Shown here: one piece after another, positions 1-64,000 of the stretch
Position numbering within the stretch: the first letter of the stretch is position 1
How the letters are laid out: every line of letters begins with the position of its first letter
From: Alphaproteobacteria bacterium
GTDB lineage: Bacteria > Pseudomonadota > Alphaproteobacteria > SP197
Direction: 5' to 3'
Length of the DNA: 64,000 bases
Assembly (NCBI GenBank): GCA_965228895.1
Contig: OZ245842.1
Coordinates: 4,256,001-4,320,000, forward strand
The notes under the pieces: model-generated
Database searches by the model: none
The model's input: the letters and a program-made list of their open reading frames with translations, nothing else
What the model was told of the DNA's origin: nothing
Program-made: the position numbers and the translations under genes

Positions 1-2
1 CC

Positions 3-389
3 GGCAAGGTCAAGCTGGTGTTCCGGGAGTTCCCGCTCGACCGCATGGCGGTTACCACGTCAGCGATCGCGCGCTGTGCGGGCGAGGATCAGTTTTTTGC
101 GGTTGTCGACACGCTGTTCCGCACCCAGGCACAGTGGTCCCGAGCTGAGGGTACGCTTCAAGATTTGAAGAAGGTCGTCGAAACGGCGGGACTCGAACCA
201 ACGATGGTCGACACCTGCCTGGAAAATCAGGCGATCATCGAAGGCATCCTGGCAGTCCGGCTCAACGGTGAACGGAACTATGACATTCACGCGACACCGA
301 CCTTCATCATCAATGGCGACAGCTACGACGGCTATATGACTGTTGAGGAGTTCGAAGCCGTTCTTGCCCCCTACTTGGAGGAGGGGTGA
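3..389 (+). CDS. DsbA/thioredoxin_4 family protein, C-terminal part (5' end outside window)
   Basis: FREFPLD, ARCAG and cis-Pro ATPTFIING motifs; probably the core-genome flank of the island. Confidence 0.8.
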   Translation, partial: GKVKLVFREFPLDRMAVTTSAIARCAGEDQFFAVVDTLFRTQAQWSRAEGTLQDLKKVVETAGLEPTMVDTCLENQAIIEGILAVRLNGERNYDIHATPTFIINGDSYDGYMTVEEFEAVLAPYLEEG

Positions 390-814
390 TTTGTCTGTCC
401 AGTATGTCATTGCGCTGCGGCGTGAGATTCGCTCTTCGTGTGTCCGCACTAGCGGTGTGTTCCAGGTTACCTATTCCAGGTTTCGCGAGGAGGTTAAAAG
501 ACGGAAACTTGTGCCTGGATTTTGTACTGTCGACAATACCGTTGCGCCCGCGTAATCGGCAAATCGAAGTCGATCTCCCCAGCTTGCACGGCCAACCGGT
601 ACTCACGGTTCTATGGCTAATCCGCATCTCACCTTAAGTGCCCTTGCGCCTTCGGAAACCCAATCAGCCAACATCCTCGACCCTCGACAATATGTCGCCA
701 CCGAACTCAAACTCACCAACGCCGGCGACACACCATGTTTGCGACCGAACGTCTCATTGTCACACACGGCCAATCAAGGTTAGAGCACATCCGAAATATC
801 CGGCATATGGTTTT

Positions 815-1258
815 CTAGTGTCCGGACGGGTCCTCGACCATAACTATCACGCTTATGCTGCCCTTGTTGCCAAAGTCCAAAACGAGGTCGAATGAGTCGC
901 CTTCCGTGAGCGGCTTCGTCAGGCCGGATAACCAGATATGCTCCCGCCACGGGGCCATACCCAACGGCTTGTCTGGGCTGACGTCGATCGTCTCCGGCCA
1001 CGATACTACGCCATTGTCCATGGTGCGGAAGCGGACCTGGTCGGCGACCGACGCCGACGCGCTGAGAAGACGAACTGTACTATCGCTACGGTTGGCTATG
1101 GCCCCATACACCGGCACGCTCGTAGCACCACTCTCGGGCGGCGGTGCCCAGACGTGACCAATCGCTGTATCGCCCAGGGTGTAGCTATGTGCGACAGCAG
1201 AGGCCGGCATTGAAACCGCGGCGAGAAGAATTGCAGCCAACACGAATACAGGGGTCAC
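815..1258 (-). CDS. PCuAC-like periplasmic protein with degenerate metal motif
   Basis: Signal peptide, YGAIAN..RLLSASASVA pattern; the H-x10-M-x21-HxM ligands are partly replaced (RFRT...HIWL). Confidence 0.7.
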   Translation of the reverse strand: MTPVFVLAAILLAAVSMPASAVAHSYTLGDTAIGHVWAPPPESGATSVPVYGAIANRSDSTVRLLSASASVADQVRFRTMDNGVVSWPETIDVSPDKPLGMAPWREHIWLSGLTKPLTEGDSFDLVLDFGNKGSISVIVMVEDPSGH

Positions 1259-1301
1259 GTTCGCGGCGCCGTCAGTGTCGCATGGTCAACCTGACGGCGC
1301 C

Positions 1302-1757
1302 TCATCCGTCAGGCCCTTTGGCGCCCGGATTTATGATTGGCACAATGACGTCAGTTTCGCTGTCATCTGCAAAACGCAGGTAGAGTTCAAGGCTTTCACC
1401 CACGTCCAACGACTGGACGAGATCCATCATCATGATGTGCAGACCGCCTGGCGCCAGGACGACACGTTCTCCCGGCAGAATCCTAACGTCGCCTGCCGGC
1501 TCCATACGTACAACGCCGTCATCTTCCTTAACGGTACGATGCACATCTGCGCGATCTGCGGCCGAACTTTCGACCTCGATGAGATAGGCCGTTTCGCTGC
1601 CATTGTTAACGAGCGTCAGAAATGCGGCAGCAGGACGCGATGCCCCGATCGACGCACGCGCCCATGGCTTCTCTACGCTAACACTGGACTGGACCCCTGC
1701 ATTCCCATGTGAAGCAAAAAAATTTAGCGAAAGCAATAGTGCAATGGCAGTGCTCAT
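1302..1757 (-). CDS. Copper chaperone PCu(A)C
   Basis: PWARAS, AAAFLTLVN, DVH...RM...PGGLHIMM; start reassigned to MSTAIALL. Confidence 0.9.
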   Translation of the reverse strand: MSTAIALLLSLNFFASHGNAGVQSSVSVEKPWARASIGASRPAAAFLTLVNNGSETAYLIEVESSAADRADVHRTVKEDDGVVRMEPAGDVRILPGERVVLAPGGLHIMMMDLVQSLDVGESLELYLRFADDSETDVIVPIINPGAKGPDG

Positions 1758-1936
1758 CTTTTCCTCGCTGTTTGCATTTTGCGATCTACGGAGACAGAGC
1801 AGTTTATCTGCACGACTTCCTCGGGCCTGTGGCAAAAAGATGATGAGGGCCAGACACGAGACATCACAACCTGCGGACCAGCGATCGATCGCTGGTCGCG
1901 ATGTTGCGGCCGGATTCCAGGATCTGTCCGAACCAC

Positions 1937-2590
1937 TCATCGTCGTGGCGCATCGTTGTCAAAGTCGACTGGCTCTGCCCGATCTAGCTTGGCATCGATT
2001 TCTTCTGAACCTGCTCTGAGATCTCGTGCCGCCGCCACGTCCTCGGTCGACAAGTCCGTCTGCTTAAAGAACGTGTAGGACAACGTTATGCTGCGAACTT
2101 CATTCGTGCCCCGGTCTTCAAGAAGTTGCTCGTCTACGAACAGGACAAGCGGCATTCGGGCACTCTCACCGGGTCCGAGTCGTTGTTCGGTGAAGCAGAA
2201 ACACTCGATCTTGAAGAAGTATGGCGCGGTCTTGTAGGGCGTCACATTAAACGTCGCCCGCGCCACGACCGTTTCATCGGAATTGTTCTTGGCGTAGTAA
2301 TAGACTTTGGCTGGCTCACCAAAGCGAGTTTCGACTTTACGTTGCTCGGGTCTAAATTCCCATGGGAGGCCCGGCGCAATGTTGGCGTCAAAGTAGACGG
2401 TCACTGATTCGTTTGACGCGACCAACGCTGAATCCGGTGCCGTTGATTGCTGTACCGTTCCACCGAACCCCGTGAGATTGCAGAACGTTTGGTAAAGCGT
2501 GGGCGCATAGATTACCAGCCCGCTCATGACGGCCATGATCGCGCCCGAAAGGGCAAGACTCCGAATGTTTTTGGTGCACAACTTGATCAC
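1937..2590 (-). CDS. ctaG: Cytochrome c oxidase assembly protein CtaG/Cox11
   Basis: LYQTFCNLTGFGGT and YFFKIECFCF motifs. Confidence 0.92.
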   Translation of the reverse strand: MIKLCTKNIRSLALSGAIMAVMSGLVIYAPTLYQTFCNLTGFGGTVQQSTAPDSALVASNESVTVYFDANIAPGLPWEFRPEQRKVETRFGEPAKVYYYAKNNSDETVVARATFNVTPYKTAPYFFKIECFCFTEQRLGPGESARMPLVLFVDEQLLEDRGTNEVRSITLSYTFFKQTDLSTEDVAAARDLRAGSEEIDAKLDRAEPVDFDNDAPRR

Positions 2591-2669
2591 CTCCTGCGGA
2601 GCTGATTGTCATAAGACCGTCCCGACCATCTCGCGCGAACTGTTCCGGCAGCCAACTACAGAAAAGGCG

Positions 2670-5036
2670 CTATCGCCCATGCGCCGGGTCTCCAGCAACA
2701 ATGCCGCCGGCACCTCGCTCCCTGCACTCACCGCTTGAGCCAGGGCCTTTGCCAATCTGGAGTAGCCGCAGTGCATTGGCGACGACAAGCAGCGACGCGC
2801 CGACATCAGCCGCGATCGCGCCCCATAGCGATGCGAAACCGGCAAAGGTCAGAACAACGAAAATTGCCTTCACGCCGAGCGAAAAGATGATGTTCTGGCG
2901 GATAATCCAAAGCGTGCGACGCGAGTGACGAACGAGCCATGGCAGCTTCGCCAGGTCATCTGTCATAAGTGCGATATCGGCTGTTTCGATCGCTGCGTCC
3001 GAGCCGGCGGCACCCATGGCAATACCGAAGCTGGCCCGAGCCATAGCCGGAGCGTCATTGACGCCGTCGCCAACCATGGCGACGGTACCATACTTCTTGA
3101 CCAACGCTTCCACGACCAAGACCTTGTCTTCGGGCAAGAGCTCGGCATGCACCTCATCGATACCAACCTGATGAGCAATGACCTGTGCCGTCGTCCGATT
3201 GTCTCCGGTCAACATGACCAAGTGTTCGATGCCACCGACCCGTAGCGCGTCCAGCGCATCGAGAGCCCCGCGCCGCATCGTGTCGGCGATGGCGAGCAGA
3301 CCACAAACGTGTCGGTCGTTGCCGATCACGACAACCGTTTTACCATCTCGCTCTAGCATCTCGGCTCTATCGGTTACGTCCGACGTCTCTTGGCCACGTT
3401 CGATGAGATAGCGATGGGAACCGAGCCAGTAGGCTTCTCCTTCAAACGTCCCGGTAATGCCCTTACCCCTGAAAGTCTGAGCGTCGGCAGCAGGGTGCGT
3501 ACTGATCCCCCGTTCACTCGCAAATTCGATCACCGCCCGTGCCAGAGGGTGTGTGCTTCGCGACTCGAGGGCCAATGCTCGTTCGAGCAGTTCCTCCTCG
3601 CTATGATCGTTGAGCGGAACAACATCGACAACAACTGGCTTGCCACGTGTCAGTGTGCCTGTTTTGTCAAAGGCGAGTGCCTTTAAATGAGCCGGCTGCT
3701 CTATGAACACCCCACCCTTGACCAACACGCCCTGGCGTGCGGAAGCTGCCAGGGCGGCAACGATGCTGACGGGAGTCGAGATCACCAATGCGCATGGGCA
3801 AGCGATGACGAGCAGGACGAGTGCACGGTAAAACCAATCGGCCCAGGAAGCATCGAACGCAAGCGGCGGCACGAGGCAGACGCCAATCGCAGCAACGATC
3901 ACAACGGGTGTGTAGATGCGGGCGAATTTCTCGACCCATTGTTCAGCGAGGGCGCGGCGGCCGTGGGCTTCCTCGACCATTCGAATGATTCGGGCAAGTG
4001 TCGTATTTTCGGCTGTCTTGGTACTCTCGACTTCGAGTGCGCCATCACCATTGATAGTCCCGGCAAAGACCTCGTCTCCGGCCTCCTTGGGCACCGGCAT
4101 GCTCTCGCCGGTGATTGGCGCCTGATTTACGCCGCTGGTACCACTGACAACCGCTCCATCAAGAGGAATTCGCTCGTCGGGCAATACGACAAAGCTTGTG
4201 CCAACCGAGACGCTCGCAGCCGCAACTTCCTCTTCGCGACCATCACCGTGTTTGACCCGTGCGAATGGCGGAGCGAGGTCTAGTAGTGCCGAAATCGCGC
4301 GTCGGGCTCGTCCAACACTCCAGGTTTCTAATGCCAACGAAAGCGCGAATAGGAAGGCCACTGTCGCCCCTTCGAACCAGTCGCCGATACCGATGGCCCC
4401 GGCGATCGCGATTACCATCAAAAGGTTGATATCCGGGCGCATGCGTTTGGCCGCAAACCATGCCTTGGGCAGAACTAGATACACACCGAAACCGATAGCC
4501 ATTGCGTAAGCAATAGTCTCGGGCAGCGGCATGGGCTGGTCGCCGTGGTCCCCGAAAAGACGCAACGCCTCCAAAAAACCGCCAGCGAGCACAACGTGAA
4601 TAACGAGCCCCGTAAGTACCCCGATGCCGCTGAGGGACGTGAAAAGAACTTGCACACGGCGACGTCGGTCATCGGCGCCCGCACTCTCTTGGCCGGGTTG
4701 CCATTCTTCGGCTGTCATCCCAGTACGCGCCACGGCATCGCGCACAGCGGCAGCGGATACAGACTCGGCGTTGTCGAGTACGAGCATGCGACCGTTCAAC
4801 ACGTCGAAGGCAAGCCGCTCCTCGCCACCGACAAGCGGACCAACTTCCCGCTTTAGGGTGGCAACTTCCTCTGCGCAGTCGAGACCCTGGATCTTGAAAG
4901 TGAGCCGTACATCGCCGCCGGGACCGACGCTGCCCGTATCCGCAGCCGACATGTCGGAATGGCGGGAGCAGCAGATTTGATCGCGACCATGCTGATGGTC
5001 ATGCATATCGTCGTGCTGGTGTCCCTGCTGCTGCAT
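2670..5036 (-). CDS. Heavy-metal P1B-type ATPase, Zn/Cd/Pb (P1B-2) type
   Basis: His-rich N-terminus, HMA GLDCAEE, TGES, CPC, DKTGTLT, HP, GDGVNDAP; TM Lys (GVK) and ADVG. Confidence 0.93.
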   Translation of the reverse strand: MQQQGHQHDDMHDHQHGRDQICCSRHSDMSAADTGSVGPGGDVRLTFKIQGLDCAEEVATLKREVGPLVGGEERLAFDVLNGRMLVLDNAESVSAAAVRDAVARTGMTAEEWQPGQESAGADDRRRRVQVLFTSLSGIGVLTGLVIHVVLAGGFLEALRLFGDHGDQPMPLPETIAYAMAIGFGVYLVLPKAWFAAKRMRPDINLLMVIAIAGAIGIGDWFEGATVAFLFALSLALETWSVGRARRAISALLDLAPPFARVKHGDGREEEVAAASVSVGTSFVVLPDERIPLDGAVVSGTSGVNQAPITGESMPVPKEAGDEVFAGTINGDGALEVESTKTAENTTLARIIRMVEEAHGRRALAEQWVEKFARIYTPVVIVAAIGVCLVPPLAFDASWADWFYRALVLLVIACPCALVISTPVSIVAALAASARQGVLVKGGVFIEQPAHLKALAFDKTGTLTRGKPVVVDVVPLNDHSEEELLERALALESRSTHPLARAVIEFASERGISTHPAADAQTFRGKGITGTFEGEAYWLGSHRYLIERGQETSDVTDRAEMLERDGKTVVVIGNDRHVCGLLAIADTMRRGALDALDALRVGGIEHLVMLTGDNRTTAQVIAHQVGIDEVHAELLPEDKVLVVEALVKKYGTVAMVGDGVNDAPAMARASFGIAMGAAGSDAAIETADIALMTDDLAKLPWLVRHSRRTLWIIRQNIIFSLGVKAIFVVLTFAGFASLWGAIAADVGASLLVVANALRLLQIGKGPGSSGECRERGAGGIVAGDPAHGR

Positions 5037-5116
5037 GGTGCTAATCCTGACTGTTACGGCGATAACCGGGCGGCGAGAAATCGTGACTCCGGCATGCCTT
5101 GCGGCAATTCCTTCTG

Positions 5117-5147
5117 ATCCTAAGAGCTACAGCAACTGTAGGTTCAA
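5117..5147 (-). promoter_or_regulatory. MerR-type promoter/operator of the ATPase operon
   Basis: TTGAAC-19 bp-TAGGAT with CTACAG-ttg-CTGTAG dyad. Confidence 0.85.
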
Positions 5148-5504
5148 GGGTTACTTGGCGAGAGATGTGCTCGAAATCGCAATGAACAAAGCGCATGTTC
5201 GCCTTGGAATGGGAACATGGCGGACTGGGTCCATTCGGAATGTCAATCCCGTTCATCATCAACATCTAAGGGACCGACTCACGGCCGACGACGATGGCGC
5301 TCGTCATGGTCAATCGAACGAGCACTCGTTCTGCGCTTAACATTTAGCTATACACTGCCTGCCGCGATGAAGACGATGCCGGCGGGTCGTTCCTGCGATT
5401 TTGTCGTGCATTATCAAGCACTCAGCTTCCGGACTTGCTTAGCGACTAAATTCTTCCTAACTATAGAAGGCCAAGGCTACAGTGACTGGAGGTCCGAGGC
5501 GGAA

Positions 5505-5990
5505 GTGGAACTCAATGACAGGTTCACGATCGGTCAACTCTCACGAGAAACCGGTTGCAAGGTCCAAACAATCCGCTACTACGAGGAAATCGGGCTTATG
5601 CCTGAGCCCGAACGGTCAAGCGGCAACCAACGCCTTTATGATCGAACCCAAATGGACAGATTGGCTTTTGTTCGACATTCACGAGAACTTGGTTTTCCTC
5701 TCGAGGCAATCCGCGAACTGCTAAGCTTAGCTGATGATCCGTCAAGGCCTTGCGAGGCCGCAGATGCGATCGCACAAGTACATCTCAAGCAGATAGAGAA
5801 TCGACTTGTTCGTCTTCGGGCACTTAAACGTGAGCTAGAGCGCATGGTGAAGCAGTGCAAGGGCGGAACGGTCTCGGACTGCCGAGTTATTGAAGTTCTT
5901 GCCGATCACTCAAAATGCCTGAGCGACGATCATCGCGACCTATCGTTGACACAGGGCAACCGGGTGACGCGATCGCGGAAGGCGCTGTGA
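5505..5990 (+). CDS. MerR-family metal-responsive regulator (CadR/ZntR-like)
   Basis: FTIGQLSRETGCKVQTIRYYE, three conserved Cys; GTG start at 5505 preferred over the ORF-track start 5217. Confidence 0.88.
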   Translation: MELNDRFTIGQLSRETGCKVQTIRYYEEIGLMPEPERSSGNQRLYDRTQMDRLAFVRHSRELGFPLEAIRELLSLADDPSRPCEAADAIAQVHLKQIENRLVRLRALKRELERMVKQCKGGTVSDCRVIEVLADHSKCLSDDHRDLSLTQGNRVTRSRKAL

Positions 5991-6076
5991 CAGGTGGACC
6001 CCCACCAAACTTGGAAGCACCACCACCACAAGCATCAAAACACGGCTAGGAATGCGCCAAGTGGCGCCTTAGAACC

Positions 6077-6832
6077 TTAGAACAGGTCGACAAGAAAGGT
6101 ATCGTGACCAGAGGCTGGCGCGGTCTGCGCAGGTTTTGCGGACTCCGGTTGCTGGTCATCTGACGCGGGCATGTAGATCCAGCCGTCGACACGGTTGAGC
6201 GCATAGATCGGCTGGTAAGCATCATTCATGACGGATTCGACATCGGCGCTCAGATTATCGAGGACCAGCGAGCGGTCGCCTTTCCGGACCTCCAACACAG
6301 CATGGTGCATGCCACGGCTTTCATCCAGAAGCACCACCACACGCAGATCCTGTTCGGCAAATCCCAGAAGCTTGAGTGCCGCATATTTGGCAATCGCATA
6401 GTCTTCGCAATCGCCTGATCCGGCAATGAAGGACAGCGGTGACTGCCAGACGTCTTCGATACCAAAGGTACTGATGTCGGTAGTGTAAGGCAGACGATTG
6501 AAATAGTCGTTGACGGCCTCAAGCTGACTGTCGGGTGATTGATCGGCAACGCCGGTCAGAAACGCCACAAATTTCATGACATCAGGACGGCTGCAACTGC
6601 CGCCTTGCCGGCACACTTCAATTTCAGCGCTGTCCCGGTCGATCAGAGCGCCGAGATTGCGCCACGCCGGAATGTTGAGTGCATCACCGACATTGACCTC
6701 GACGAGATCACCGTCATGATCGGCCACCACAGGTGCCGGGAAGGCAAAACATGCCACAGCGGCTGCCAGAAGCCCGCGACGAAACCCAATTACTGGCCCA
6801 AATCGAAGCAGAGTCATTTCTGCGACCACCAA
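6077..6832 (-). CDS. Transglutaminase-like cysteine peptidase (BTLCP/LapG-like)
   Basis: GDCEDYAIAKY, HAVL, VLDN catalytic triad; signal peptide. Confidence 0.88.
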   Translation of the reverse strand: MVVAEMTLLRFGPVIGFRRGLLAAAVACFAFPAPVVADHDGDLVEVNVGDALNIPAWRNLGALIDRDSAEIEVCRQGGSCSRPDVMKFVAFLTGVADQSPDSQLEAVNDYFNRLPYTTDISTFGIEDVWQSPLSFIAGSGDCEDYAIAKYAALKLLGFAEQDLRVVVLLDESRGMHHAVLEVRKGDRSLVLDNLSADVESVMNDAYQPIYALNRVDGWIYMPASDDQQPESAKPAQTAPASGHDTFLVDLF

Positions 6833-7311
6833 GTAATGCGTAACAATTTAGGATAGTTTAGCGATACCTCGAAGGTGGTATGTGATGACTATCACTAAGG
6901 CAGATAATGCTTCTCATCCATTGCCTCAATTGTCTGAGTGACCGGCTGGCTGAGCTCAATTGGGCGTATGTCTGGGTCACGGATCTGTCTCGGCCTGGCT
7001 TCCTCGACAAAGTTGGCAACCCGACGGATTATGATCGGTGACCTCAACGGGCAAGATGTCGGCCCAACCCAAATCCCTTGAATCAGATATTCGATCCGAA
7101 TGGAGTTATCCGTGACTCATTGCGTTCAGAATTTCGTCTGACAGTGCGAAAGCAGGATAGGACATGACTAGGTGCGGCAGTGATTTTGCCGACGCAGTCG
7201 AAATTCAAACCGACCCGGAGCGATAGGCTGCAGTAGCCGGCGGCAAGCTGCAGAATTGATGTTGGTAACCGACGCGGACGCATGGTTCCTTGCCCTGCTG
7301 GAGACTCAATC

Positions 7312-7839
7312 CTATTCCCGATTTCCCGCAATCACGTCTTCGAAGAGGGCAATCATTTCTGGTGTATCCCATTCGGCGGGCCCCACAAGTCGTCCGAGCT
7401 CTTTGCCGTCCGGCCCAACCAGAATTGTGGCGGGCAGGCCGAACACCTTGAGCTCCCCTGCCGCCCGTCCGCTTTGGTCGATGAAGATCTGCAAGTGCTT
7501 GATACCTATCTCATCAAAAAACCCGGCGACGGCATCAACACCTGCGCGATCGATCGAGAGCGCAATCACTTCAAAGTTGTCACCGCCGAGGAGTGCTTGC
7601 AGACTGTCGAGCGTCGGCATTTCTTCCCGGTACGGCGGGCACCAAGTAGCCCAAACATTAAGAAGCACGACCTTCCCACGCCACGCTTTGAGTGAGAGTA
7701 CCGTGCCGGACTCATCGGTAAAGGTGATCTCCGCCAAGGGAAGCGGTTCTTCGTGCAGTAACATGTCAGAAGGGCCGGCGGCATGCACACTCACAGCACT
7801 CACCACAATCCCCAACAAAACGGCCACGGTTAACCTCAT
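7312..7839 (-). CDS. TlpA-family thioredoxin with CxxY active site
   Basis: GKVVLLNVWATWCPPYREEMP, GLPAT. Confidence 0.85.
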   Translation of the reverse strand: MRLTVAVLLGIVVSAVSVHAAGPSDMLLHEEPLPLAEITFTDESGTVLSLKAWRGKVVLLNVWATWCPPYREEMPTLDSLQALLGGDNFEVIALSIDRAGVDAVAGFFDEIGIKHLQIFIDQSGRAAGELKVFGLPATILVGPDGKELGRLVGPAEWDTPEMIALFEDVIAGNRE

Positions 7840-8438
7840 GGCTGCTGCTCACTTTGATCCGCTCGAAGGCTGTGGACGAGCGGCAGGATCGTGTTGTTCA
7901 GAACCTGTTCGGTCACCGGACCGATATGCTTGTATGCAATGCGACCGTCGGGGCCCACGACGAAGGTCTCCGGCACACCGTAGACACCCCATTCTATTCC
8001 CACGCGGCCGTTCAGGTCTGCGCCGGTCCGTGTGTAGGGGTCCCCAAGCTCATCCAGCCAACTCGCTGCATCATGTCCCCGGTCCTTATAGTTTAGGCCG
8101 TGGATAGGCACCGTCCCAGACTGTGCCAGTTCCATAAACAGCGGATGTTCGACACGGCAAGTGGTACACCATGAAGCGAAAACATTAACCAGGGAGACTT
8201 CGCCACGAAGGTCCGCCGTCGCCAAGCCTAGCGTCCGACCTTGAACCGGTGCCAAGGCGAACTCTGGAACGGGCTTACCGATCAGAACGGACTGAATCTG
8301 CTGCGGGTTTCTCGTCAGCCCCATGCCGAGCGACACTATGATGGCCAACGCCAAAAAAACCGGGACGAGAAAGACCAATCGCCGCCGGATACGTGGACGT
8401 TCCGTACTGTTTATCGTTTCTAGTGGCTTGCCCGCCAT
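7836..8438 (-). CDS. DsbE/CcmG-family thiol:disulfide interchange protein
   Basis: NVFASWCTTCRVEHP, GVYGVPETF. Confidence 0.9.
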   Translation of the reverse strand: MAGKPLETINSTERPRIRRRLVFLVPVFLALAIIVSLGMGLTRNPQQIQSVLIGKPVPEFALAPVQGRTLGLATADLRGEVSLVNVFASWCTTCRVEHPLFMELAQSGTVPIHGLNYKDRGHDAASWLDELGDPYTRTGADLNGRVGIEWGVYGVPETFVVGPDGRIAYKHIGPVTEQVLNNTILPLVHSLRADQSEQQP

Positions 8439-8653
8439 AACATCTTCCCCCTTTCATACGTCACTTGCGGGGCCTGTATCTCGGCGTCTCGGCTTTTCTT
8501 TTACGGGACAGTCGATGATGGCGGTCGTCTGCGCCGGGGCCAGCCCGGCCTCGCCTTCCCCCTCTGCAACGACATCCCGTTTGATATCTCGCAGAGCCCA
8601 GAACACGGCCAATGCTGGGGCGGCATCGCAATCGCTCTTGTGAACTGCCGGGA

Positions 8654-9283
8654 TCATCGAGCACTCATGGTCAATGGCTTGAGATCACGAATGATGTCCT
8701 CTGCGCGTGTCCCGTATGCATAGGCCCTCAAAAAGTATCCGTTCGGCGAGATGAGATAGATGGCCGAGGTGTGAGCCATGGTGTAGCCGTCGGGTGCTCC
8801 TTCCTGCTCGATCGTCTCATAGTAGATGCGGAAGTTCTCGGCGGTCGTAGCAATCTCTGCCTCGGTTCCGGTGAAACCGATGATGGATGGGTGAAAGGCT
8901 GCGACGTACTCCGCCAAATCCTGAACTCGATCTCGCCTTGGATCAATTGTGATGAAAAGCGGCTGGATATTCTCCGCCGATCGATCGAGTCCATCCATCA
9001 TTCCGGCGATAACGGACAACGTCGTTGGACAGACATCGGGGCAGTTGGTGAAACCGAAAAAGATGAGCAACCACTTCCCCCGATAATCGGCCTCGGTCGC
9101 TGCCTCCCCTTCGTGATCGGTGAGCGCGAAAGCTGTCCGGATATCGCTTGGCCGCACTGTCTCAGCATCGACCATCGTACGTCCCGGCGGCTGCCATGCC
9201 TGCCAAAACACCAGTCCAGAGAACCCCACAACCGCGGCCGTAACCAGACCCCACAGCATCTTGCGCAGAACCGAGAGTCTCAT
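8654..9283 (-). CDS. SCO family copper chaperone
   Basis: FFGFTNCPDVCP, TIDPRRD, YTMAHT; start MRLSVLRK. Confidence 0.9.
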   Translation of the reverse strand: MRLSVLRKMLWGLVTAAVVGFSGLVFWQAWQPPGRTMVDAETVRPSDIRTAFALTDHEGEAATEADYRGKWLLIFFGFTNCPDVCPTTLSVIAGMMDGLDRSAENIQPLFITIDPRRDRVQDLAEYVAAFHPSIIGFTGTEAEIATTAENFRIYYETIEQEGAPDGYTMAHTSAIYLISPNGYFLRAYAYGTRAEDIIRDLKPLTMSAR

Positions 9284-9438
9284 TGCTGGTGCCCGTCTAC
9301 CTAAACCTGTCCTGCCGTCCAGCCGACGGTGTCGTCCGAACGTTGAGGGAACTTGGATCGCCGGTCTATCATGACGCTTGGTCGTCACAAGACCGCCTCC
9401 TAAACACGAACCCACGGGAAGTGAGGTCCGCCGTCACC

Positions 9439-10089
9439 TCAACCGCCACGCGCCGCGTCGACTTCGGTACGCACGAGGTCGTAGAGTTGTTGGGCGCCGA
9501 AGGAGGGCAGTGGCTTGCCGTTGACAAAGAAGGTAGGGGTCTGTTTCACACCAACCAATTGAACATCACTCATATCCTGATTGAGCCTTGCAGTAATGTC
9601 CGGCATCAACATGTCGCGGCGTGCTCGTGACACGTCGAGTCCGGCGGCACCGGCCGCCTCCCACGCCTTGCTGAGATCAGCTGAACCATGTGCCGCCCAA
9701 GCCGGCTGTGCCTCCAATACCGCCTCAAGAACTGGTTCAAACACGCCCTGAAGCCGCGCCGTTTCGAGAATGCGGACCGCTTCGTCAGAGCCGTCGTGGA
9801 ATACCGTGTATCGAAGTACTACTCGAACCTCATCGGGAAAGTCGGCCAAGATCTGCTTCACGACGGGATGGAATGCGCGACAGGCTTCGCAGGCGGGGTC
9901 AAAAAACTCGACGATAGTCACGGGCGCGTCCGCCGGACCGATAACTGGCGAATGAGATCGCACAAGCAGATTCTCCTCTGTAGTGGACGAAACCTGTTGT
10001 GCGGTACTGCGGTCATAGAAGAACGCAGCTGCTGCAAAAACTACGATGGCCACCGCGATTGTCGTGACGACTATCAATCGTCCGGTCAT
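9439..10089 (-). CDS. DsbA-family (BdbD-like) protein
   Basis: VEFFDPACEAC, QTPTFFVNG. Confidence 0.88.
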   Translation of the reverse strand: MTGRLIVVTTIAVAIVVFAAAAFFYDRSTAQQVSSTTEENLLVRSHSPVIGPADAPVTIVEFFDPACEACRAFHPVVKQILADFPDEVRVVLRYTVFHDGSDEAVRILETARLQGVFEPVLEAVLEAQPAWAAHGSADLSKAWEAAGAAGLDVSRARRDMLMPDITARLNQDMSDVQLVGVKQTPTFFVNGKPLPSFGAQQLYDLVRTEVDAARGG

Positions 10090-10541
10090 TTGGCGCTCCC
10101 TTTTCGGACCAACAACATAAGAATGATAATGGCGCTGAAGGCGCCGAGTGACAGCACCGGCAACGGCAAGCCACCCAGAACCGTCATGTCGCCGCTAGTA
10201 CAAGAGGGTCCGGCGCCACACGGTTCAATCGCCTCAGGGACGACGCCTGCAAAGAGCAGCACATGGTAAGCGGCCATGAGCCAACCTAAGGCAGCCAACG
10301 GGAGCACATAGCGCCACGCACCGCTATCCGAGACATAGCAAGCAACCGCGAGCACCACGGCAAGAGGAAACATAAAGACCCGCTGATACCAACAGAGGAC
10401 ACAAGGCGTCTGTCCCATGACCTCGCCGACAAAGAGTGCACCGAGTGTCGAAAGCAACGCGATGAGCCATGCCGTAAACATCCAGGCTGTTAACACAGCT
10501 TGCCACGACCACTTGCCACGGCCCTCCGTACTCGTCGTCAT
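10086..10541 (-). CDS. dsbB: Disulfide bond formation protein DsbB/BdbC
   Basis: PCVLCWYQR, second Cys pair, four TM segments. Confidence 0.88.
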   Translation of the reverse strand: MTTSTEGRGKWSWQAVLTAWMFTAWLIALLSTLGALFVGEVMGQTPCVLCWYQRVFMFPLAVVLAVACYVSDSGAWRYVLPLAALGWLMAAYHVLLFAGVVPEAIEPCGAGPSCTSGDMTVLGGLPLPVLSLGAFSAIIILMLLVRKGSAK

Positions 10542-10698
10542 CGAGTTCGCATTCTTCCTTGCAGCAGCATTTGGGCAACGCATTGGAGTTTTATGCCGCT
10601 CGGCGCAAGTGCGGCGTCACCCTCTAGCCGCGCGATCGCGGTTCGGTCTGCGACATGGTCTTTCACAAGCATGCCATTCTCCTCGACAGGCATGCTCA

Positions 10699-10729
10699 CA
10701 AATACAACCTACAGCAACTGGAGGTTCAA
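10699..10729 (-). promoter_or_regulatory. MerR-type promoter of the dsbB-dsbA-sco-dsbE-tlpA operon
   Basis: TTGAAC-19 bp-TATTTG with ACCTCCAG-ttg-CTGTAGGT dyad. Confidence 0.75.
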
Positions 10730-10828
10730 GAGTTGATCCGAGCATTGTCCAGGCTGCTATGACTCACTTTGAATAGCCCCTAGATTTGTAGACGCCTTCT
10801 TCCCTAATTTTGAGGCAAGGAGGCACAG

Positions 10829-11299
10829 ATGGGTAAAGCCAATTTCAGTGAGGACTTCAAACGGGACGCGGTGGCGCAGATCACCGAGCGCGGCTATCCT
10901 GTTGCGGAGGTTTCGCAGCGTCTTGGGGTGAGCCAGCATTCGCTCTACGCCTGGAAGCGGAAGTACGCGAGGGCATCTTCGGGAGAGGCCGGGAAGGATG
11001 CCGAGATCAGGCGTCTGAAGCGCGAGCTCGCCCGCGTGACCGAGGAGCGCGACATTCTAAAAAAGCCACCGCGTATTTCGCCAGGGATGCAAAGTGAGAT
11101 TCGCGTTCATCGCCGGGCATCGCCCTGTGTTCTCGGTACGGGCGATGTGTCGCTGCCTGCGCCTTCATCCGAGCGGCTTCTATGCGTGGCTCAAGCACCC
11201 GCTGAGCAAGCGGGCACGCGAAGATGCCCGCCAGACCGCACTCATCCGGAAGGCCTGGAAGGAGAGCGGCAGGATCTACGGCTATCGCAAGCTTCATGA
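10829..11299 (+). CDS. IS3 OrfA (as read, runs past its expected stop at 11097)
   Basis: FSEDFKRDAV HTH, leucine zipper ..EERDILKK, A6G slippery site at 11059-11065. Confidence 0.85.
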   Translation: MGKANFSEDFKRDAVAQITERGYPVAEVSQRLGVSQHSLYAWKRKYARASSGEAGKDAEIRRLKRELARVTEERDILKKPPRISPGMQSEIRVHRRASPCVLGTGDVSLPAPSSERLLCVAQAPAEQAGTRRCPPDRTHPEGLEGERQDLRLSQAS

Positions 11300-11969
11300 T
11301 GATCTGCTGGACCAGGGCGAGACGTGCTGCCCGAACCGTGTGGCCCGTCTGGCCAGGTTGGCAGGCATCAAGGCCCAGATCGGTTACATGCGCCGGCCCG
11401 GCACCTATGGCGGCAAGCCATCAGTGGTGGTCGACAATACGCTGGATAGGCAGTTCGATGTGGACGCGCCCGACGGGGTCTGGGTCACCGACATCACCTA
11501 TATCAGGACGCTCGAAGGCTTCGCCTATCTGGCCGTGGTGATCGATCTGTACTCCCGCCGTGTGGTCGGCTGGTCGATGCAGAGCCGCCAGACGACCGAT
11601 GTTGTCCTGCAGGCTTTGCTCATGGCGGTGTGGCGCCGGAAGCCAAAGCACAAGGTGCTCGTCCACTCCGACCAGGGCTCGCAGTTCACCAGCATGGACT
11701 GGGCGGCGTTCATCAAGGCTCACAACCTCGAGCATTCGATGAGCAGGCGCGGGAACTGCCATGACAACGCCGTGGCCGAGAGCTTCTTCAACCTGCTGAA
11801 GCGCGAGCGGATAAGACGCCGGACCTACAAGACCCGCGCCGAGGCAAGGCAGGATGTGTTCGACTACATCGAGATGTTCTACAATCCCAAGCGCAAACAC
11901 GTGAGAAACGGGATGCTGTCGCCCGTCCAGTTCGAACGCCAGCAGAAAACCAAGACCGAAGGCGTCTAG
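11094..11969 (+). CDS. IS3 OrfB DDE transposase
   Basis: WVTDITY, HSDQGSQF, DNAVAESFF. Confidence 0.93.
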   Translation: MRFAFIAGHRPVFSVRAMCRCLRLHPSGFYAWLKHPLSKRAREDARQTALIRKAWKESGRIYGYRKLHDDLLDQGETCCPNRVARLARLAGIKAQIGYMRRPGTYGGKPSVVVDNTLDRQFDVDAPDGVWVTDITYIRTLEGFAYLAVVIDLYSRRVVGWSMQSRQTTDVVLQALLMAVWRRKPKHKVLVHSDQGSQFTSMDWAAFIKAHNLEHSMSRRGNCHDNAVAESFFNLLKRERIRRRTYKTRAEARQDVFDYIEMFYNPKRKHVRNGMLSPVQFERQQKTKTEGV

Positions 11970-12073
11970 AAAACGCGGGGCTATTCAATCCGACCGATGA
12001 GATCTCCGCTTTGAGCGTTGACGCCGACGTCGTTCCTAGCTCCGTAGATGTTCGCTTTTGGCCGTGAGCCGAC

Positions 12074-12526
12074 TCAGTGTGCCTGAGACGTTCCTTGATT
12101 TTCTGCAGGATCGCGTAGCGGTGAGTTATCCGCCAGAGCCTCGACGATCTGGCAATGCTCCACTCGACCGCCGCGGCAGGCCTTGATCATGCGCACAAGT
12201 TCGCCTTTCAGTGCAGTGAGCCGGGCAATACGTTGGTTCACGGAGTAGAGGTGCGTCCGAGCAATCTCGGTGACGGCCTCGCAGGACCTGTCTGGATGTT
12301 CCGTTAGCTCCAAGAGCTCTCGAATAACGGCCTGCGAAAACCCGAGATCCCGACAGTGTTGAACGAAGTTGAGCCGGGCCAGGTGAGCGGAGCCGTAGAG
12401 CCGTGTATTGCCAGGCGAACGTCCGGGCGCTGGCATAAGACCGATCTGTTCGTAGTAACGGATTGTGGCGACCTTACAGCCAGTTTCTCTGGCGAGGTGG
12501 CCGATTGTGAACTCTGTCACTGCCAT
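12074..12526 (-). CDS. MerR-family metal-responsive regulator
   Basis: FTIGHLARETGCKVATIRYYE; SC...C-x7-C. Confidence 0.9.
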   Translation of the reverse strand: MAVTEFTIGHLARETGCKVATIRYYEQIGLMPAPGRSPGNTRLYGSAHLARLNFVQHCRDLGFSQAVIRELLELTEHPDRSCEAVTEIARTHLYSVNQRIARLTALKGELVRMIKACRGGRVEHCQIVEALADNSPLRDPAENQGTSQAH

Positions 12527-12537
12527 CGAATTATGCC

Positions 12538-12568
12538 TTGAATCTCTAGTTACTATAGATCGTAGATT
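12538..12568 (+). promoter_or_regulatory. MerR-type promoter of the CDF operon
   Basis: TTGAAT-19 bp-TAGATT with TCTCTAG-tta-CTATAGA dyad. Confidence 0.85.
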
Positions 12569-12619
12569 GCTGACGACGGATACACAAGGTTCCGAAACGG
12601 CAAGAAGGATTCTGGCAGT

Positions 12620-13276
12620 ATGGCCGGTTGCGGCTGCGGTGAAGAATTGGGTTTTGACGGCCTCTCAGCGTCGTACAAACGTGTGCTCTGGGTGGTCATC
12701 GCCATTAACGGGACGATGTTTGCGGCCGAGATTGCTGCGGGCGTCTTCGCGGGTTCGCAGGCCCTCAAGGCCGATGCACTCGACTTCCTGGGCGACACCG
12801 CGACCTATGCAATTACGCTGTTTGTCATTGGCATGCCGCTTGTGTGGCGTGCCCGCGCTGCGCTCTTCAAGGGACTAACCCTTGGCGCAATGGGCCTGTG
12901 GGTGTTGGGTTCAACGATCTATCACGTTGCTGTTCTCGACCTTCCGAAGGCAGAGGTGATGGGTGTTGTTGGATTCCTGGCATTGGCGGCCAATCTCACC
13001 AGCGTCCTGCTCTTACTCAAGTTTCGGAACGGCGACTCTAATGTTCGCTCCGTCTGGCTTTGCAGTCGCAATGACGCCATCGGCAACGTGGCCGTCGTTC
13101 TTGCGGCAAGTGGCGTGTGGGCAACCAATACCGCGTGGCCGGATCTGACAGTTGCCGGCATCATGGCGAGCTTGTTTCTGTGGTCTTCCGTCCGGATCGT
13201 CCGCCATGCTCGCTTTGAGTTGCGCCATGCCAATGAAGTTCCGGCGGAGTCGACGACTATGGGAGTGAGGCCATGA
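12620..13276 (+). CDS. CDF-family cation transporter lacking the C-terminal domain
   Basis: SQALKADALDFLGD, WLCSRNDAIGN, WPD. Confidence 0.88.
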   Translation: MAGCGCGEELGFDGLSASYKRVLWVVIAINGTMFAAEIAAGVFAGSQALKADALDFLGDTATYAITLFVIGMPLVWRARAALFKGLTLGAMGLWVLGSTIYHVAVLDLPKAEVMGVVGFLALAANLTSVLLLLKFRNGDSNVRSVWLCSRNDAIGNVAVVLAASGVWATNTAWPDLTVAGIMASLFLWSSVRIVRHARFELRHANEVPAESTTMGVRP

Positions 13277-13859
13277 GAACAGGAAGAATGAAATCTAGTT
13301 TTGTTTTAGCCGGCGTTCTTGCGCTTGCTGTTGCAGTCGCTGCCCTATTTGATCTCAGCAAGGCCACCGCTCAATCATCCGACACTCAAACACCCCCGTG
13401 CTGTTCGGACATGTGGGGCCCTTTTGGATGCAGCGCGATATGTGGGGCTCCGATCAGATGGGTCCCGGCATGAACCAGAGGATGGAGCACCATTGGACCT
13501 TCATGCATCAAGGCATCCCCACTGACTATCGTGGAGCCGGCAAACCCCTTTCACCGGATGCCAAGACGATCAATGCAGGTCGCACCCTCTATGCGGAGAA
13601 CTGCGCTTCCTGTCATGGCGCATCGGGCATGGGCGGCGGCGAAGCGGGACGTTCACTCAATCCCTCTCCAGCCCTGCTCGCCTACATGATCCAAATGCCA
13701 ATGGCTGTTGACGAGTATCTCTTGTGGACAATCTCTAGTGGTGGCGAAGCATTCGTAACCGACATGCCCCCGTTCAAGGACGGGCTCACCACCGAAGAAA
13801 TTTGAACGATCGTTACCTACATGCGTGCCGGGTTTCCCAGTGAATCGACGAAACAATGA
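13273..13859 (+). pseudogene. Periplasmic c-type cytochrome with a frameshift and an internal stop
   Basis: Signal peptide in one frame, CASCH in the next (T-run near 13422 one base short); TGA at 13803 where TGG is expected, frame continues TIVTYMRAGFP to 13859. Confidence 0.75.
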
Positions 13860-14209
13860 GGATTGCACCAATGAAAATGCTAATCCGTTTGGTTATCACA
13901 GTGCTTGGCTTTGTCTTTGTTACCTCTACCGCATTGTCACAACAGGTCCAGAACAGCCCTTATGGACCGGACATGTGGCATGGCGGATGGTCGGGATGGT
14001 TCATGGGTCCGTTCATGATGATCATCATCTTGGTCGTGGCGGTTGTCGTGATCGTCTTGATCGTACGCTTTCTCGGTGGCGCTGGTCACAGCGGCACACC
14101 GCATGTCCCGCCGGGCAGGACGGCCCTTGATATTCTGAAGGAGCGGTATGCACGCGGTGAGATTGACAAAGCCGAGTTCGAGGAGCGGCGGCGGGTGATC
14201 GGTGATTAA
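13856..14209 (+). CDS. SHOCT domain membrane protein
   Basis: ALDILKERYARGEIDKAEFEERR, Met/Gly-rich segment plus TM. Confidence 0.85.
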   Translation: MRIAPMKMLIRLVITVLGFVFVTSTALSQQVQNSPYGPDMWHGGWSGWFMGPFMMIIILVVAVVVIVLIVRFLGGAGHSGTPHVPPGRTALDILKERYARGEIDKAEFEERRRVIGD

Positions 14210-14218
14210 CGGTCTTCG

Positions 14219-14755
14219 TTGAAGACGGTTGTGCACACGTCATGGTTCGGAAGACGCCGCACGCTCCGGCGTCTCACGATGGCTGGCTCGTTAAGTGCTG
14301 GAATCGTTGCGGTCGATCTGGGCACCAAGTGGTTCGCTGAAGGCACCGTACAGGACTCTGCACAGCCTATAGCGGTCACGACATTCTTCAATCTCGTACT
14401 GCACTACAATCGGGGCGTCAGTTTCGGCTTCCTGAGTACAGAGCATCCCCTCATGCCGTATGCTTTGGGCGCAGCCGCGTTAGTTCTGATCGTGCTTGTC
14501 GGCATTTGGCTTTGGCGTACATCGAGTTCTCTGCTCGCACTTGGTCTCACCTGCATCTTCGGCGGCGCGATCAGTAACCTGTTGGATCGGATTTGGGACG
14601 GCGCCGTAACTGACTTTTTGGATTTCTACTTGCGAGCGTATCACTGGCCAGCCTTTAATTTGGCCGATGTTGCGATTACCTGCGGAGTCGTCATTAGTTT
14701 CTGCTGGTCATTTTCGTCATCGAAAGTTGGACCCGACAACCGGGTTGAGGAGTGA
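14219..14755 (+). CDS. lspA: Signal peptidase II (accessory copy)
   Basis: NRGVSFG, GAISNLLDR, GAVTDF, WPAFNLAD; start uncertain. Confidence 0.88.
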   Translation: MKTVVHTSWFGRRRTLRRLTMAGSLSAGIVAVDLGTKWFAEGTVQDSAQPIAVTTFFNLVLHYNRGVSFGFLSTEHPLMPYALGAAALVLIVLVGIWLWRTSSSLLALGLTCIFGGAISNLLDRIWDGAVTDFLDFYLRAYHWPAFNLADVAITCGVVISFCWSFSSSKVGPDNRVEE

Positions 14756-14969
14756 AGGATCATGCCATGCGAACCTGCTTCCCTCTACGTAGAGAAGATG
14801 GTGCGCGTCTCTCGCGTTGACGATCGTTCCGGCCCCTGACTTATGGCCGCTTCGGGTTGATAGTGGATCTGAACGCTAGTAATCCAGGAGGCCCGCTTCC
14901 AGCTATGAAGCAGACGGGCATCGTCAACTTAACCGGCCGAAATCATGTACGACCTGGATCGTCGCCCGA

Positions 14970-15150
14970 TCAGACGGCCGAAGAAGCACCAGTCCATAGA
15001 ACGAACGAGCCGCTGCCAAGGTCTTTGTAACTGGCTCGGTTGAGCAGATGACACTGGTGGTAAAAGGTTTTGTAGGTAGCGGCGTAGACCGCAAGGAAAC
15101 GTTGTGCGAATCCTGACCGAAACCACGCTTGTCGCTCTCCTCGTTGACGT
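14970..15150 (-). pseudogene. IS6-family transposase C-terminal remnant
   Basis: AQRFLAVYAATYKTFYHQCHLLNR resembles the IS6 tail AQRFLS.HAA.YNTF..QRHL. Confidence 0.6.
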
Positions 15151-15257
15151 ACTACATCATGCTGAAATATTGCCATGACCAAACTACTTGAACTAGCGCT
15201 AAATACCAAGTGCCAACACGGCAACAAGCAACGCGTCGTCTAATAGGCTTCCTCAGT

Positions 15258-15857
15258 CTAATCAGAAGGATCAACTTGTTTCTCGGCATGAGAACCGCCC
15301 TCGACGACGACAGGACAAACGAGTGGCTCGCCTATTTTCTTCGCAGCAAACAGGACTGAGAAGCCGAGCATGCCGACCCCCAACATGCCAAACTCTTGGC
15401 CGTCGAATGGCAAAATGGAAACCAGCCCGGCGGCGCCCACCAAAGAGAGTACAGGGCTGAGGACGAACGTGCCGCACGCAGCACAGCCGATACCAAGAAA
15501 GCCGCTTACAAGTCCACCAAGTCCTGCTGCGGCACCCGCTTGGCCCGTCTGAGTGTTCAATCGTCTTCGCTGGTTCACATAGTACGTCACCATCGCAACG
15601 TTCATTCCAAACAAGACAGCGATTGCGGTCGTATACAAGCCAGAAAAGAACGTAAAATTAGTCGTGATCGACCCAACCAGACTCGTGAGAATTTTGGCCT
15701 TGTCGAGCAGGGGTATCGAAGATGAGACAGTGATCTGCCAAACAAGTTCCAAGTTCGGTAACCAGGTCGCGAGAACGAGCACGAGAATCGCAACAATTAT
15801 CGCGGGAAAAACGTAGGTCCACTCCTTGAAAACACAAATCAGCGCCTGGACAATCAT
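15258..15857 (-). CDS. Membrane protein with GIGCAACG motif
   Basis: 4-5 TM segments, intramembrane CxxC; follows dsbA in the same operon. Confidence 0.7.
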   Translation of the reverse strand: MIVQALICVFKEWTYVFPAIIVAILVLVLATWLPNLELVWQITVSSSIPLLDKAKILTSLVGSITTNFTFFSGLYTTAIAVLFGMNVAMVTYYVNQRRRLNTQTGQAGAAAGLGGLVSGFLGIGCAACGTFVLSPVLSLVGAAGLVSILPFDGQEFGMLGVGMLGFSVLFAAKKIGEPLVCPVVVEGGSHAEKQVDPSD

Positions 15858-15863
15858 CGGAAC

Positions 15864-16832
15864 TCAATTCTTTGTAAGAGCCACCTCAATGATGGATTTG
15901 AAAGTCGAAAACGGCTGGGCGCCGCTTATCGGGAGCACTTCCCCATTGGGTGCGATTACGACGATATAGGGCGTCCCGGTGCCCCCCGAAGCAATAGCGT
16001 CCTGAAAATCTGCCTCGATATGACCGGCATATTTGCCGCCGCGCATATCGCCAACAAGACATGCCTCGAACAAATCGCGGTCCAGGCCAATCTCCTCAGC
16101 GATTTCAGGCAGGAGTAATAGGTCAAGGCCGTCATTTGACGGCGTAATTTCGAATAGCCTGTCGATATACGCCCAAAAAGCGTCATTCCCGCCGAGCTCG
16201 TTGGCACATTCGCTCGCCTGTGCTTCTTTCCGCGCCTTCGCATGAAGGGAATCGAGCGGGAAATGGCGGTATACCCATGCGACTTCACCAGTCTCACCGT
16301 ACTCGGTCATAATCCGCTTCAAGGTGGGATGAAGGCTCTTGCAGAACGGACACTCGAAATCGGAGAACTCTAGCAAGATTACTGGTGCGGCAGGGTCGCC
16401 AAGAATATGGTCCTCGTCGCCAACTGGCCTGACGGCTCCAGCCGCATCTTGCCGCGTCTGATCGGCCACCTGCTGTTGTTGGGCACGAAGTTCCTGGATC
16501 GCTTCGGCAATCACCTCTGGGTGACTAAGGATGTAACTTCGTATTATCTCTTCAATAGTCTTGCTGTCTTCAAGATCGAAACTGCCGACAGCCTGGCTCT
16601 GGTGAGTTGCCATGGCTGGCAAGCTCAGCGTCAGGCCTATCGCTAGTGTGACGGCGACAACGGCCATACCTAGAAAAGCCTTCAGGTCGTTGTACATCGG
16701 CGAGACTGGATGTCGTTCGTCGTTCAACATCGGTCGTTCAACTTTCCTGGCGATTGGCTCTTTCCTCGTGATCGTCATTGGTTCGACAAACGGCCGCTTG
16801 CTAACCCGACGCCCCCGGCTAATCTTCTTCAC
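15864..16832 (-). CDS. DsbA-family (ScsC-like) protein; true start probably downstream
   Basis: IRSYILSHPEVIAEAI helix, EFSDFECPFC, GTP. Confidence 0.85.
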   Translation of the reverse strand: MKKISRGRRVSKRPFVEPMTITRKEPIARKVERPMLNDERHPVSPMYNDLKAFLGMAVVAVTLAIGLTLSLPAMATHQSQAVGSFDLEDSKTIEEIIRSYILSHPEVIAEAIQELRAQQQQVADQTRQDAAGAVRPVGDEDHILGDPAAPVILLEFSDFECPFCKSLHPTLKRIMTEYGETGEVAWVYRHFPLDSLHAKARKEAQASECANELGGNDAFWAYIDRLFEITPSNDGLDLLLLPEIAEEIGLDRDLFEACLVGDMRGGKYAGHIEADFQDAIASGGTGTPYIVVIAPNGEVLPISGAQPFSTFKSIIEVALTKN

Positions 16833-17175
16833 GAGATTTTGTGTCTACAACCGTTGCCGATCTTTCTTTGGCCTTCGGATTGTCGGACGAGCAGGACTTC
16901 CCTCCTCCCTTCATGCAGAGACCTAGCGCGCACATCACGGCACAGGGCGCCAAGGTCAAGAGGATCGGCGCAATCCCAATTGCGACCAGCCAGCCCCAGT
17001 TGAGAGCAGCACCAGCTCCCAAGGTTACCACGGCCGATAAGATCAGGCCTCGGCGTCCGCCCAAGTACGGACGAACCCGGTTAGTCGCGTGCCGTGCGTA
17101 ATATCGAACAAGCTCAATCGCATCCTTGGTTAACGACGTCTCAGATGCCTTCGTTGTTTCGTTTGATGTGCTCAT
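16819..17175 (-). CDS. Small Cys-rich membrane protein
   Basis: NWGWLVAIGIAP..LAPCAVMCALGLCM..SC; first gene after the CueR-like promoter. Confidence 0.75.
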   Translation of the reverse strand: MSTSNETTKASETSLTKDAIELVRYYARHATNRVRPYLGGRRGLILSAVVTLGAGAALNWGWLVAIGIAPILLTLAPCAVMCALGLCMKGGGKSCSSDNPKAKERSATVVDTKSREED

Positions 17176-17203
17176 CGTTCACCTCGTGCGATTGTGTTGA
17201 CTG

Positions 17204-17234
17204 TGTATAAGGCTTTCACCTGCTGGAAGGTCAA
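17204..17234 (-). promoter_or_regulatory. CueR-like promoter/operator
   Basis: TTGACC-19 bp-TATACA; ACCTTCC-N7-GAAAGCC resembles the CueR box ACCTTCC-N7-GGAAGGT. Confidence 0.75.
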
Positions 17235-17281
17235 ACACCATCGGATTTTCGTTGGTTTGTGTCAGAGTAAACATTCTGCAA

Positions 17282-18022
17282 CTAGCCGATGTTGCCTAGC
17301 ACAGGGAACATATCGAGCAGCCAGTAGGAAAATGCGGAAAGCTGGTCGGTAATCATGGCGATGCCCATAACGATCATGATCACACCGGCTGCAATTTGAA
17401 GCAGACGACCTGCGCGACCGAACAACTTGAGACGAGCGGCGAGACCGTCAGTGAATGCAGCTGCAAGCAGGAACGGTACGCCGAGCCCGATTGAGTAGAC
17501 AGCGAGCAGCATCACGCCGTCGGCCACTGTGACCGACGTAGCGCTGACCGTCAGAATGGCACCTAGGACCGGCCCGATGCAGGGCGTCCAGCCAAACGCG
17601 AATGCCAGCCCCAGAAAGTATGCGCCAAGGGGTCGGCCGCCAGGAATTCTTGCGTGAAAACGGACATCGCGTTGAAGCCAAGGCAGCCTCAACATTCCAA
17701 GCATGAACAATCCGAACACAATGATGATCGCCCCGCCGACGATGTTCGTTTCGTAGCGATAACGTAAAAGCAATTGACCGAGGGCGGTGGCACTCGCCCC
17801 GAGAGCGACGAACACAGTGCTGAATCCGAGAACAAACAAGAGACTCAAGGACAACGCTGGCAGCCTGGCCGCTGGACCTCGCGGCTTCTGCGCGCCATGC
17901 AGAGTTTGACCGGCCACGTAGGAAACATAACCAGGCACCAATGGTAGTACGCAGGGCGATAGGAAGGAGATCGTACCCGCGGCGAAGGCTGTTAGGACGC
18001 CTATACTTGATAGTTCAAGCAT
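17282..18022 (-). CDS. ccdA: Cytochrome c biogenesis protein CcdA
   Basis: SFLSPCVLPLVP, GWTPCIGPVL. Confidence 0.92.
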   Translation of the reverse strand: MLELSSIGVLTAFAAGTISFLSPCVLPLVPGYVSYVAGQTLHGAQKPRGPAARLPALSLSLLFVLGFSTVFVALGASATALGQLLLRYRYETNIVGGAIIIVFGLFMLGMLRLPWLQRDVRFHARIPGGRPLGAYFLGLAFAFGWTPCIGPVLGAILTVSATSVTVADGVMLLAVYSIGLGVPFLLAAAFTDGLAARLKLFGRAGRLLQIAAGVIMIVMGIAMITDQLSAFSYWLLDMFPVLGNIG

Positions 18023-18227
18023 GTGTTCTCACAGGGCGGCCTCAGTCGACCACTCAAGATGAATAGACATCTCATCGCCAAGTCCGTAGGTGGCAGCCAT
18101 TGACGCACCGGCATGCAATCGATGGCCAGCCGACGAGTGGCGAGTTCTGACACTCTTGTCTTAACAATGCCATTCAGACACATCATATGATCTGCCTCCG
18201 TCTCAGCCGCTTCGACGACATGTTTGG

Positions 18228-18929
18228 TTACCATCCAAACAGACTAAGGAGTTCGTTCCAGAAGCCCTGTTCACTGTGACCGTGAGGGGCGCCGGCATTC
18301 GTAAGACCATTGATAAACAGAACCAGATTAGTTGGCTCAAATCGGAGGCCATGGAAGTTTCCGCGCCATCGTCCCTGACTGTCGATAACATGTGTCACCA
18401 CTCCGTGAACCTGATAGCCGTCCTCGGTCAGTGTGAAAGTGTGTCCGAAGCTTTCGGCGAGTGTCCGGGTGATGTCCTCCGGTTGGTCCGGCGTCTTCGT
18501 GAGGAAGATCCAGTTGGCGGAGTCGAGTCCGTGTGCCCGACCGTAGTCACTCAGCACCTCGGGCGTATCATTCTCGGGGTCCGTTGTGATGGTAATGAAC
18601 TGGACCAGCTCCTTCATCGGCGTCTGGTTGACCATCTCTTGTACTTCGGCGATGCGCTCGGCATGAAGCGGGCAGACATCGGGGCAGCCGGCGTAGATGA
18701 AATTGAGCACAACGACTTTGCCTAGGAAATCCGAGAGCCGAACAGGTTCCCCATCGGTCGACTGCAAAGAGAAGTCCGGTGACTCGCGGTCGAGCGGCTG
18801 GAAGAACTCCTCTTTGTCACCTAGCATTGCCTCGAGATCGTCAAGCGAATGCGCCGAGGCCGACGTTACGCTTGCGACAGCGAAGGCCAGTACCGCAAGG
18901 GCCGCAAGAGCCTGTCTCATCGAAGACAA
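18228..18929 (-). CDS. SCO family protein
   Basis: FIYAGCPDVCP, ITTDPENDTP, HGVVTHVID. Confidence 0.88.
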   Translation of the reverse strand: MSSMRQALAALAVLAFAVASVTSASAHSLDDLEAMLGDKEEFFQPLDRESPDFSLQSTDGEPVRLSDFLGKVVVLNFIYAGCPDVCPLHAERIAEVQEMVNQTPMKELVQFITITTDPENDTPEVLSDYGRAHGLDSANWIFLTKTPDQPEDITRTLAESFGHTFTLTEDGYQVHGVVTHVIDSQGRWRGNFHGLRFEPTNLVLFINGLTNAGAPHGHSEQGFWNELLSLFGW

Positions 18930-18993
18930 CTTCGGGGCGAAAGCGTGAGGGGCCGGCCGGAGGCACGCACCTCCGGCCTGACCTTCCTAAGTA

Positions 18994-19266
18994 TCACCCC
19001 TCGTTCTCAACCGACAAATCTTGCTTCTCCTGCGTCTTCGTCCCGTGGTCGGCCATGTCCTGCATCATTTCGTTACAGGTCGTCATCATGTCACTCATCT
19101 GCTGCATCATGCCCATCATGTCCATCATTTCGCCCTGGCCGCTCTGCATCACGTCGCTGGGCGCTTCGGAATCGGGGGTATCGGCATAGGCGTAGAGAGC
19201 CGACCCAGCCATAAAGACGGTAAGGACTGCCGTAACGGTCATGATCTTCTTCAGAGGCTTGCGCAT
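18994..19266 (-). CDS. Small Met-rich periplasmic protein
   Basis: Signal peptide MRKPLKK..; MMDMMGMMQQMSDMMTTCNEMM. Confidence 0.75.
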   Translation of the reverse strand: MRKPLKKIMTVTAVLTVFMAGSALYAYADTPDSEAPSDVMQSGQGEMMDMMGMMQQMSDMMTTCNEMMQDMADHGTKTQEKQDLSVENEG

Positions 19267-19457
19267 AATTTGGTTTCCTTTCGTTTGCCGTGCCAGTGCG
19301 GTGTCACACTGGGAGCGACGGCACTCATCTCGCCCAGTCATATGTCTGCGCCACCTCACAACGTTGGTCTCAAGAAGCTTGGTGTTTTCGGGTGCAGGAA
19401 CGTTAAAGGTCAATCGTGTGGTCCTCATGCCAACTTGTGCTTCTGTTTCGAAAACGT

Positions 19458-20117
19458 TCAGGGGCCGGATGTTGTGGTACCGTGTTTGCCCATTGGACAG
19501 TTGCACTCACCGCCGGTGGTCATCACGAGAAGCCGACTCAAGAAGCTCACCATGGCCTCGCTGTCCCACACCGCCGGACCGACGAGACGGCCCAACTCGC
19601 GCCCGCTTGGGCCGATCAGCAACGTCGAAGGAATGCCAAATACGGCGAGATCTTGGGTGGCTCTGCCCGTAGGATCGACGTAGATTGAGAGGGCCCTCAA
19701 GTCCAATTCCTCGTAAAATTCCCTCACCGGAGTCAATCCCCCGCGGTCGATTGATAGGGGTAAGACTTGGAAGTCAGAACTGCCAAGCCTGGCCTGTAGG
19801 CGGTCAAGTGCCGGCATCTCCTCGCGGCATGGAACGCACCAAGTCGCCCAGACATTGAGAAGCACCATCTGTCCGTCGAATGGTTCCAGTGTCATGTCGC
19901 GACCTTCGCCATCCATAAAGGCGAACTGCGGCAGGGGTTTTGGCGTGTCATGCAGCGGAATGGCGAGATCCGTCTCCGGCAGCATGCCTTCACCAAGCGT
20001 ATCCGGTGCTAGCGACTCGATTGTCCCTGCCGTATCGTCCATCGAGATGAAGGTTGCTCCAACGACAAGGGCGGTGAGTGCGGACGCTAAGGTGGCCAAA
20101 ATTACGATGCGGCGCAT
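19458..20117 (-). CDS. TlpA-family thioredoxin
   Basis: LLNVWATWCVPCREEMP. Confidence 0.9.
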   Translation of the reverse strand: MRRIVILATLASALTALVVGATFISMDDTAGTIESLAPDTLGEGMLPETDLAIPLHDTPKPLPQFAFMDGEGRDMTLEPFDGQMVLLNVWATWCVPCREEMPALDRLQARLGSSDFQVLPLSIDRGGLTPVREFYEELDLRALSIYVDPTGRATQDLAVFGIPSTLLIGPSGRELGRLVGPAVWDSEAMVSFLSRLLVMTTGGECNCPMGKHGTTTSGP

Positions 20118-20184
20118 GGCAACGTCCTTTGGAAGATCAAAGGGGCCCGTCCGGCCGTGCGGCCTAACTTCCTGCCTACATCGC

Positions 20185-20755
20185 TCATTGTCGGAGCTCC
20201 TGAAGCAACGGAGCTATCGTGTCCCGATACACGTCTGGAGTGATCGGCCCGATCTGCTTGAAGACAATCCTTCCGTCTTCGTCGACGACAAACGTTTCGG
20301 GTACGCCGTAGACGCCCCAATCGATCGAAACTCGGCCGTTGAGATCGGCGCCGGTCCGCGTATACGGGTCGCCGAGTTCGTCGAGCCACTGGGCAGCATC
20401 CTCGGGACTATCCTTGTAATTAATGCCGTGGATCGGAACGATGCCCTCCTCCCTGAGTCTCATGAAGACCGGATGCTCCAGACGGCAGGACGTGCACCAC
20501 GACGCGAATACGTTGACCAGCGACACTTCTCCCTTGAGATCCGAGCTCGAAAGACCCAGCGTTCGTCCCTCAACAGGTGGTAGGGCGAACTCGGGGACCG
20601 ACTTGCCGATCAGTGCCGAGGGGATTTCCCCTGGATCTCTTGTGAGCCCCACGCCGAGCGCCACAACAAGTGCTATGAACAGGATGACTGGGACAAAGAA
20701 CGCTAATCGCGGCCGGCTCTTTTGCTGGTCGGTTCGTGAAACAGTCGGCGACGGA

Positions 20756-20769
<14 letters not shown>
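20185..20769 (-). CDS. DsbE/CcmG-family protein
   Basis: NVFASWCTSCRLEHP, GVYGVPETF; paralog of 7836-8438. Confidence 0.9.
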
Positions 20770-20944
<175 letters not shown>

Positions 20945-21022
20945 CGAGCTGCCTCCTGTTTATCAACATGTGCAGTGGTGGGCACTGTCTGCCACGCAAT
21001 GCGGTGCCAGCTGCAACTCCGC

Positions 21023-21469
21023 TCATTCGACCGCGTAGACCTGTGGTGCGCCTTCGCCGACCTCATAGATTGTGAAAGGGGCAGTCTTGCTACCTCCCAT
21101 ACCGGGTGATCCCAACGGCATGCCGGGCAGCGTGACCCCGATGATATCGGGGCGCTCGGTGACGAGTTGATTGACGGTGTCCACCGGCACGTGACCACTG
21201 ACGACATAACCGTCGATGAACGCGAGATGGCAGCCCTGAAAATCTTCGGGGATACCAGCCTCTCGGCTCATGGCTACAAGTTCGTGGGTCGGTTCGACGG
21301 TGACGGTGAAACCATTCTCGCGCAGATAGTCGGCATAGTTCTCGCAGCAACCGCACTGAGGATTTTTGTAGAGGGTTACTTCTTCGGCCTGAGCATTTGG
21401 ACTGGCAAGCAAATAACTTCCCCCGGCAATCGCGCCTGCGGCTGCCAGGGCCATGATTATCCTAAGCAT
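21023..21469 (-). CDS. CopG/DUF411 periplasmic metal-binding protein
   Basis: YKNPQCGCC, GCH, GHVP, PGMPLGSPGM. Confidence 0.88.
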   Translation of the reverse strand: MLRIIMALAAAGAIAGGSYLLASPNAQAEEVTLYKNPQCGCCENYADYLRENGFTVTVEPTHELVAMSREAGIPEDFQGCHLAFIDGYVVSGHVPVDTVNQLVTERPDIIGVTLPGMPLGSPGMGGSKTAPFTIYEVGEGAPQVYAVE

Positions 21470-22964
21470 CGTTGTTGTCTCCTTGTGTCGAGGTTGAGGC
21501 GACGCGGATGACACCCATCATCCCGGACGCCAAGTGTTCGAGGATGTGACAGTGGAACATCCAATCACCAACATTGTCGGCTACGAACGCGATTTCGACC
21601 CGCTCGCGCGGCGCCATCAATACCGTGTCCTGCCACTCGCGGTACGGTGTCGACTTGCCGTTGCGGGACAATACGCGGAAGGAGTGGCCGTGCAGATGGA
21701 TCGGATGATGCCATGCGGTCGCATTGGTCATGGCGATGACGTGACTTCGATCTTGTTCGAGGGTGAGCATTGGGTCCATGACGTGGCCTTCGGCGGCCAC
21801 GCCGTTGATGAACCAGATCTTGCCGGAGTGCATCATATCCATCATGGAACCCATGTTCCCCATCATCCCGCTGGAGGAACCGTCGCCCATACTGCCGCCC
21901 ATTTCCTGCATCACCATTCCGCCCATCATGCCACCGTTGAACACGACGTCGTGGCGAACGGCATCGCCCAGGTCCGGTTCCGGTAGAGGATTGGCCGGAA
22001 GCGCTATCGGCCAGTCCGGCGCATGGTCCCTGAGCGGCGCGTCGGCATAGGCGAGATCGACAAGCCGATATTCGAGCCCTTGGTAATACCCGTCGATCAC
22101 CGAGAGATTGCTGCTTGGCTCGCCCGTCATGTCGAGAACTAGATCAACGCGCATGGCCGGACCCAGAACGACCAGACCATCGTTGGGTGTGTGTGGTGCC
22201 ACCGGTTGGCCGTCGAGTGCGATGACGAGCGGTTCGTGGCCCTGGAAGTCAAGGCCGAAGATTCGCGCATTTGCCGCGTTGATGAGACGCAAACGGATTC
22301 GCTCTCCTGTTCGTACTGCAAACGCGTCCGGCACCTGGCCATTGATCGTGACCGTGTTGCCGACCCGACCGTTGTGGCTCATGTCGTGACCATTGCCGAA
22401 GTCATCGCTGATTGCGGCGGACGGCGTGAGCCGCCAATCGTCCAGCACCCAGGTCACGTCACGGTCGACGCGGACCGGTTCGGACTCTTCAATGATGAGA
22501 GGACCATATAGGCCACGTCCAACCTGCTCGAAGCCGCGTAGGTGCGGGTGATACCAGAAGGTTCCGGCGTCAACGGCGTCGAACTCGTAGGTAAATGTTT
22601 CGCCGGGGTGGATCGGCTTTTGCGTTAGGTACGGCACTCCGTCCATGGCGTTCGGCACGCGCAGGCCGTGCCAGTGAACGGTCGTCTCCTCGTCGAGACC
22701 GTTCTCGACAGCTATACGGAGACGATCACCTTGGCGCACGCGGATTTCCGGACCGGGGACGCTGCCGTCGTAACACCAGGCGGCCGTTTGCCCATTCAGT
22801 TCAGGGACAATGCGGACGCGGCCAGGTGCCGCCCGCAGTCCCACCTCGGTTGCAGGCGCTGCGTGGACCGACGATGAATGCGAGAAAGGAAGCATCGCAC
22901 CGGCGGCAGCACTCGATGCAAGAAAAGTGCGACGCGTCAGAATCGACGAATGAAAACTGGACAT
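21462..22964 (-). CDS. Multicopper oxidase (Tat-exported)
   Basis: TRRTFL Tat motif, HWHG, WYHPH, HPIHLHGH, HCHILEH; Met-rich insert. Confidence 0.95.
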   Translation of the reverse strand: MSSFHSSILTRRTFLASSAAAGAMLPFSHSSSVHAAPATEVGLRAAPGRVRIVPELNGQTAAWCYDGSVPGPEIRVRQGDRLRIAVENGLDEETTVHWHGLRVPNAMDGVPYLTQKPIHPGETFTYEFDAVDAGTFWYHPHLRGFEQVGRGLYGPLIIEESEPVRVDRDVTWVLDDWRLTPSAAISDDFGNGHDMSHNGRVGNTVTINGQVPDAFAVRTGERIRLRLINAANARIFGLDFQGHEPLVIALDGQPVAPHTPNDGLVVLGPAMRVDLVLDMTGEPSSNLSVIDGYYQGLEYRLVDLAYADAPLRDHAPDWPIALPANPLPEPDLGDAVRHDVVFNGGMMGGMVMQEMGGSMGDGSSSGMMGNMGSMMDMMHSGKIWFINGVAAEGHVMDPMLTLEQDRSHVIAMTNATAWHHPIHLHGHSFRVLSRNGKSTPYREWQDTVLMAPRERVEIAFVADNVGDWMFHCHILEHLASGMMGVIRVASTSTQGDNNDA

Positions 22965-23105
22965 CGGTGACCCACCCTGTAGGCCGTCTGTCTGGATTGC
23001 AGGATGTCGCCTTGGTCGCATCCCGCGGTACAGTTGCAACACACGTTGTATCTACACCGTGCATCGCAAGCCGACGCCGCTATCCGGATGAAGATCCGGC
23101 CGGCG

Positions 23106-23432
23106 TCAGTTCAGGGTGAGAGATCGAGGAGGATCCGGGTCGGGATGGCCCGCGCGACCCACGTCATTGCGCGGGGCAGTTTCGGCGGTGTGTTGCCCAA
23201 CCAGAGATTGGAGACCTTTGTCAGCATCCACCATCGCCAAGAGAGGCGACACGCAGACGTTATCGCACAATGATGTGGAGTCATCGTCGCTGCCACAACC
23301 ATCACAATCGGCCATGTCCATACCGGCAGCATCTGACACGGCCACACTCGTCGCGTTTGCCGTATTCACTACAGCCCCCGCCACAAACGCAGCGAGAAGT
23401 GCAACAAGTGATATGCGCAAGAAAGTCTTCAC
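23106..23432 (-). CDS. Small exported Cys-containing protein (CopL/DUF2946-like)
   Basis: Signal peptide, CDGC..CDNVC, C-terminal PDPDPPR. Confidence 0.65.
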   Translation of the reverse strand: MKTFLRISLVALLAAFVAGAVVNTANATSVAVSDAAGMDMADCDGCGSDDDSTSLCDNVCVSPLLAMVDADKGLQSLVGQHTAETAPRNDVGRAGHPDPDPPRSLTLN

Positions 23433-23499
23433 AAGCGGACAGATTGGGTATTTTCACGATTTTGTCAAGACTCGCATTGCCGCCGGCGACGAGCTTGCC

Positions 23500-23634
23500 A
23501 CCTCGGCCCACAAGGTCTCGGGCTTGGGCGAAGCGATCGAAATAGCAGTGGCAAGCCTCCTGCATCTCCCACCCAGTCCGTCCGATTTCAACTTGATCGA
23601 AATAACCTTCTCGAAGCTCAAGACACTTCTGTGA
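23500..23634 (+). pseudogene. IS630-family transposase remnant
   Basis: LHLPPSPSDFNLIEITFSKLKTLL resembles LPPYSPDFNPIE.AFSKLK. Confidence 0.7.
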
Positions 23635-23652
23635 ACGGTGGGTGCTCGATGA

Positions 23653-24057
23653 TTAGACTGCCTCTCTAAACAAAGCGTCGATGACCGGGCACTCGGGCAC
23701 CTCTCCGCCGTCGCATTGGGAAGCCATATCTTTCAGGACTCTTTCCAACCTGCGAAGATCAACAATCTTGAGGCGTACTTGATCAACATGATCGAGGGTG
23801 ATCGCCTTCACCTCGGCACATGAGTAGTCTCCGCCATCGACAAGACGAAGCAGGCTGCGCACCTCTTCCAATGTAAATCCTAACTCGCGGCTTCGACGAA
23901 TGAAGGTTAGCCGTTTCAAGTGCTCGGCACCGTATAGCCGGTAACCGCCCTGGGAGCGAGGTGGCGGGGGCAGCAGTTCAATCCGCTCGTAGTAGCGGAT
24001 CGTCTCGATGTTGCAGCCGGTGCGCTTTGAAAGCATTCCAATTTGGATGGGCGCCAT
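23653..24057 (-). CDS. merR: MerR regulator divergent from the mer operon
   Basis: IGMLSKRTGCNIETIRYYER; three Cys. Confidence 0.85.
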   Translation of the reverse strand: MAPIQIGMLSKRTGCNIETIRYYERIELLPPPPRSQGGYRLYGAEHLKRLTFIRRSRELGFTLEEVRSLLRLVDGGDYSCAEVKAITLDHVDQVRLKIVDLRRLERVLKDMASQCDGGEVPECPVIDALFREAV

Positions 24058-24067
24058 GCTTTTTTCC

Positions 24068-24098
24068 TTGAGCCTGTAGTTACTACAGACGCCACTAT
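24068..24098 (+). promoter_or_regulatory. MerR-type promoter of the merT operon
   Basis: TTGAGC-19 bp-CACTAT with CTGTAG-tta-CTACAG dyad. Confidence 0.85.
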
Positions 24099-24131
24099 AT
24101 CAAGCAAGGCGACAAACGGGAGCCTGAGATC

Positions 24132-24527
24132 GTGACCGAAGTTCAGGACGCGGCACCGACCGCGAAGCAACAGCATCAAGCCAGGCCGGCCGTGGTGGCG
24201 GGCGCAAGCGTACTCGGCGCTATTGCGGCCTCGTCATGCTGCATTGTCCCCCTGGTGCTTTTCAGTCTCGGTGTCAGCGGTGCATGGTTGGGCAATCTGA
24301 CCGCTCTTGCACCGTATCAGCCGATCTTTGTCACAGTCACGGTCGGCTCACTCGTTGGCGGGTTCTGGATGGTGTACCGCAAGCCAAAGGTGGCCTGCGC
24401 GGAAGGGGCGCATTGCGCGCGCCCAGTCCCCCGCCGGATTGTAGAGCTCGCGTTGTGGAGTGCAACAGCGCTGGTCATTGTGGCCGTGGCTTTCCCCTTT
24501 GTTGCGCCGGCACTGCTGGGTAATTGA
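24132..24527 (+). CDS. merT: Mercuric transporter MerT
   Basis: AASSCCIVPL, GAWLGNLTALAPYQP, cytoplasmic C-x5-C. Confidence 0.92.
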   Translation: MTEVQDAAPTAKQQHQARPAVVAGASVLGAIAASSCCIVPLVLFSLGVSGAWLGNLTALAPYQPIFVTVTVGSLVGGFWMVYRKPKVACAEGAHCARPVPRRIVELALWSATALVIVAVAFPFVAPALLGN

Positions 24528-24546
24528 ACGAAGGAGAATGTGGACC

Positions 24547-24843
24547 ATGAGACAGCTTCTTGCCGCCATGACTACCGTCATGACACTGGCAGCATCCCAC
24601 GGTGCCTTGGCCGATGAGCAGACTGTCACCCTCACGGTGGACAACATGTCCTGCGTGACTTGTCCTTATATGGTGCAACGAACGTTGGCAGATGTGGATG
24701 GCGTGTCAGACGTTGACGTGTCCTTCGAGGACAAAACCGCTGTCGTGATCTTCGACGATAACAAGACCGATGTGGCCGCATTGACGGCAGCTACCACTGC
24801 CATCGGGTTTCCCTCTCAGCTTGTTGAGGTGGCAACGCCATGA
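24547..24843 (+). CDS. merP: Periplasmic Hg-binding protein MerP
   Basis: Signal peptide, NMSCVTCP, GFPS. Confidence 0.88.
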   Translation: MRQLLAAMTTVMTLAASHGALADEQTVTLTVDNMSCVTCPYMVQRTLADVDGVSDVDVSFEDKTAVVIFDDNKTDVAALTAATTAIGFPSQLVEVATP

Positions 24844-25109
24844 GCCACACGCCGATTTTGGCATTCGCTGCCGCAGCCCTCATAGCCCCACTGCTCATCG
24901 TTTGTTGCCTCGGCCCTACAGTCGCGATTTTGGCTGTTGTCTGGACATCAGGTTGGCTTAGCGGGCTAGATCTCGCCACGACAGCGGCACTGGCTATCCT
25001 GGCCGGAGTTTTTGCCTATGGGCTCCTCTGGTCAAGGAAATTGAAAGCCGGTGGCAATGACGCCAGTCATGCTCTCCGCTCACTACCATTTGACAGAGGT
25101 TCGATGTGA
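24840..25109 (+). CDS. Small membrane protein with TM Cys-Cys pair
   Basis: IVCCLGP; overlaps merP and merF by 4 nt each. Confidence 0.7.
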   Translation: MSHTPILAFAAAALIAPLLIVCCLGPTVAILAVVWTSGWLSGLDLATTAALAILAGVFAYGLLWSRKLKAGGNDASHALRSLPFDRGSM

Positions 25110-25504
25110 CCAACCGTAAACTACTTGGCATCGGCATATCGGGAACCGTGATAGCCGCCATCTGCTGCTTTACGCCCGTTCTCGTCATTCTCGTCGGATT
25201 CGCCGGACTGTCGGCGGTTGTCGGCTGGTTGGACTATGGCCTATTCCCAATTTTGTTCGCTTTTATGGCGTTGGTCGCCTATGCGCTCTATCTGCGCTTT
25301 GGTCGCGTTGGTCGATCGCCAGTGTTGGTGATCGCGGCCGCTGTTGTCATGCTTTCCGCTGTGCTCTTCTGGCTAGAGTTCAAGTACGCACTGGGTGTTT
25401 TCATCGCAACTGGCGTCGGGATTGCCCTTTACGCCTTGTACCTGAGCGTCCGTGCGCGGCGGGGAAACCGTCGGGTGCCTGAAACTAGGGAAACTTTCTC
25501 ATGA
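25106..25504 (+). CDS. merF: MerF-like transporter, internally duplicated
   Basis: GTVIAAICCFTPVLVIL..LSAVVGWLDY followed by a second repeat. Confidence 0.8.
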   Translation: MTNRKLLGIGISGTVIAAICCFTPVLVILVGFAGLSAVVGWLDYGLFPILFAFMALVAYALYLRFGRVGRSPVLVIAAAVVMLSAVLFWLEFKYALGVFIATGVGIALYALYLSVRARRGNRRVPETRETFS

Positions 25505-26931
25505 GCAAAATTTGCTGCCCACCATCGAACAGAGAGGATCGCTTCGATCTTGCTGTCATTGGTGCAGGGTCGGCTGGCTTCTCCGCGGCAATCACGGCCG
25601 CCGATCAGGGCGCGCACGTGGCGCTGATTGGTCACGGAACAATCGGTGGAACCTGCGTCAACGTTGGCTGTGTGCCGTCAAAAACCATGATTCGGGTAGC
25701 GGAAGCACTGCACGGCGCGCACGCGGCTGCTCGGTTCGATGGAATCGTTGCCGAGAGCCGCGTTGTCGATTGGCGAAAACTCGTCGCGCAAAAAGACGAA
25801 CTCGTTGGAACACTCCGGCAGCAGAAATACATTGATCTACTGCCGGCTTACAACAGCATCGCTTATTTGGAAGGTGCGGCGCGGTTCGGGGCGGACGGCA
25901 TTGCTGTCAACGAAACAACTCTGTCGGCAGCGAAGACCATCATCGCGACCGGATCATCGGCAGCCGACCCGAAGATTCCGGGTTTGGACAACATTTCGTA
26001 TCTCACGAGCACAACTGCACTCGAACTAACGAAGTTACCTCGATCCCTTCTGGTAATTGGCGGCGGCTATATTGGCTGTGAGCTTGCGCAGATGTTTGCG
26101 CGCGCCGGTGTAGAGGTCTCACTTGTAACCCGTAGCCGTCTCTTGCCCGAGGCGGAACCAGAGATTTCGGAAGCTCTAACAGAATATTTCAAGGACGAAG
26201 GGATCACGTATCGATCAGGGCTCAGCTATCGCCAGATTGTAGCCACGACAAGTGGTGCCGCCTTGACAATTGACCAGGGCGGCAACGTCGAAACGATAGA
26301 GGCTCAAGCAGTCCTGGTTACGACAGGACGCCGACCAAACACAGTCGGGCTTGGACTTGCGGAAGCTGGGATAATGCTCGGAGAGCATGGTGGTGTACTC
26401 ATCGATGACCGTATGCGCACGACAATTCCGGGTGTGTACGCAGCTGGCGATGTAACCGGACAAGACCAGTTCGTCTACATGGCGGCTTATGGGGCGAAGC
26501 TTGCGGCGCTCAATGCCCTAAACGGCGACAGCCTCAGCTACGACAACAGTGCGATGCCCTGGGTCGTCTTTACCGATCCCCAGGTTGCCGGTGTTGGGCT
26601 CAGCGAGACCGCAGCGCAATCGGCTGGCTATACAACAAAAGTGTCGGTGCTCCCCTTGAACCATGTTCCCCGTGCACTGGCCGCACGAGACACTCGGGGC
26701 CTCATAAAATTGGTTGCGGACACCAAGACTGATCGACTTCTGGGCGCACAGATCCTCGCCCCCGAAGGTGCGGACAGCATTCAGACTGCCGTTCTTGCTA
26801 TCAAACTTGGGATGACGGCCAAACAGCTAGGGGAAACGATCTTTCCCTACCTCACGACCGTCGAAGGCTTGAAGCTTGCCGCTCAGACCTTCGACATGGA
26901 CGTGACCAAATTGTCGTGTTGTGCGGGCTAG
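25501..26931 (+). CDS. merA: Mercuric reductase without NmerA domain
   Basis: GGTCVNVGCVPSK, FPYLT, C-terminal LSCCAG. Confidence 0.96.
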   Translation: MSKICCPPSNREDRFDLAVIGAGSAGFSAAITAADQGAHVALIGHGTIGGTCVNVGCVPSKTMIRVAEALHGAHAAARFDGIVAESRVVDWRKLVAQKDELVGTLRQQKYIDLLPAYNSIAYLEGAARFGADGIAVNETTLSAAKTIIATGSSAADPKIPGLDNISYLTSTTALELTKLPRSLLVIGGGYIGCELAQMFARAGVEVSLVTRSRLLPEAEPEISEALTEYFKDEGITYRSGLSYRQIVATTSGAALTIDQGGNVETIEAQAVLVTTGRRPNTVGLGLAEAGIMLGEHGGVLIDDRMRTTIPGVYAAGDVTGQDQFVYMAAYGAKLAALNALNGDSLSYDNSAMPWVVFTDPQVAGVGLSETAAQSAGYTTKVSVLPLNHVPRALAARDTRGLIKLVADTKTDRLLGAQILAPEGADSIQTAVLAIKLGMTAKQLGETIFPYLTTVEGLKLAAQTFDMDVTKLSCCAG

Positions 26932-26961
26932 GAACCGGAAAAGCGAAAACGGGAGCGCCCC

Positions 26962-27564
26962 ATGTTGAAGAAGTGTGATTTTTACACGGTCGCCGCCCCG
27001 TTTGCGTTGATCGTGGGGTTCTGCTGGGTCTACGTCGCTATGGTCTTCCTGAAAATTCCCGGGTGGCCGGCTATGGTCGGGATGGCCGGCTATTACGCAG
27101 TAGGCGGCCTCGCTTGCCATGAGCGACATGACAATGGGTCAAAGTCGCTCAAGGGGTTGATGCTCGGTGTCGTTGCTAGTTGGGTTGCAGTGTCGGTCTG
27201 GACGTACTTTTTTAAGGGCAATCCTGTCGCCATGGGACTTGCGATGGGGATCATCGTTGTCGCACTTGTCCTGTCGACCAAGCTGCGCTTTTGGGGCGAC
27301 AACCATTTCATTGCGATGCCTCAAGCTTTCCTGGGTGCGACGATCTATTTTGGCTTGTTCAACACCTTCATGATGGCGGAGGGCGCACAGCCCGGATTGC
27401 TGTTTGGGTCATTACGATCGCTGGCGCTCATGGGGCCAGCACAGCCTCATATTGCTGGTGTTCTCGGTGTTCTTTCGGTTCTGGTCGGCGTGCTTTTGGG
27501 TCTGGTTCACCAGAACGTCTCTCTCTATTTCGCAGGGGCGAAACCTTCGTATGACAAGTCATGA
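26962..27564 (+). CDS. DUF1097-like membrane protein
   Basis: PGWPAMVGMAGYYAVGG, multiple TM; follows merA. Confidence 0.7.
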   Translation: MLKKCDFYTVAAPFALIVGFCWVYVAMVFLKIPGWPAMVGMAGYYAVGGLACHERHDNGSKSLKGLMLGVVASWVAVSVWTYFFKGNPVAMGLAMGIIVVALVLSTKLRFWGDNHFIAMPQAFLGATIYFGLFNTFMMAEGAQPGLLFGSLRSLALMGPAQPHIAGVLGVLSVLVGVLLGLVHQNVSLYFAGAKPSYDKS

Positions 27565-27938
27565 ACGATGTGGCTCAAGAGCAACGAGATTGGGTCGGCA
27601 GTCCGTTCAGCCGCATTGTTGCGTGGGGTCTACCAACAGCCGCGTTGGCCGTCGGTACTTTCTTGGACCCATCGGCCAGAACATGGATCTGGGCCGTGGC
27701 TCTTGCCTGGATGGGGATTGCGTGCGTGGCCAATGCAACGCGCTGTGGCCGTCGGCACTGTTACCTTACCGGGCCGTTCTTCCTCGTAATGGCCGTAGCG
27801 GTTCTGCTTCATGGGCTCCAAATTGTGTGGCTTGGACCGCAGGGTTGGCTGTGGCTAGGAGTGGTGTTTGTTGTCGGTGGCTACGGCGTACTTTGGATTT
27901 TGCCGGTGCTTGTCTGGGGCAAGTTTGTACGTCGATAA
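27561..27938 (+). CDS. Uncharacterised 4-TM protein with C-x6-C-x4-C motif
   Basis: GIACVANATRCGRRHCYLTGPFF; ATGA overlap with upstream gene. Confidence 0.75.
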   Translation: MNDVAQEQRDWVGSPFSRIVAWGLPTAALAVGTFLDPSARTWIWAVALAWMGIACVANATRCGRRHCYLTGPFFLVMAVAVLLHGLQIVWLGPQGWLWLGVVFVVGGYGVLWILPVLVWGKFVRR

Positions 27939-28489
27939 GACGGCCATGGCCAACATCCTGATAAATAACCACTAGCGGCACAGGCAGCGGGTCAGTTAGA
28001 GCCCTGCCCCTCCTTCCCGTCTATAGCGCATTGAATGATATCAAGGTTGCAGCTGTGATGTTCAGTGCACCATACTTCGCACTTCTGCGCGAGATCTCGC
28101 GTTGGATATTTGAAATGACAGACTGGACATTCGTATGTTGTGTTTGAGGTCATGTATCTGACAATTAGCTATGAGCGGGTCTTCACATACGGAAGAGGTC
28201 AACAGCACCTCAGATATGATCTTGAGTTGGTCGACCTCCACTATTTTGGAGGACGTGTACTAGATAGTACCACGTCGCCAAGTGTTTCTTTCACAAGGTG
28301 CACGCGACAAATCGCGTGTCACGGGCTTGGCAGACAAAACGCATGCAAGATTGCGGCATCGGTGCTGCACAGAGGAACAGCGGCGCTCTGGTGAAAAGCG
28401 GTACTGAAGACAAAGAGGGTGTCTCTGTTCCAGTCGTAGACCAATATCCACGTCTGCTCGCTCCGTCACCACGACATTCAAAAAAAGAC

Positions 28490-28521
28490 TTTACTCCGTA
28501 TCATAGTACGGAGCCTAGGCT
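28490..28521 (+). promoter_or_regulatory. Canonical mer-type operator/promoter
   Basis: TTTACT-20 bp-TAGGCT with CTCCGTA-tcatag-TACGGAG dyad, resembling Tn21/Tn501 merO. Confidence 0.85.
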
Positions 28522-28538
28522 GTGTCTGTGAGGATGAA

Positions 28539-28991
28539 ATGATGAATGGCGAGACGATCAGTAAAGCTGCCCGGAAAGCCGGTGTTGGTGTGGAAACAAT
28601 CCGCTTTTATGAGCGGAAAGGGCTCATAGAACAGCCTCCAAAACCGAGGTATGGCGGCTACCGGATGTATCCAGTCGAGACGATTGAGCGCATCAAGTTC
28701 ATTCGGGAAGGGCAAGAGCTTGGTTTCTCGCTTCGGGAAATCGACGAATTGCTGTCACTGCGGGCGGACCCGTCGAGTGACTGTGGCGATGTCCGCAAGC
28801 GAGCCCAAAGGAAGCTAGCTGAAGTCAACGACAAGATAACGCAGCTTGAGTGCATCAGGGCAGGGCTGGAACAAGTGATTGCAGCCTGCCCCGGCAAAGG
28901 AGCGCTCAGGGCTTGCTCCATTATGGAGGCACTTGAAGGCTCCGATGGTGCTCACGCGATCACAAACCAAAAAAAGGAACCAGACTTATGA
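28539..28991 (+). CDS. merR: Hg(II)-type MerR regulator (second)
   Basis: AGVGVETIRFYERKGLI, DC...C-x8-C; directly downstream of a merO-like operator. Confidence 0.8.
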   Translation: MMNGETISKAARKAGVGVETIRFYERKGLIEQPPKPRYGGYRMYPVETIERIKFIREGQELGFSLREIDELLSLRADPSSDCGDVRKRAQRKLAEVNDKITQLECIRAGLEQVIAACPGKGALRACSIMEALEGSDGAHAITNQKKEPDL

Positions 28992-29257
28992 CCGAAAAAC
29001 GCAAAATCGAGATCTTTAGTGCAGGCTGTGCGGTCTGTGAGGCAACAATTTCGCGGGTGAGAGAACTTGCCTGCACGTCGTGTGAAGTCGTTGTACTCGA
29101 CATGAGAGACCCTGACGTGACCCGACGGGCCAAGGATTTGGGTATCCGCTCGGTGCCTGCTGTGGCAATTGACGGCAAACTTGCCGATTGCTGTGCAGGC
29201 CGTGGACCGGACGAGGCGAGTTTGCAGGCGGCCGGTCTCGGACAACCCCTTTCGTAA
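28988..29257 (+). CDS. Small Cys-rich thioredoxin-like protein
   Basis: FSAGCAVC, CTSC, SVPAVAIDG, CC. Confidence 0.82.
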   Translation: MTEKRKIEIFSAGCAVCEATISRVRELACTSCEVVVLDMRDPDVTRRAKDLGIRSVPAVAIDGKLADCCAGRGPDEASLQAAGLGQPLS

Positions 29258-29265
29258 GGGATGCC

Positions 29266-29601
29266 ATGAATGATCCGAAAAAACGACCGCAGCTATGGCG
29301 TGTCCTTCTCGCCGTCTGCTTTGTGAGCACCCTCTGGGCAGACACGGGGGCGGCACAGGATGCAAAGCCTGTCTATACGCTGCAAATTGACGGACTAGCC
29401 TGTCCCTTTTGCGCCTATGGCATCGAAAAGCAACTAGGCGCCATTGAAGGCGTCGAAACAGTCGAAACTGATATCAAGTCTGGCACCGTGACAGTCACAA
29501 TGCAGGAGGGGGCTTCCCTAGACGAAGGAGCGGCTAATGGGGCCGTTGAGGCCGCCGGGTTCACGTTGCGTGGTTTTGAACAAGAAGTCGCAACTAACTG
29601 A
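29266..29601 (+). CDS. Exported HMA-domain protein
   Basis: Signal peptide, IDGLACPFC. Confidence 0.85.
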   Translation: MNDPKKRPQLWRVLLAVCFVSTLWADTGAAQDAKPVYTLQIDGLACPFCAYGIEKQLGAIEGVETVETDIKSGTVTVTMQEGASLDEGAANGAVEAAGFTLRGFEQEVATN

Positions 29602-29603
29602 AC

Positions 29604-30503
29604 ATGCACCTTCGCAACGTCTACTTAGCAAGTATGGTAATGGTCGTCTGGGCCGGAGTGGCTGAGGCCGCGCCTCAGACTTTCAACACAGCGCTGCCTG
29701 TCGCTGAGGGCGAGTTCGTTTTTCGCGAGCAATTTGTCTATCGAAAGGCGACCGACGACCCAAGCCCAGCCGACCGAGATCTGCAAGTGCTTGGCGGCAT
29801 TTCTGTCCTTGGGTATGGGGTGAGCGGTGACCTCGCTATCTTCGGCGTGCTTCCCTATCTGGACAAGGAGCTAGATGTTACGACAACGGGGGGCCAGCGT
29901 GTTACGCGGCAGACAAATGGCATCGGTGACGCCCGCTTGTTCGGTCGCTACACCGTCTATCAGGATGACGCGCCGGGGCGTACTTTCCGCGTCGCACCGT
30001 TTCTTGGCCTTGAGCTACCAACGGGAGATGACGACGACAGCGACAGCCTTGGGACTTTGCCCGCTCCCTTGCAGCTCGGCTCGGGTTCCTGGGATCCCTT
30101 TGGTGGTGTTGTTCTCACTTATCAGACCCTTGATTTTCAGATAGATGCCCAAGCCAGTTACAAGGCTAACACGGAAGCAAACGGCTTCGCGTTTGGTGAT
30201 GAGGCCCGCCTCGATGGTTCCCTTCAGTATCGACTGTGGCCACGCGAGCTGGGCTCCGGGGTGCCAGCCTTTCTCTACGGGGTTCTTGAAGGGAACCTCA
30301 TCAATCAGGCCGAGAACGAGGTGAATGGTGTCAAGAACGCCAATTCCGGCGGCACCTCGTTCTTTCTCGCTCCGGGACTTCAGTACGTTACGAAGCGATG
30401 GATTTTGGAAGGCATCGTCCAGGTCCCCGTCGTTCAAGACCTTAATGGCACGGCTTTGGAGGATGATTTTATTTTCCGCGCCGGGTTCCGGCTCAACTTC
30501 TGA
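29604..30503 (+). CDS. Putative outer-membrane beta-barrel transporter
   Basis: Signal peptide, GIGDARL, LELPTG, LGSGSWD, amphipathic strands, C-terminal Phe. Confidence 0.78.
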   Translation: MHLRNVYLASMVMVVWAGVAEAAPQTFNTALPVAEGEFVFREQFVYRKATDDPSPADRDLQVLGGISVLGYGVSGDLAIFGVLPYLDKELDVTTTGGQRVTRQTNGIGDARLFGRYTVYQDDAPGRTFRVAPFLGLELPTGDDDDSDSLGTLPAPLQLGSGSWDPFGGVVLTYQTLDFQIDAQASYKANTEANGFAFGDEARLDGSLQYRLWPRELGSGVPAFLYGVLEGNLINQAENEVNGVKNANSGGTSFFLAPGLQYVTKRWILEGIVQVPVVQDLNGTALEDDFIFRAGFRLNF

Positions 30504-30515
30504 GGTGCTGGAGCG

Positions 30516-31487
30516 ATGTGGAAAAAGCTTCTCAGGATTGCCGGTACATGTGTGTTGGTCCTCGCTGCTTTGGTTGTGGGCGCGTGGTTGGCGTTTGTGC
30601 CATCTGCCAAAGAACCGGACTATCAATTCATGTCTAGCTGGGGTGACGAGGGAACCGGACCAGGACAATTCCACGACCCCACAGGTATTGCCATTTCAGG
30701 CAATGAGGTTTTTGTGTCAGATGCCCGGAACGGGCGCATTCAGGTCTTCGACGTGGTGGGCAAATTCCTACGGTCCTTTGGAGGGGTCGGGGATGGTCCC
30801 GGTGAGCTTGGCCGCCCCATGAACTTGGTCGTCCAGGGTAGCGAGCTTTATGTGCCTGAGTATTTCAATGATCGCGTCCAAGTGTTCGGGCTGGACGGAA
30901 CGCCCGAACGAATAATCGGCGGGCCGGGCAGCGGCCCCGGACAATTTAACGCCCCTGGCGGGATCGCTGTGGGCTTGGATGGATTTCTCTATGTGGCCGA
31001 TTTCTATAACCAGCGCGTCCAGAAGCTAGAGCCCGACGGCACCTTCGTCAGCCAGTGGGGTAAGACCGGTGAAGTCGGCATCTGGAAGAATGAGTTCAAT
31101 TATCCAACGGATGTGGCACTCGGACTGGACGGCACGCTCTACGTTGCTGACGGCTACAACGACCGGATACAAGCCTTCGACCCAACCGGAGAGTTCTCCC
31201 ACAAATGGGGCGGACCATTCGCTATAAATGTTTTCGGCCCATTCAACGGCTGGTTCACGACCGCAACCAGTGTCGCAGTAGACAGCTATGGCAATGTTTT
31301 TGTCGCGGATTTCTACAATCACCGGGTTCAGAAATTCGCCGCGAATGGCAGCTTCTTGACGAGCTTCGGAAGGCAAGGCGCTGGGCCTGGTGAGTTTGAA
31401 TATCCTTCGGCGGTTGCTGTGGCGAGTGACGGCACGGTGTTTGTTGCCGACTTTGGCAACAACCGCATTCAGAGGTGGGGCCAGTAG
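30516..31487 (+). CDS. NHL-repeat beta-propeller protein with N-terminal anchor
   Basis: Six F..P.G(I/V)A...(L/V)(Y/F)VAD..N.R(I/V)Q repeats. Confidence 0.9.
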   Translation: MWKKLLRIAGTCVLVLAALVVGAWLAFVPSAKEPDYQFMSSWGDEGTGPGQFHDPTGIAISGNEVFVSDARNGRIQVFDVVGKFLRSFGGVGDGPGELGRPMNLVVQGSELYVPEYFNDRVQVFGLDGTPERIIGGPGSGPGQFNAPGGIAVGLDGFLYVADFYNQRVQKLEPDGTFVSQWGKTGEVGIWKNEFNYPTDVALGLDGTLYVADGYNDRIQAFDPTGEFSHKWGGPFAINVFGPFNGWFTTATSVAVDSYGNVFVADFYNHRVQKFAANGSFLTSFGRQGAGPGEFEYPSAVAVASDGTVFVADFGNNRIQRWGQ

Positions 31488-31604
31488 ATTGCCATCCCAT
31501 GCACTTCTGTTATGCACCGAACAGCGGATGAAATGAGGGGAATAGCGGACATTTGACATGAGTCGCACAATTTCTTTTCTTGCGACATACGTGGGTCAGT
31601 CTGA

Positions 31605-31847
<243 letters not shown>

Positions 31848-31877
31848 GAACCGGAAAAGCGAAAACGGGAGCGCCCC

Positions 31878-32299
31878 ATGTTTAAAAAGTTCGATTTTTA
31901 CACGACCGCTGCACCAGCTGCGCTGATCGTGGGGTTCTGCTGGGTCTATGTCGCCATGGTCTTCCTGAAAATTCCCGGTTGGCCTGCCATGGTGGGTATG
32001 GCCGGCTACTACGCGGTAGGTGGTCTCGCCTGCCATGAGCGTCATGACAATGGGTTAAAGTCACTCAAGGGTCTGTTGCTCGGTGTCATTGCTAGTTGGG
32101 TTGCGGTAACGGTCTGGACGTACTTTTTCAAGGGCAATCCTGTCGCCATGGGACTTGCGATGGGGATCATCGTTGTCGCACTTGTCCTGTCGACCAAGCT
32201 GCGCTTTTGGGGCGACAACCATTTCATTGCGATGCCTCAAGCTTTCCTGGGTGCGACGATCTATTTTGGTTTGTTCAACACCTTCATGATGGCACAGGG
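31878..32299 (+). pseudogene. Second DUF1097-like gene truncated by IS3
   Basis: Paralog of 26962-27564, cut at the IS end. Confidence 0.88.
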
Positions 32300-32317
32300 T
32301 GAATAGCCCCGCGTTTT

Positions 32318-33193
32318 CTAGACGCCTTCGGTCTTGGTTTTCTGCTGGCGTTCGAACTGGACGGGCGACAGCATCCCGTTTCTCACGTGTTTGCGCTTGG
32401 GATTGTAGAACATCTCGATGTAGTCGAACACATCCTGCCTTGCCTCGGCGCGGGTCTTGTAGGTCCGGCGTCTTATCCGCTCGCGCTTCAGCAGGTTGAA
32501 GAAGCTCTCGGCCACGGCGTTGTCATGGCAGTTCCCGCGCCTGCTCATCGAATGCTCGAGGTTGTGAGCCTTGATGAACGCCGCCCAGTCCATGCTGGTG
32601 AACTGCGAGCCCTGGTCGGAGTGGACGAGCACCTTGTGCTTTGGCTTCCGGCGCCACACCGCCATGAGCAAAGCCTGCAGGACAACATCGGTCGTCTGGC
32701 GGCTCTGCATCGACCAGCCGACCACACGGCGGGAGTACAGATCGATCACCACGGCCAGATAGGCGAAGCCTTCGAGCGTCCTGATATAGGTGATGTCGGT
32801 GACCCAGACCCCGTCGGGCGCGTCCACATCGAACTGCCTATCCAGCGTATTGTCGACCACCACTGATGGCTTGCCGCCATAGGTGCCGGGCCGGCGCATG
32901 TAACCGATCTGGGCCTTGATGCCTGCCAACCTGGCCAGACGGGCCACACGGTTCGGGCAGCACGTCTCGCCCTGGTCCAGCAGATCATCATGAAGCTTGC
33001 GATAGCCGTAGATCCTGCCGCTCTCCTTCCAGGCCTTCCGGATGAGTGCGGTCTGGCGGGCATCTTCGCGTGCCCGCTTGCTCAGCGGGTGCTTGAGCCA
33101 CGCATAGAAGCCGCTCGGATGAAGGCGCAGGCAGCGACACATCGCCCGTACCGAGAACACAGGGCGATGCCCGGCGATGAACGCGAATCTCAC
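32318..33193 (-). CDS. IS3 OrfB transposase
   Basis: Protein identical to 11094-11969. Confidence 0.93.
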   Translation of the reverse strand: MRFAFIAGHRPVFSVRAMCRCLRLHPSGFYAWLKHPLSKRAREDARQTALIRKAWKESGRIYGYRKLHDDLLDQGETCCPNRVARLARLAGIKAQIGYMRRPGTYGGKPSVVVDNTLDRQFDVDAPDGVWVTDITYIRTLEGFAYLAVVIDLYSRRVVGWSMQSRQTTDVVLQALLMAVWRRKPKHKVLVHSDQGSQFTSMDWAAFIKAHNLEHSMSRRGNCHDNAVAESFFNLLKRERIRRRTYKTRAEARQDVFDYIEMFYNPKRKHVRNGMLSPVQFERQQKTKTEGV

Positions 33194-33458
33194 TTTGCAT
33201 CCCTGGCGAAATACGCGGTGGCTTTTTTAGAATGTCGCGCTCCTCGGTCACGCGGGCGAGCTCGCGCTTCAGACGCCTGATCTCGGCATCCTTCCCGGCC
33301 TCTCCCGAAGATGCCCTCGCGTACTTCCGCTTCCAGGCGTAGAGCGAATGCTGGCTCACCCCAAGACGCTGCGAAACCTCCGCAACAGGATAGCCGCGCT
33401 CGGTGATCTGCGCCACCGCGTCCCGTTTGAAGTCCTCACTGAAATTGGCTTTACCCAT
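32988..33458 (-). CDS. IS3 OrfA
   Basis: Protein identical to 10829-11299. Confidence 0.85.
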   Translation of the reverse strand: MGKANFSEDFKRDAVAQITERGYPVAEVSQRLGVSQHSLYAWKRKYARASSGEAGKDAEIRRLKRELARVTEERDILKKPPRISPGMQSEIRVHRRASPCVLGTGDVSLPAPSSERLLCVAQAPAEQAGTRRCPPDRTHPEGLEGERQDLRLSQAS

Positions 33459-33517
33459 CTGTGCCTCCTTGCCTCAAAATTAGGGAAGAAGGCGTCTACA
33501 AATCTAGGGGCTATTCA

Positions 33518-34053
33518 CAACGATTGCATTGAGAACACGCAAACGTCGTCTCTCAAACTTGTCATCAAAGATTGGTCTTTCCCAACTTGGCGCGTAATCC
33601 GAATCCGACTGCTTTCGTACCCGCTCCTCTTCTTCATCCAGCAAACGGCGAATGTGAGGGTGTGCCTTTTCGGGTAGTCGAGGAACCGTAACTCTTGGAA
33701 CCATCTCTCTGACGTGTTCTGCGACATCAGAGATGTCGTTCTCGAACACCGGTGGTTCGGGATCCGAGTTAAGAATCTTATCCTTTGTCGGGGTGGAATA
33801 GTACCGATCAGCCCGACGGCCGATGCACACTTTGTCGGACATGCCAGGCCCACGTGCTGGTAACTCTTGGCGAGTTACACTCTTACCAGCGGTATGCTTG
33901 GCCCAATAGCCACGCGGGGGGTCTCGGAATGTTTGCTTTCTTGCATGCCTTGGCCAGCCCGACATCCGAAAGGCCAAACTCTTCGGCAAGCTTCCTTATC
34001 GGCCTAGTCCAAACAAGATCATAAAGCTCCTGGCGAGTGAAGGTGTGAGGCAT
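33518..34053 (-). pseudogene. Island-associated HTH protein, frameshifted and IS-truncated
   Basis: MPHTFTRQELYDLVW..LAEEFGLSDVGLAKACKKANIPRPP/RGYWAK; extra base in the G6 run at 33916-33921. Confidence 0.75.
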
Positions 34054-34311
34054 CGCGCTTCTCCAGCAAATGTAGAGACTGACAATTGGTCAGCCTACAT
34101 CGGCCTAAGAAGCAGTTAGCTCGCTCGCCGCAGCAGAGTCATGTTCGCATCATGCCCTTTAAACCACCGCCAAATGACTGCGCGTTGAGGCCTCTTGAAT
34201 CCACGCCTCAAGGTTGAAGTTTCAATCGCCAATACACTATACTTTTAGGTGTAGTAGATTGTCGATAACCACGAGGGTGTCAGCTCTCACCTCAGCGTTG
34301 GAGTACCATGC

Positions 34312-34602
34312 ATGAAGCGATGGTCAGCATGGGTGGCAGCGACAGCATTCATAGGTGCGACTTGCCCGTCGCACGCCCAGCCGAGTGACGATGAGGTCCG
34401 CCGAATGATAATCGCTGAGTCAATCAGCTCTTATCCTGGACCTTGCGCGTGCCCTTACAACACCGCTAGCAATGGAAGCCGATGTGGCGGCAGAAGCGCC
34501 TGGAGCAAACCTGGCGGATACGACCCAATCTGCTATCCCGACGAGATCTCAGACGAACAGGTGGAGAGTTATCGTACGAGGCATGGCCTTCCAGCGAACT
34601 GA
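34312..34602 (+). CDS. Small exported Cys-containing hypothetical protein
   Basis: SD, signal peptide, YPGPCACPY..CGGRSAWSKPGG..CYP. Confidence 0.8.
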   Translation: MKRWSAWVAATAFIGATCPSHAQPSDDEVRRMIIAESISSYPGPCACPYNTASNGSRCGGRSAWSKPGGYDPICYPDEISDEQVESYRTRHGLPAN

Positions 34603-34661
34603 AATGCGGCCGTGCAACACTGTCAAAAGAATTGCCAGCACCACGACGGAGGCTATGCCCA

Positions 34662-34943
34662 ATGACGACTACCTACATTGCCTGCCTGAGGAAAGACGCC
34701 CAAGGTCATCTCGTTGTCACTTTCCCCGATTGCCCAGACTGCAAAGCTACTGGGCGCGATCTAATTGAAGCTGCGGATCGCGCCGTCGACGCACTATCAA
34801 AGCACCTCGCAGAATCGGTGGCAGCAGGTGTAACCCTTCCAGTGCCTAGTACGTTTGATGACGTGCTCGAAATGTACGGGCCAGACTCCTCAATCCTGAT
34901 TGGGGTCGATCCGGAACAGCAATCTAATCCAGCAACTTCCTAA
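34662..34943 (+). CDS. HicB-like antitoxin-fold protein
   Basis: VVTFPDCPDCKATGRDLIEA..A.DAL..LPVPS. Confidence 0.7.
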   Translation: MTTTYIACLRKDAQGHLVVTFPDCPDCKATGRDLIEAADRAVDALSKHLAESVAAGVTLPVPSTFDDVLEMYGPDSSILIGVDPEQQSNPATS

Positions 34944-34954
34944 CGAGATGCGAT

Positions 34955-35827
34955 TCACGCCGCCTCAATCATCTTGTCGAACTCTTCTAAGATCGCTGGG
35001 TAGTGGCCATTGAGGTAGCGTCGGATTTGCTCGTTGTTGATTAACTTGACGATGTATCCCCGTGCCAAGACGAGATCCAGGTGATCAGCAGCGAAGGATC
35101 GTTCCGCCAGCCTAAACTCCCGTTCAAGGTTCGCGGATTCCTTTTCCATCGCGGCTGTTTGGTCGGCTGACAAGCCCTTCTTCCGCTTCTTTTTCTCGAT
35201 CAATTGCACCTGTGGCGTCGCCGCCACCAGTGATTTTGCATAGGGAACCGAGAACTTGTTCATCGCCACCATAAGCTCAGCGGCTTCAATCTGTCGAAGC
35301 TGTTTCAACTTCTTTAGCTGCAGGAAAGTGTTCAGCGGAACGTTCTTATCGTTGAGGATAGCCACGACCTCAGGACATATTCCGTTAAGCAGCTGTCTCT
35401 TCGCCCGAAGGCTTTTGATGTTGACGTTGAGTGCTTTTGCCAGTCGTTCCTCTGGAACACCTCTCTTAACGGCTTCGAGGATCATCCGGTGCTCCTGAAC
35501 GATTGTTAGCCGATTGATCCGCTTGTTGTACGTGAAAGACTCATCGTCAGTCGAAACCAGGCAAGTCACTGTGGTGTTGCCGAGATCTTTCAAGACCTCC
35601 AGGCGTAAATGTCCATCAACCAGCAGAAACTTCCCTCTTTTGTGCCGAGCAACAACCGGGGGCTCGACCATGCCTACCTCTTCTATTGAAGAGGCAATCT
35701 GAACGTACTTGGCGGAATGCTTGATTGAATCGGTGACCAACTTCAACGGCAGGATGTCTTTGATCGGGATGCCCACGCCATCCGGCTCAAATCCGATGGA
35801 AACCAACGGCTGTTCATCTTTGTTCAT
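34955..35827 (-). CDS. ParB-like protein with RepB C-terminal-type domain
   Basis: SIEEVGMVEPPVV, LVDGHLRL, central HTH. Confidence 0.85.
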   Translation of the reverse strand: MNKDEQPLVSIGFEPDGVGIPIKDILPLKLVTDSIKHSAKYVQIASSIEEVGMVEPPVVARHKRGKFLLVDGHLRLEVLKDLGNTTVTCLVSTDDESFTYNKRINRLTIVQEHRMILEAVKRGVPEERLAKALNVNIKSLRAKRQLLNGICPEVVAILNDKNVPLNTFLQLKKLKQLRQIEAAELMVAMNKFSVPYAKSLVAATPQVQLIEKKKRKKGLSADQTAAMEKESANLEREFRLAERSFAADHLDLVLARGYIVKLINNEQIRRYLNGHYPAILEEFDKMIEAA

Positions 35828-36696
35828 GCGGCTTGCCTCGCGCGCTCAGCAAGATTGGCCGGCATGTCGTGCAAACCCTCGGCACGCAGCAACGTTACGA
35901 AATGCTCGTCAGAGAACAGCGTACGTAGCGCCTCGCCCAGAAACGTCAGCTGATCTCGTGCAGCATCAGCCTTGGCCACGAGCTGGCGTTTTCGCTCCGC
36001 GTCTTCATGATAGGCCTTGAGGAGCATTGTCGTGGAGACCTCGTGCGCCTTGGGCCGTCGGGTAGGGTTCGCGCCCTTTCCACTACGACGTCGTCTTTCA
36101 ATCACACGCCTAGCAGCGCGGAGTTCCTTGCCGCGGAGTTTGTTGCTCTCATAGGCGCGCTGCAGTGCTGCTTGGATGTCCGTGTCATCCGCCTCGGCAA
36201 TGTCCGTGGCAATAGTGATGGGGATCTGTCCGGTCTCGACAGCAGTGAGGAGCTTGTGCTCGCCCTTCGACAATAGCCGCAGAACGTCGCGCACATAGTC
36301 AATGGAAAGGCCGGTCTTTTTGGCGATCTCGGCAAGAGAATAGCCGCGCTCTGCCAGATTGCCGATGTTCGTCAGAAGCTCTACCGCACCATGGTTTCGC
36401 CTGGCGCAGTTCTCGACCAGGCTCATGACAAGACAGTCGTCTTGTTCGCCTTCGATGACAACGGCGGGTATCACTGGTTGTCCCAACAGTTGAAACGCCT
36501 CCAGTCGTCCCTGCCCGCACACCAAGTCGTAGCCCGGGCTGTTCCTTCTGCTGCGCCTGACGGTGATTGGGCGCTTCAATCCGACCCGCTCGATACTTGT
36601 CACGATCTCGTTAAAGACCTTGAGGTTTCTGCTCCTGGGATTGATCACCGAAATCGAGTCGATCGGAATCATTTCAACCCGAAGGTTTTGGTTCAT
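35824..36696 (-). CDS. ParB/RepB-family protein
   Basis: NPR, SIERVGLKRPITV, VCGQGRLEA, SLVENCAR, HTH. Confidence 0.88.
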   Translation of the reverse strand: MNQNLRVEMIPIDSISVINPRSRNLKVFNEIVTSIERVGLKRPITVRRSRRNSPGYDLVCGQGRLEAFQLLGQPVIPAVVIEGEQDDCLVMSLVENCARRNHGAVELLTNIGNLAERGYSLAEIAKKTGLSIDYVRDVLRLLSKGEHKLLTAVETGQIPITIATDIAEADDTDIQAALQRAYESNKLRGKELRAARRVIERRRRSGKGANPTRRPKAHEVSTTMLLKAYHEDAERKRQLVAKADAARDQLTFLGEALRTLFSDEHFVTLLRAEGLHDMPANLAERARQAA

Positions 36697-38255
36697 GACA
36701 TGACCTCCATGACGTTGGTTCGGGCCGTCAGCTGAAAGAGCCCATCGAGCACCTCTGTTCGGTAGGCCTCTAAGGCGATCCAGTTGTTCTCTCTCAACCG
36801 CATGTACGGGAACGTGATCTCCGCTGTTGGGAACAGGAAGTAGTCGAGTGGAGAACGGTTAAGGGAGTCCATGCGTACAACAAGTGTAAGGTCTGACCGC
36901 AGTTCTTCATCTGGCCGTATGAGCCACTTTCTTGTCCCTTCGTCACTGGTACGGCAGCGTGCAACGCAGACATAGATCCGTATCTCATTGTTGACGCTGA
37001 GGACCGGGACATCAGTATCCTGCTCAACGCTCCCACCATTCTTCTCAATGACTTGGGTAGAGTGTGCGACGGTCTGGGATTGGACACTTCGGAGGGAAGC
37101 GGACTGTTCAAGGTGGCGGTAGTTTTTGTCGCCGTCATAGCCAACAAGCTCATAGGCTTTCCGCAAGCTGCCGAACCGTGTGTGATAGGATCTTGAACAT
37201 GGCACCTCACGGGCTCGATCGATGGAGTTGCTGGTCAGATAGCCCTGTGAATTCAGCAAGGACCTGAGTGCCTCAAGCATCTCGTCCTCGGTGTAGCGCG
37301 GTGTTCGCTCGCTTAGCTTTCTCTGTGCCGCCTCAAACAAAGAGCGCTCAACGATGGGCTCAAACGCGTTCTCGTGCTTGATCCACATGTCCTCGCGATT
37401 GCGGGTTCGGTCCGTTCCCAGTTTGAGCGACGTGCGGTTCCAAACATGGTGGCCGATATAGCGTTCGTTGTTCAGGGCCCGATTGACCGAGCCAATTGTC
37501 CACGGCTGTCCACTTGCTGTCCTGATGTTGCGCCGATTGAGCTCAGCAGCAATCTTGCTCTCTGAGAGACCCTCTTGGACGAATGCTGTGAAGATCCATT
37601 GGACCGCCTTGACCTCCCGCTTTGGACCGGGAACCAGAAGCGTTCGGTCGGAGTGCGCCGCTTTGTATTCGCCTGGCTTTAGGATGCCCTTTGGTCGACC
37701 ACGATCATCAACAACCATTCGCCTCAGGCCGAAGCCAGGCGGCCCGCCGGTGTAATAGCCAAGTATGACTAGCCGGGAGAGCCCGGCGAACACTTTGGCT
37801 GAAAGCTCCCGGCTGTACTCCGCCGCCATAGCGCGTTTGATAGTCTTAACGATGTTCGAAATCGGACTGCCGTCGTTCTCGAACAGCTCTGCGCAGTAGC
37901 GAACCTTGATGCCCTCGCGCTTGCAGATGTGTTCGTAGTAGGCGCTCTCATCGATATCCTGAAAGCGGCCCCAGCGACTGACGTCGTAAACCAGGATGAC
38001 GGAGTAGTCGGCATGGCCTGACTGAACATCCGCAAGGAGTTCTGACAACGCTTCGCGGCCGTCGAGAGTAAGGCCACTCTTTCCTTCATCAGCATAGGTG
38101 CGAACCACCTCAAGTCCGTTGCGGATGGCGAACCGGCCTATGGCCTCTTTCTGGTGAGCCGTTGAGTACTTCTGGTGTTCGGTGGACATGCGGACGTACT
38201 GGGCAGCACTGATTGTGCCACCTAGCTGCGTGAGGTCATCTGATCCTGCTGTCAT
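36693..38255 (-). CDS. Large serine recombinase
   Basis: YVRMSTEHQ, YADEGKSG, DVSRWGR, YSRELSAKV, recombinase domain. Confidence 0.92.
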   Translation of the reverse strand: MTAGSDDLTQLGGTISAAQYVRMSTEHQKYSTAHQKEAIGRFAIRNGLEVVRTYADEGKSGLTLDGREALSELLADVQSGHADYSVILVYDVSRWGRFQDIDESAYYEHICKREGIKVRYCAELFENDGSPISNIVKTIKRAMAAEYSRELSAKVFAGLSRLVILGYYTGGPPGFGLRRMVVDDRGRPKGILKPGEYKAAHSDRTLLVPGPKREVKAVQWIFTAFVQEGLSESKIAAELNRRNIRTASGQPWTIGSVNRALNNERYIGHHVWNRTSLKLGTDRTRNREDMWIKHENAFEPIVERSLFEAAQRKLSERTPRYTEDEMLEALRSLLNSQGYLTSNSIDRAREVPCSRSYHTRFGSLRKAYELVGYDGDKNYRHLEQSASLRSVQSQTVAHSTQVIEKNGGSVEQDTDVPVLSVNNEIRIYVCVARCRTSDEGTRKWLIRPDEELRSDLTLVVRMDSLNRSPLDYFLFPTAEITFPYMRLRENNWIALEAYRTEVLDGLFQLTARTNVMEVMS

Positions 38256-38315
38256 CGCATCAGCCGCATACGTCGTTGATGCTAACGATCAGCCTAGATT
38301 GGGAGGATCAGGAAC

Positions 38316-38678
38316 ATGATTACGAAAATGGGCAACGTTCTTCCGGCCAGCGCTGGCGCCGGTCGACAAAGCCTTCCCTATGCGGCGTTGGTCTCGGGTG
38401 CCCTACGCACGGAGCTTGGTGATACCCACCGAGCCCTCAAGACGATCATGATTTGGACAGGCGTGAGCGAGAGGACCGCCAAGAACTGGTTCCTGGGTAC
38501 CGTGGGTCCTAACGGTGATCACCTTATCAAGCTCGTGAGACATTCGGATGCCGTCTACGAGGCCTTCTTCGCTCGAGCAGAGAGAAATCAGGCGATCACA
38601 ATCCGAAAGCTCCGTGCGACGCGAGCCGTTGTCCAAGAGCTTTTGGCCCACATCGATCGGCTGACCGACGAGGCTTAG
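38316..38678 (+). CDS. Putative HTH protein divergent from the recombinase
   Basis: KTIMIWTGVSERTAKNW..GP.GDHL. Confidence 0.7.
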   Translation: MITKMGNVLPASAGAGRQSLPYAALVSGALRTELGDTHRALKTIMIWTGVSERTAKNWFLGTVGPNGDHLIKLVRHSDAVYEAFFARAERNQAITIRKLRATRAVVQELLAHIDRLTDEA

Positions 38679-38816
38679 CCTCACAATGGGCCAGGGCGAA
38701 GATTCTACTGGACGCAATCTGCACTTGTTCGCATTATGTTCTCACCATGAAGAGAGGCAGATTGGAGCGGAGGGGCTTCATGCGAAACGATCAAACAACA
38801 GGTTGGAGTCGGCCGC

Positions 38817-39074
38817 ATGGACGTCCTTTCATCACTCCTCTCCATCATCGAGAACAACTTGGAGGCGCTTGCGCCAATTCTTGCAGCACTCGTTGGGGTG
38901 TGGGCTTCAAGTCGGATGACACTGCGTAAGTCCGCTGGATGTGTCGACTGCGAATCCGATCACTCTGTGAACAACGAGGTCACGTTGAATGTAACAGTGA
39001 AGTTGAAAGATAACGCTCTATCAAGCCATGCAGCAGATCGGTGTCAGACCAGTGACCAATCTACAAACGACTGA
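38817..39074 (+). CDS. Small hypothetical membrane protein
   Basis: GGAG SD, one TM, CxxC. Confidence 0.4.
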   Translation: MDVLSSLLSIIENNLEALAPILAALVGVWASSRMTLRKSAGCVDCESDHSVNNEVTLNVTVKLKDNALSSHAADRCQTSDQSTND

Positions 39075-39356
39075 GGTAACAAACCTGACGTTATCGGTCC
39101 CGGAATCGATCGAGTAATCTGCATTGTGGAAAATCGGCGCAAAGACGTTGCTTCGCATCAGTCAACTGGAGGCCCACCTTCCACGCGACTCTGCAACAGT
39201 GTTTTTGCAACACCGATCGACAGCAGCTTGCGTGTGTTGGTTTGCGTTGCGCAAACGTGGGTTAGCGGACGAATTAGCATAAAAATGAAACGGCAAAGGA
39301 GAAGTGAGGCAATAGAGATATGGGCCCCAACGCGTAGCGGGAGCCTAGTTCTCAGG

Positions 39357-41144
39357 TCAAGTACACGAATCGTCCGGCTGTGTGCTCGTCTCGGAAGGGG
39401 CCGCAGTGGGCGGTTTATTGAGTGGCAGTAGATCGCGCCACACCTGTGGCGGGACTGGCAGGCGATTGCAACGGCAGGCGGTCAGGAGTACCGGCCAATG
39501 CCCGAGGGCAATCGCCGACAGCCTGTCGAAATGTGGGTTGGCCGCGCATTCGGCAGAGATAAAGTCTAGCGTAGCGCGCGTGCCCGATTCGACCGGGATA
39601 CCGGTCAGCGCCGCGCCGTGGTTTTCTCCACCGAGATAAACCAGCGCTTCGCTGTCCTCGTCGGGTAGCCAAGTTTGGAAGGTGCAATGCCCCAGATCAT
39701 TAGCCTTAAATGCGGCGAGCTGGTCGACCACCGCTTCGTTACCAATCGCCGTTGCCCACAGCGCGAGCAGAGGATAGAGGATGCTGCCCTCGGTCGCTTC
39801 TGTGCGATACGCCTCAGTAGTTTCTGCCGGATGCTCGACTAGATACCAATAAGACCGGTGAGTCGTCGGGTAGAGTCCGTGCGACTGAAAGGCGAAGATC
39901 GTACTGTTGGTGAGCTCTTTAATCCAATCATCGATCGCGTTCCGAAATCGGGGGCGGCTTCCCAGAAGAGTAAAGCAAAGTGCGATATCGATCGCCTGCC
40001 AGTCGCCAACCGGTGACAGTAACGCGCGGTTGTTTGCGATGATTGCAATCAGCTGCTCGCAAAGTGCATCAATCCTGCCAATGGTGTCGGCGATTATTGG
40101 GATTCGAGGCGAATCTTCAGCATCGTCGAGCACGCTTGGGACGCTGTTAGTACCCGAAGCAAACCAGACTAGCCAGAGACCACGTAGAGCAATACGGCCG
40201 ATCGTCTCAAAAAGTTTCAGGTTTACATCAATCGAGGCATGAGAACCGACCGCTGCCGAAACCGCATGTCGGACATTGGCAAAGGGCAAGATCTTCTTGC
40301 CGTAGAGTTCCTCCCATATCGCAAAATGCAGCTCGACCAAGTCGTTAAAAGCCAGACCGGCATTTTCGGATGCCTTCGACGCCTTGCCGAGATCGTCGTG
40401 CAGCATGTGCCAAACATTGAGCGTAGCGAGCTCGCTCGCCCGGTAAGGAGCCTCGACATTGTCTGCCTCGCGCGCCCAAACAAACATAATCCAAAGGCAG
40501 ATATTGATTTGGCGTGCTCGAGCCAGCCGGCTCATCGGCCGGTCTCCTGTGTCGGCGAGTAACTGTCGAATCAGCTCTGCGAAATGGCCCATTGCGATAT
40601 CGGGCTCCTCCACCATTGCGACAGCCTTCCGGAGATGTCCGCGCAGCGGCGCCGGAAGCAGCTCTTCTCGCAAAACGCCATCAAGAACCGCCTGTGCGAG
40701 ACGATCACCGTTCCATTCCTCATAGGTGATCCGAGGGGTCGTGTTGTTCTTGATGTAACCATTGACCTCAGCGCGAACCTGCTCTTCGATGTCACCGCCG
40801 AAGCACAGGCAGATCGCGATCGGGAGCTCTGCGTATTCGACAGGAATTCGGGTGGCGATGTAGACGTCGCGGATCTCGTCGAGCGAGGGTCGAAGGCTCT
40901 GCGGCGAGGCGGTGTTCCAGCTGTTGCGGTCAAGGTCACCCGATTTTACCGAGAAGAGATGGACACGCTTTACACCGTCCCGTCCTGGCCCGACAGCGGC
41001 GACGTCAACACCGTACTGGCGGGTGCCAATCGCTGGCCGCGAAAACACGGTGAAGCCCATCTCGGTTAGCAGGTCGGGCAACACCGCGTCCAGCTCGCCG
41101 CGCTCGCGCAAGGATGCCAGATACTCGCGGATGACCAACTTCAT
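39357..41144 (-). CDS. Putative defence protein with N-terminal Mrr-like PD-(D/E)XK domain
   Basis: ELDAVLPDLLTEMGF..QYGVDVAAV..LFSVK, then a helical body. Confidence 0.7.
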   Translation of the reverse strand: MKLVIREYLASLRERGELDAVLPDLLTEMGFTVFSRPAIGTRQYGVDVAAVGPGRDGVKRVHLFSVKSGDLDRNSWNTASPQSLRPSLDEIRDVYIATRIPVEYAELPIAICLCFGGDIEEQVRAEVNGYIKNNTTPRITYEEWNGDRLAQAVLDGVLREELLPAPLRGHLRKAVAMVEEPDIAMGHFAELIRQLLADTGDRPMSRLARARQINICLWIMFVWAREADNVEAPYRASELATLNVWHMLHDDLGKASKASENAGLAFNDLVELHFAIWEELYGKKILPFANVRHAVSAAVGSHASIDVNLKLFETIGRIALRGLWLVWFASGTNSVPSVLDDAEDSPRIPIIADTIGRIDALCEQLIAIIANNRALLSPVGDWQAIDIALCFTLLGSRPRFRNAIDDWIKELTNSTIFAFQSHGLYPTTHRSYWYLVEHPAETTEAYRTEATEGSILYPLLALWATAIGNEAVVDQLAAFKANDLGHCTFQTWLPDEDSEALVYLGGENHGAALTGIPVESGTRATLDFISAECAANPHFDRLSAIALGHWPVLLTACRCNRLPVPPQVWRDLLPLNKPPTAAPSETSTQPDDSCT

Positions 41145-42910
41145 CGCGCGATCCGTTCGGCACGGAAGACGCGCAGCTTATAGTCGAGGTTGAACGGTTC
41201 GAGCGTGTCGAGCCGCGGCAATTCGACGCTGTGGCTTACTGCGCCTAGCTTCATCTCAAGGCGCTCACTTTGTCCGCTGGGCCGCTCGAAGTAGCTGATC
41301 GAGCGGTTGCCGTAGAGCAGTACCGATCGTGAGACGAGCGACGCGAAAACCGATTTGTCTTCTGCTGCTTTGTGTGCAACCTGAAACGACTGGAGTCGCC
41401 GTTGATTCTCGATTAGCTTTTCGCGCTCGGAAGGCTGCAGCTCGCGGACATGGCCGATTGCACGCAGACCTTCTAGGTAGCCTTCGAGCCGCTCAAGAAG
41501 GGTTAGAACTAAAGGCGTTGCCGCGTCAGCCTCATCCTTTGCTTGTTCAGTGAGCCATTCGCTAAGTTCGCCCGGAAAGTTGAGTAGCAAAGGGTCGAAA
41601 AGATGCTCCCCAATTGACTCGGCGACCGCTTCCGGCGCGGCGCGTATCAAGGACAGTAGGATTGAGGCGACAGTGATCGGATGGAGGAACAGATGGCCGA
41701 TAGTTTTTCTAGCAAGGAACACCGCCTCTTCACCCGAAAGTGCCTTAGCGGCGAAGTCGATCCGAAACGTCAGGGGATCACCGTGGACCTGACTTATGAG
41801 TCCGCGGGCCGCGTCACCAAGCGGCCGCTTACCACTTAACAACCATTTGACTATCACATGGGCGAGTCGATCCGGCTCGAGCTGCAGTAGAGCATGGGCG
41901 CTGCCGCTCAGCACTTCGAAATCATGAAACTCGATATGAGCGACAAGGAGTGGCTCGAGCAGCGCCAGCGCCTCATTGAGCCGGCCCTTTCTAGTAAGTG
42001 CGCCGACGGCGTGGTCGATGTTCTGGAGCGTACCGATACTCTCAACACGGTCCTTAAGCAGGATGTTGATCAGTGCAGCAACGATCGCAGGCGACAGATC
42101 CTCGCCGCGAAGCCAAAGCGTCTGTGACAGGCGATGAATTGTCTCGTCCCCAGCGAAACTCGCCGCGGTCGCAATGATATTGAGCACCTCGGCCTCGTTC
42201 GCGCCGTGTGTACATAGCGCAATATCGACTGCCGCAGACGCGATGACTCCGCGCAGGTCGTCATCGACCGCTACGTCGATTGCGGTCTGTAACGCGGCGA
42301 GCGCCTTAGGCGCGAACGCAGATTCGCCGGTGAAGTCAAAGCTCCCGATCGCCGCCGCAGCGCCAAGTTGGGCAACCTTAGTTGGTTCTGCCAGATAGGT
42401 GATCATACGATCAAGCGCCGCGCCGGCATCCATACGTTCTAAGGCTTGGAGCGCCAACATCACAAACACTGCATCGTCAAGGCGGTCCGTGTCGATCAGG
42501 CCGAGTGTTTGCTCGGCGCGATCACCCTTCGCCGCCCAGTCGCGAAAGGCAGCATTGGGCCTGCCCGCGACACCGTCATTGCCCGCCGCCGCGACAAGCG
42601 CGCGGACCACGGCCATCATTGGCTCGACCTCAGCCTCAAGTTCGGGGATTACCTGAACGTAGAAATGCTGGACAGCGAAGAAGTCATAGTCCTCGCTTCG
42701 TCCGGCTTCGAGCGCAAGTGCGGGTGCTAGCATGTCGACGGTGCCAGCATTGTGCGCGGCCACTGCGGCCTCTCGTAGCGCCACCGCCTCGGGATCATTG
42801 CGACCACCCAGGATCGTCTCCGTGATCAGTTTCGGTAACGTGCCCGTCTCATCGTGCCTTACTATGTCGTCAATAGATCTTGACCTTGCCCCCGATTTGT
42901 CCTCGTTCAT
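41141..42910 (-). CDS. Alpha-helical (ARM/HEAT-like) protein coupled to the nuclease gene
   Basis: 589 aa Ala/Leu-rich; ATGA overlap with the downstream gene. Confidence 0.7.
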   Translation of the reverse strand: MNEDKSGARSRSIDDIVRHDETGTLPKLITETILGGRNDPEAVALREAAVAAHNAGTVDMLAPALALEAGRSEDYDFFAVQHFYVQVIPELEAEVEPMMAVVRALVAAAGNDGVAGRPNAAFRDWAAKGDRAEQTLGLIDTDRLDDAVFVMLALQALERMDAGAALDRMITYLAEPTKVAQLGAAAAIGSFDFTGESAFAPKALAALQTAIDVAVDDDLRGVIASAAVDIALCTHGANEAEVLNIIATAASFAGDETIHRLSQTLWLRGEDLSPAIVAALINILLKDRVESIGTLQNIDHAVGALTRKGRLNEALALLEPLLVAHIEFHDFEVLSGSAHALLQLEPDRLAHVIVKWLLSGKRPLGDAARGLISQVHGDPLTFRIDFAAKALSGEEAVFLARKTIGHLFLHPITVASILLSLIRAAPEAVAESIGEHLFDPLLLNFPGELSEWLTEQAKDEADAATPLVLTLLERLEGYLEGLRAIGHVRELQPSEREKLIENQRRLQSFQVAHKAAEDKSVFASLVSRSVLLYGNRSISYFERPSGQSERLEMKLGAVSHSVELPRLDTLEPFNLDYKLRVFRAERIAR

Positions 42911-43086
42911 GAGTTAGCCCTGTTCGTGATGCGGTCCCTTTGGGGCCGGGTTGCGAACTCGTGGGTGTGAGTCCGTCGAGGCATTGTCTAATCATCTGGC
43001 CGAAACGATTGCAACCGGCGCGACGGCTCCAACGCGACGAGAACTAAACTAAGCATAAACGAGACAGCTACCACGTAACCGGAACG

Positions 43087-46086
43087 CTACTTAATGCCGT
43101 ACTTAAGACGGCGCTTTACGAACGCAGGCTGCGACCCCTCCAGCACGTCAACTATGCGCCGATTCATCACAGGATTTTCGATCGAACCTGTTTCATAGGA
43201 GAACTTGTAGTTCTCAGACTTCTCAAGCTTCACGTAGACGATCTGCTCGGCATCGGCTCCAACTGCCAAGTTAGGGTTGTGCGTAACCAGCACGACCTGC
43301 CTGTGTTTCTTGGCATCGCGAATGCAATTCGCCAGCACTCTAAATATGCTCTCGTTGTCCAGATTGTCCTCAGGTTGATCAATGATGAGCGGCGTGTTCT
43401 TACGATCGAGCTGGAGATAGAAGATCAAGAGAAGCAGGCCTTTTTCTCCTGGCGAGAGCTCATTCAGGTTCTTCCCGCCGAGGCGCAACTCGTACCGCGA
43501 CGACAAGTAGTCGAGCGAGAACAGGAAATCGTATAGTTCTTTGGCATCGTGCGCTTGATCCGAAATTAGGAGGTCATCTCCATTGTGACGTCTCATACTT
43601 GCTAGGAGTTGCTCACAAAAGCCAATGACGGCTTCAAAATCATCCCAGTTTGTTTCACGGACGAGCCGGGCAAGTTCCTGCTGCGCATCCTGATCGTTCT
43701 TAAAGGGACCACGTCTGCGCTGATTGATCTGGTTAAGGAACTCACGCCGAAACTCTCGATCCACAATGAAGGAAGCCTCGATCTCGATCTCAAATCCGGC
43801 AGTCCGAACGGCCTGAAGACGCTCCTCAACGCTATTCTTCAGATCACGATAGAACTGGAGAACCTGACTCTTGCTCCGATATATTTCCTGAACAATTTCG
43901 CTTCGTTCTGCAACACGGTCGACAAGAGTAGTGGCTAGGGTTTCATCGACATACTTCAAACGGTCTTTTAGCCAGAGAAGTGTTTCGGGCTTTGGTTCTT
44001 CATCGTTTCCCGCCACCTCAAGGCGCTTTGCCTTCCATGCTGCGAACCGTTCGACATACGACTGGTAACGACGTTGTGGCGTACTCAATTGCTCTTTCAA
44101 ACGTTCAATCTCGGATTCAATAAACTTGTAGGCGTTGCGAAGGTCAGGAATCGTAGCCAGGCTTGAGAATGCCGTTTCTAGAGAAAACGCTAGCTCACTC
44201 TCAGCCTCAAGAGCGCTGATCCTTGCCTGCAACTCCTCAATCTTTGTCTGCACGGGTGCTGGATCGATCTCAAACTTGACCACATCCGAAACGGCGAGCT
44301 CTAAAGCGGCAAGTGGCTCTGTCAACTCTTCGATGCCTTCTCGCGTTTGCGAGTCGAGGCTCGTCAGCCTCTCCTTTAAGGAGACCGCAGATTGAAGGTT
44401 AGTCTTTAGCGTAGTGGTTTCGGCGATCCTCTGCTGCCGAGCCTCACTCACCGATGCGAGTAGTTTTGTGAGGCGGGCGACTTCCGCCGCAAGCCCTTTT
44501 TGCGCGTCGGATTCTGTATCTGGCTTCGCAACTTCCTTTGGTACAGCATCATCCAGGGCCTTCAGCTCTTCTGTCTTGGCCTCAATCTGCCCGATCAGCC
44601 GCTTCCGAAAATGTGGTGAACTTTGGTCCTCAAGGTCAACAATCTCGACGTTCAGCTCTCTAAGTCGCCTCTTCAGTGAGCTTATCTCCTGTTTGCTTTG
44701 TAGTGTCTTTGCCTCCTCCAGCTGTGAAAATGACGACGTTCCAAGCTTCTCTGTCTCCTCAACATGTGAGAAGACGACTTCCTCAATCTCTTTCCGAAAC
44801 TGCTCTATCTCGATTTCGTTCGTAAGTTGCTCAAAATAGTTCTGCGGCAGATATCGAACTGTCTCCGGCCTATCGCGGTCACAATGATCGATTAAATGTT
44901 TCTCTTCTCTCTTACTGGTATGCCATGTGATCGCCGCCTTGAAATTTTCCGCGTAGCCGCGCTGGCGAAACTTCTTGCTCTTGGAATCGTCAGCAAGGAA
45001 CGAAAAGTAATCTTCCTGATGGCTCTCGCCCAAGAGACCTAAGATATCGACAATGGCACTCTTGCCGCTGCCTTTGTTTCCGATGATAGCAGTCAGCTCC
45101 GGGTTTAGAGGTAACTCAACTCCTTTGAACCATCGCCCATTTGCCTCACCGTACCCGTCAACTTGGTCGATCTGCAGAAGACTGAGAAACTTGGTGCCGT
45201 CCTGTTCCTGGCGGACGATAACATCGGGTTCTGAGCCGATGAATACACGACTCTCCGGTTCATGGCATATCTGCTTCAGTCCCACAAACGTTGTATCTGC
45301 CTTGATCCAGGTAGGAGGAAATCCCGCAACATTACCGCCCAGACGCTCAAGGTCTTCAAAACTGTGAGCGTCACATCCGGATACAACAGGCTTGGGGGCA
45401 GACTCGCCTTCGGCATAGCGGTCTGCTCTTAGAAAAAAGGCCTTGTTACCAGCATTCCCGAAGAAGAGGTCACTTGCCCTATCGATGCGGTCCGCAAGAT
45501 TGACTTTCCGCGGGGACTCATTGTCGGTCGACCGCAGACCATTGTTGTTTGCAGGGAACGCAACGAGATAAGGTTTTGTATCGCCGAAAGTCTCATCAAG
45601 AGCCTCGGTTAAACTATCGAGACTGACGGTCGCGGCCATTATCTGCTCTTGAGTTTGCAGATCTGAACAGCGCTGACGAACGCTTGCATCGTCAATCGAC
45701 TGAGTATCGAGGTTGGTAAGAAATCGACCGATCCGGTCTTCGTTCGTAACATCAGGATCATTGTCGAAGATCACATGAATGTCCGGGTGGCTTCCGTCCT
45801 TGCTTATCGATTCAGAAAGCCGGAACTCAATATTCACGAAAAAAACCGATTTGGATTCAGCGTACTTCTCTGCATACCGCCTGCGTAGCTCGAAGAAGCT
45901 GTCACAACTAAAGTAGTCTGTTACGCCGAATACCTGAACCGGCGATGCTTCGAGTGTGTCAATGAATCTGTCCCAGACTGCATCATCAACCCCGCCATAG
46001 GCATTGTTCAATCTTGTTCCAGGTGCGTGCAGGTGGAGGTCCCAACGTCTCCACAAAGAACCATTGCTGGCAGCTTTGCTATCCAT
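43087..46086 (-). CDS. PHP-domain plus SMC-like ABC ATPase (TrlF/Ppl-like) defence protein
   Basis: WDLHLH, TDY, CDAH; GNKGSGKS, PQ, LSPGE, IIDQPEDNLD, THN; long coiled coil. Confidence 0.85.
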   Translation of the reverse strand: MDSKAASNGSLWRRWDLHLHAPGTRLNNAYGGVDDAVWDRFIDTLEASPVQVFGVTDYFSCDSFFELRRRYAEKYAESKSVFFVNIEFRLSESISKDGSHPDIHVIFDNDPDVTNEDRIGRFLTNLDTQSIDDASVRQRCSDLQTQEQIMAATVSLDSLTEALDETFGDTKPYLVAFPANNNGLRSTDNESPRKVNLADRIDRASDLFFGNAGNKAFFLRADRYAEGESAPKPVVSGCDAHSFEDLERLGGNVAGFPPTWIKADTTFVGLKQICHEPESRVFIGSEPDVIVRQEQDGTKFLSLLQIDQVDGYGEANGRWFKGVELPLNPELTAIIGNKGSGKSAIVDILGLLGESHQEDYFSFLADDSKSKKFRQRGYAENFKAAITWHTSKREEKHLIDHCDRDRPETVRYLPQNYFEQLTNEIEIEQFRKEIEEVVFSHVEETEKLGTSSFSQLEEAKTLQSKQEISSLKRRLRELNVEIVDLEDQSSPHFRKRLIGQIEAKTEELKALDDAVPKEVAKPDTESDAQKGLAAEVARLTKLLASVSEARQQRIAETTTLKTNLQSAVSLKERLTSLDSQTREGIEELTEPLAALELAVSDVVKFEIDPAPVQTKIEELQARISALEAESELAFSLETAFSSLATIPDLRNAYKFIESEIERLKEQLSTPQRRYQSYVERFAAWKAKRLEVAGNDEEPKPETLLWLKDRLKYVDETLATTLVDRVAERSEIVQEIYRSKSQVLQFYRDLKNSVEERLQAVRTAGFEIEIEASFIVDREFRREFLNQINQRRRGPFKNDQDAQQELARLVRETNWDDFEAVIGFCEQLLASMRRHNGDDLLISDQAHDAKELYDFLFSLDYLSSRYELRLGGKNLNELSPGEKGLLLLIFYLQLDRKNTPLIIDQPEDNLDNESIFRVLANCIRDAKKHRQVVLVTHNPNLAVGADAEQIVYVKLEKSENYKFSYETGSIENPVMNRRIVDVLEGSQPAFVKRRLKYGIK

Positions 46087-46835
46087 TATGTGTTCACCGC
46101 ACTACGCTTGCCATCTGGCGCTCGAAGAATTGGGGTAGAACGTCAGTTCGTTGCCGGTTATGGCGGAAAAAGATCAGCCCCATGACCGGCAAAAAGCAGC
46201 CGTTGCTAGCGTAGTTAGGGTTAGCTCTCAGGTGATCAACTATCAACGACGGTCGGTTTCTTTGAACTTCGACTATGTGCTCCATATCTCCCCAATTCTT
46301 TGCGCAACCGTTGACCCACTGTTTGCTACATACGCCCGCCCAAGCTCATGTAGCACCTGAGCGGCAGGCCTAGTCTGTTCCAAGCACACCTCTAGAGTGA
46401 CCTCGGACAGACTGCGCCGAGCTCGTACCCGTTTGCCGACATCTCTCATAACCTGGGCATCACAACCAATGGATACACATCTGTTGAGCTGTGAGTAGTA
46501 TAGAGAGATTGAGAATTCCACAGAGATCGGTGGAAAGTACAAAGACCGGATCGCGGGAAATAGGTCAGCATCCCTGCAGCAGACTTGTTGCAAGGAGTAT
46601 CCGAACAACTCAGAGAATGGCAGCTTTCTGCTGGCTCAGAGGATTGTTAAGTTGCGGTGGTGACGACGCCGAAGGCTTTTTTCACCGCATACCTCGCCTA
46701 ACTTACTGATTTGGCAAAGTGGCGACGCAGTGGCTCTCCCCCAGCGCAAGGATCATCCCGTCGACCTAGTTGCATTCCTTCTCACCAATGCTAGCGAGCC
46801 AGTTTAGCTGGGCATTTCTCGGTGCCTCATAGTCC

Positions 46836-47336
46836 TTACTCCACGACAAATAGGGCCCGTGCGACGTCGTCTATCGCCGCAAGTGCTGAGAACTGTCCCT
46901 TTCTCACAATCCGAATGTTCGGCCGTTCCGCCTTTAGGCCGGTCTTATCGCCCTTGGTGTGCTTGCCGACTCGATCGCCCAGCGGCGGAAGTTGCTCCCC
47001 TGCCCGGCCGCCAAACCAGAGAAACGGCCCCAAATCCATCGTCTCGGGATCGAACCAGATCCAGATGACACAGCCGCTCGGCTTCTCCGCCAGATTGATA
47101 TGGATACCGACATTGGCCGTCTTCGCACCGCGGTAGCTGGCCTTGAACTGGACGTGGCGCAGGACGCCATTGGACTCCAGGACGAGGTCGTAGCCGGCAC
47201 GGTCGACATCGGCCCGAAGGACCTCGATGTCGCGGGTCCCCTGGCGCCAGAGGCAGCGCAGCAGATCGCCAATAAACAGATGCTCGATGACTTTCTCACG
47301 AAGACTGGAATCGACGGTGTGGGCGGGATCGGTCAT
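46836..47336 (-). CDS. Small PD-(D/E)XK nuclease-like protein
   Basis: REKVIEH..VDRAGYDLVL..HVQFKAS; start MTDPAH. Confidence 0.72.
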   Translation of the reverse strand: MTDPAHTVDSSLREKVIEHLFIGDLLRCLWRQGTRDIEVLRADVDRAGYDLVLESNGVLRHVQFKASYRGAKTANVGIHINLAEKPSGCVIWIWFDPETMDLGPFLWFGGRAGEQLPPLGDRVGKHTKGDKTGLKAERPNIRIVRKGQFSALAAIDDVARALFVVE

Positions 47337-47419
47337 GGTTCGTCCTGACAAGCTGTTGTTCCGATTGCCTAAAGCGCGACGGTGATCGCTTCCTTGCCGG
47401 GCGAAGTCCAGCAAAATGA

Positions 47420-47445
47420 GACTCATAGTCCGTAGACTAAAAGTC
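47420..47445 (+). promoter_or_regulatory. C-box (controller protein operator)
   Basis: GACTCATAGTC-cgta-GACTAAAAGTC: two GACT-N3-AGTC palindromes. Confidence 0.85.
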
Positions 47446-47468
47446 AACAAAACTCGCCTTCTGGCTGC

Positions 47469-47687
47469 ATGGATGTGCGCCAACGGGTCGGTATCAACGT
47501 CAGGAAGTTCCGCAAGGAGCGGCAGCTTTCCCAGGAAAAGCTCGGTTTCGCGTGCGGCCGCGACCGCACCTATATCAGCGGCATCGAGCGGGGCGAGCGC
47601 AACCCGACCGTCGTCGTCCTGGAGGAGATCGCCAAAGCCCTTGGTGTGCCGACCTCACGCCTTCTGGAGGAGGTCGAAGGGACCTAG
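47469..47687 (+). CDS. XRE-family C-protein-like regulator
   Basis: LSQEKLG..DRTYISGIERGERNPT; no SD, C-box upstream. Confidence 0.9.
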   Translation: MDVRQRVGINVRKFRKERQLSQEKLGFACGRDRTYISGIERGERNPTVVVLEEIAKALGVPTSRLLEEVEGT

Positions 47688-47791
47688 ATCCCACCGTTAA
47701 GCCGCAGAGTTCGGGCAAAGCCCGCCAAAACCAATGTAGAGGCGGAACGCCCGAGCCGGCGACCGGCCACGGCGCTGCTACGTAGCGGCGT

Positions 47792-48139
47792 TCATCCCCT
47801 CGTCTCCCGGGCCTGACGATCCGTGGGTACGGAGGGGTCGGTGCGGCGGAGCTTCGAGCGATACCAGCTCACCGATGCCAGGCTGGTCGAGGCGCCGGGG
47901 AACTTATCCTTGATCAAATCGAGGACCTCCTGATTGGTCTTGCCGGCCTCCAGCTCACGCCTGGCCGTCTCCCCGACCGACTTCCATCGCTCCGTAAAAA
48001 GGTAGTGATTCAGCGCCTCTCGGACGGCCTCGCTGACGGAGACCCGCGTGTCCTCGGCCATGTCGTGGAGGGCATCGACCAGTTCCTGGGGCAGGGTCAC
48101 CGTGACCCGGCGCATGTGATCGCTATCACCTCTGGTCAT
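47792..48139 (-). CDS. Ribbon-helix-helix (CopG-type) regulator with C-terminal helical domain
   Basis: RRVTVTLPQELVDAL..SVSEAVREAL. Confidence 0.75.
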   Translation of the reverse strand: MTRGDSDHMRRVTVTLPQELVDALHDMAEDTRVSVSEAVREALNHYLFTERWKSVGETARRELEAGKTNQEVLDLIKDKFPGASTSLASVSWYRSKLRRTDPSVPTDRQARETRG

Positions 48140-48159
48140 ACTAGTCCTCTCCTACATGA

Positions 48160-48188
48160 TTGACTCATAAGATCGCATACATCATATT
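48160..48188 (+). promoter_or_regulatory. Sigma70-like promoter of the MTase-terminase operon
   Basis: TTGACT-17 bp-CATATT. Confidence 0.6.
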
Positions 48189-48228
48189 GAGTATGAGCGA
48201 AGAAGACAAGGCCTATGGAGTTGGACAC

Positions 48229-49521
48229 ATGCGCGACCTTAGCGTGACCGAGATACCCATTGCAGGGCTTGTGCCCTATCACCGCAACGCGCGGACACAC
48301 TCGAAGAAGCAGTTGCATCAGATCGCGGACTCGATCCGGACCTTCGGCTGGACCAACCCGATCCTGATCGACCGCGAGGGTGGCGTGATCGCCGGCCACG
48401 GCCGATTGGAGGCTGCCAAGCTGCTGGGCCTGAAGGCCGTCCCGACGATCCGTATCGAGGATATGAGTGAGGAGCAGAAGCGGGCCTACATCCTGGCCGA
48501 CAACAAGCTCGCCGAGAACGCCGGCTGGGATAACGAGATCCTTGCGCTGGAGCTGAAGGACCTGATCGACCTCGACCTTGAGATCGACATCACGTCAACC
48601 GGGTTCGAGATGGGCGAGATCGACGTCCTGATCGAGGGTCTGAACTCGTATACCGGACCGGACCCGGATGACGATATCCCGCCGGTCGACCCGGACCAAC
48701 CAAATGTCAGCGAGCTCGGCGAGCTCTGGCTGCTGGGCGATCACCGGCTGCTCTGCGGCAATGCCCTGGACGCTAAGATCTACGCGCGGCTGCTAGATGG
48801 CGAGCAGGCCCAGATGGTGTTCACCGACCCGCCCTACAACGTGCCCGTCGACGGTCATGTCAGCGGCTTAGGCTCGGTCAGGCATGCCGAGTTCGCGATG
48901 GCATCGGGCGAGATGTCGGAAGAGGCGTTCACGGCGTTCCTGAAGACCGTGTTCGGCCTCATGGTCGATCACAGCGTCGACGGCGCGATCCACTTCGTCT
49001 GCATGGACTGGCGCCATCTCTATGAGCTGCTGACTGCCGGCCGCGCCGCCTACAGCGAGCTGAAGAACCTCTGCGTCTGGAACAAGACGAATGGTGGCAT
49101 GGGGTCGTTCTACCGGTCCAAGCATGAGCTGGTCGCGGTGTTCAAGGCCGGCACCGCGCCACACGTCAACAACGTCGCGCTGGGCAGCCATGGCCGATAT
49201 CGCACCAATGTCTGGGACTACGCCGGTGCCAATGCGCTGGGCAACGGCCGCGACGAGGCGCTTGCCATGCACCCGACGGTGAAGCCAGTCGCCATGGTTG
49301 CCGATGCCATCCTCGACTGCTCGACCCGCGGCGGCCTGGTGCTCGACGCGTTCTCAGGCTCCGGCAGCACCATCCTGGCCGCCGAACGGACCGGACGGCG
49401 GGCGGCCGCGATCGAGATCGAGCCGCACTATGTCGACGTGGCGATCAGGCGCTTCGAAGCCTCGACCGGCATCGACGCGGTCGAGGCCAGGAGCGGCCTC
49501 AGGTTCCGGGAGCTGACATGA
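48229..49521 (+). CDS. ParB-N domain fused N6/N4 DNA methyltransferase
   Basis: NARTH, IAGHGRLEAA, ADNKL; FTDPPYN, HPTVKP, DAFSGSGST. Confidence 0.92.
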   Translation: MRDLSVTEIPIAGLVPYHRNARTHSKKQLHQIADSIRTFGWTNPILIDREGGVIAGHGRLEAAKLLGLKAVPTIRIEDMSEEQKRAYILADNKLAENAGWDNEILALELKDLIDLDLEIDITSTGFEMGEIDVLIEGLNSYTGPDPDDDIPPVDPDQPNVSELGELWLLGDHRLLCGNALDAKIYARLLDGEQAQMVFTDPPYNVPVDGHVSGLGSVRHAEFAMASGEMSEEAFTAFLKTVFGLMVDHSVDGAIHFVCMDWRHLYELLTAGRAAYSELKNLCVWNKTNGGMGSFYRSKHELVAVFKAGTAPHVNNVALGSHGRYRTNVWDYAGANALGNGRDEALAMHPTVKPVAMVADAILDCSTRGGLVLDAFSGSGSTILAAERTGRRAAAIEIEPHYVDVAIRRFEASTGIDAVEARSGLRFRELT

Positions 49522-49618
49522 GGATCTAACGGCGGGCGATGACCGGCCCGCCGAGAGGCAGGGCGCATACGAGCAACGACAGTTGGATTGACACCCAGAG
49601 CAAGCTGAGGACACGACG

Positions 49619-50116
49619 ATGGCTAAAAACCCAAACAGTAAGTCAGGCGACGAAGACGTCGGCTACCGCAACCCGCCGAAGGAGCACCGATGGCAGAAGG
49701 GCACATCAGGCAACCCAAAAGGCAGGCCGAAGGCATGTCAGAACTTCGAGACCGACGTCAAGGAGACCCTGAAAGAGCAGGTGACGGTCACCGAGAACGG
49801 CACGAAGAAGACGGTAAGTGCGCAGAAGGCCAGTCTGTTGCGCCTGAAAGAGAAGGCGCTCAAAGGTGATGCCCGGTCGCTCGACACGCTCCTGGATCTG
49901 GCGCGCATCCACAACAGCGAAGACCTAGCCGCGCAGGCCGAAGAGGCGCTCGACCCGTTGGATCAGGAGATCCTCGACGACTACTTCGAGCGGCGACTGG
50001 CACAGGAGGAGAGGCGACGGGCCGCCGAGGTCACCGAACCGCCGGTCGATGGCGATCACGAAGAAGAGAACCACGAAGACGATGAGGAGGACCCCGATGC
50101 CTGGCTCCTTGGCTGA
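49619..50116 (+). CDS. DUF5681 protein (terminase small subunit-like position)
   Basis: VGYRNPPKEHRWQKGTSGNPKGRPK. Confidence 0.8.
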   Translation: MAKNPNSKSGDEDVGYRNPPKEHRWQKGTSGNPKGRPKACQNFETDVKETLKEQVTVTENGTKKTVSAQKASLLRLKEKALKGDARSLDTLLDLARIHNSEDLAAQAEEALDPLDQEILDDYFERRLAQEERRRAAEVTEPPVDGDHEEENHEDDEEDPDAWLLG

Positions 50117-51548
50117 CCGTCAGAGGCTCACCACACTCCTGCGAAAGGACCTGAATGCGTTCGTGCGCAAGGCGTTCAATACTGTGTCGCCAGGCGACAC
50201 GTACCTGAAGAACTGGCACATCGAGGCGATCACTTATGAGCTCTCCCGCTGCCTGGATGGCGACAACACCCGGCTACTGATCACGCAACCGCCGCGCTCG
50301 CTGAAATCTATCTGCAGCTCGGTCGCGTTCGTCGCCTGGGCGCTAGGCCACAATCCCAAACTGAGGTTCATCTGCGTGAGCTACTCCCAGGACTTCGCCG
50401 GTACGCTTGCCCGGCAGTTCCGCCAGGTGGTCGACAGCATCTGGTACAGGTCGCTGTTCCCCAGGATGCGGCTGACCAAAGACACCGGCACTGAGTGCGT
50501 CACCAGCGAGGGTGGTGGGCGCCTGGCGACCTCGATCGGCGGTACGCTGACCGGCCGCGGCGCCGACATCATCATCATCGACGATCCGCTGAAGGCCGAA
50601 GACGCTGCCTCAGACACTGCCCGAAAGGCCGTGATCGACTGGTACACCTCAACGCTCGTCACGCGTCTCAACGACAAGGAGCGCGGCGCCATCATCGTCG
50701 TCATGCAGCGACTACACGAGGAGGACCTGGCCGGTCACTTGTTGGAGCACCAGGATTGGCACCACCTCGACCTGCCGGCAATCGCGATCGAGGACCAGGA
50801 GGTCCGGATTGGGCCGGACCACGCCGACGTGCACATCCGCAAGGAAGGCGAACTGCTACACCCCGAGCGCGAGCCGTTATCGTCGCTCGAGCGCATCAAG
50901 GAGGAGATCAGTAGCCTGAGGTTCTCAGCCCAGTACCAGCAGCGGCCGGTGCCGTTGGGCGGCAACCTCGTCAAACGCGACTGGTTCAAGACCTACGACA
51001 CGCCGCCTGACTTGGGTCAAGGGAGCCGGATCGTCCAGAGCTGGGACGTCGCGACGACCGTGAGCGATACGAACAACTGGTCGGTGTGCACCACTTGGCT
51101 CATCAAGCAGAAAACGTTCTACTTGCTGGATGTCTGGCGCGGCCGCCTCGAATATCCGGACCTGAAGCGCAAGGTGATCGCACTGCAGGACGAACACGCC
51201 GCGCGGACGGTGCTGATCGAGAAGGTCAATCTTGGTGTAAGTTTAGTCCAGGACCTCAGAGTCGACAGCCCGGCCGGATTCCCGAATCCCATAGGGATCG
51301 TGCCGGACGGCGACAAGGAGACCCGGATGGAGGCGCAGAGCGCTAGGATCGAAGCGGGGCATGTCGTGTTACCCAAGAATGCGCCCTGGCTCGATACGTT
51401 CTTGAACGAACTGTTGGCATTCCCCTACGGGCGCCACGACGATCAGGTGGACAGCGTGTCGCAGTTCCTGAACTGGGCCTGGCTGCGTGACGGCAGAGGC
51501 ATGCGACTCGCGATCGTGCCGGGAGAAGCGATCCAACTGAACTACTAG
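50097..51548 (+). CDS. Phage terminase large subunit
   Basis: QPPRSLKS, LTGRGAD, IIIDDP, MQRLHEEDL; SWDVA, LIEK, HDDQVD. Confidence 0.9.
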   Translation: MPGSLADRQRLTTLLRKDLNAFVRKAFNTVSPGDTYLKNWHIEAITYELSRCLDGDNTRLLITQPPRSLKSICSSVAFVAWALGHNPKLRFICVSYSQDFAGTLARQFRQVVDSIWYRSLFPRMRLTKDTGTECVTSEGGGRLATSIGGTLTGRGADIIIIDDPLKAEDAASDTARKAVIDWYTSTLVTRLNDKERGAIIVVMQRLHEEDLAGHLLEHQDWHHLDLPAIAIEDQEVRIGPDHADVHIRKEGELLHPEREPLSSLERIKEEISSLRFSAQYQQRPVPLGGNLVKRDWFKTYDTPPDLGQGSRIVQSWDVATTVSDTNNWSVCTTWLIKQKTFYLLDVWRGRLEYPDLKRKVIALQDEHAARTVLIEKVNLGVSLVQDLRVDSPAGFPNPIGIVPDGDKETRMEAQSARIEAGHVVLPKNAPWLDTFLNELLAFPYGRHDDQVDSVSQFLNWAWLRDGRGMRLAIVPGEAIQLNY

Positions 51549-51675
51549 GCGCATACGAATGCGCTACTTCAATGGGCTTTAGGGTTACAACGGCCCACAT
51601 CGATGCGCCCAGTCGGGCAGTTGGACTTTGCGGCCAAAGCAAGCGTCAGTGGCACTCGGAAGAAGGAGTGCCGGC

Positions 51676-51906
51676 ATGCGCAAACGCCAACGCAAGATCA
51701 TCACGCGACTGTTCGCAACCGCAACATCGTTGACAGAAGCTGCCCATGAAGCCTCCTGCGATGGTCAGGCGCACGATGCCGACACAGAGCAATATCAAGC
51801 GGCTGTGCGCCGCATTCTGTCGGCGACCCACGACATTAGGGTGCTGGCTGAGGTGATCGGCGAGTTGGTCGACCAAATGGACAATCCCGGAAGCACTCGG
51901 CCCTGA
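51676..51906 (+). CDS. Small hypothetical protein
   Basis: AAGGAG SD; preceded by one copy of the 26-bp repeated motif. Confidence 0.55.
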   Translation: MRKRQRKIITRLFATATSLTEAAHEASCDGQAHDADTEQYQAAVRRILSATHDIRVLAEVIGELVDQMDNPGSTRP

Positions 51907-52070
51907 AGTCCCGATGGAAAACGACTGGACAATGGCGGCCTAGCAAGCGTCCATGGTCGAACTGAAAGACCGCCTTCCTCTCGATCGCGCCCTGCCTGGC
52001 CAAGCCCGGAGGGCCTCAACAGGTGACAACGCTGGTATCGGACCGGTGCGACACATGAGAGGAAACGACC

Positions 52071-52340
52071 ATGTCATCTGCGACCACCAAGAAGGCCACC
52101 ACATCACGGGATCAAACCGCATCTGATCCCGTCGAGACCAAGACTGAAAAGGTGATCAAACTGCTGCGCCGCAAGAACGGCGCTACCATCGCCAACATCC
52201 AGAAGGCCACCGGCTGGCAGCCCCACAGCGTCCGCGGGTTCCTGTCGGGGACACTGAAGACGCGAATGGGCCTCGTCATTAAAGGCGAAACAGACGCAAA
52301 GGGCGTGCGCCACTATCGTATTGCCAGGCCTAGCAAGTGA
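52071..52340 (+). CDS. DUF3489 winged-HTH protein
   Basis: TK..VIKLLRR.NGATI..ATGWQPHSVRGFLSG. Confidence 0.88.
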   Translation: MSSATTKKATTSRDQTASDPVETKTEKVIKLLRRKNGATIANIQKATGWQPHSVRGFLSGTLKTRMGLVIKGETDAKGVRHYRIARPSK

Positions 52341-52789
52341 TGTCGGCGCAACCAGTCAATATCGTGGCGCTTTCGGCGATGGGCCGAGACACACTGCTCG
52401 ATCTCTGGCGTCAGATTCATGACCACGACCCACCGCGCAACGCCAGCCGTCCGTTCCTGCGATACTGTATTGCCTACCGGCTTCAGGAGAGGGAGCACGG
52501 CGGGATAGACCCGGCGACACATCGTAAGCTCCATCGCCTGGCGATCGGCGGAGAGTACGCTGGATCTGCAGCACGGTCGCGAACCGCCATCAGACCGGGA
52601 ACGCGGCTTATCCGCACCTGGCAAGGTCGACCCTATGAGGCGACGGTTGTCGAAAATGGGTTCATGTTTGAAGGCAAGCGCTACCGATCGCTCTCGGCGG
52701 TCGCCCGCGCCATCACAGGAACCCGCTGGAACGGCTGGCGGTTCTTCGGTGTCGACCCCGGCCAACAAGGTAGCAAGAAGTGTCGCTGA
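52337..52789 (+). CDS. DUF2924 protein
   Basis: AYRLQE, PGTRLIRTWQG, SLSAVARAITGTRWNGWRFFG. Confidence 0.9.
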   Translation: MMSAQPVNIVALSAMGRDTLLDLWRQIHDHDPPRNASRPFLRYCIAYRLQEREHGGIDPATHRKLHRLAIGGEYAGSAARSRTAIRPGTRLIRTWQGRPYEATVVENGFMFEGKRYRSLSAVARAITGTRWNGWRFFGVDPGQQGSKKCR

Positions 52790-54513
52790 TGGCGGTCAAG
52801 CGACCCAAGGCGACATGCGCCATCTACACCCGCAAATCGTCCGAAGAGGGGCTCGATCAGGCCTTCAACTCACTCGATGCCCAGCGCGAGGCCGGCGAGG
52901 CCTTCATCCATAGCCAGACCCATGAGGGCTGGCGTGTCCTGTCAGATCGCTATGACGACGGTGGCATCTCCGGTGCCACTATGGAACGCCCAGCCCTGAA
53001 GCGACTTCTGGCTGATATCGAGGCCGGCAAGATCGACGTTGTGGTGGTCTACAAGGTCGACCGGCTGACCAGGGCCCTCTCCGACTTCGCCAAGATGATC
53101 GAGATCTTCGACCGCCATGGCGTCTCGTTCGTCTCGGTCACCCAGCAGTTCAACACCACCACGTCCATGGGACGGTTGACCCTCAACGTGTTGCTGTCGT
53201 TCGCCCAGTTCGAGCGTGAAGTCACCGGTGAGCGCATCCGTGACAAGATCAGGGCGTCGAAGGCCAAGGGTATGTGGATGGGCGGCAGACCGCCGCTCGG
53301 CTTCGACGTCCGGGATCGCAAGTTGGTGGTCAACCCCGGCGAAGCGAAACAGGTGCGCTGGATCTTCCGGCGCTACCTGGACTTGGGTGCGATCAACCGC
53401 CTTCGCAGCGACGTCGTGAGCCAGGACATCACCAGCAAGGTCTACACCAGCAAAGCCGGGATCAGTTCCGGTGGCGGACCCTTCGGGCGTTCGGCCCTCC
53501 ATCGCTTGTTGGGCAACCACCTCTATGTCGGCGAGGTCGCCCATCGGGGCAACGTCTATCTGGGTGAGCATGAGGCGATTGTAGATCGCGAGCTCTGGGA
53601 CAAGGTACAGGCCTTGCTGGCAGAGAAACGGCAATGCGAACACGCCGGTCCGTCGACACGCCAGGTCAGCCTTCTCAAGGGCCTGATAGTTGATGCCAGC
53701 GAAAGGCGCCTGACCCCGATCCATGCCACGAAGAACGGCAAGCGCTATCGTTACTACGTCTCAAACTGCATTGTCAGCGGCTCGATCTGCGGAGCCGACG
53801 ACCGAACATGGCGCATCCCTGCTCACGAGATCGAGCAGCTGGCCATCAGCCAAATCAAAGACCTGCTCAGAGATCGCAGCAGGCTCTATGACGTTCTAAA
53901 GGCCGTGGATGCTTCGCTCGCGACAGCCGAGGCGACCTACGACCATCTGGCCGAGGTCGCCGATCGCTGGGACGAGCTTGTCCACCGCGACCAGCGCATC
54001 ATCCTCAGACACCTGCTGTCTCGCGTCACCATCGCCGATGATCAGGTCGAGGTTCACGTCCGTCCCGATGCGATCGCTCATATCGGTGTTTCAGGGGCCG
54101 ACAGCTTAATCGCTGCCAGGCCTGACGGGCGCGGCCGAACCGAGCCGGTGGTTCTGACGGTGCCCGCACGCCTGACGCGACGCGGAAGAGAACTCAAGCT
54201 CATCGTAACCGGTGAAGAGGTGGACGGCAGATTGCCGGACACCGACCTGATGGTCGCTGTGGCACGCGCCCGTCACTGGCTCGACCTCCTGATGACAGGC
54301 AAGGTCGCATCAATCAGGGATCTCGCCCTCAGCGAGAGGAAGCTCGAACGTCATATCGGCCAGCATCTAAGGCTCGCCTTTCTGGCACCCGACATCGTCG
54401 AAGCGATCCTTGATGGTAGGCAGCCACCTGAGCTCTCGCTACGCAAGCTCGTCAGGACCGACCCGCCGCTCGAATGGGGCGAACAGCGTCGACGGCTCGG
54501 ATTTGCTGGGTAG
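52789..54513 (+). CDS. Large serine recombinase (probable island integrase)
   Basis: YTRKSSEEG, YDDGG.SG, YKVDRLTR, FAQFERE, RYYVS. Confidence 0.93.
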   Translation: MAVKRPKATCAIYTRKSSEEGLDQAFNSLDAQREAGEAFIHSQTHEGWRVLSDRYDDGGISGATMERPALKRLLADIEAGKIDVVVVYKVDRLTRALSDFAKMIEIFDRHGVSFVSVTQQFNTTTSMGRLTLNVLLSFAQFEREVTGERIRDKIRASKAKGMWMGGRPPLGFDVRDRKLVVNPGEAKQVRWIFRRYLDLGAINRLRSDVVSQDITSKVYTSKAGISSGGGPFGRSALHRLLGNHLYVGEVAHRGNVYLGEHEAIVDRELWDKVQALLAEKRQCEHAGPSTRQVSLLKGLIVDASERRLTPIHATKNGKRYRYYVSNCIVSGSICGADDRTWRIPAHEIEQLAISQIKDLLRDRSRLYDVLKAVDASLATAEATYDHLAEVADRWDELVHRDQRIILRHLLSRVTIADDQVEVHVRPDAIAHIGVSGADSLIAARPDGRGRTEPVVLTVPARLTRRGRELKLIVTGEEVDGRLPDTDLMVAVARARHWLDLLMTGKVASIRDLALSERKLERHIGQHLRLAFLAPDIVEAILDGRQPPELSLRKLVRTDPPLEWGEQRRRLGFAG

Positions 54514-54748
54514 ATCGCTGCCTCGTTCGTCCACTATCCATCCAATCTGACGACATCCACCTCGCCGAAAGTCCCTCCACAATCGGGCCAACCGGAGACT
54601 GGCGGTGGATGACGGCGAGAGGCGCGATGACCGCAGTCTCCGCACTCACGCCAATGCACTTTCCACATTCGCAAAGGCCCGGCGTACGGGCGCTTCGCCG
54701 GCCGATACGACAACACCGAAAGCCGTTCCAGGTCATCTAGTTGGAGAC

Positions 54749-54838
54749 TGGCGGAGGGAGCGGGATTCGAACCCGCGAGGGGCTTACACCCCAACACGCT
54801 TTCCAGGCGTGCGCCTTAAACCACTCGGCCATCCCTCC
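54749..54838 (-). tRNA. tRNA-Ser(GGA)
   Basis: 90 nt GGAGGGATGGCCGAGTGG...CTGGAAA...long variable arm...GGTTCGAATCC...CCA. Confidence 0.97.
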
Positions 54839-54948
54839 TCGAAGCCGCGAAACCTAACCGCAGGCCGGGGCCGGCGCAAGCTGGCCGGAAACGGCTGAGC
54901 CCGGGGCCAATTCGGTGTAAGCTGACGCTCCCCTTCCGGTGACGGCCC

Positions 54949-55278
54949 ATGCGGCCGGGAGCGCTCAACTTGCGACGTCTCATGTCCTATCTTGGCCTGC
55001 TGCTGCTGGCTATCACTGCCGTCATCATCGTCGTTAATCTGTTCGGCGACGGCTGGCTTTCGCCAACAATCGCGGAGGTCTGGGCTTCGATTAACGCCAA
55101 TTCGCTGGTCGGCTTCGGCTCGCTCGTGGAAAACCAGATCGACCCGGATCTGTGGGTCGACTCGATCCTGCCGCTCTTGAGCCTCCCAGCCTGGTCAGTC
55201 CCGGCCGTTCTCGGCCTTATCCTCGTGCTGATCGGCAAAGGCGGCCGTCGCAAGCGCATGACGGCGGCGGGCGGCTAG
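54949..55278 (+). CDS. Hypothetical membrane protein
   Basis: Two TM segments, core-like codon usage; start uncertain. Confidence 0.65.
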   Translation: MRPGALNLRRLMSYLGLLLLAITAVIIVVNLFGDGWLSPTIAEVWASINANSLVGFGSLVENQIDPDLWVDSILPLLSLPAWSVPAVLGLILVLIGKGGRRKRMTAAGG

Positions 55279-55295
55279 AGCGATTCGATCGGCGG

Positions 55296-55937
55296 TCAGG
55301 TCTTGCGATAGATGACGTAGTGGACCGACGCGCCCTGATCTTTGAAGATTTCGTCCAGCCGGTTTTCGACCGTGGCGATGAGACCGTCCGTCTCAAACCC
55401 GTCGAGCATCGTCTTGAATCCTTTAGCGTCCCAGATGTCCTTATGAATGGTGAACGCCATCAAACCGCCCGGCATCAGGATACGCAGGATCTCCGGCAGA
55501 GGTTCGGGGCCGACATGGCCGCACGTGAAGGTGCCTGATGAAATCGCCGCACCATAGACGCCGTCGTCCAGGTCGAGCGGCAGGGTGATATCAGCGCGGA
55601 TCAACTGACGGTAGATGCCGCGCTCTTCGGCTTTCGCCAGCATCTCCGGCGTGATGTCGACGCCGTCGATATGGCGAAAACCCTGTTCGGCGAGATAGAC
55701 GGACGTGAGGCCGGTGCCGCAGCCGATATCGAGGACCGGCGTCGACACATCGTCGAGATGGGCGGCGAGCCGTCTTGCGATCCGGTCCGGTCCGACATAG
55801 CCGAGCTTGCCGACCATGTGGTCGTCATAAGCGCCCGACCATTCGCGATAAAATGCCTGTGCTTGATCGGCACCCTGGAGGCTATAGGCGCCTTGGACAA
55901 ATTCGTCCTTTTCCAGATCCTTCTTGTCGTCAGCCAT
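55296..55937 (-). CDS. Class I SAM-dependent methyltransferase
   Basis: [19 protein letters not shown]; start MADDKK overlapping the lepA stop. Confidence 0.88.
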
Positions 55938-57732
55938 CAAGCCTGAGAGCGGCGAGGAACGCGTCCTGCGGGATCTCGACATCGCCGAACTGGCGCATGC
56001 GTTTCTTGCCGCGCTTCTGCTTTTCCAGAAGCTTGCGCTTGCGCGTGATGTCGCCGCCATAACACTTGGCCAGCACGTCTTTTCTGAGCGCGCTGATGGT
56101 TTCACGCGCGATGACCTTGCCGCCGATCGCCGCCTGAATCGGTATCTTGAAAAGCTGGCGCGGAATAAGGCCCTTCAACTTTTCACATACCGCCCGGCCA
56201 CGGCTCTCCGCGCGGCTGCGTTCGACGATCTGCGCCAGGCCATCGACCGCCTCGCCGTTGACCAGGATATCGAGGCGCACCAGATCGCCTTCGCGGTAGC
56301 CGTCGAGTTGATAGTCGAAGCTGGCGTAACCACGGCTGACCGACTTCAGGCGGTCGTAGAAATCGAACACGACCTCAGCCAGCGGCAAGCGATAGACCAC
56401 CATCGCGCGCGCGCCCGCATAGGTCAGTTCGACCTGCTCGCCGCGTTTATCGGTGCATAGCTGCAGGACCGCGCCCAGATATTCGTCGGGCACCAGGATG
56501 GTCGCCTTGATCCATGGCTCCTCGATCTTCTCGATGCGCGTGGGATCGGGCAGGTCGACGGGATTGTGCAGCTCCGACGCCTCGCCGCCGCGTTCGGTAA
56601 TGCGATAGACGACACTGGGCGCGGTCGCGATCAGATCCAGATCGAACTCGCGCTCCAGCCGCTCCTGAATGATCTCCAGATGCAGCAGGCCCAGGAAACC
56701 GCAGCGGAAACCCTGGCCTAGCGCGACGGAGCTTTCCGGCTCGAAATGGAAGCTCGCGTCGTTCAGCCGCAGCTTGCCCAGACTGTCGCGCAGGTCGTTG
56801 TAATCGCCGGCATCGGTCGGATAGAGGCCGCAGAAGACGACCGGCTGACTCGGCTTGAAGCCAGGCAGCGCATCCTCGGTGCGTTCGCGATCGTCGGTGA
56901 TCGTGTCGCCGACACGGCATTCGGCGATGTCCTTGATGGCGGCGGTGATGAACCCGATCTCGCCCGGCCCCAACTCGTCGACCAGAACGCCCTTGGGCGT
57001 AAAGATGCCGACCCGGTCAATATCGCGTACGGCGCTGGTACCCATCAGGCGGATGCGCTGGCCCTTGCGGATATGACCGTCGACCATGCGCAGCAGGATC
57101 ATGACGCCCAGATAGGCGTCATACCAACTGTCGACCAGAAGCGCCTTCAAAGGTTTCTCGGCGTCGCCCGCCTTGGGCGGCGGCAAGCGGTCGCAGATCG
57201 CCTGCAGCACGGCTTCGATGTTCTCGCCGGTCTTGGCGGAGACGGGCACCGCGTCGGACGCGTCGATGCCGACGACGTCTTCGATGTTCTGTTTGACACG
57301 ATCGACATCGGCGGCCGGCAGGTCGATCTTGTTGATCACCGGCAGGATCTCGAGATCCGCATCGACCGCCATATAGGCGTTGGCGACGGTCTGCGCCTCG
57401 ACACCCTGGGTCGAATCGACGATCAGCATGGCGCCCTCGCAGGCGCGCAGGGACCGGCTGACCTCATAGGTGAAATCGACATGGCCGGGCGTGTCGATCA
57501 GATTGATCAGATAGGTCTCGCCATCGGCCGCGACGAAACTCAGGCGCACCGTCTGGGCCTTGATGGTGATCCCGCGCTCGCGCTCCAGATCCATGGCGTC
57601 AAGCACCTGGCCGCGCATTTCGCGCGCGTCGAGCCCGCCGCACGCCTCGATCAGGCGGTCGGCCAAGGTCGACTTGCCGTGATCGATGTGCGCGATGATC
57701 GCGACATTGCGAATATGCGAAAGATCGGTCAT
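55930..57732 (-). CDS. lepA: Elongation factor 4
   Basis: [39 protein letters not shown]. Confidence 0.98.
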
Positions 57733-57977
57733 GGGTTTCCGTTTAGAGCAGATCCTGTCTTGATGGAATCGCTTCGCGATTCCGTCAAGGCGGGTGAATC
57801 TGCTCTACTCATAGATGGAGAGCGGATCGTGGTCCGCTCTAGGGCAGCGAAGGCGGAACATAAGCGGCCATGGCCCCTGGACGCAACCACGAGGGATAAA
57901 TGGCAACAAGGCGGTTCACCAGCGGGGTTCAAAGGCCCATGGTGGTACACGACCAAACCAACGGGAGCGCCAAGCCG

Positions 57978-58349
57978 ATGATCGATCATCTCGACACCTC
58001 GCCCGACGGCCGGGCCATGCGTTTCAGGGCTGGCGGTATCCTGACCCATGAGGACTATCAGGCGTTGATCCCCGTGCTTGAGCAGGCCATTTCCGAACAC
58101 GGCAAGATCTCCGTCCTGGTAGAGCTCGACGACATCACCGGCATCGAGGCGCGCGCGGTGATGGACGAATTTGCCTTTGATATCCACCACTTCCGCGATT
58201 TCGACCGGCTCGGCGTGATCGGCGAAGGAGCCTGGGAGGATTGGATGACCCGGGCCACCAACCCGCTGGTTCCAGGCGAGATGCGCTATTTCCCGGAAGC
58301 CGAAAGCGACGCTGCCTGGGCCTGGGTCCGGGGCCAGGAAAACTCCTAG
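57978..58349 (+). CDS. STAS/SEC14 (SpoIIAA-like) domain protein
   Basis: G.LT.EDY, RLGVIG, RYF..AWAWV. Confidence 0.8.
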   Translation: MIDHLDTSPDGRAMRFRAGGILTHEDYQALIPVLEQAISEHGKISVLVELDDITGIEARAVMDEFAFDIHHFRDFDRLGVIGEGAWEDWMTRATNPLVPGEMRYFPEAESDAAWAWVRGQENS

Positions 58350-60748
58350 CCCCTTAGCTTACCGCCGGTGTTCTTCTCGACCGCCGCCACCACCTTGGCG
58401 GCGACCGCGTCGATCTCGTCATCGGTCAAGGTGCGCTCGCGCGGCAGCATGTGGACCGAGATGGCGATCGACTTCTGCCCCTCGCCCAGGGACGGTCCCT
58501 CGAACAGATCGAACACGTTAACGGCGGTAATCAAATCACGCTCCGCGACGGCCGCCGCGCGCACGACCTTCTCGGCCGGCACGTCGGCATCGACAAGGAA
58601 GGCAAAATCCCGTTCAACCGCTTGAAGCTGCGAGATGTCCAGGGCCGGACGCGTAAAGGTCTTCGACTTCGGCGCCGGCACATGTTCCAGCATGACCTCG
58701 AAACCGACAATCGGGCCGTCAATATCGATCGCCTTCAACACCGCCGGGCTGATCTCGCCAAAGGCCGCCAAGACATTGGGTCCCAGGCGCAACACACCGG
58801 AACGGCCGGGATGGAACCAGGCAGGCGCGTCGGTTGTGGTCTGCGCCTTGTCGACCGGCGCGCCGACAGCGTCGAGCACGGCAAGCGCATCGGCCTTGGC
58901 ATCGAAGGCATCGACTGGGCGCTCGCCTTCCAGCCAGTTGCGCGGCCCTGAAGCGCCGACGCGGATACCGGCGACCGAAGTCATCTGACCCTTGGGCGTG
59001 CGATCGACATAGGCCGGGCCGATCTCGAACAGGCCGAAGTCACGTTGGCCGCGCGCCAGATTGCGGCCGGCCGCCGCCATCAGGGCGGGCAGACCGGACG
59101 GACGCAGGACGTCCATGTCGGCGGAGATCGGATTTTCCAGCACCAGATCGTCATCGACACCGCCGAACAACTGCGCATGGGTGCGCGGCACGAAGGAATA
59201 GGTCACCGCTTCGTTCATGCCACGGCCGGCAAGCGCACGACGCGCCCAACGGACCCGCTTCTGCAACAGTGTCAGGATCGGTTTGGCGTAGGCGCTGAGG
59301 CGTGGCAGCGACACCGGCTCGATCGCGTCGAAGCCGTTGATGCGCAGGATTTCCTCGATGACATCGGCCTCGCACTGCATGTCGTGGCGCCAGGTCGGCA
59401 CGGTCACATCCCAGCGATCGTCGGCGGCATCCCTGACCCCATAACCGAGATCGCCCAGGATACGCTCGCTCTCGGCCTTGGCGATATCAATGCCGCCCAA
59501 GGACAGCACGCGCGACGGCCGCACCGCCATGGTCTGATGGTCGGTCGGCACCGCGCCCGCGATGACCGGCTCGCTCGCCTCGCCGCCGCAAATCTCCAGG
59601 ACCAGGCGCGTCGCGATCTCCATGCCATCGGGCGCGAAGGCGCCGTCGACGCCGCGCTCGAAACGGTGGCGCGCGTCGGTATCCAGTGCCAGCTTACGGC
59701 CGGTCGCGGCGGTGCGCAGCGGATCGAACAGCGCGATTTCCAGGAAACCGTTGACCGTATCCTCCTCGGCGCTTGTCGATTCACCGCCGATGATGCCGCC
59801 CAGGCCGAGCATGCCGCTCTCATCGACAATGGCCGTCATCTCGTCGTCGGCTTCGTAGTCTTTGCCGTTAAGCGCCAGGAAGGTCTCGCCCGACTTCGCG
59901 AGGCGCGCGCCGATCGTGCCCTTGACCTTGTCGGCGTCATAGATGTGCGCCGGGCGGCCGATATCGAGCGTCACCCAGTTGGTGATATCAACCAGCGCCG
60001 AGATCGGACGCAAGCCCACCGCAATCAGCTTCTGCTGCATCCAGGCCGGGCTCGGGCCGTTCTTGAGGCCCTTGAAGTAACGACCGATAAAGAGCGAACA
60101 GGCATCTTTCGTCTCATCGTCGAAGTCGAGCTTGATCGCCATCGGGCTCTTGAACGTGCCTTTGACCGGTGTGGTGTCGAGCGGCTTGAGCGTGCCCATG
60201 CCGGCGGCCGCCAAATCACGCGCAATGCCGCGCACGCCCAGGCAATCGCCCCGGTCCGGCGTGATCGAGATATCCAGCACCGCATCGTCAAGGCCCATGT
60301 ATGCCGCGAACGGTTCGCCGACGACCGCATCCTCCGGCAACTCGATGATGCCGTCGTGTTCGTCGGAAAGCCCCATCTCGCGTTCCGAACACAGCATGCC
60401 GTTCGACTCTTCGCCGCGGATTTTCGACGGCTTGAGCTTCATGTCGGTGCCCGGGATCGTGAGGCCCGACGCCGCAAAGACACCCTTCATGCCGGTGCGC
60501 GCGTTGGGCGCGCCGCACACGACCTGCACGGTCTCGGTTCCGTTATCGACCACGCACACCCTCAGCTTGTCGGCGTTGGGATGCTGTTTGGCCTCGACCA
60601 CGTATCCGACAACGAACGGCGCGAGTTCGCGTGCACGGTCGGTCACGCCGTCGACCTCCAGGCCGATGCGGTTCAGCGTGTCGGCGATCTCATCGGCGGA
60701 CGCCTCGGTATCGAGGTGGCGTTTGAGCCAATCAAGCGTGATCTTCAT
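58346..60748 (-). CDS. pheT: Phenylalanine-tRNA ligase beta subunit
   Basis: HPNADKL, CGAPN, RFERGVD, VERDFAF. Confidence 0.98.
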
Positions 60749-61824
60749 CGTGCCAGCCCGCCATAAAGGGTGGGCATGTCGAGCGCGGCGAAACCGTAAT
60801 GGCGCAGCCATCTGAGGTCGGCGTCAAAGAAGGCGCGGAGATCCGGAATGCCGTATTTCAGCATCGCAACACGGTCGATGCCCATGCCGAAGGCAAAACC
60901 CTGGTACTTGTCGGGGTCGATGCCGCCGTTCTCCAGAACACGCGGGTGCACCATGCCGCTGCCCAGAATCTCGAGCCAGCCGTGGCCACCGCCGATCTTG
61001 AGCTGGCCGCCTTCGAAGGAGCAGCCGATATCGACCTCCATCGACGGCGACGTGAACGGGAAATAGCTCGGACGGTAGCGCATCGGCACATCGTCGACCT
61101 GAAAGAACGCCTCGACGAAATCCCGCAGGCAGCCTTTCAGGTGGCCCATATGCGTCTTCTCGTCGATGACCAGGCCTTCGACCTGATGGAACATCGGCGT
61201 ATGGGTCATGTCGCTGTCGCTGCGATAGGTGCGGCCCGGGGCAATGACGCGCAGCGGCGGTTTGTTGTTCAGCATGTGGCGGATCTGCACCGGCGAGGTG
61301 TGGGTCCGCAGCACCGGCCGCTGGGACCGGTCTTGGGCCGACAGATAGAAGGTGTCGTGATCCTGGCGCGCGGGATGTTCGGGTGGAATGTTGAGAGCGC
61401 CGAAATTGTACCAGTCGTCCTCGATGTCCGGCCCTTCGGCGACCTCGAAGCCGAGTTCGCAGAAGATCGCCATGATCTCGTTGGTGACCTGACTGACCGG
61501 ATGCACGGTGCCTTGAAGCTCGGGCCTCACCGGCAAGGTGACGTCGATACGTTCCTCGGCCAGGCGGCGATCGAGTTCGCTGCGTTCGAGGTCGTCGCGG
61601 CGCGTCTCGATCGCCTCGGCGATGGCGTCTTTCAGACGGTTGAGCTCGGCGCCCAGTTCGCGGCGCTGATCGGCGTCGACCTGACCCAACTGTTTCATCA
61701 GCGCGGTCACCGCACCCTTTTTGCCGAGTGCGGCCACCCGGACGCCGTCCAGTCCTTTCAGGTCACCGGACTGCGACACCTGCTCAAGAAGGTCGTGGCG
61801 CAGCTTGTCGATCTGCTCCTGCAT
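60745..61824 (-). CDS. pheS: Phenylalanine-tRNA ligase alpha subunit
   Basis: [29 protein letters not shown]. Confidence 0.98.
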
Positions 61825-61843
61825 GGTCTTGCCTGTCTCTACA

Positions 61844-61870
61844 CAAAACAAAGGGGGCCGTTGGCCCCCT
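61844..61870 (-). terminator. Rho-independent terminator between rplT and pheS
   Basis: AGGGGGCC-aac-GGCCCCCT followed by TTGTTTT. Confidence 0.75.
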
Positions 61871-61908
61871 CGTGGTCTGGTGATCGCGTTGGCGAAACGG
61901 TCCGTTGC

Positions 61909-62274
61909 TTACGCCGCGCTATCCCTGGCCGAGCGAGCCTGGTCGCACAGCTTGGCAAAGGAAACGGGCTCACGCGCCGCGAGGTCCGCCAGGACCTTGC
62001 GATCGAGCCCAACCCCCGCAAGCTTCATACCATGCATGAACTCGGAATAGGTCATCCCGTGCTGGCGCGCACCGGCGTTGATGCGCTGGATCCACAGGCC
62101 ACGGAACTGCCGCTTCCTGACGCGCCGGTCGCGATAGGCGTATTGCAGCGCCTTTTCGACCCGCTCCAGGGCGATCCGGTAGCAGTTGTTCGAGCGGCCG
62201 CGGTAACCCTTGGCCTGCTTCAGAACCTTCTTGTGACGTGCGTGGGAGGTGGTACCCCGCTTCACTCGCGCCAT
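61909..62274 (-). CDS. rplT: 50S ribosomal protein L20
   Basis: [28 protein letters not shown]. Confidence 0.98.
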
Positions 62275-62309
62275 CGTTCAATCCTTCTTCTTATCTAGGG
62301 CCCTGGCGA

Positions 62310-62507
62310 TCAGCCGTAGGGCATCAGCCGTTTGACCATCTTGACGTCAGCAGCATCGACCAGCGTGGTGCCCCGCGAGTTGCGGATGAAGCGCTTGGTG
62401 CGGCGGCGCATGAAATGCCGCTTGCCGGCATGATTACGCTTAATCTTGCCGCTCGCGGTCAGGCGAAAACGCCGCTTCATCGAGCTCTTGGTCTTCATCT
62501 TCGACAT
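62310..62507 (-). CDS. rpmI: 50S ribosomal protein L35
   Basis: KMKTKSS.KRRFRLTASGK. Confidence 0.97.
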   Translation of the reverse strand: MSKMKTKSSMKRRFRLTASGKIKRNHAGKRHFMRRRTKRFIRNSRGTTLVDAADVKMVKRLMPYG

Positions 62508-62656
62508 CGGGTCGATCCCAACAAAATCAACGACTTAGAACATGGGAGCCACCGATTCGGAAACCCGAACCGGTGGAGAGCCGGCCTTATATACGCCGAC
62601 CCTGCCCTTGGCAAGGGTTCGGGGGTGGGGTTAATGCCTGATTCGCTTGCGCTGGC

Positions 62657-62772
62657 GCCAGGCCAACCCGCTCCCCCTCTCGGCCACCCATGGCAGCATC
62701 CTCGGGGTGGCCTCGGCGAAAACGCCTCTCGGCGTTTTGCCCCGGAGGGAGGGGGAGAGTGCTGGCTTTGGC
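62657..62772. repeat. Nested palindromic (REP-like) element
   Basis: Outer CTCCCCCTC/GAGGGGGAG stem enclosing GGCCACCC/GGGTGGCC and GGCGAAAACGCC/GGCGTTTTGCC hairpins. Confidence 0.65.
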
Positions 62773-62790
62773 AACTAGACCGACATCACC

Positions 62791-63327
62791 CTAGCGCGGT
62801 GCGATCACCATGATCATCTGGCGGCCTTCCATCTTGGCCATGGCCTCGACCTTGGCGATCTCGTCGGTATCGGCGATCACCTTCTCTAGGAGACGGCTGC
62901 CGATTTCCGGATGAGCGAGTTCGCGGCCGCGGAAGCGAATGGTGATCTTCACCTTGTCGCCTTCCTCGATGAACTTGACCAGCGACCGCATCTTCACGTC
63001 GTAGTCGTGCGTGTCGATGTTCGGCCGCATCTTGATTTCTTTGACGTCGAACGTCTTCTGGCGCTTGCGCGCCTCGTTGGCCTTCTTCTGGGCTTCGTAC
63101 TTGTACTTGCCGAAATCCAGAATTTTGCACACGGGCGGGTCCGCGTTGGGCGATACCTCGACAAGGTCCAGCCCCACGGCATCAGCTGCCTGCATTGCTC
63201 GTTCGATTGAAACCACGCCGACCTGTTCGCCGTCGGCTCCGATAAGGCGCACCTGATTCGCGGTGATGCCATCGTTGGCCCGCGGTCCCGATTTGTCGGG
63301 CACGGGCGGTTGTCTGAGTCGTGCTAT
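62791..63327 (-). CDS. infC: Translation initiation factor IF-3 (probable ATA start)
   Basis: [26 protein letters not shown]; AGGAGA SD 7 nt before an in-frame ATA. Confidence 0.95.
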
Positions 63328-63354
63328 CTAGTCATCTCCTTGTTGGGGCCGGGT

Positions 63355-64000
63355 TTAGGCCGGCGGTTGCGACTCGGTCTTGAGTCTATGAATGGCGTCG
63401 TCGAGCGCAAGTGATTGCTGATCCTTGCTTCCGAGTCGCCTCAACGAAACCGTACGCTCCTCGGCCTCGCGTTTGCCGACGGCCAGGATAACCGGCACCT
63501 TGGCGGTCGAATGGTGGCGTACCTTGTAGCCAATCTTGTCGCTGCCCGTATCAAGCACGCCGTGCATGCCCTGGACCTTCAGTAACTCGTGAACCTCGGC
63601 CGCATAGGCGTCCGATTCGTTTGTGACCGTGGCGACCGCGTACTGCACCGGGGCCAGCCAGAGCGGCAGGTTGCCGGCATAGTGTTCGATCAGGATCGCC
63701 AAAAAGCGCTCAAACGAGCCCAAAATAGCCCGATGCAGCATCACCGGGCGCCGTCTGGAGCCGTCTTCGGCGATATAGACCGCGTCCAAACGCTCCGGCA
63801 GGACAAAATCGACCTGAAGCGTGCCGCACTGCCAATCGCGGCCGATGGCGTCACGCAGGACGAACTCAAGCTTGGGTCCGTAGAAGGCGCCCTCGCCGGG
63901 GTTATAGACGAGATCGAGGTCGGCGGCCGCCGCCGCGTCCTTCAACGCGTCCTCGGCCTGGGTCCAGACCGCGTCCTCGCCGGCACGCACCTCGGGCCGG
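63355..64000 (-). CDS. thrS: Threonine-tRNA ligase, C-terminal part (5' end outside window)
   Basis: [30 protein letters not shown]. Confidence 0.97.

Follow-up and report, generated by a model that had tools for sequence, protein, structure and literature searches.

Satellites of the SaPI/PICI type are small and mostly carry tyrosine integrases, and the features that define PICI and SaPI are a tyrosine integrase, an AlpA or Stl-type regulator and usually a primase-replicase, all within some 10-15 kb. In cf-PICI a portal is among the genes carried. SaPI/PICI, the PICI-like tycheposons and some VEIMEs share with the island described here an integrated state, their own integrase, the lack of a full virion set and defence or adaptive cargo; as in our island, all of them have phage-derived packaging genes beside the integration module. 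Of the terminase, SaPI/PICI, the tycheposons and these VEIMEs carry TerS only (PMC9618062; bioRxiv 10.1101/2020.12.28.424599). Among the SatelliteFinder families, terL belongs to the core in cf-PICI alone, where it is joined by capsid and head-tail connector genes of the satellite's own (PMC10085698). The PLEs of Vibrio cholerae are described as satellites that integrate through a large serine recombinase (PMC9618062), as our island does, and that rely on helper packaging factors (bioRxiv 10.1101/2024.04.22.590561). Among phages, a ParB-methyltransferase fusion lies 5′ of the terminase genes in Paracoccus prophages, the ParB-Tls packaging locus (PMC6536676). These prophages and Leptospira phage LE3 share with our locus a ParB-fused or ParB-adjacent methyltransferase 5′ of the terminase and a DUF5681 gene overlapping the TerL start; in LE3, DUF5681 holds the TerS slot. 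Acidithiobacillus phage AcaML1 and Wolbachia phage WO, the latter a packaged phage genome of ~65 kb (PMC10299305), share DUF2924 preceding a large serine recombinase (LSR), and AcaML1 differs in that its annotation lists a complete head module along with a terminase of the lambda type (gpNu1/gpA).

The island that we analysed lies largely within a window of 64,000 nucleotides (the whole stretch of alphaproteobacterial DNA studied). Like a satellite, it has its own integrase, no complete virion gene set and a packaging gene, TerL (phrog_38). It differs from SaPI/PICI in carrying TerL too, in its large serine recombinase, in its length of ~59 kb and in that no replication gene was found, and falls outside the PICI/SaPI class; with cf-PICI it shares terL, whereas no capsid or portal was found in the island, which sets it apart from that family as well. 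Among the Pfam-scanned ORFs there was no relaxase, coupling protein or T4SS, unlike in an ICE or IME, and the scanned island ORFs held no virion genes, unlike those of a complete or recently degraded prophage. Whereas TerL is followed by the portal in LE3 and by portal and head genes in IMG/VR phages, in the islands it is followed by the recombinase module or cargo. The full-text literature searched, which covers few subscription journals, held no description of this gene set.

The packaging and integration run comprises seven genes on the plus strand (48160-54513). All the genes that the sequence-only reading had named were recovered at their places by Pfam, PHROGs and ARAGORN (Table 1). The interval it marked opens at 47792; the gene at 47792-48139 lies on the opposite strand, so that the co-directional run starts at 48160. 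This ribbon-helix-helix (RHH) gene is divergent from the packaging operon, and it is not a conserved part of the module, since an upstream homologue occurs only in L105 among 160 related loci. The same reading had stated that portal, capsid, tail, primase, relaxase and T4SS genes are missing from the island, in agreement with our Pfam results: none of these families turned up in 54+15 window ORFs or in those scanned from the window's edge to the left end of the island, a scan that took in part of the small ORFs. The scanned island ORFs likewise held no AlpA-family gene.

Table 1. Features in and around the packaging and integration module, with positions counted from the first nucleotide of the window
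Feature	Position	Strand	Evidence
Cu/Hg resistance genes, IS3 pair, second serine recombinase with two ParB/RepB genes	1..38255	.	Pfam
Olokun anti-phage pair: OloB 39357-41144, OloA 41141-42910	39357..42910	-	PADLOC OloB 7e-206, OloA 8.6e-99
999-aa SMC/AAA ATPase, defence type	43087..46086	-	Pfam AAA_21, SMC_N, AAA_15
Ribbon-helix-helix (CopG/Arc-like) regulator	47792..48139	-	Pfam RHH_1 1.4e-10; PHROG repressor families
ParB_N + N6_N4_Mtase fusion	48160..49521	+	Pfam ParB_N 5e-7, N6_N4_Mtase 1.2e-26
DUF5681 protein, candidate small terminase subunit	49619..50116	+	Pfam PF18932 6.4e-23
Terminase large subunit	50097..51548	+	Terminase_6C 2.8e-11; phrog_38 7.8e-115
Small ORF, 92 aa	51628..51906	+	Conserved; copies elsewhere in genome
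DUF3489 protein	52071..52340	+	Pfam 1.4e-23
DUF2924 protein	52337..52789	+	Pfam 5.7e-42
Large serine recombinase (integrase), 577 aa	52780..54513	+	Resolvase 4.5e-39, Recombinase 7.2e-12; phrog_95 (integrase) 1.8e-100
Non-coding tail with right junction (attR)	54514..54748	.	Comparison with same-genus genomes
tRNA-Ser(GGA), integration target	54749..54838	-	ARAGORN

The island extends ~4.5 kb to the left beyond the window, and from gene content and GC its left end is estimated at genome 4,251,200-4,252,000. This end is only approximate because left-flank synteny is poor: the left flank of G001, of the same genus, is non-syntenic, so that synteny gave no exact left end, and the 20 kb left of the window are poorly conserved in G001 and G002, the one short match being an IS fragment. 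A set of 467-, 145- and 500-aa genes left of tRNA-Ser in G002 had been considered as a diverged form of the packaging genes and was rejected, as Pfam identified a GMC oxidoreductase and unknowns. Within the cargo, the OloA and OloB ORFs are adjacent with a 4-nt overlap, as expected of Olokun, and the 999-aa ATPase has weak PADLOC matches to mad3, Ppl and AriA. The ParB-methyltransferase (ParB-MTase) matches phrog_498 at 4.6e-126 and PADLOC MTase_II at 5.9e-93 and is found 5′ of TerL in most related loci. The small ORF matched no family in Pfam, PHROG or PADLOC; copies lie at genome 878513-878788 (61% identical), adjoining another DUF3489-DUF2924-recombinase set, and at 908934-909188 (55% identical).

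The longest ORF for TerL starts at 50049, and the database's own 483-aa form at 50097. Its phrog_38 match spans residues 22-483, and its Pfam Terminase_6N match is weak. Residues invariant across 14 homologues (53-76% identity), including acidic and P-loop-like ones, fall within the motif-like stretches PPRSLKS, IIIIDDP, SWD and HDDQVDS, which we take to be the ATPase and nuclease motifs of TerL. Together with the Terminase_6C and phrog_38 matches, these residues speak for the earlier proposal of a TerL with intact ATPase and nuclease motifs, and the protein is, by sequence, a Terminase_6-type large subunit with a predicted N-terminal ATPase and a predicted C-terminal RNase H-like nuclease. 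The DUF5681 stop codon overlaps the TerL start, and an N-terminal basic arm, GNPKGRPKG, is conserved in DUF5681. From this arm and its position, as in LE3, DUF5681 would be a candidate TerS. The AF2 model of DUF5681 (pLDDT 82) gave no Foldseek match at E<=0.001 and none in a wide VIA-align comparison at Z>=5 (best Z 4.3; NV1 TerS at Z 3.2, within noise), and a profile search against the PDB gave 0 matches at E<=1; this lack of detectable similarity to any solved small terminase weighs against the explanation by helper-phage heads given below. No pac or cos site was identified for the island.

With modest confidence, we lean towards the module being the conserved backbone shared by a family of integrative islands that target tRNAs, descend from temperate phages and move in helper-phage heads. 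An intact packaging locus of ParB-fused methyltransferase, DUF5681 and TerL is maintained under selection, none of the virion genes found 3′ of TerL in related phages occurs in the island, and variable cargo fills the remainder; other phages probably supply the capsids in which the island travels. Upon infection by or induction of a helper phage, the recombinase would release the island in circular form. Its DNA would be recognised and cut by DUF5681 and TerL, which would dock at the portal of the helper procapsid and fill helper heads, and would bear a mark from the ParB-methyltransferase that guards it from the next host's restriction. Of 50,697 phage records, 2736 matched TerL, the best at 37.6% identity, and the nearest phage TerLs lie in MuF-containing head modules, which are typical of headful packaging; the ~59-kb island would therefore need a helper head of about equal capacity. 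Against this explanation, the island is far larger than known satellites, and no replication gene could be recognised in it.

Any helper would have to enter from outside, since none shows in the genome itself: the complete genome gave no match to the portals PF04860, PF05133 and PF05136 or to the HK97 capsid PF05065, and the same search detected both PF04860 and PF05065 in a GTA-bearing control, Caulobacter. A search for Mu-type portals was also blank, and as the control genomes were equally silent it is uninformative. A gene transfer agent (GTA) helper in this genome is thus unlikely, which weakens the earlier suggestion of GTA heads as the vehicle. The genome carries three paralogous islands at three tRNAs, tRNA-Ser(GGA), tRNA-Met and tRNA-Ser(CGA). 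The tRNA-Met island holds a second complete module, its TerL 54% identical to the first, and its cargo comprises an OLD-TOPRIM ATPase and a UvrD helicase, apparently Gabija-like from our reading of the Pfam domains, with PIN, STAND and RES proteins. In the tRNA-Ser(CGA) island TerL is missing and DUF5681 is degenerate, a loss that fits expectation if TerL serves transfer and not maintenance.

We surveyed 160 related loci (80 from genomes, 80 from IMG/VR). The triad of ParB-MTase, DUF5681 and TerL was present in 123 of them, spanning Alphaproteobacteria, Gammaproteobacteria, Acidobacteriota, Myxococcota and others. DUF2924 or the LSR also lay within the fetched DNA in 79 of the 123, a recurrence that puts the arrangement far above chance. 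Of 301 genomes sampled from the class, 48 contained DUF5681 (one of the 48 being the unpublished genome G277), and TerL relatives numbered 221 in species-representative genomes and at least 559 in IMG/VR, which classes such fragments as viral. In a scan with structural-gene HMMs, a single triad locus (L025) had portal, capsid or protease genes within 10 kb, past the LSR in a separate, neighbouring tyrosine-integrase element. Related TerLs without the triad have portal, MuF, protease or capsid genes directly 3′ (Pfam), and head genes occurred in 18 of 21 IMG/VR loci having neither triad nor LSR. Among 134 ORFs after TerL in 35 loci, Pfam found one sub-threshold portal fragment, in the IS-scrambled, non-triad locus L027, which the structural-gene HMMs, built from few phage loci of the same data set, had missed; 74 upstream ORFs from 10 evenly sampled loci held no virion genes by Pfam, and the PF04860 portal was absent altogether from 14 of 21 host genomes. 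The survey thus bears out the sequence-only reading, which had expected such modules to stand apart from complete prophages, and supports the module as a conserved, capsid-less packaging-plus-integration unit and not a piece of a complete prophage.

The survey also largely refutes a decaying prophage end, in which head, tail and lysis genes were lost and the remainder is functionless and heading for loss. The module is clearly phage-derived, with the order ParB-like, DUF5681, TerL and then portal in LE3 and with DUF2924 and the LSR in AcaML1 and WO phages, and both the TerL loss from the third island and the scrambling of L027 by IS elements are what decay would produce. Nevertheless, the break point is identical, directly after TerL, in 123 loci across several phyla, the ORFs remain intact under purifying selection, and one genome holds two complete copies with different cargo, all of which makes decay very improbable. 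In unsaturated pairs (dS 0.10-0.60), dN/dS was 0.07-0.29 for TerL, indicating purifying selection where the earlier account had named relaxed selection as the observation that would speak against packaging, and 0.13-0.32 for DUF5681. These pairs supersede the TerL ratios of 0.19-0.24 against relatives over all pairs, whose dS of 1-1.5 is near saturation; near-identical Acidobacteriota copies (dS 0.03-0.07) gave noisy, uninformative ratios of 0.29-0.68. In a quick, midpoint-rooted tree, phage and island TerL clades are interleaved, so that the island TerLs are not one clean lineage, a point against the helper-head explanation.

In the remaining 44 of the 123 triad loci, no LSR module was found in the fetched DNA and some were flanked by ordinary chromosomal genes, so that the triad may also be useful by itself. 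This count tells against the helper-head explanation and in favour of the triad being mainly a weapon, with TerL and DUF5681 competing with or poisoning the packaging of infecting phages by cutting their DNA or occupying portals, so that the host population is protected and island transfer is incidental or absent. Such a weapon would suit the defence cargo around the triad here (Olokun) and in the second copy, the DUF7008/Eco57I-type methylase, NERD-kinase and SNF2 helicases near it in sampled relatives, and the strong purifying selection on triad-only Rhodobacteraceae loci (dN/dS 0.07-0.13). Known satellites also interfere with helper packaging (PMC11389934). Yet PADLOC has no model that matches TerL or DUF5681, a TerL that appears complete, with its catalytic residues intact, and a packaging-linked methyltransferase would exceed what interference needs, and the LSR may simply lie past the 10-kb flank in many triad-only loci, as the recombinase does in L070, L079 and this genome's third island. 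We regard the weapon as unlikely.

At the integration end, domains and length identify a large serine recombinase of the phage integrase type, with predicted activity. Its gene ends 236 nt from tRNA-Ser(GGA), the tRNA 3′ end facing the recombinase (ARAGORN). DUF2924 lies directly 5′ of the LSR in related loci as in AcaML1 and WO, and by this gene order it appears to be the constant partner of the recombinase, with DUF3489 often, in many though not all related loci, accompanying the two. The AF2 model of DUF2924 has two domains (pLDDT 86) and gave nothing in Foldseek at E<=0.001; a profile search against the PDB gave only noise (E>=0.15). Of the 51 LSRs whose flanks were available, 17 had a tRNA within 700 nt (tRNA-Ser in 13 cases), and in all 17 its 3′ end faces the LSR; this recombinase family is habitually placed against tRNA 3′ ends. 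Similarity to an element-free genome of the same genus ends ~10 bp or less from the tRNA 3′ end, and the non-coding tail is common to a second same-genus genome carrying a recombinase remnant. L042, the closest relative, also occupies tRNA-Ser(GGA), where a relative with a 97% identical flank has an 86% identical DUF2924-LSR and another has a 205-aa recombinase remnant; elements thus turn over at this site. No att direct repeat was found nearby when the 400 nt surrounding the tRNA were compared with the genome by blastn-short, and the presumed left-end region matched the right junction no better than chance; the missing att repeat and exact left end count against the helper-head explanation. 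Four public runs, all of them assembled contigs that could not reveal rare junctions, showed no joint or loose end bearing on the att site, a blank that carries no weight as evidence of absence.

The packaging genes are oriented towards the att site and the chromosome, which would also suit a route other than helper heads: in-situ packaging of neighbouring chromosome (lateral transduction), a capsid-forming satellite partner, or vesicle or conjugative processing. Two loci give this substance. In L025, a terminase-less element with capsid, protease, portal and tyrosine integrase stands in tandem with a terminase-bearing island at tRNA-Ser(GGA), their gene sets complementary, and in L027 a portal fragment and a tyrosine integrase lie beside TerL. 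However, just one of the 123 triad loci shows such a tandem pair, the scrambled L027 aside, the capsid and portal families searched for gave no match in this genome, and no relaxase or oriT-related gene was found among the scanned ORFs. We judge such a route to be quite improbable.

Beyond the helper-head explanation itself, it is quite possible, though rather less likely than not, that these islands form a distinct, cross-phylum class of satellites. Members would combine a terminase holoenzyme (TerS-like DUF5681 and TerL) and a packaging-coupled methyltransferase with no capsid, seize only the empty procapsids of unrelated helpers, and have islands of up to ~60 kb transduced at high frequency and reinserted by tRNA-3′-end serine recombinases; some may pair with tandem terminase-less, capsid-forming elements at the same tRNA. 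The family is common in our survey and carries metal-resistance and anti-phage cargo, and virus-detection pipelines based on TerL would miscount such islands as phages. How large islands without conjugation genes move is described as a long-standing open question (PMC11389934). Capsid-less islands with a complete terminase under selection would provide a concrete, testable route for their transfer, in which the motor and the specificity come from the island and the shell from any compatible phage.

Left of tRNA-Ser(GGA), the island carries one co-directional plus-strand run of genes: a ParB-fused methyltransferase (ParB-MTase), DUF5681, a terminase large subunit (TerL), a 92-aa ORF, DUF3489, DUF2924 and a large serine recombinase (LSR). 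This order had been proposed in a sequence-only reading and is borne out by ARAGORN, Pfam and PHROGs. The interval then described as co-directional, 47792 to 54748, holds as such from 48160 onward, but its first gene, of the ribbon-helix-helix type, lies on the opposite strand and lacks conservation among relatives. In PHROGs, TerL matched phrog_38 (7.8e-115) and the LSR phrog_95 (1.8e-100), while DUF5681, DUF3489 and DUF2924 each fell into one phage family without assigned function.

Features of the tRNA-Ser(GGA) module and of the island cargo (window coordinates)
Feature	Position	Strand	Basis or remark
IS3-family element, first copy	10829-11969	+	identical 291-aa transposase ORFs in both copies, GC3 0.83
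IS3-family element, second copy	32318-33458	-	as first copy
Second LSR (520 aa), then two ParB/RepB-like genes	34955-38255	-	
Ribbon-helix-helix gene	47792-48139	-	opens the interval of the sequence-only reading; opposite strand to the run
ParB_N + N6_N4_Mtase	48160-49521	+	Pfam
DUF5681	49619-50116	+	Pfam
Terminase large subunit	50049 (longest ORF) or 50097 (database's 483-aa form) to 51548	+	Pfam
92-aa ORF	51628-51906	+	in co-directional run
DUF3489	52071-52340	+	Pfam
DUF2924	52337-52789	+	Pfam
LSR, 577 aa	52780-54513	+	Pfam
tRNA-Ser(GGA)	54749-54838	-	ARAGORN; sole tRNA in the 64-kb window

The island is set apart by a GC content of 0.51-0.59 versus about 0.62 outside, a drop that spans from about genome position 4,250,000 to window position 47,000. 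Its left end lies approximately at genome 4,251,200-4,252,000, with ABC-transporter genes before and an IS110 transposase after it, which gives a size of about 59 kb. At the right junction, similarity to one same-genus genome (G001) breaks off no more than about 10 bp from the 3' end of the tRNA, and a second (G002) retains at this tRNA a 205-aa recombinase remnant together with the window's non-coding tail. Close relatives show turnover at the tRNA-Ser(GGA) site: one whose flank is 97% identical carries an 86% identical DUF2924-LSR pair there. No att repeat was found around the tRNA or between the left-end region and the right junction, as expected of a serine recombinase, whose crossover site is only 2 bp. 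A 12-nt direct repeat, GGAGACTGGCGG, occurs at 54596-54607 and 54744-54755, 148 nt apart, its second copy covering the final bases of the tRNA-Ser 3' end; given its poor conservation in G002, it may be a chance match or the trace of an earlier junction. Outside the run, a stretch of about 57 nt (window ~57743-57800) has some 10 or more other copies in the genome at 93-95% identity, is also numerous in same-genus genomes and looks REP/MITE-like.

Among the 54 window ORFs and those just left of the window, Pfam identified copper chaperones, a P-type ATPase, a multicopper oxidase, Sco and Dsb proteins, a mer operon, an inverted pair of identical IS3-family transposases, and a second serine recombinase accompanied by two ParB/RepB genes. 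This last group is possibly an integrative unit, nested or older. Between the inverted IS3-family copies lie some 20 kb of genes for copper and mercury resistance, an arrangement resembling a composite transposon within the island. In the same ORFs, Pfam detected no portal, capsid, tail, primase, relaxase or T4SS family, in agreement with the absence first noted from sequence. The island also encodes a 999-aa defence-type ATPase and, by PADLOC, an Olokun pair (OloB 7e-206, OloA 8.6e-99). We considered whether the triad of ParB-MTase, DUF5681 and TerL might itself act in anti-phage interference.

To place the module among its relatives, we used a profile of 14 TerLs and surveyed the 80 best-matching loci out of 221 in species-representative genomes and the 80 best out of at least 559 in IMG/VR, with flanks of up to 10 kb per side in both sets. 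Scoring combined tblastn, with the window proteins as queries, and HMMs of portal, capsid, protease and MuF derived from phage loci within the set. ParB-MTase and/or DUF5681 stood directly 5' of TerL in 123 of these 160 best-matching loci (74 genome, 49 IMG/VR), and 79 of the 123 also had DUF2924 or an LSR. Homologous modules did not usually prove to belong to complete prophages: head genes occurred in one of the 123 triad loci, L025, and there in a separate element, a count to be read with the caveat that 10-kb flanks may miss virion genes farther off in other elements; for the window itself, the check extended over 47 kb of island and the entire genome. In contrast, head genes were present in 18 of the 21 IMG/VR loci that had neither triad nor LSR (best 80 of at least 559), and in phage-type loci Pfam placed the start of the portal (HK97 or Mu type), MuF, protease and capsid genes 27-150 nt 3' of TerL.

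Closer annotation pointed the same way. Across the first four ORFs 3' of TerL in 35 genome loci lacking an adjacent LSR (134 ORFs), Pfam returned a single portal fragment, below threshold and located in the IS-scrambled locus L027; the remainder were chromosomal genes, YqaJ/ERF/Rad52 recombination genes, tyrosine integrases, Dcm-Vsr-EcoRII systems and transposases. No head gene was found by Pfam in 74 ORFs 5' of 10 evenly sampled loci. The PF04860 portal was absent throughout 14 of the 21 host genomes of LSR-adjacent loci, and in the seven portal-bearing ones it lay near the module in L025 alone. In the INPHARED phage collection, TerL matched 2736 of 50,697 records with a top identity of just 37.6%, and DUF5681 occurred in 3 records. 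Of 301 sampled genomes belonging to the class, 48 encode DUF5681 (the present genome, G000, and one unpublished genome, G277, included); G277 enters no other result. The IMG/VR loci L101-L180 (best 80 of at least 559) are mostly 4-13 kb pieces of capsid-less islands and not phage genomes, probably called viral owing to their TerL.

The exception is L025 (L184:6104-15409, on a Marinicaulis MAG contig). Directly after the island's LSR follows a separate element of about 9 kb, encoding in order an AAA_25 protein, DUF5677, an HK97 capsid, an S78 protease, a portal and a tyrosine integrase, and ending at tRNA-Ser(GGA), so that a terminase-less element with head genes stands in tandem with a terminase-bearing, head-less island at the same tRNA. 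Partnership with such terminase-less capsid-forming elements was considered as another route, as was lateral transduction.

Plain decay was also weighed. The TerL stretches PPRSLKS, IIIIDDP, SWD and HDDQVDS, which we take to be the P-loop, Walker B and nuclease acidic residues, contain residues invariant across 14 homologues (53-76% identity). An intact TerL ORF (at least 380 aa) was present in 137 of the 160 surveyed loci, and dN/dS by Nei-Gojobori over unsaturated pairs (dS 0.10-0.60) was 0.07-0.29 for TerL and 0.13-0.32 for DUF5681, values that speak against relaxed selection on TerL. For ParB-MTase it was 0.08-0.34 (pairs with dS above 0.1), and for the window's TerL against its relatives 0.19-0.24 at dS near saturation. 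In a quick FastTree tree that fixes neither the root nor the direction of change, three well-supported portal-linked phage clades were interleaved with island clades, and the window's TerL grouped with that of L042 (74% identical), a locus likewise at tRNA-Ser(GGA).

The DUF5681 stop codon overlaps the TerL start, and in the isolated Leptospira phage LE3 a DUF5681 homologue similarly overlaps TerL, with a portal after it and a ParB-like gene 5'. By its position, DUF5681 is a candidate small terminase; it has a conserved Gly/Pro/Lys-rich arm (…SGNPKGRPKG…), followed in the structural model by a hairpin and three helices, and PDB sequence and fold searches returned nothing significant. In the available text of a study of Paracoccus prophages, all 36 ParB-fused methyltransferases lie 5' of terminase genes, and a proposal cited there has ParB steering DNA modification during packaging (PMC6536676). 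Phages AcaML1 and WO likewise have DUF2924 preceding a serine recombinase; the DUF2924 model comprises one helical and one beta-rich domain and had no match in the fold search. Among the 51 related LSRs for which a 3' flank of 700 nt was available, 17 had a tRNA in that stretch (13 Ser, 2 Met, 1 Ala, 1 Val), its 3' end toward the LSR in every case and the gap usually 180-360 nt (236 nt in the window).

Further islands of this kind occur in the same genome. A second complete module (ParB-MTase, DUF5681, TerL, DUF3489, DUF2924, LSR) lies beside tRNA-Met at genome 322,271-328,161, its TerL 54% identical to that of the window; the cargo of this island (322,271-345,000) includes an OLD-TOPRIM ATPase with a UvrD helicase, which we read as putatively Gabija-like, a PIN_12 protein, a 1296-aa STAND NTPase and a RES-domain protein. 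A third island, of low GC, extends from tRNA-Ser(CGA) at 875,546 to about 933,600, and one end holds LSR, DUF2924, DUF3489 and the 92-aa ORF in a copy of 61% identity. The opposite end, some 55 kb off, has ParB-MTase (58%) with a degenerate DUF5681. TerL is missing from this island, which indicates that TerL can be lost while the island persists. These layouts show that cargo can occupy either of two places, in front of ParB-MTase or in the gap from TerL to the recombinase module. In Rhodobacteraceae loci L052, L054, L070 and L073, a Dcm methylase, Vsr and an EcoRII- or MvaI-type restriction system lie directly 3' of TerL; the DUF3489-DUF2924-LSR set of L070 comes 9.4 kb 3' of TerL, which again shows a slot between the two. 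A marine-metagenome contig (run X4, record 24) matches window 48796-54776 over part of ParB-MTase and then from the 92-aa ORF to the LSR, with about 1.07 kb between the two parts versus 2.4 kb in the window, a spacing from which a variant without DUF5681-TerL may exist.

Known satellite families differ from this module in carrying, as far as the accessible descriptions go, either TerS or a full capsid set with TerL (cf-PICI). In the available text on SatelliteFinder, terL is core in cf-PICI only (PMC10085698), and that on marine VEIMEs and tycheposons mentions small-subunit terminase or capsid genes and not a large terminase (PMC9618062; bioRxiv 10.1101/2020.12.28.424599). No description of such a gene set emerged from full-text searches of main texts, largely outside subscription journals. 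As to the source of heads, PF04860, PF05133 and PF05136 portals and the PF05065 HK97 capsid had no match in the complete one-contig genome (Mu-type portals not counted), so that the genome contains neither a helper prophage of these types nor an RcGTA-like agent, and the GTA heads offered as one option by the sequence-only reading are unlikely here.

In conclusion, the module is a conserved, selected, capsid-less packaging and integration backbone of phage origin, which inserts at tRNA 3' ends and carries exchangeable cargo. The closest phage TerLs sit in MuF-containing head modules, presumably a sign of headful packaging. We infer that the island is probably packaged into helper heads: a helper phage would trigger its excision, its own terminase would cut island DNA and package it into foreign procapsids, the DNA would be methylated meanwhile, and the LSR would then reinsert the island.
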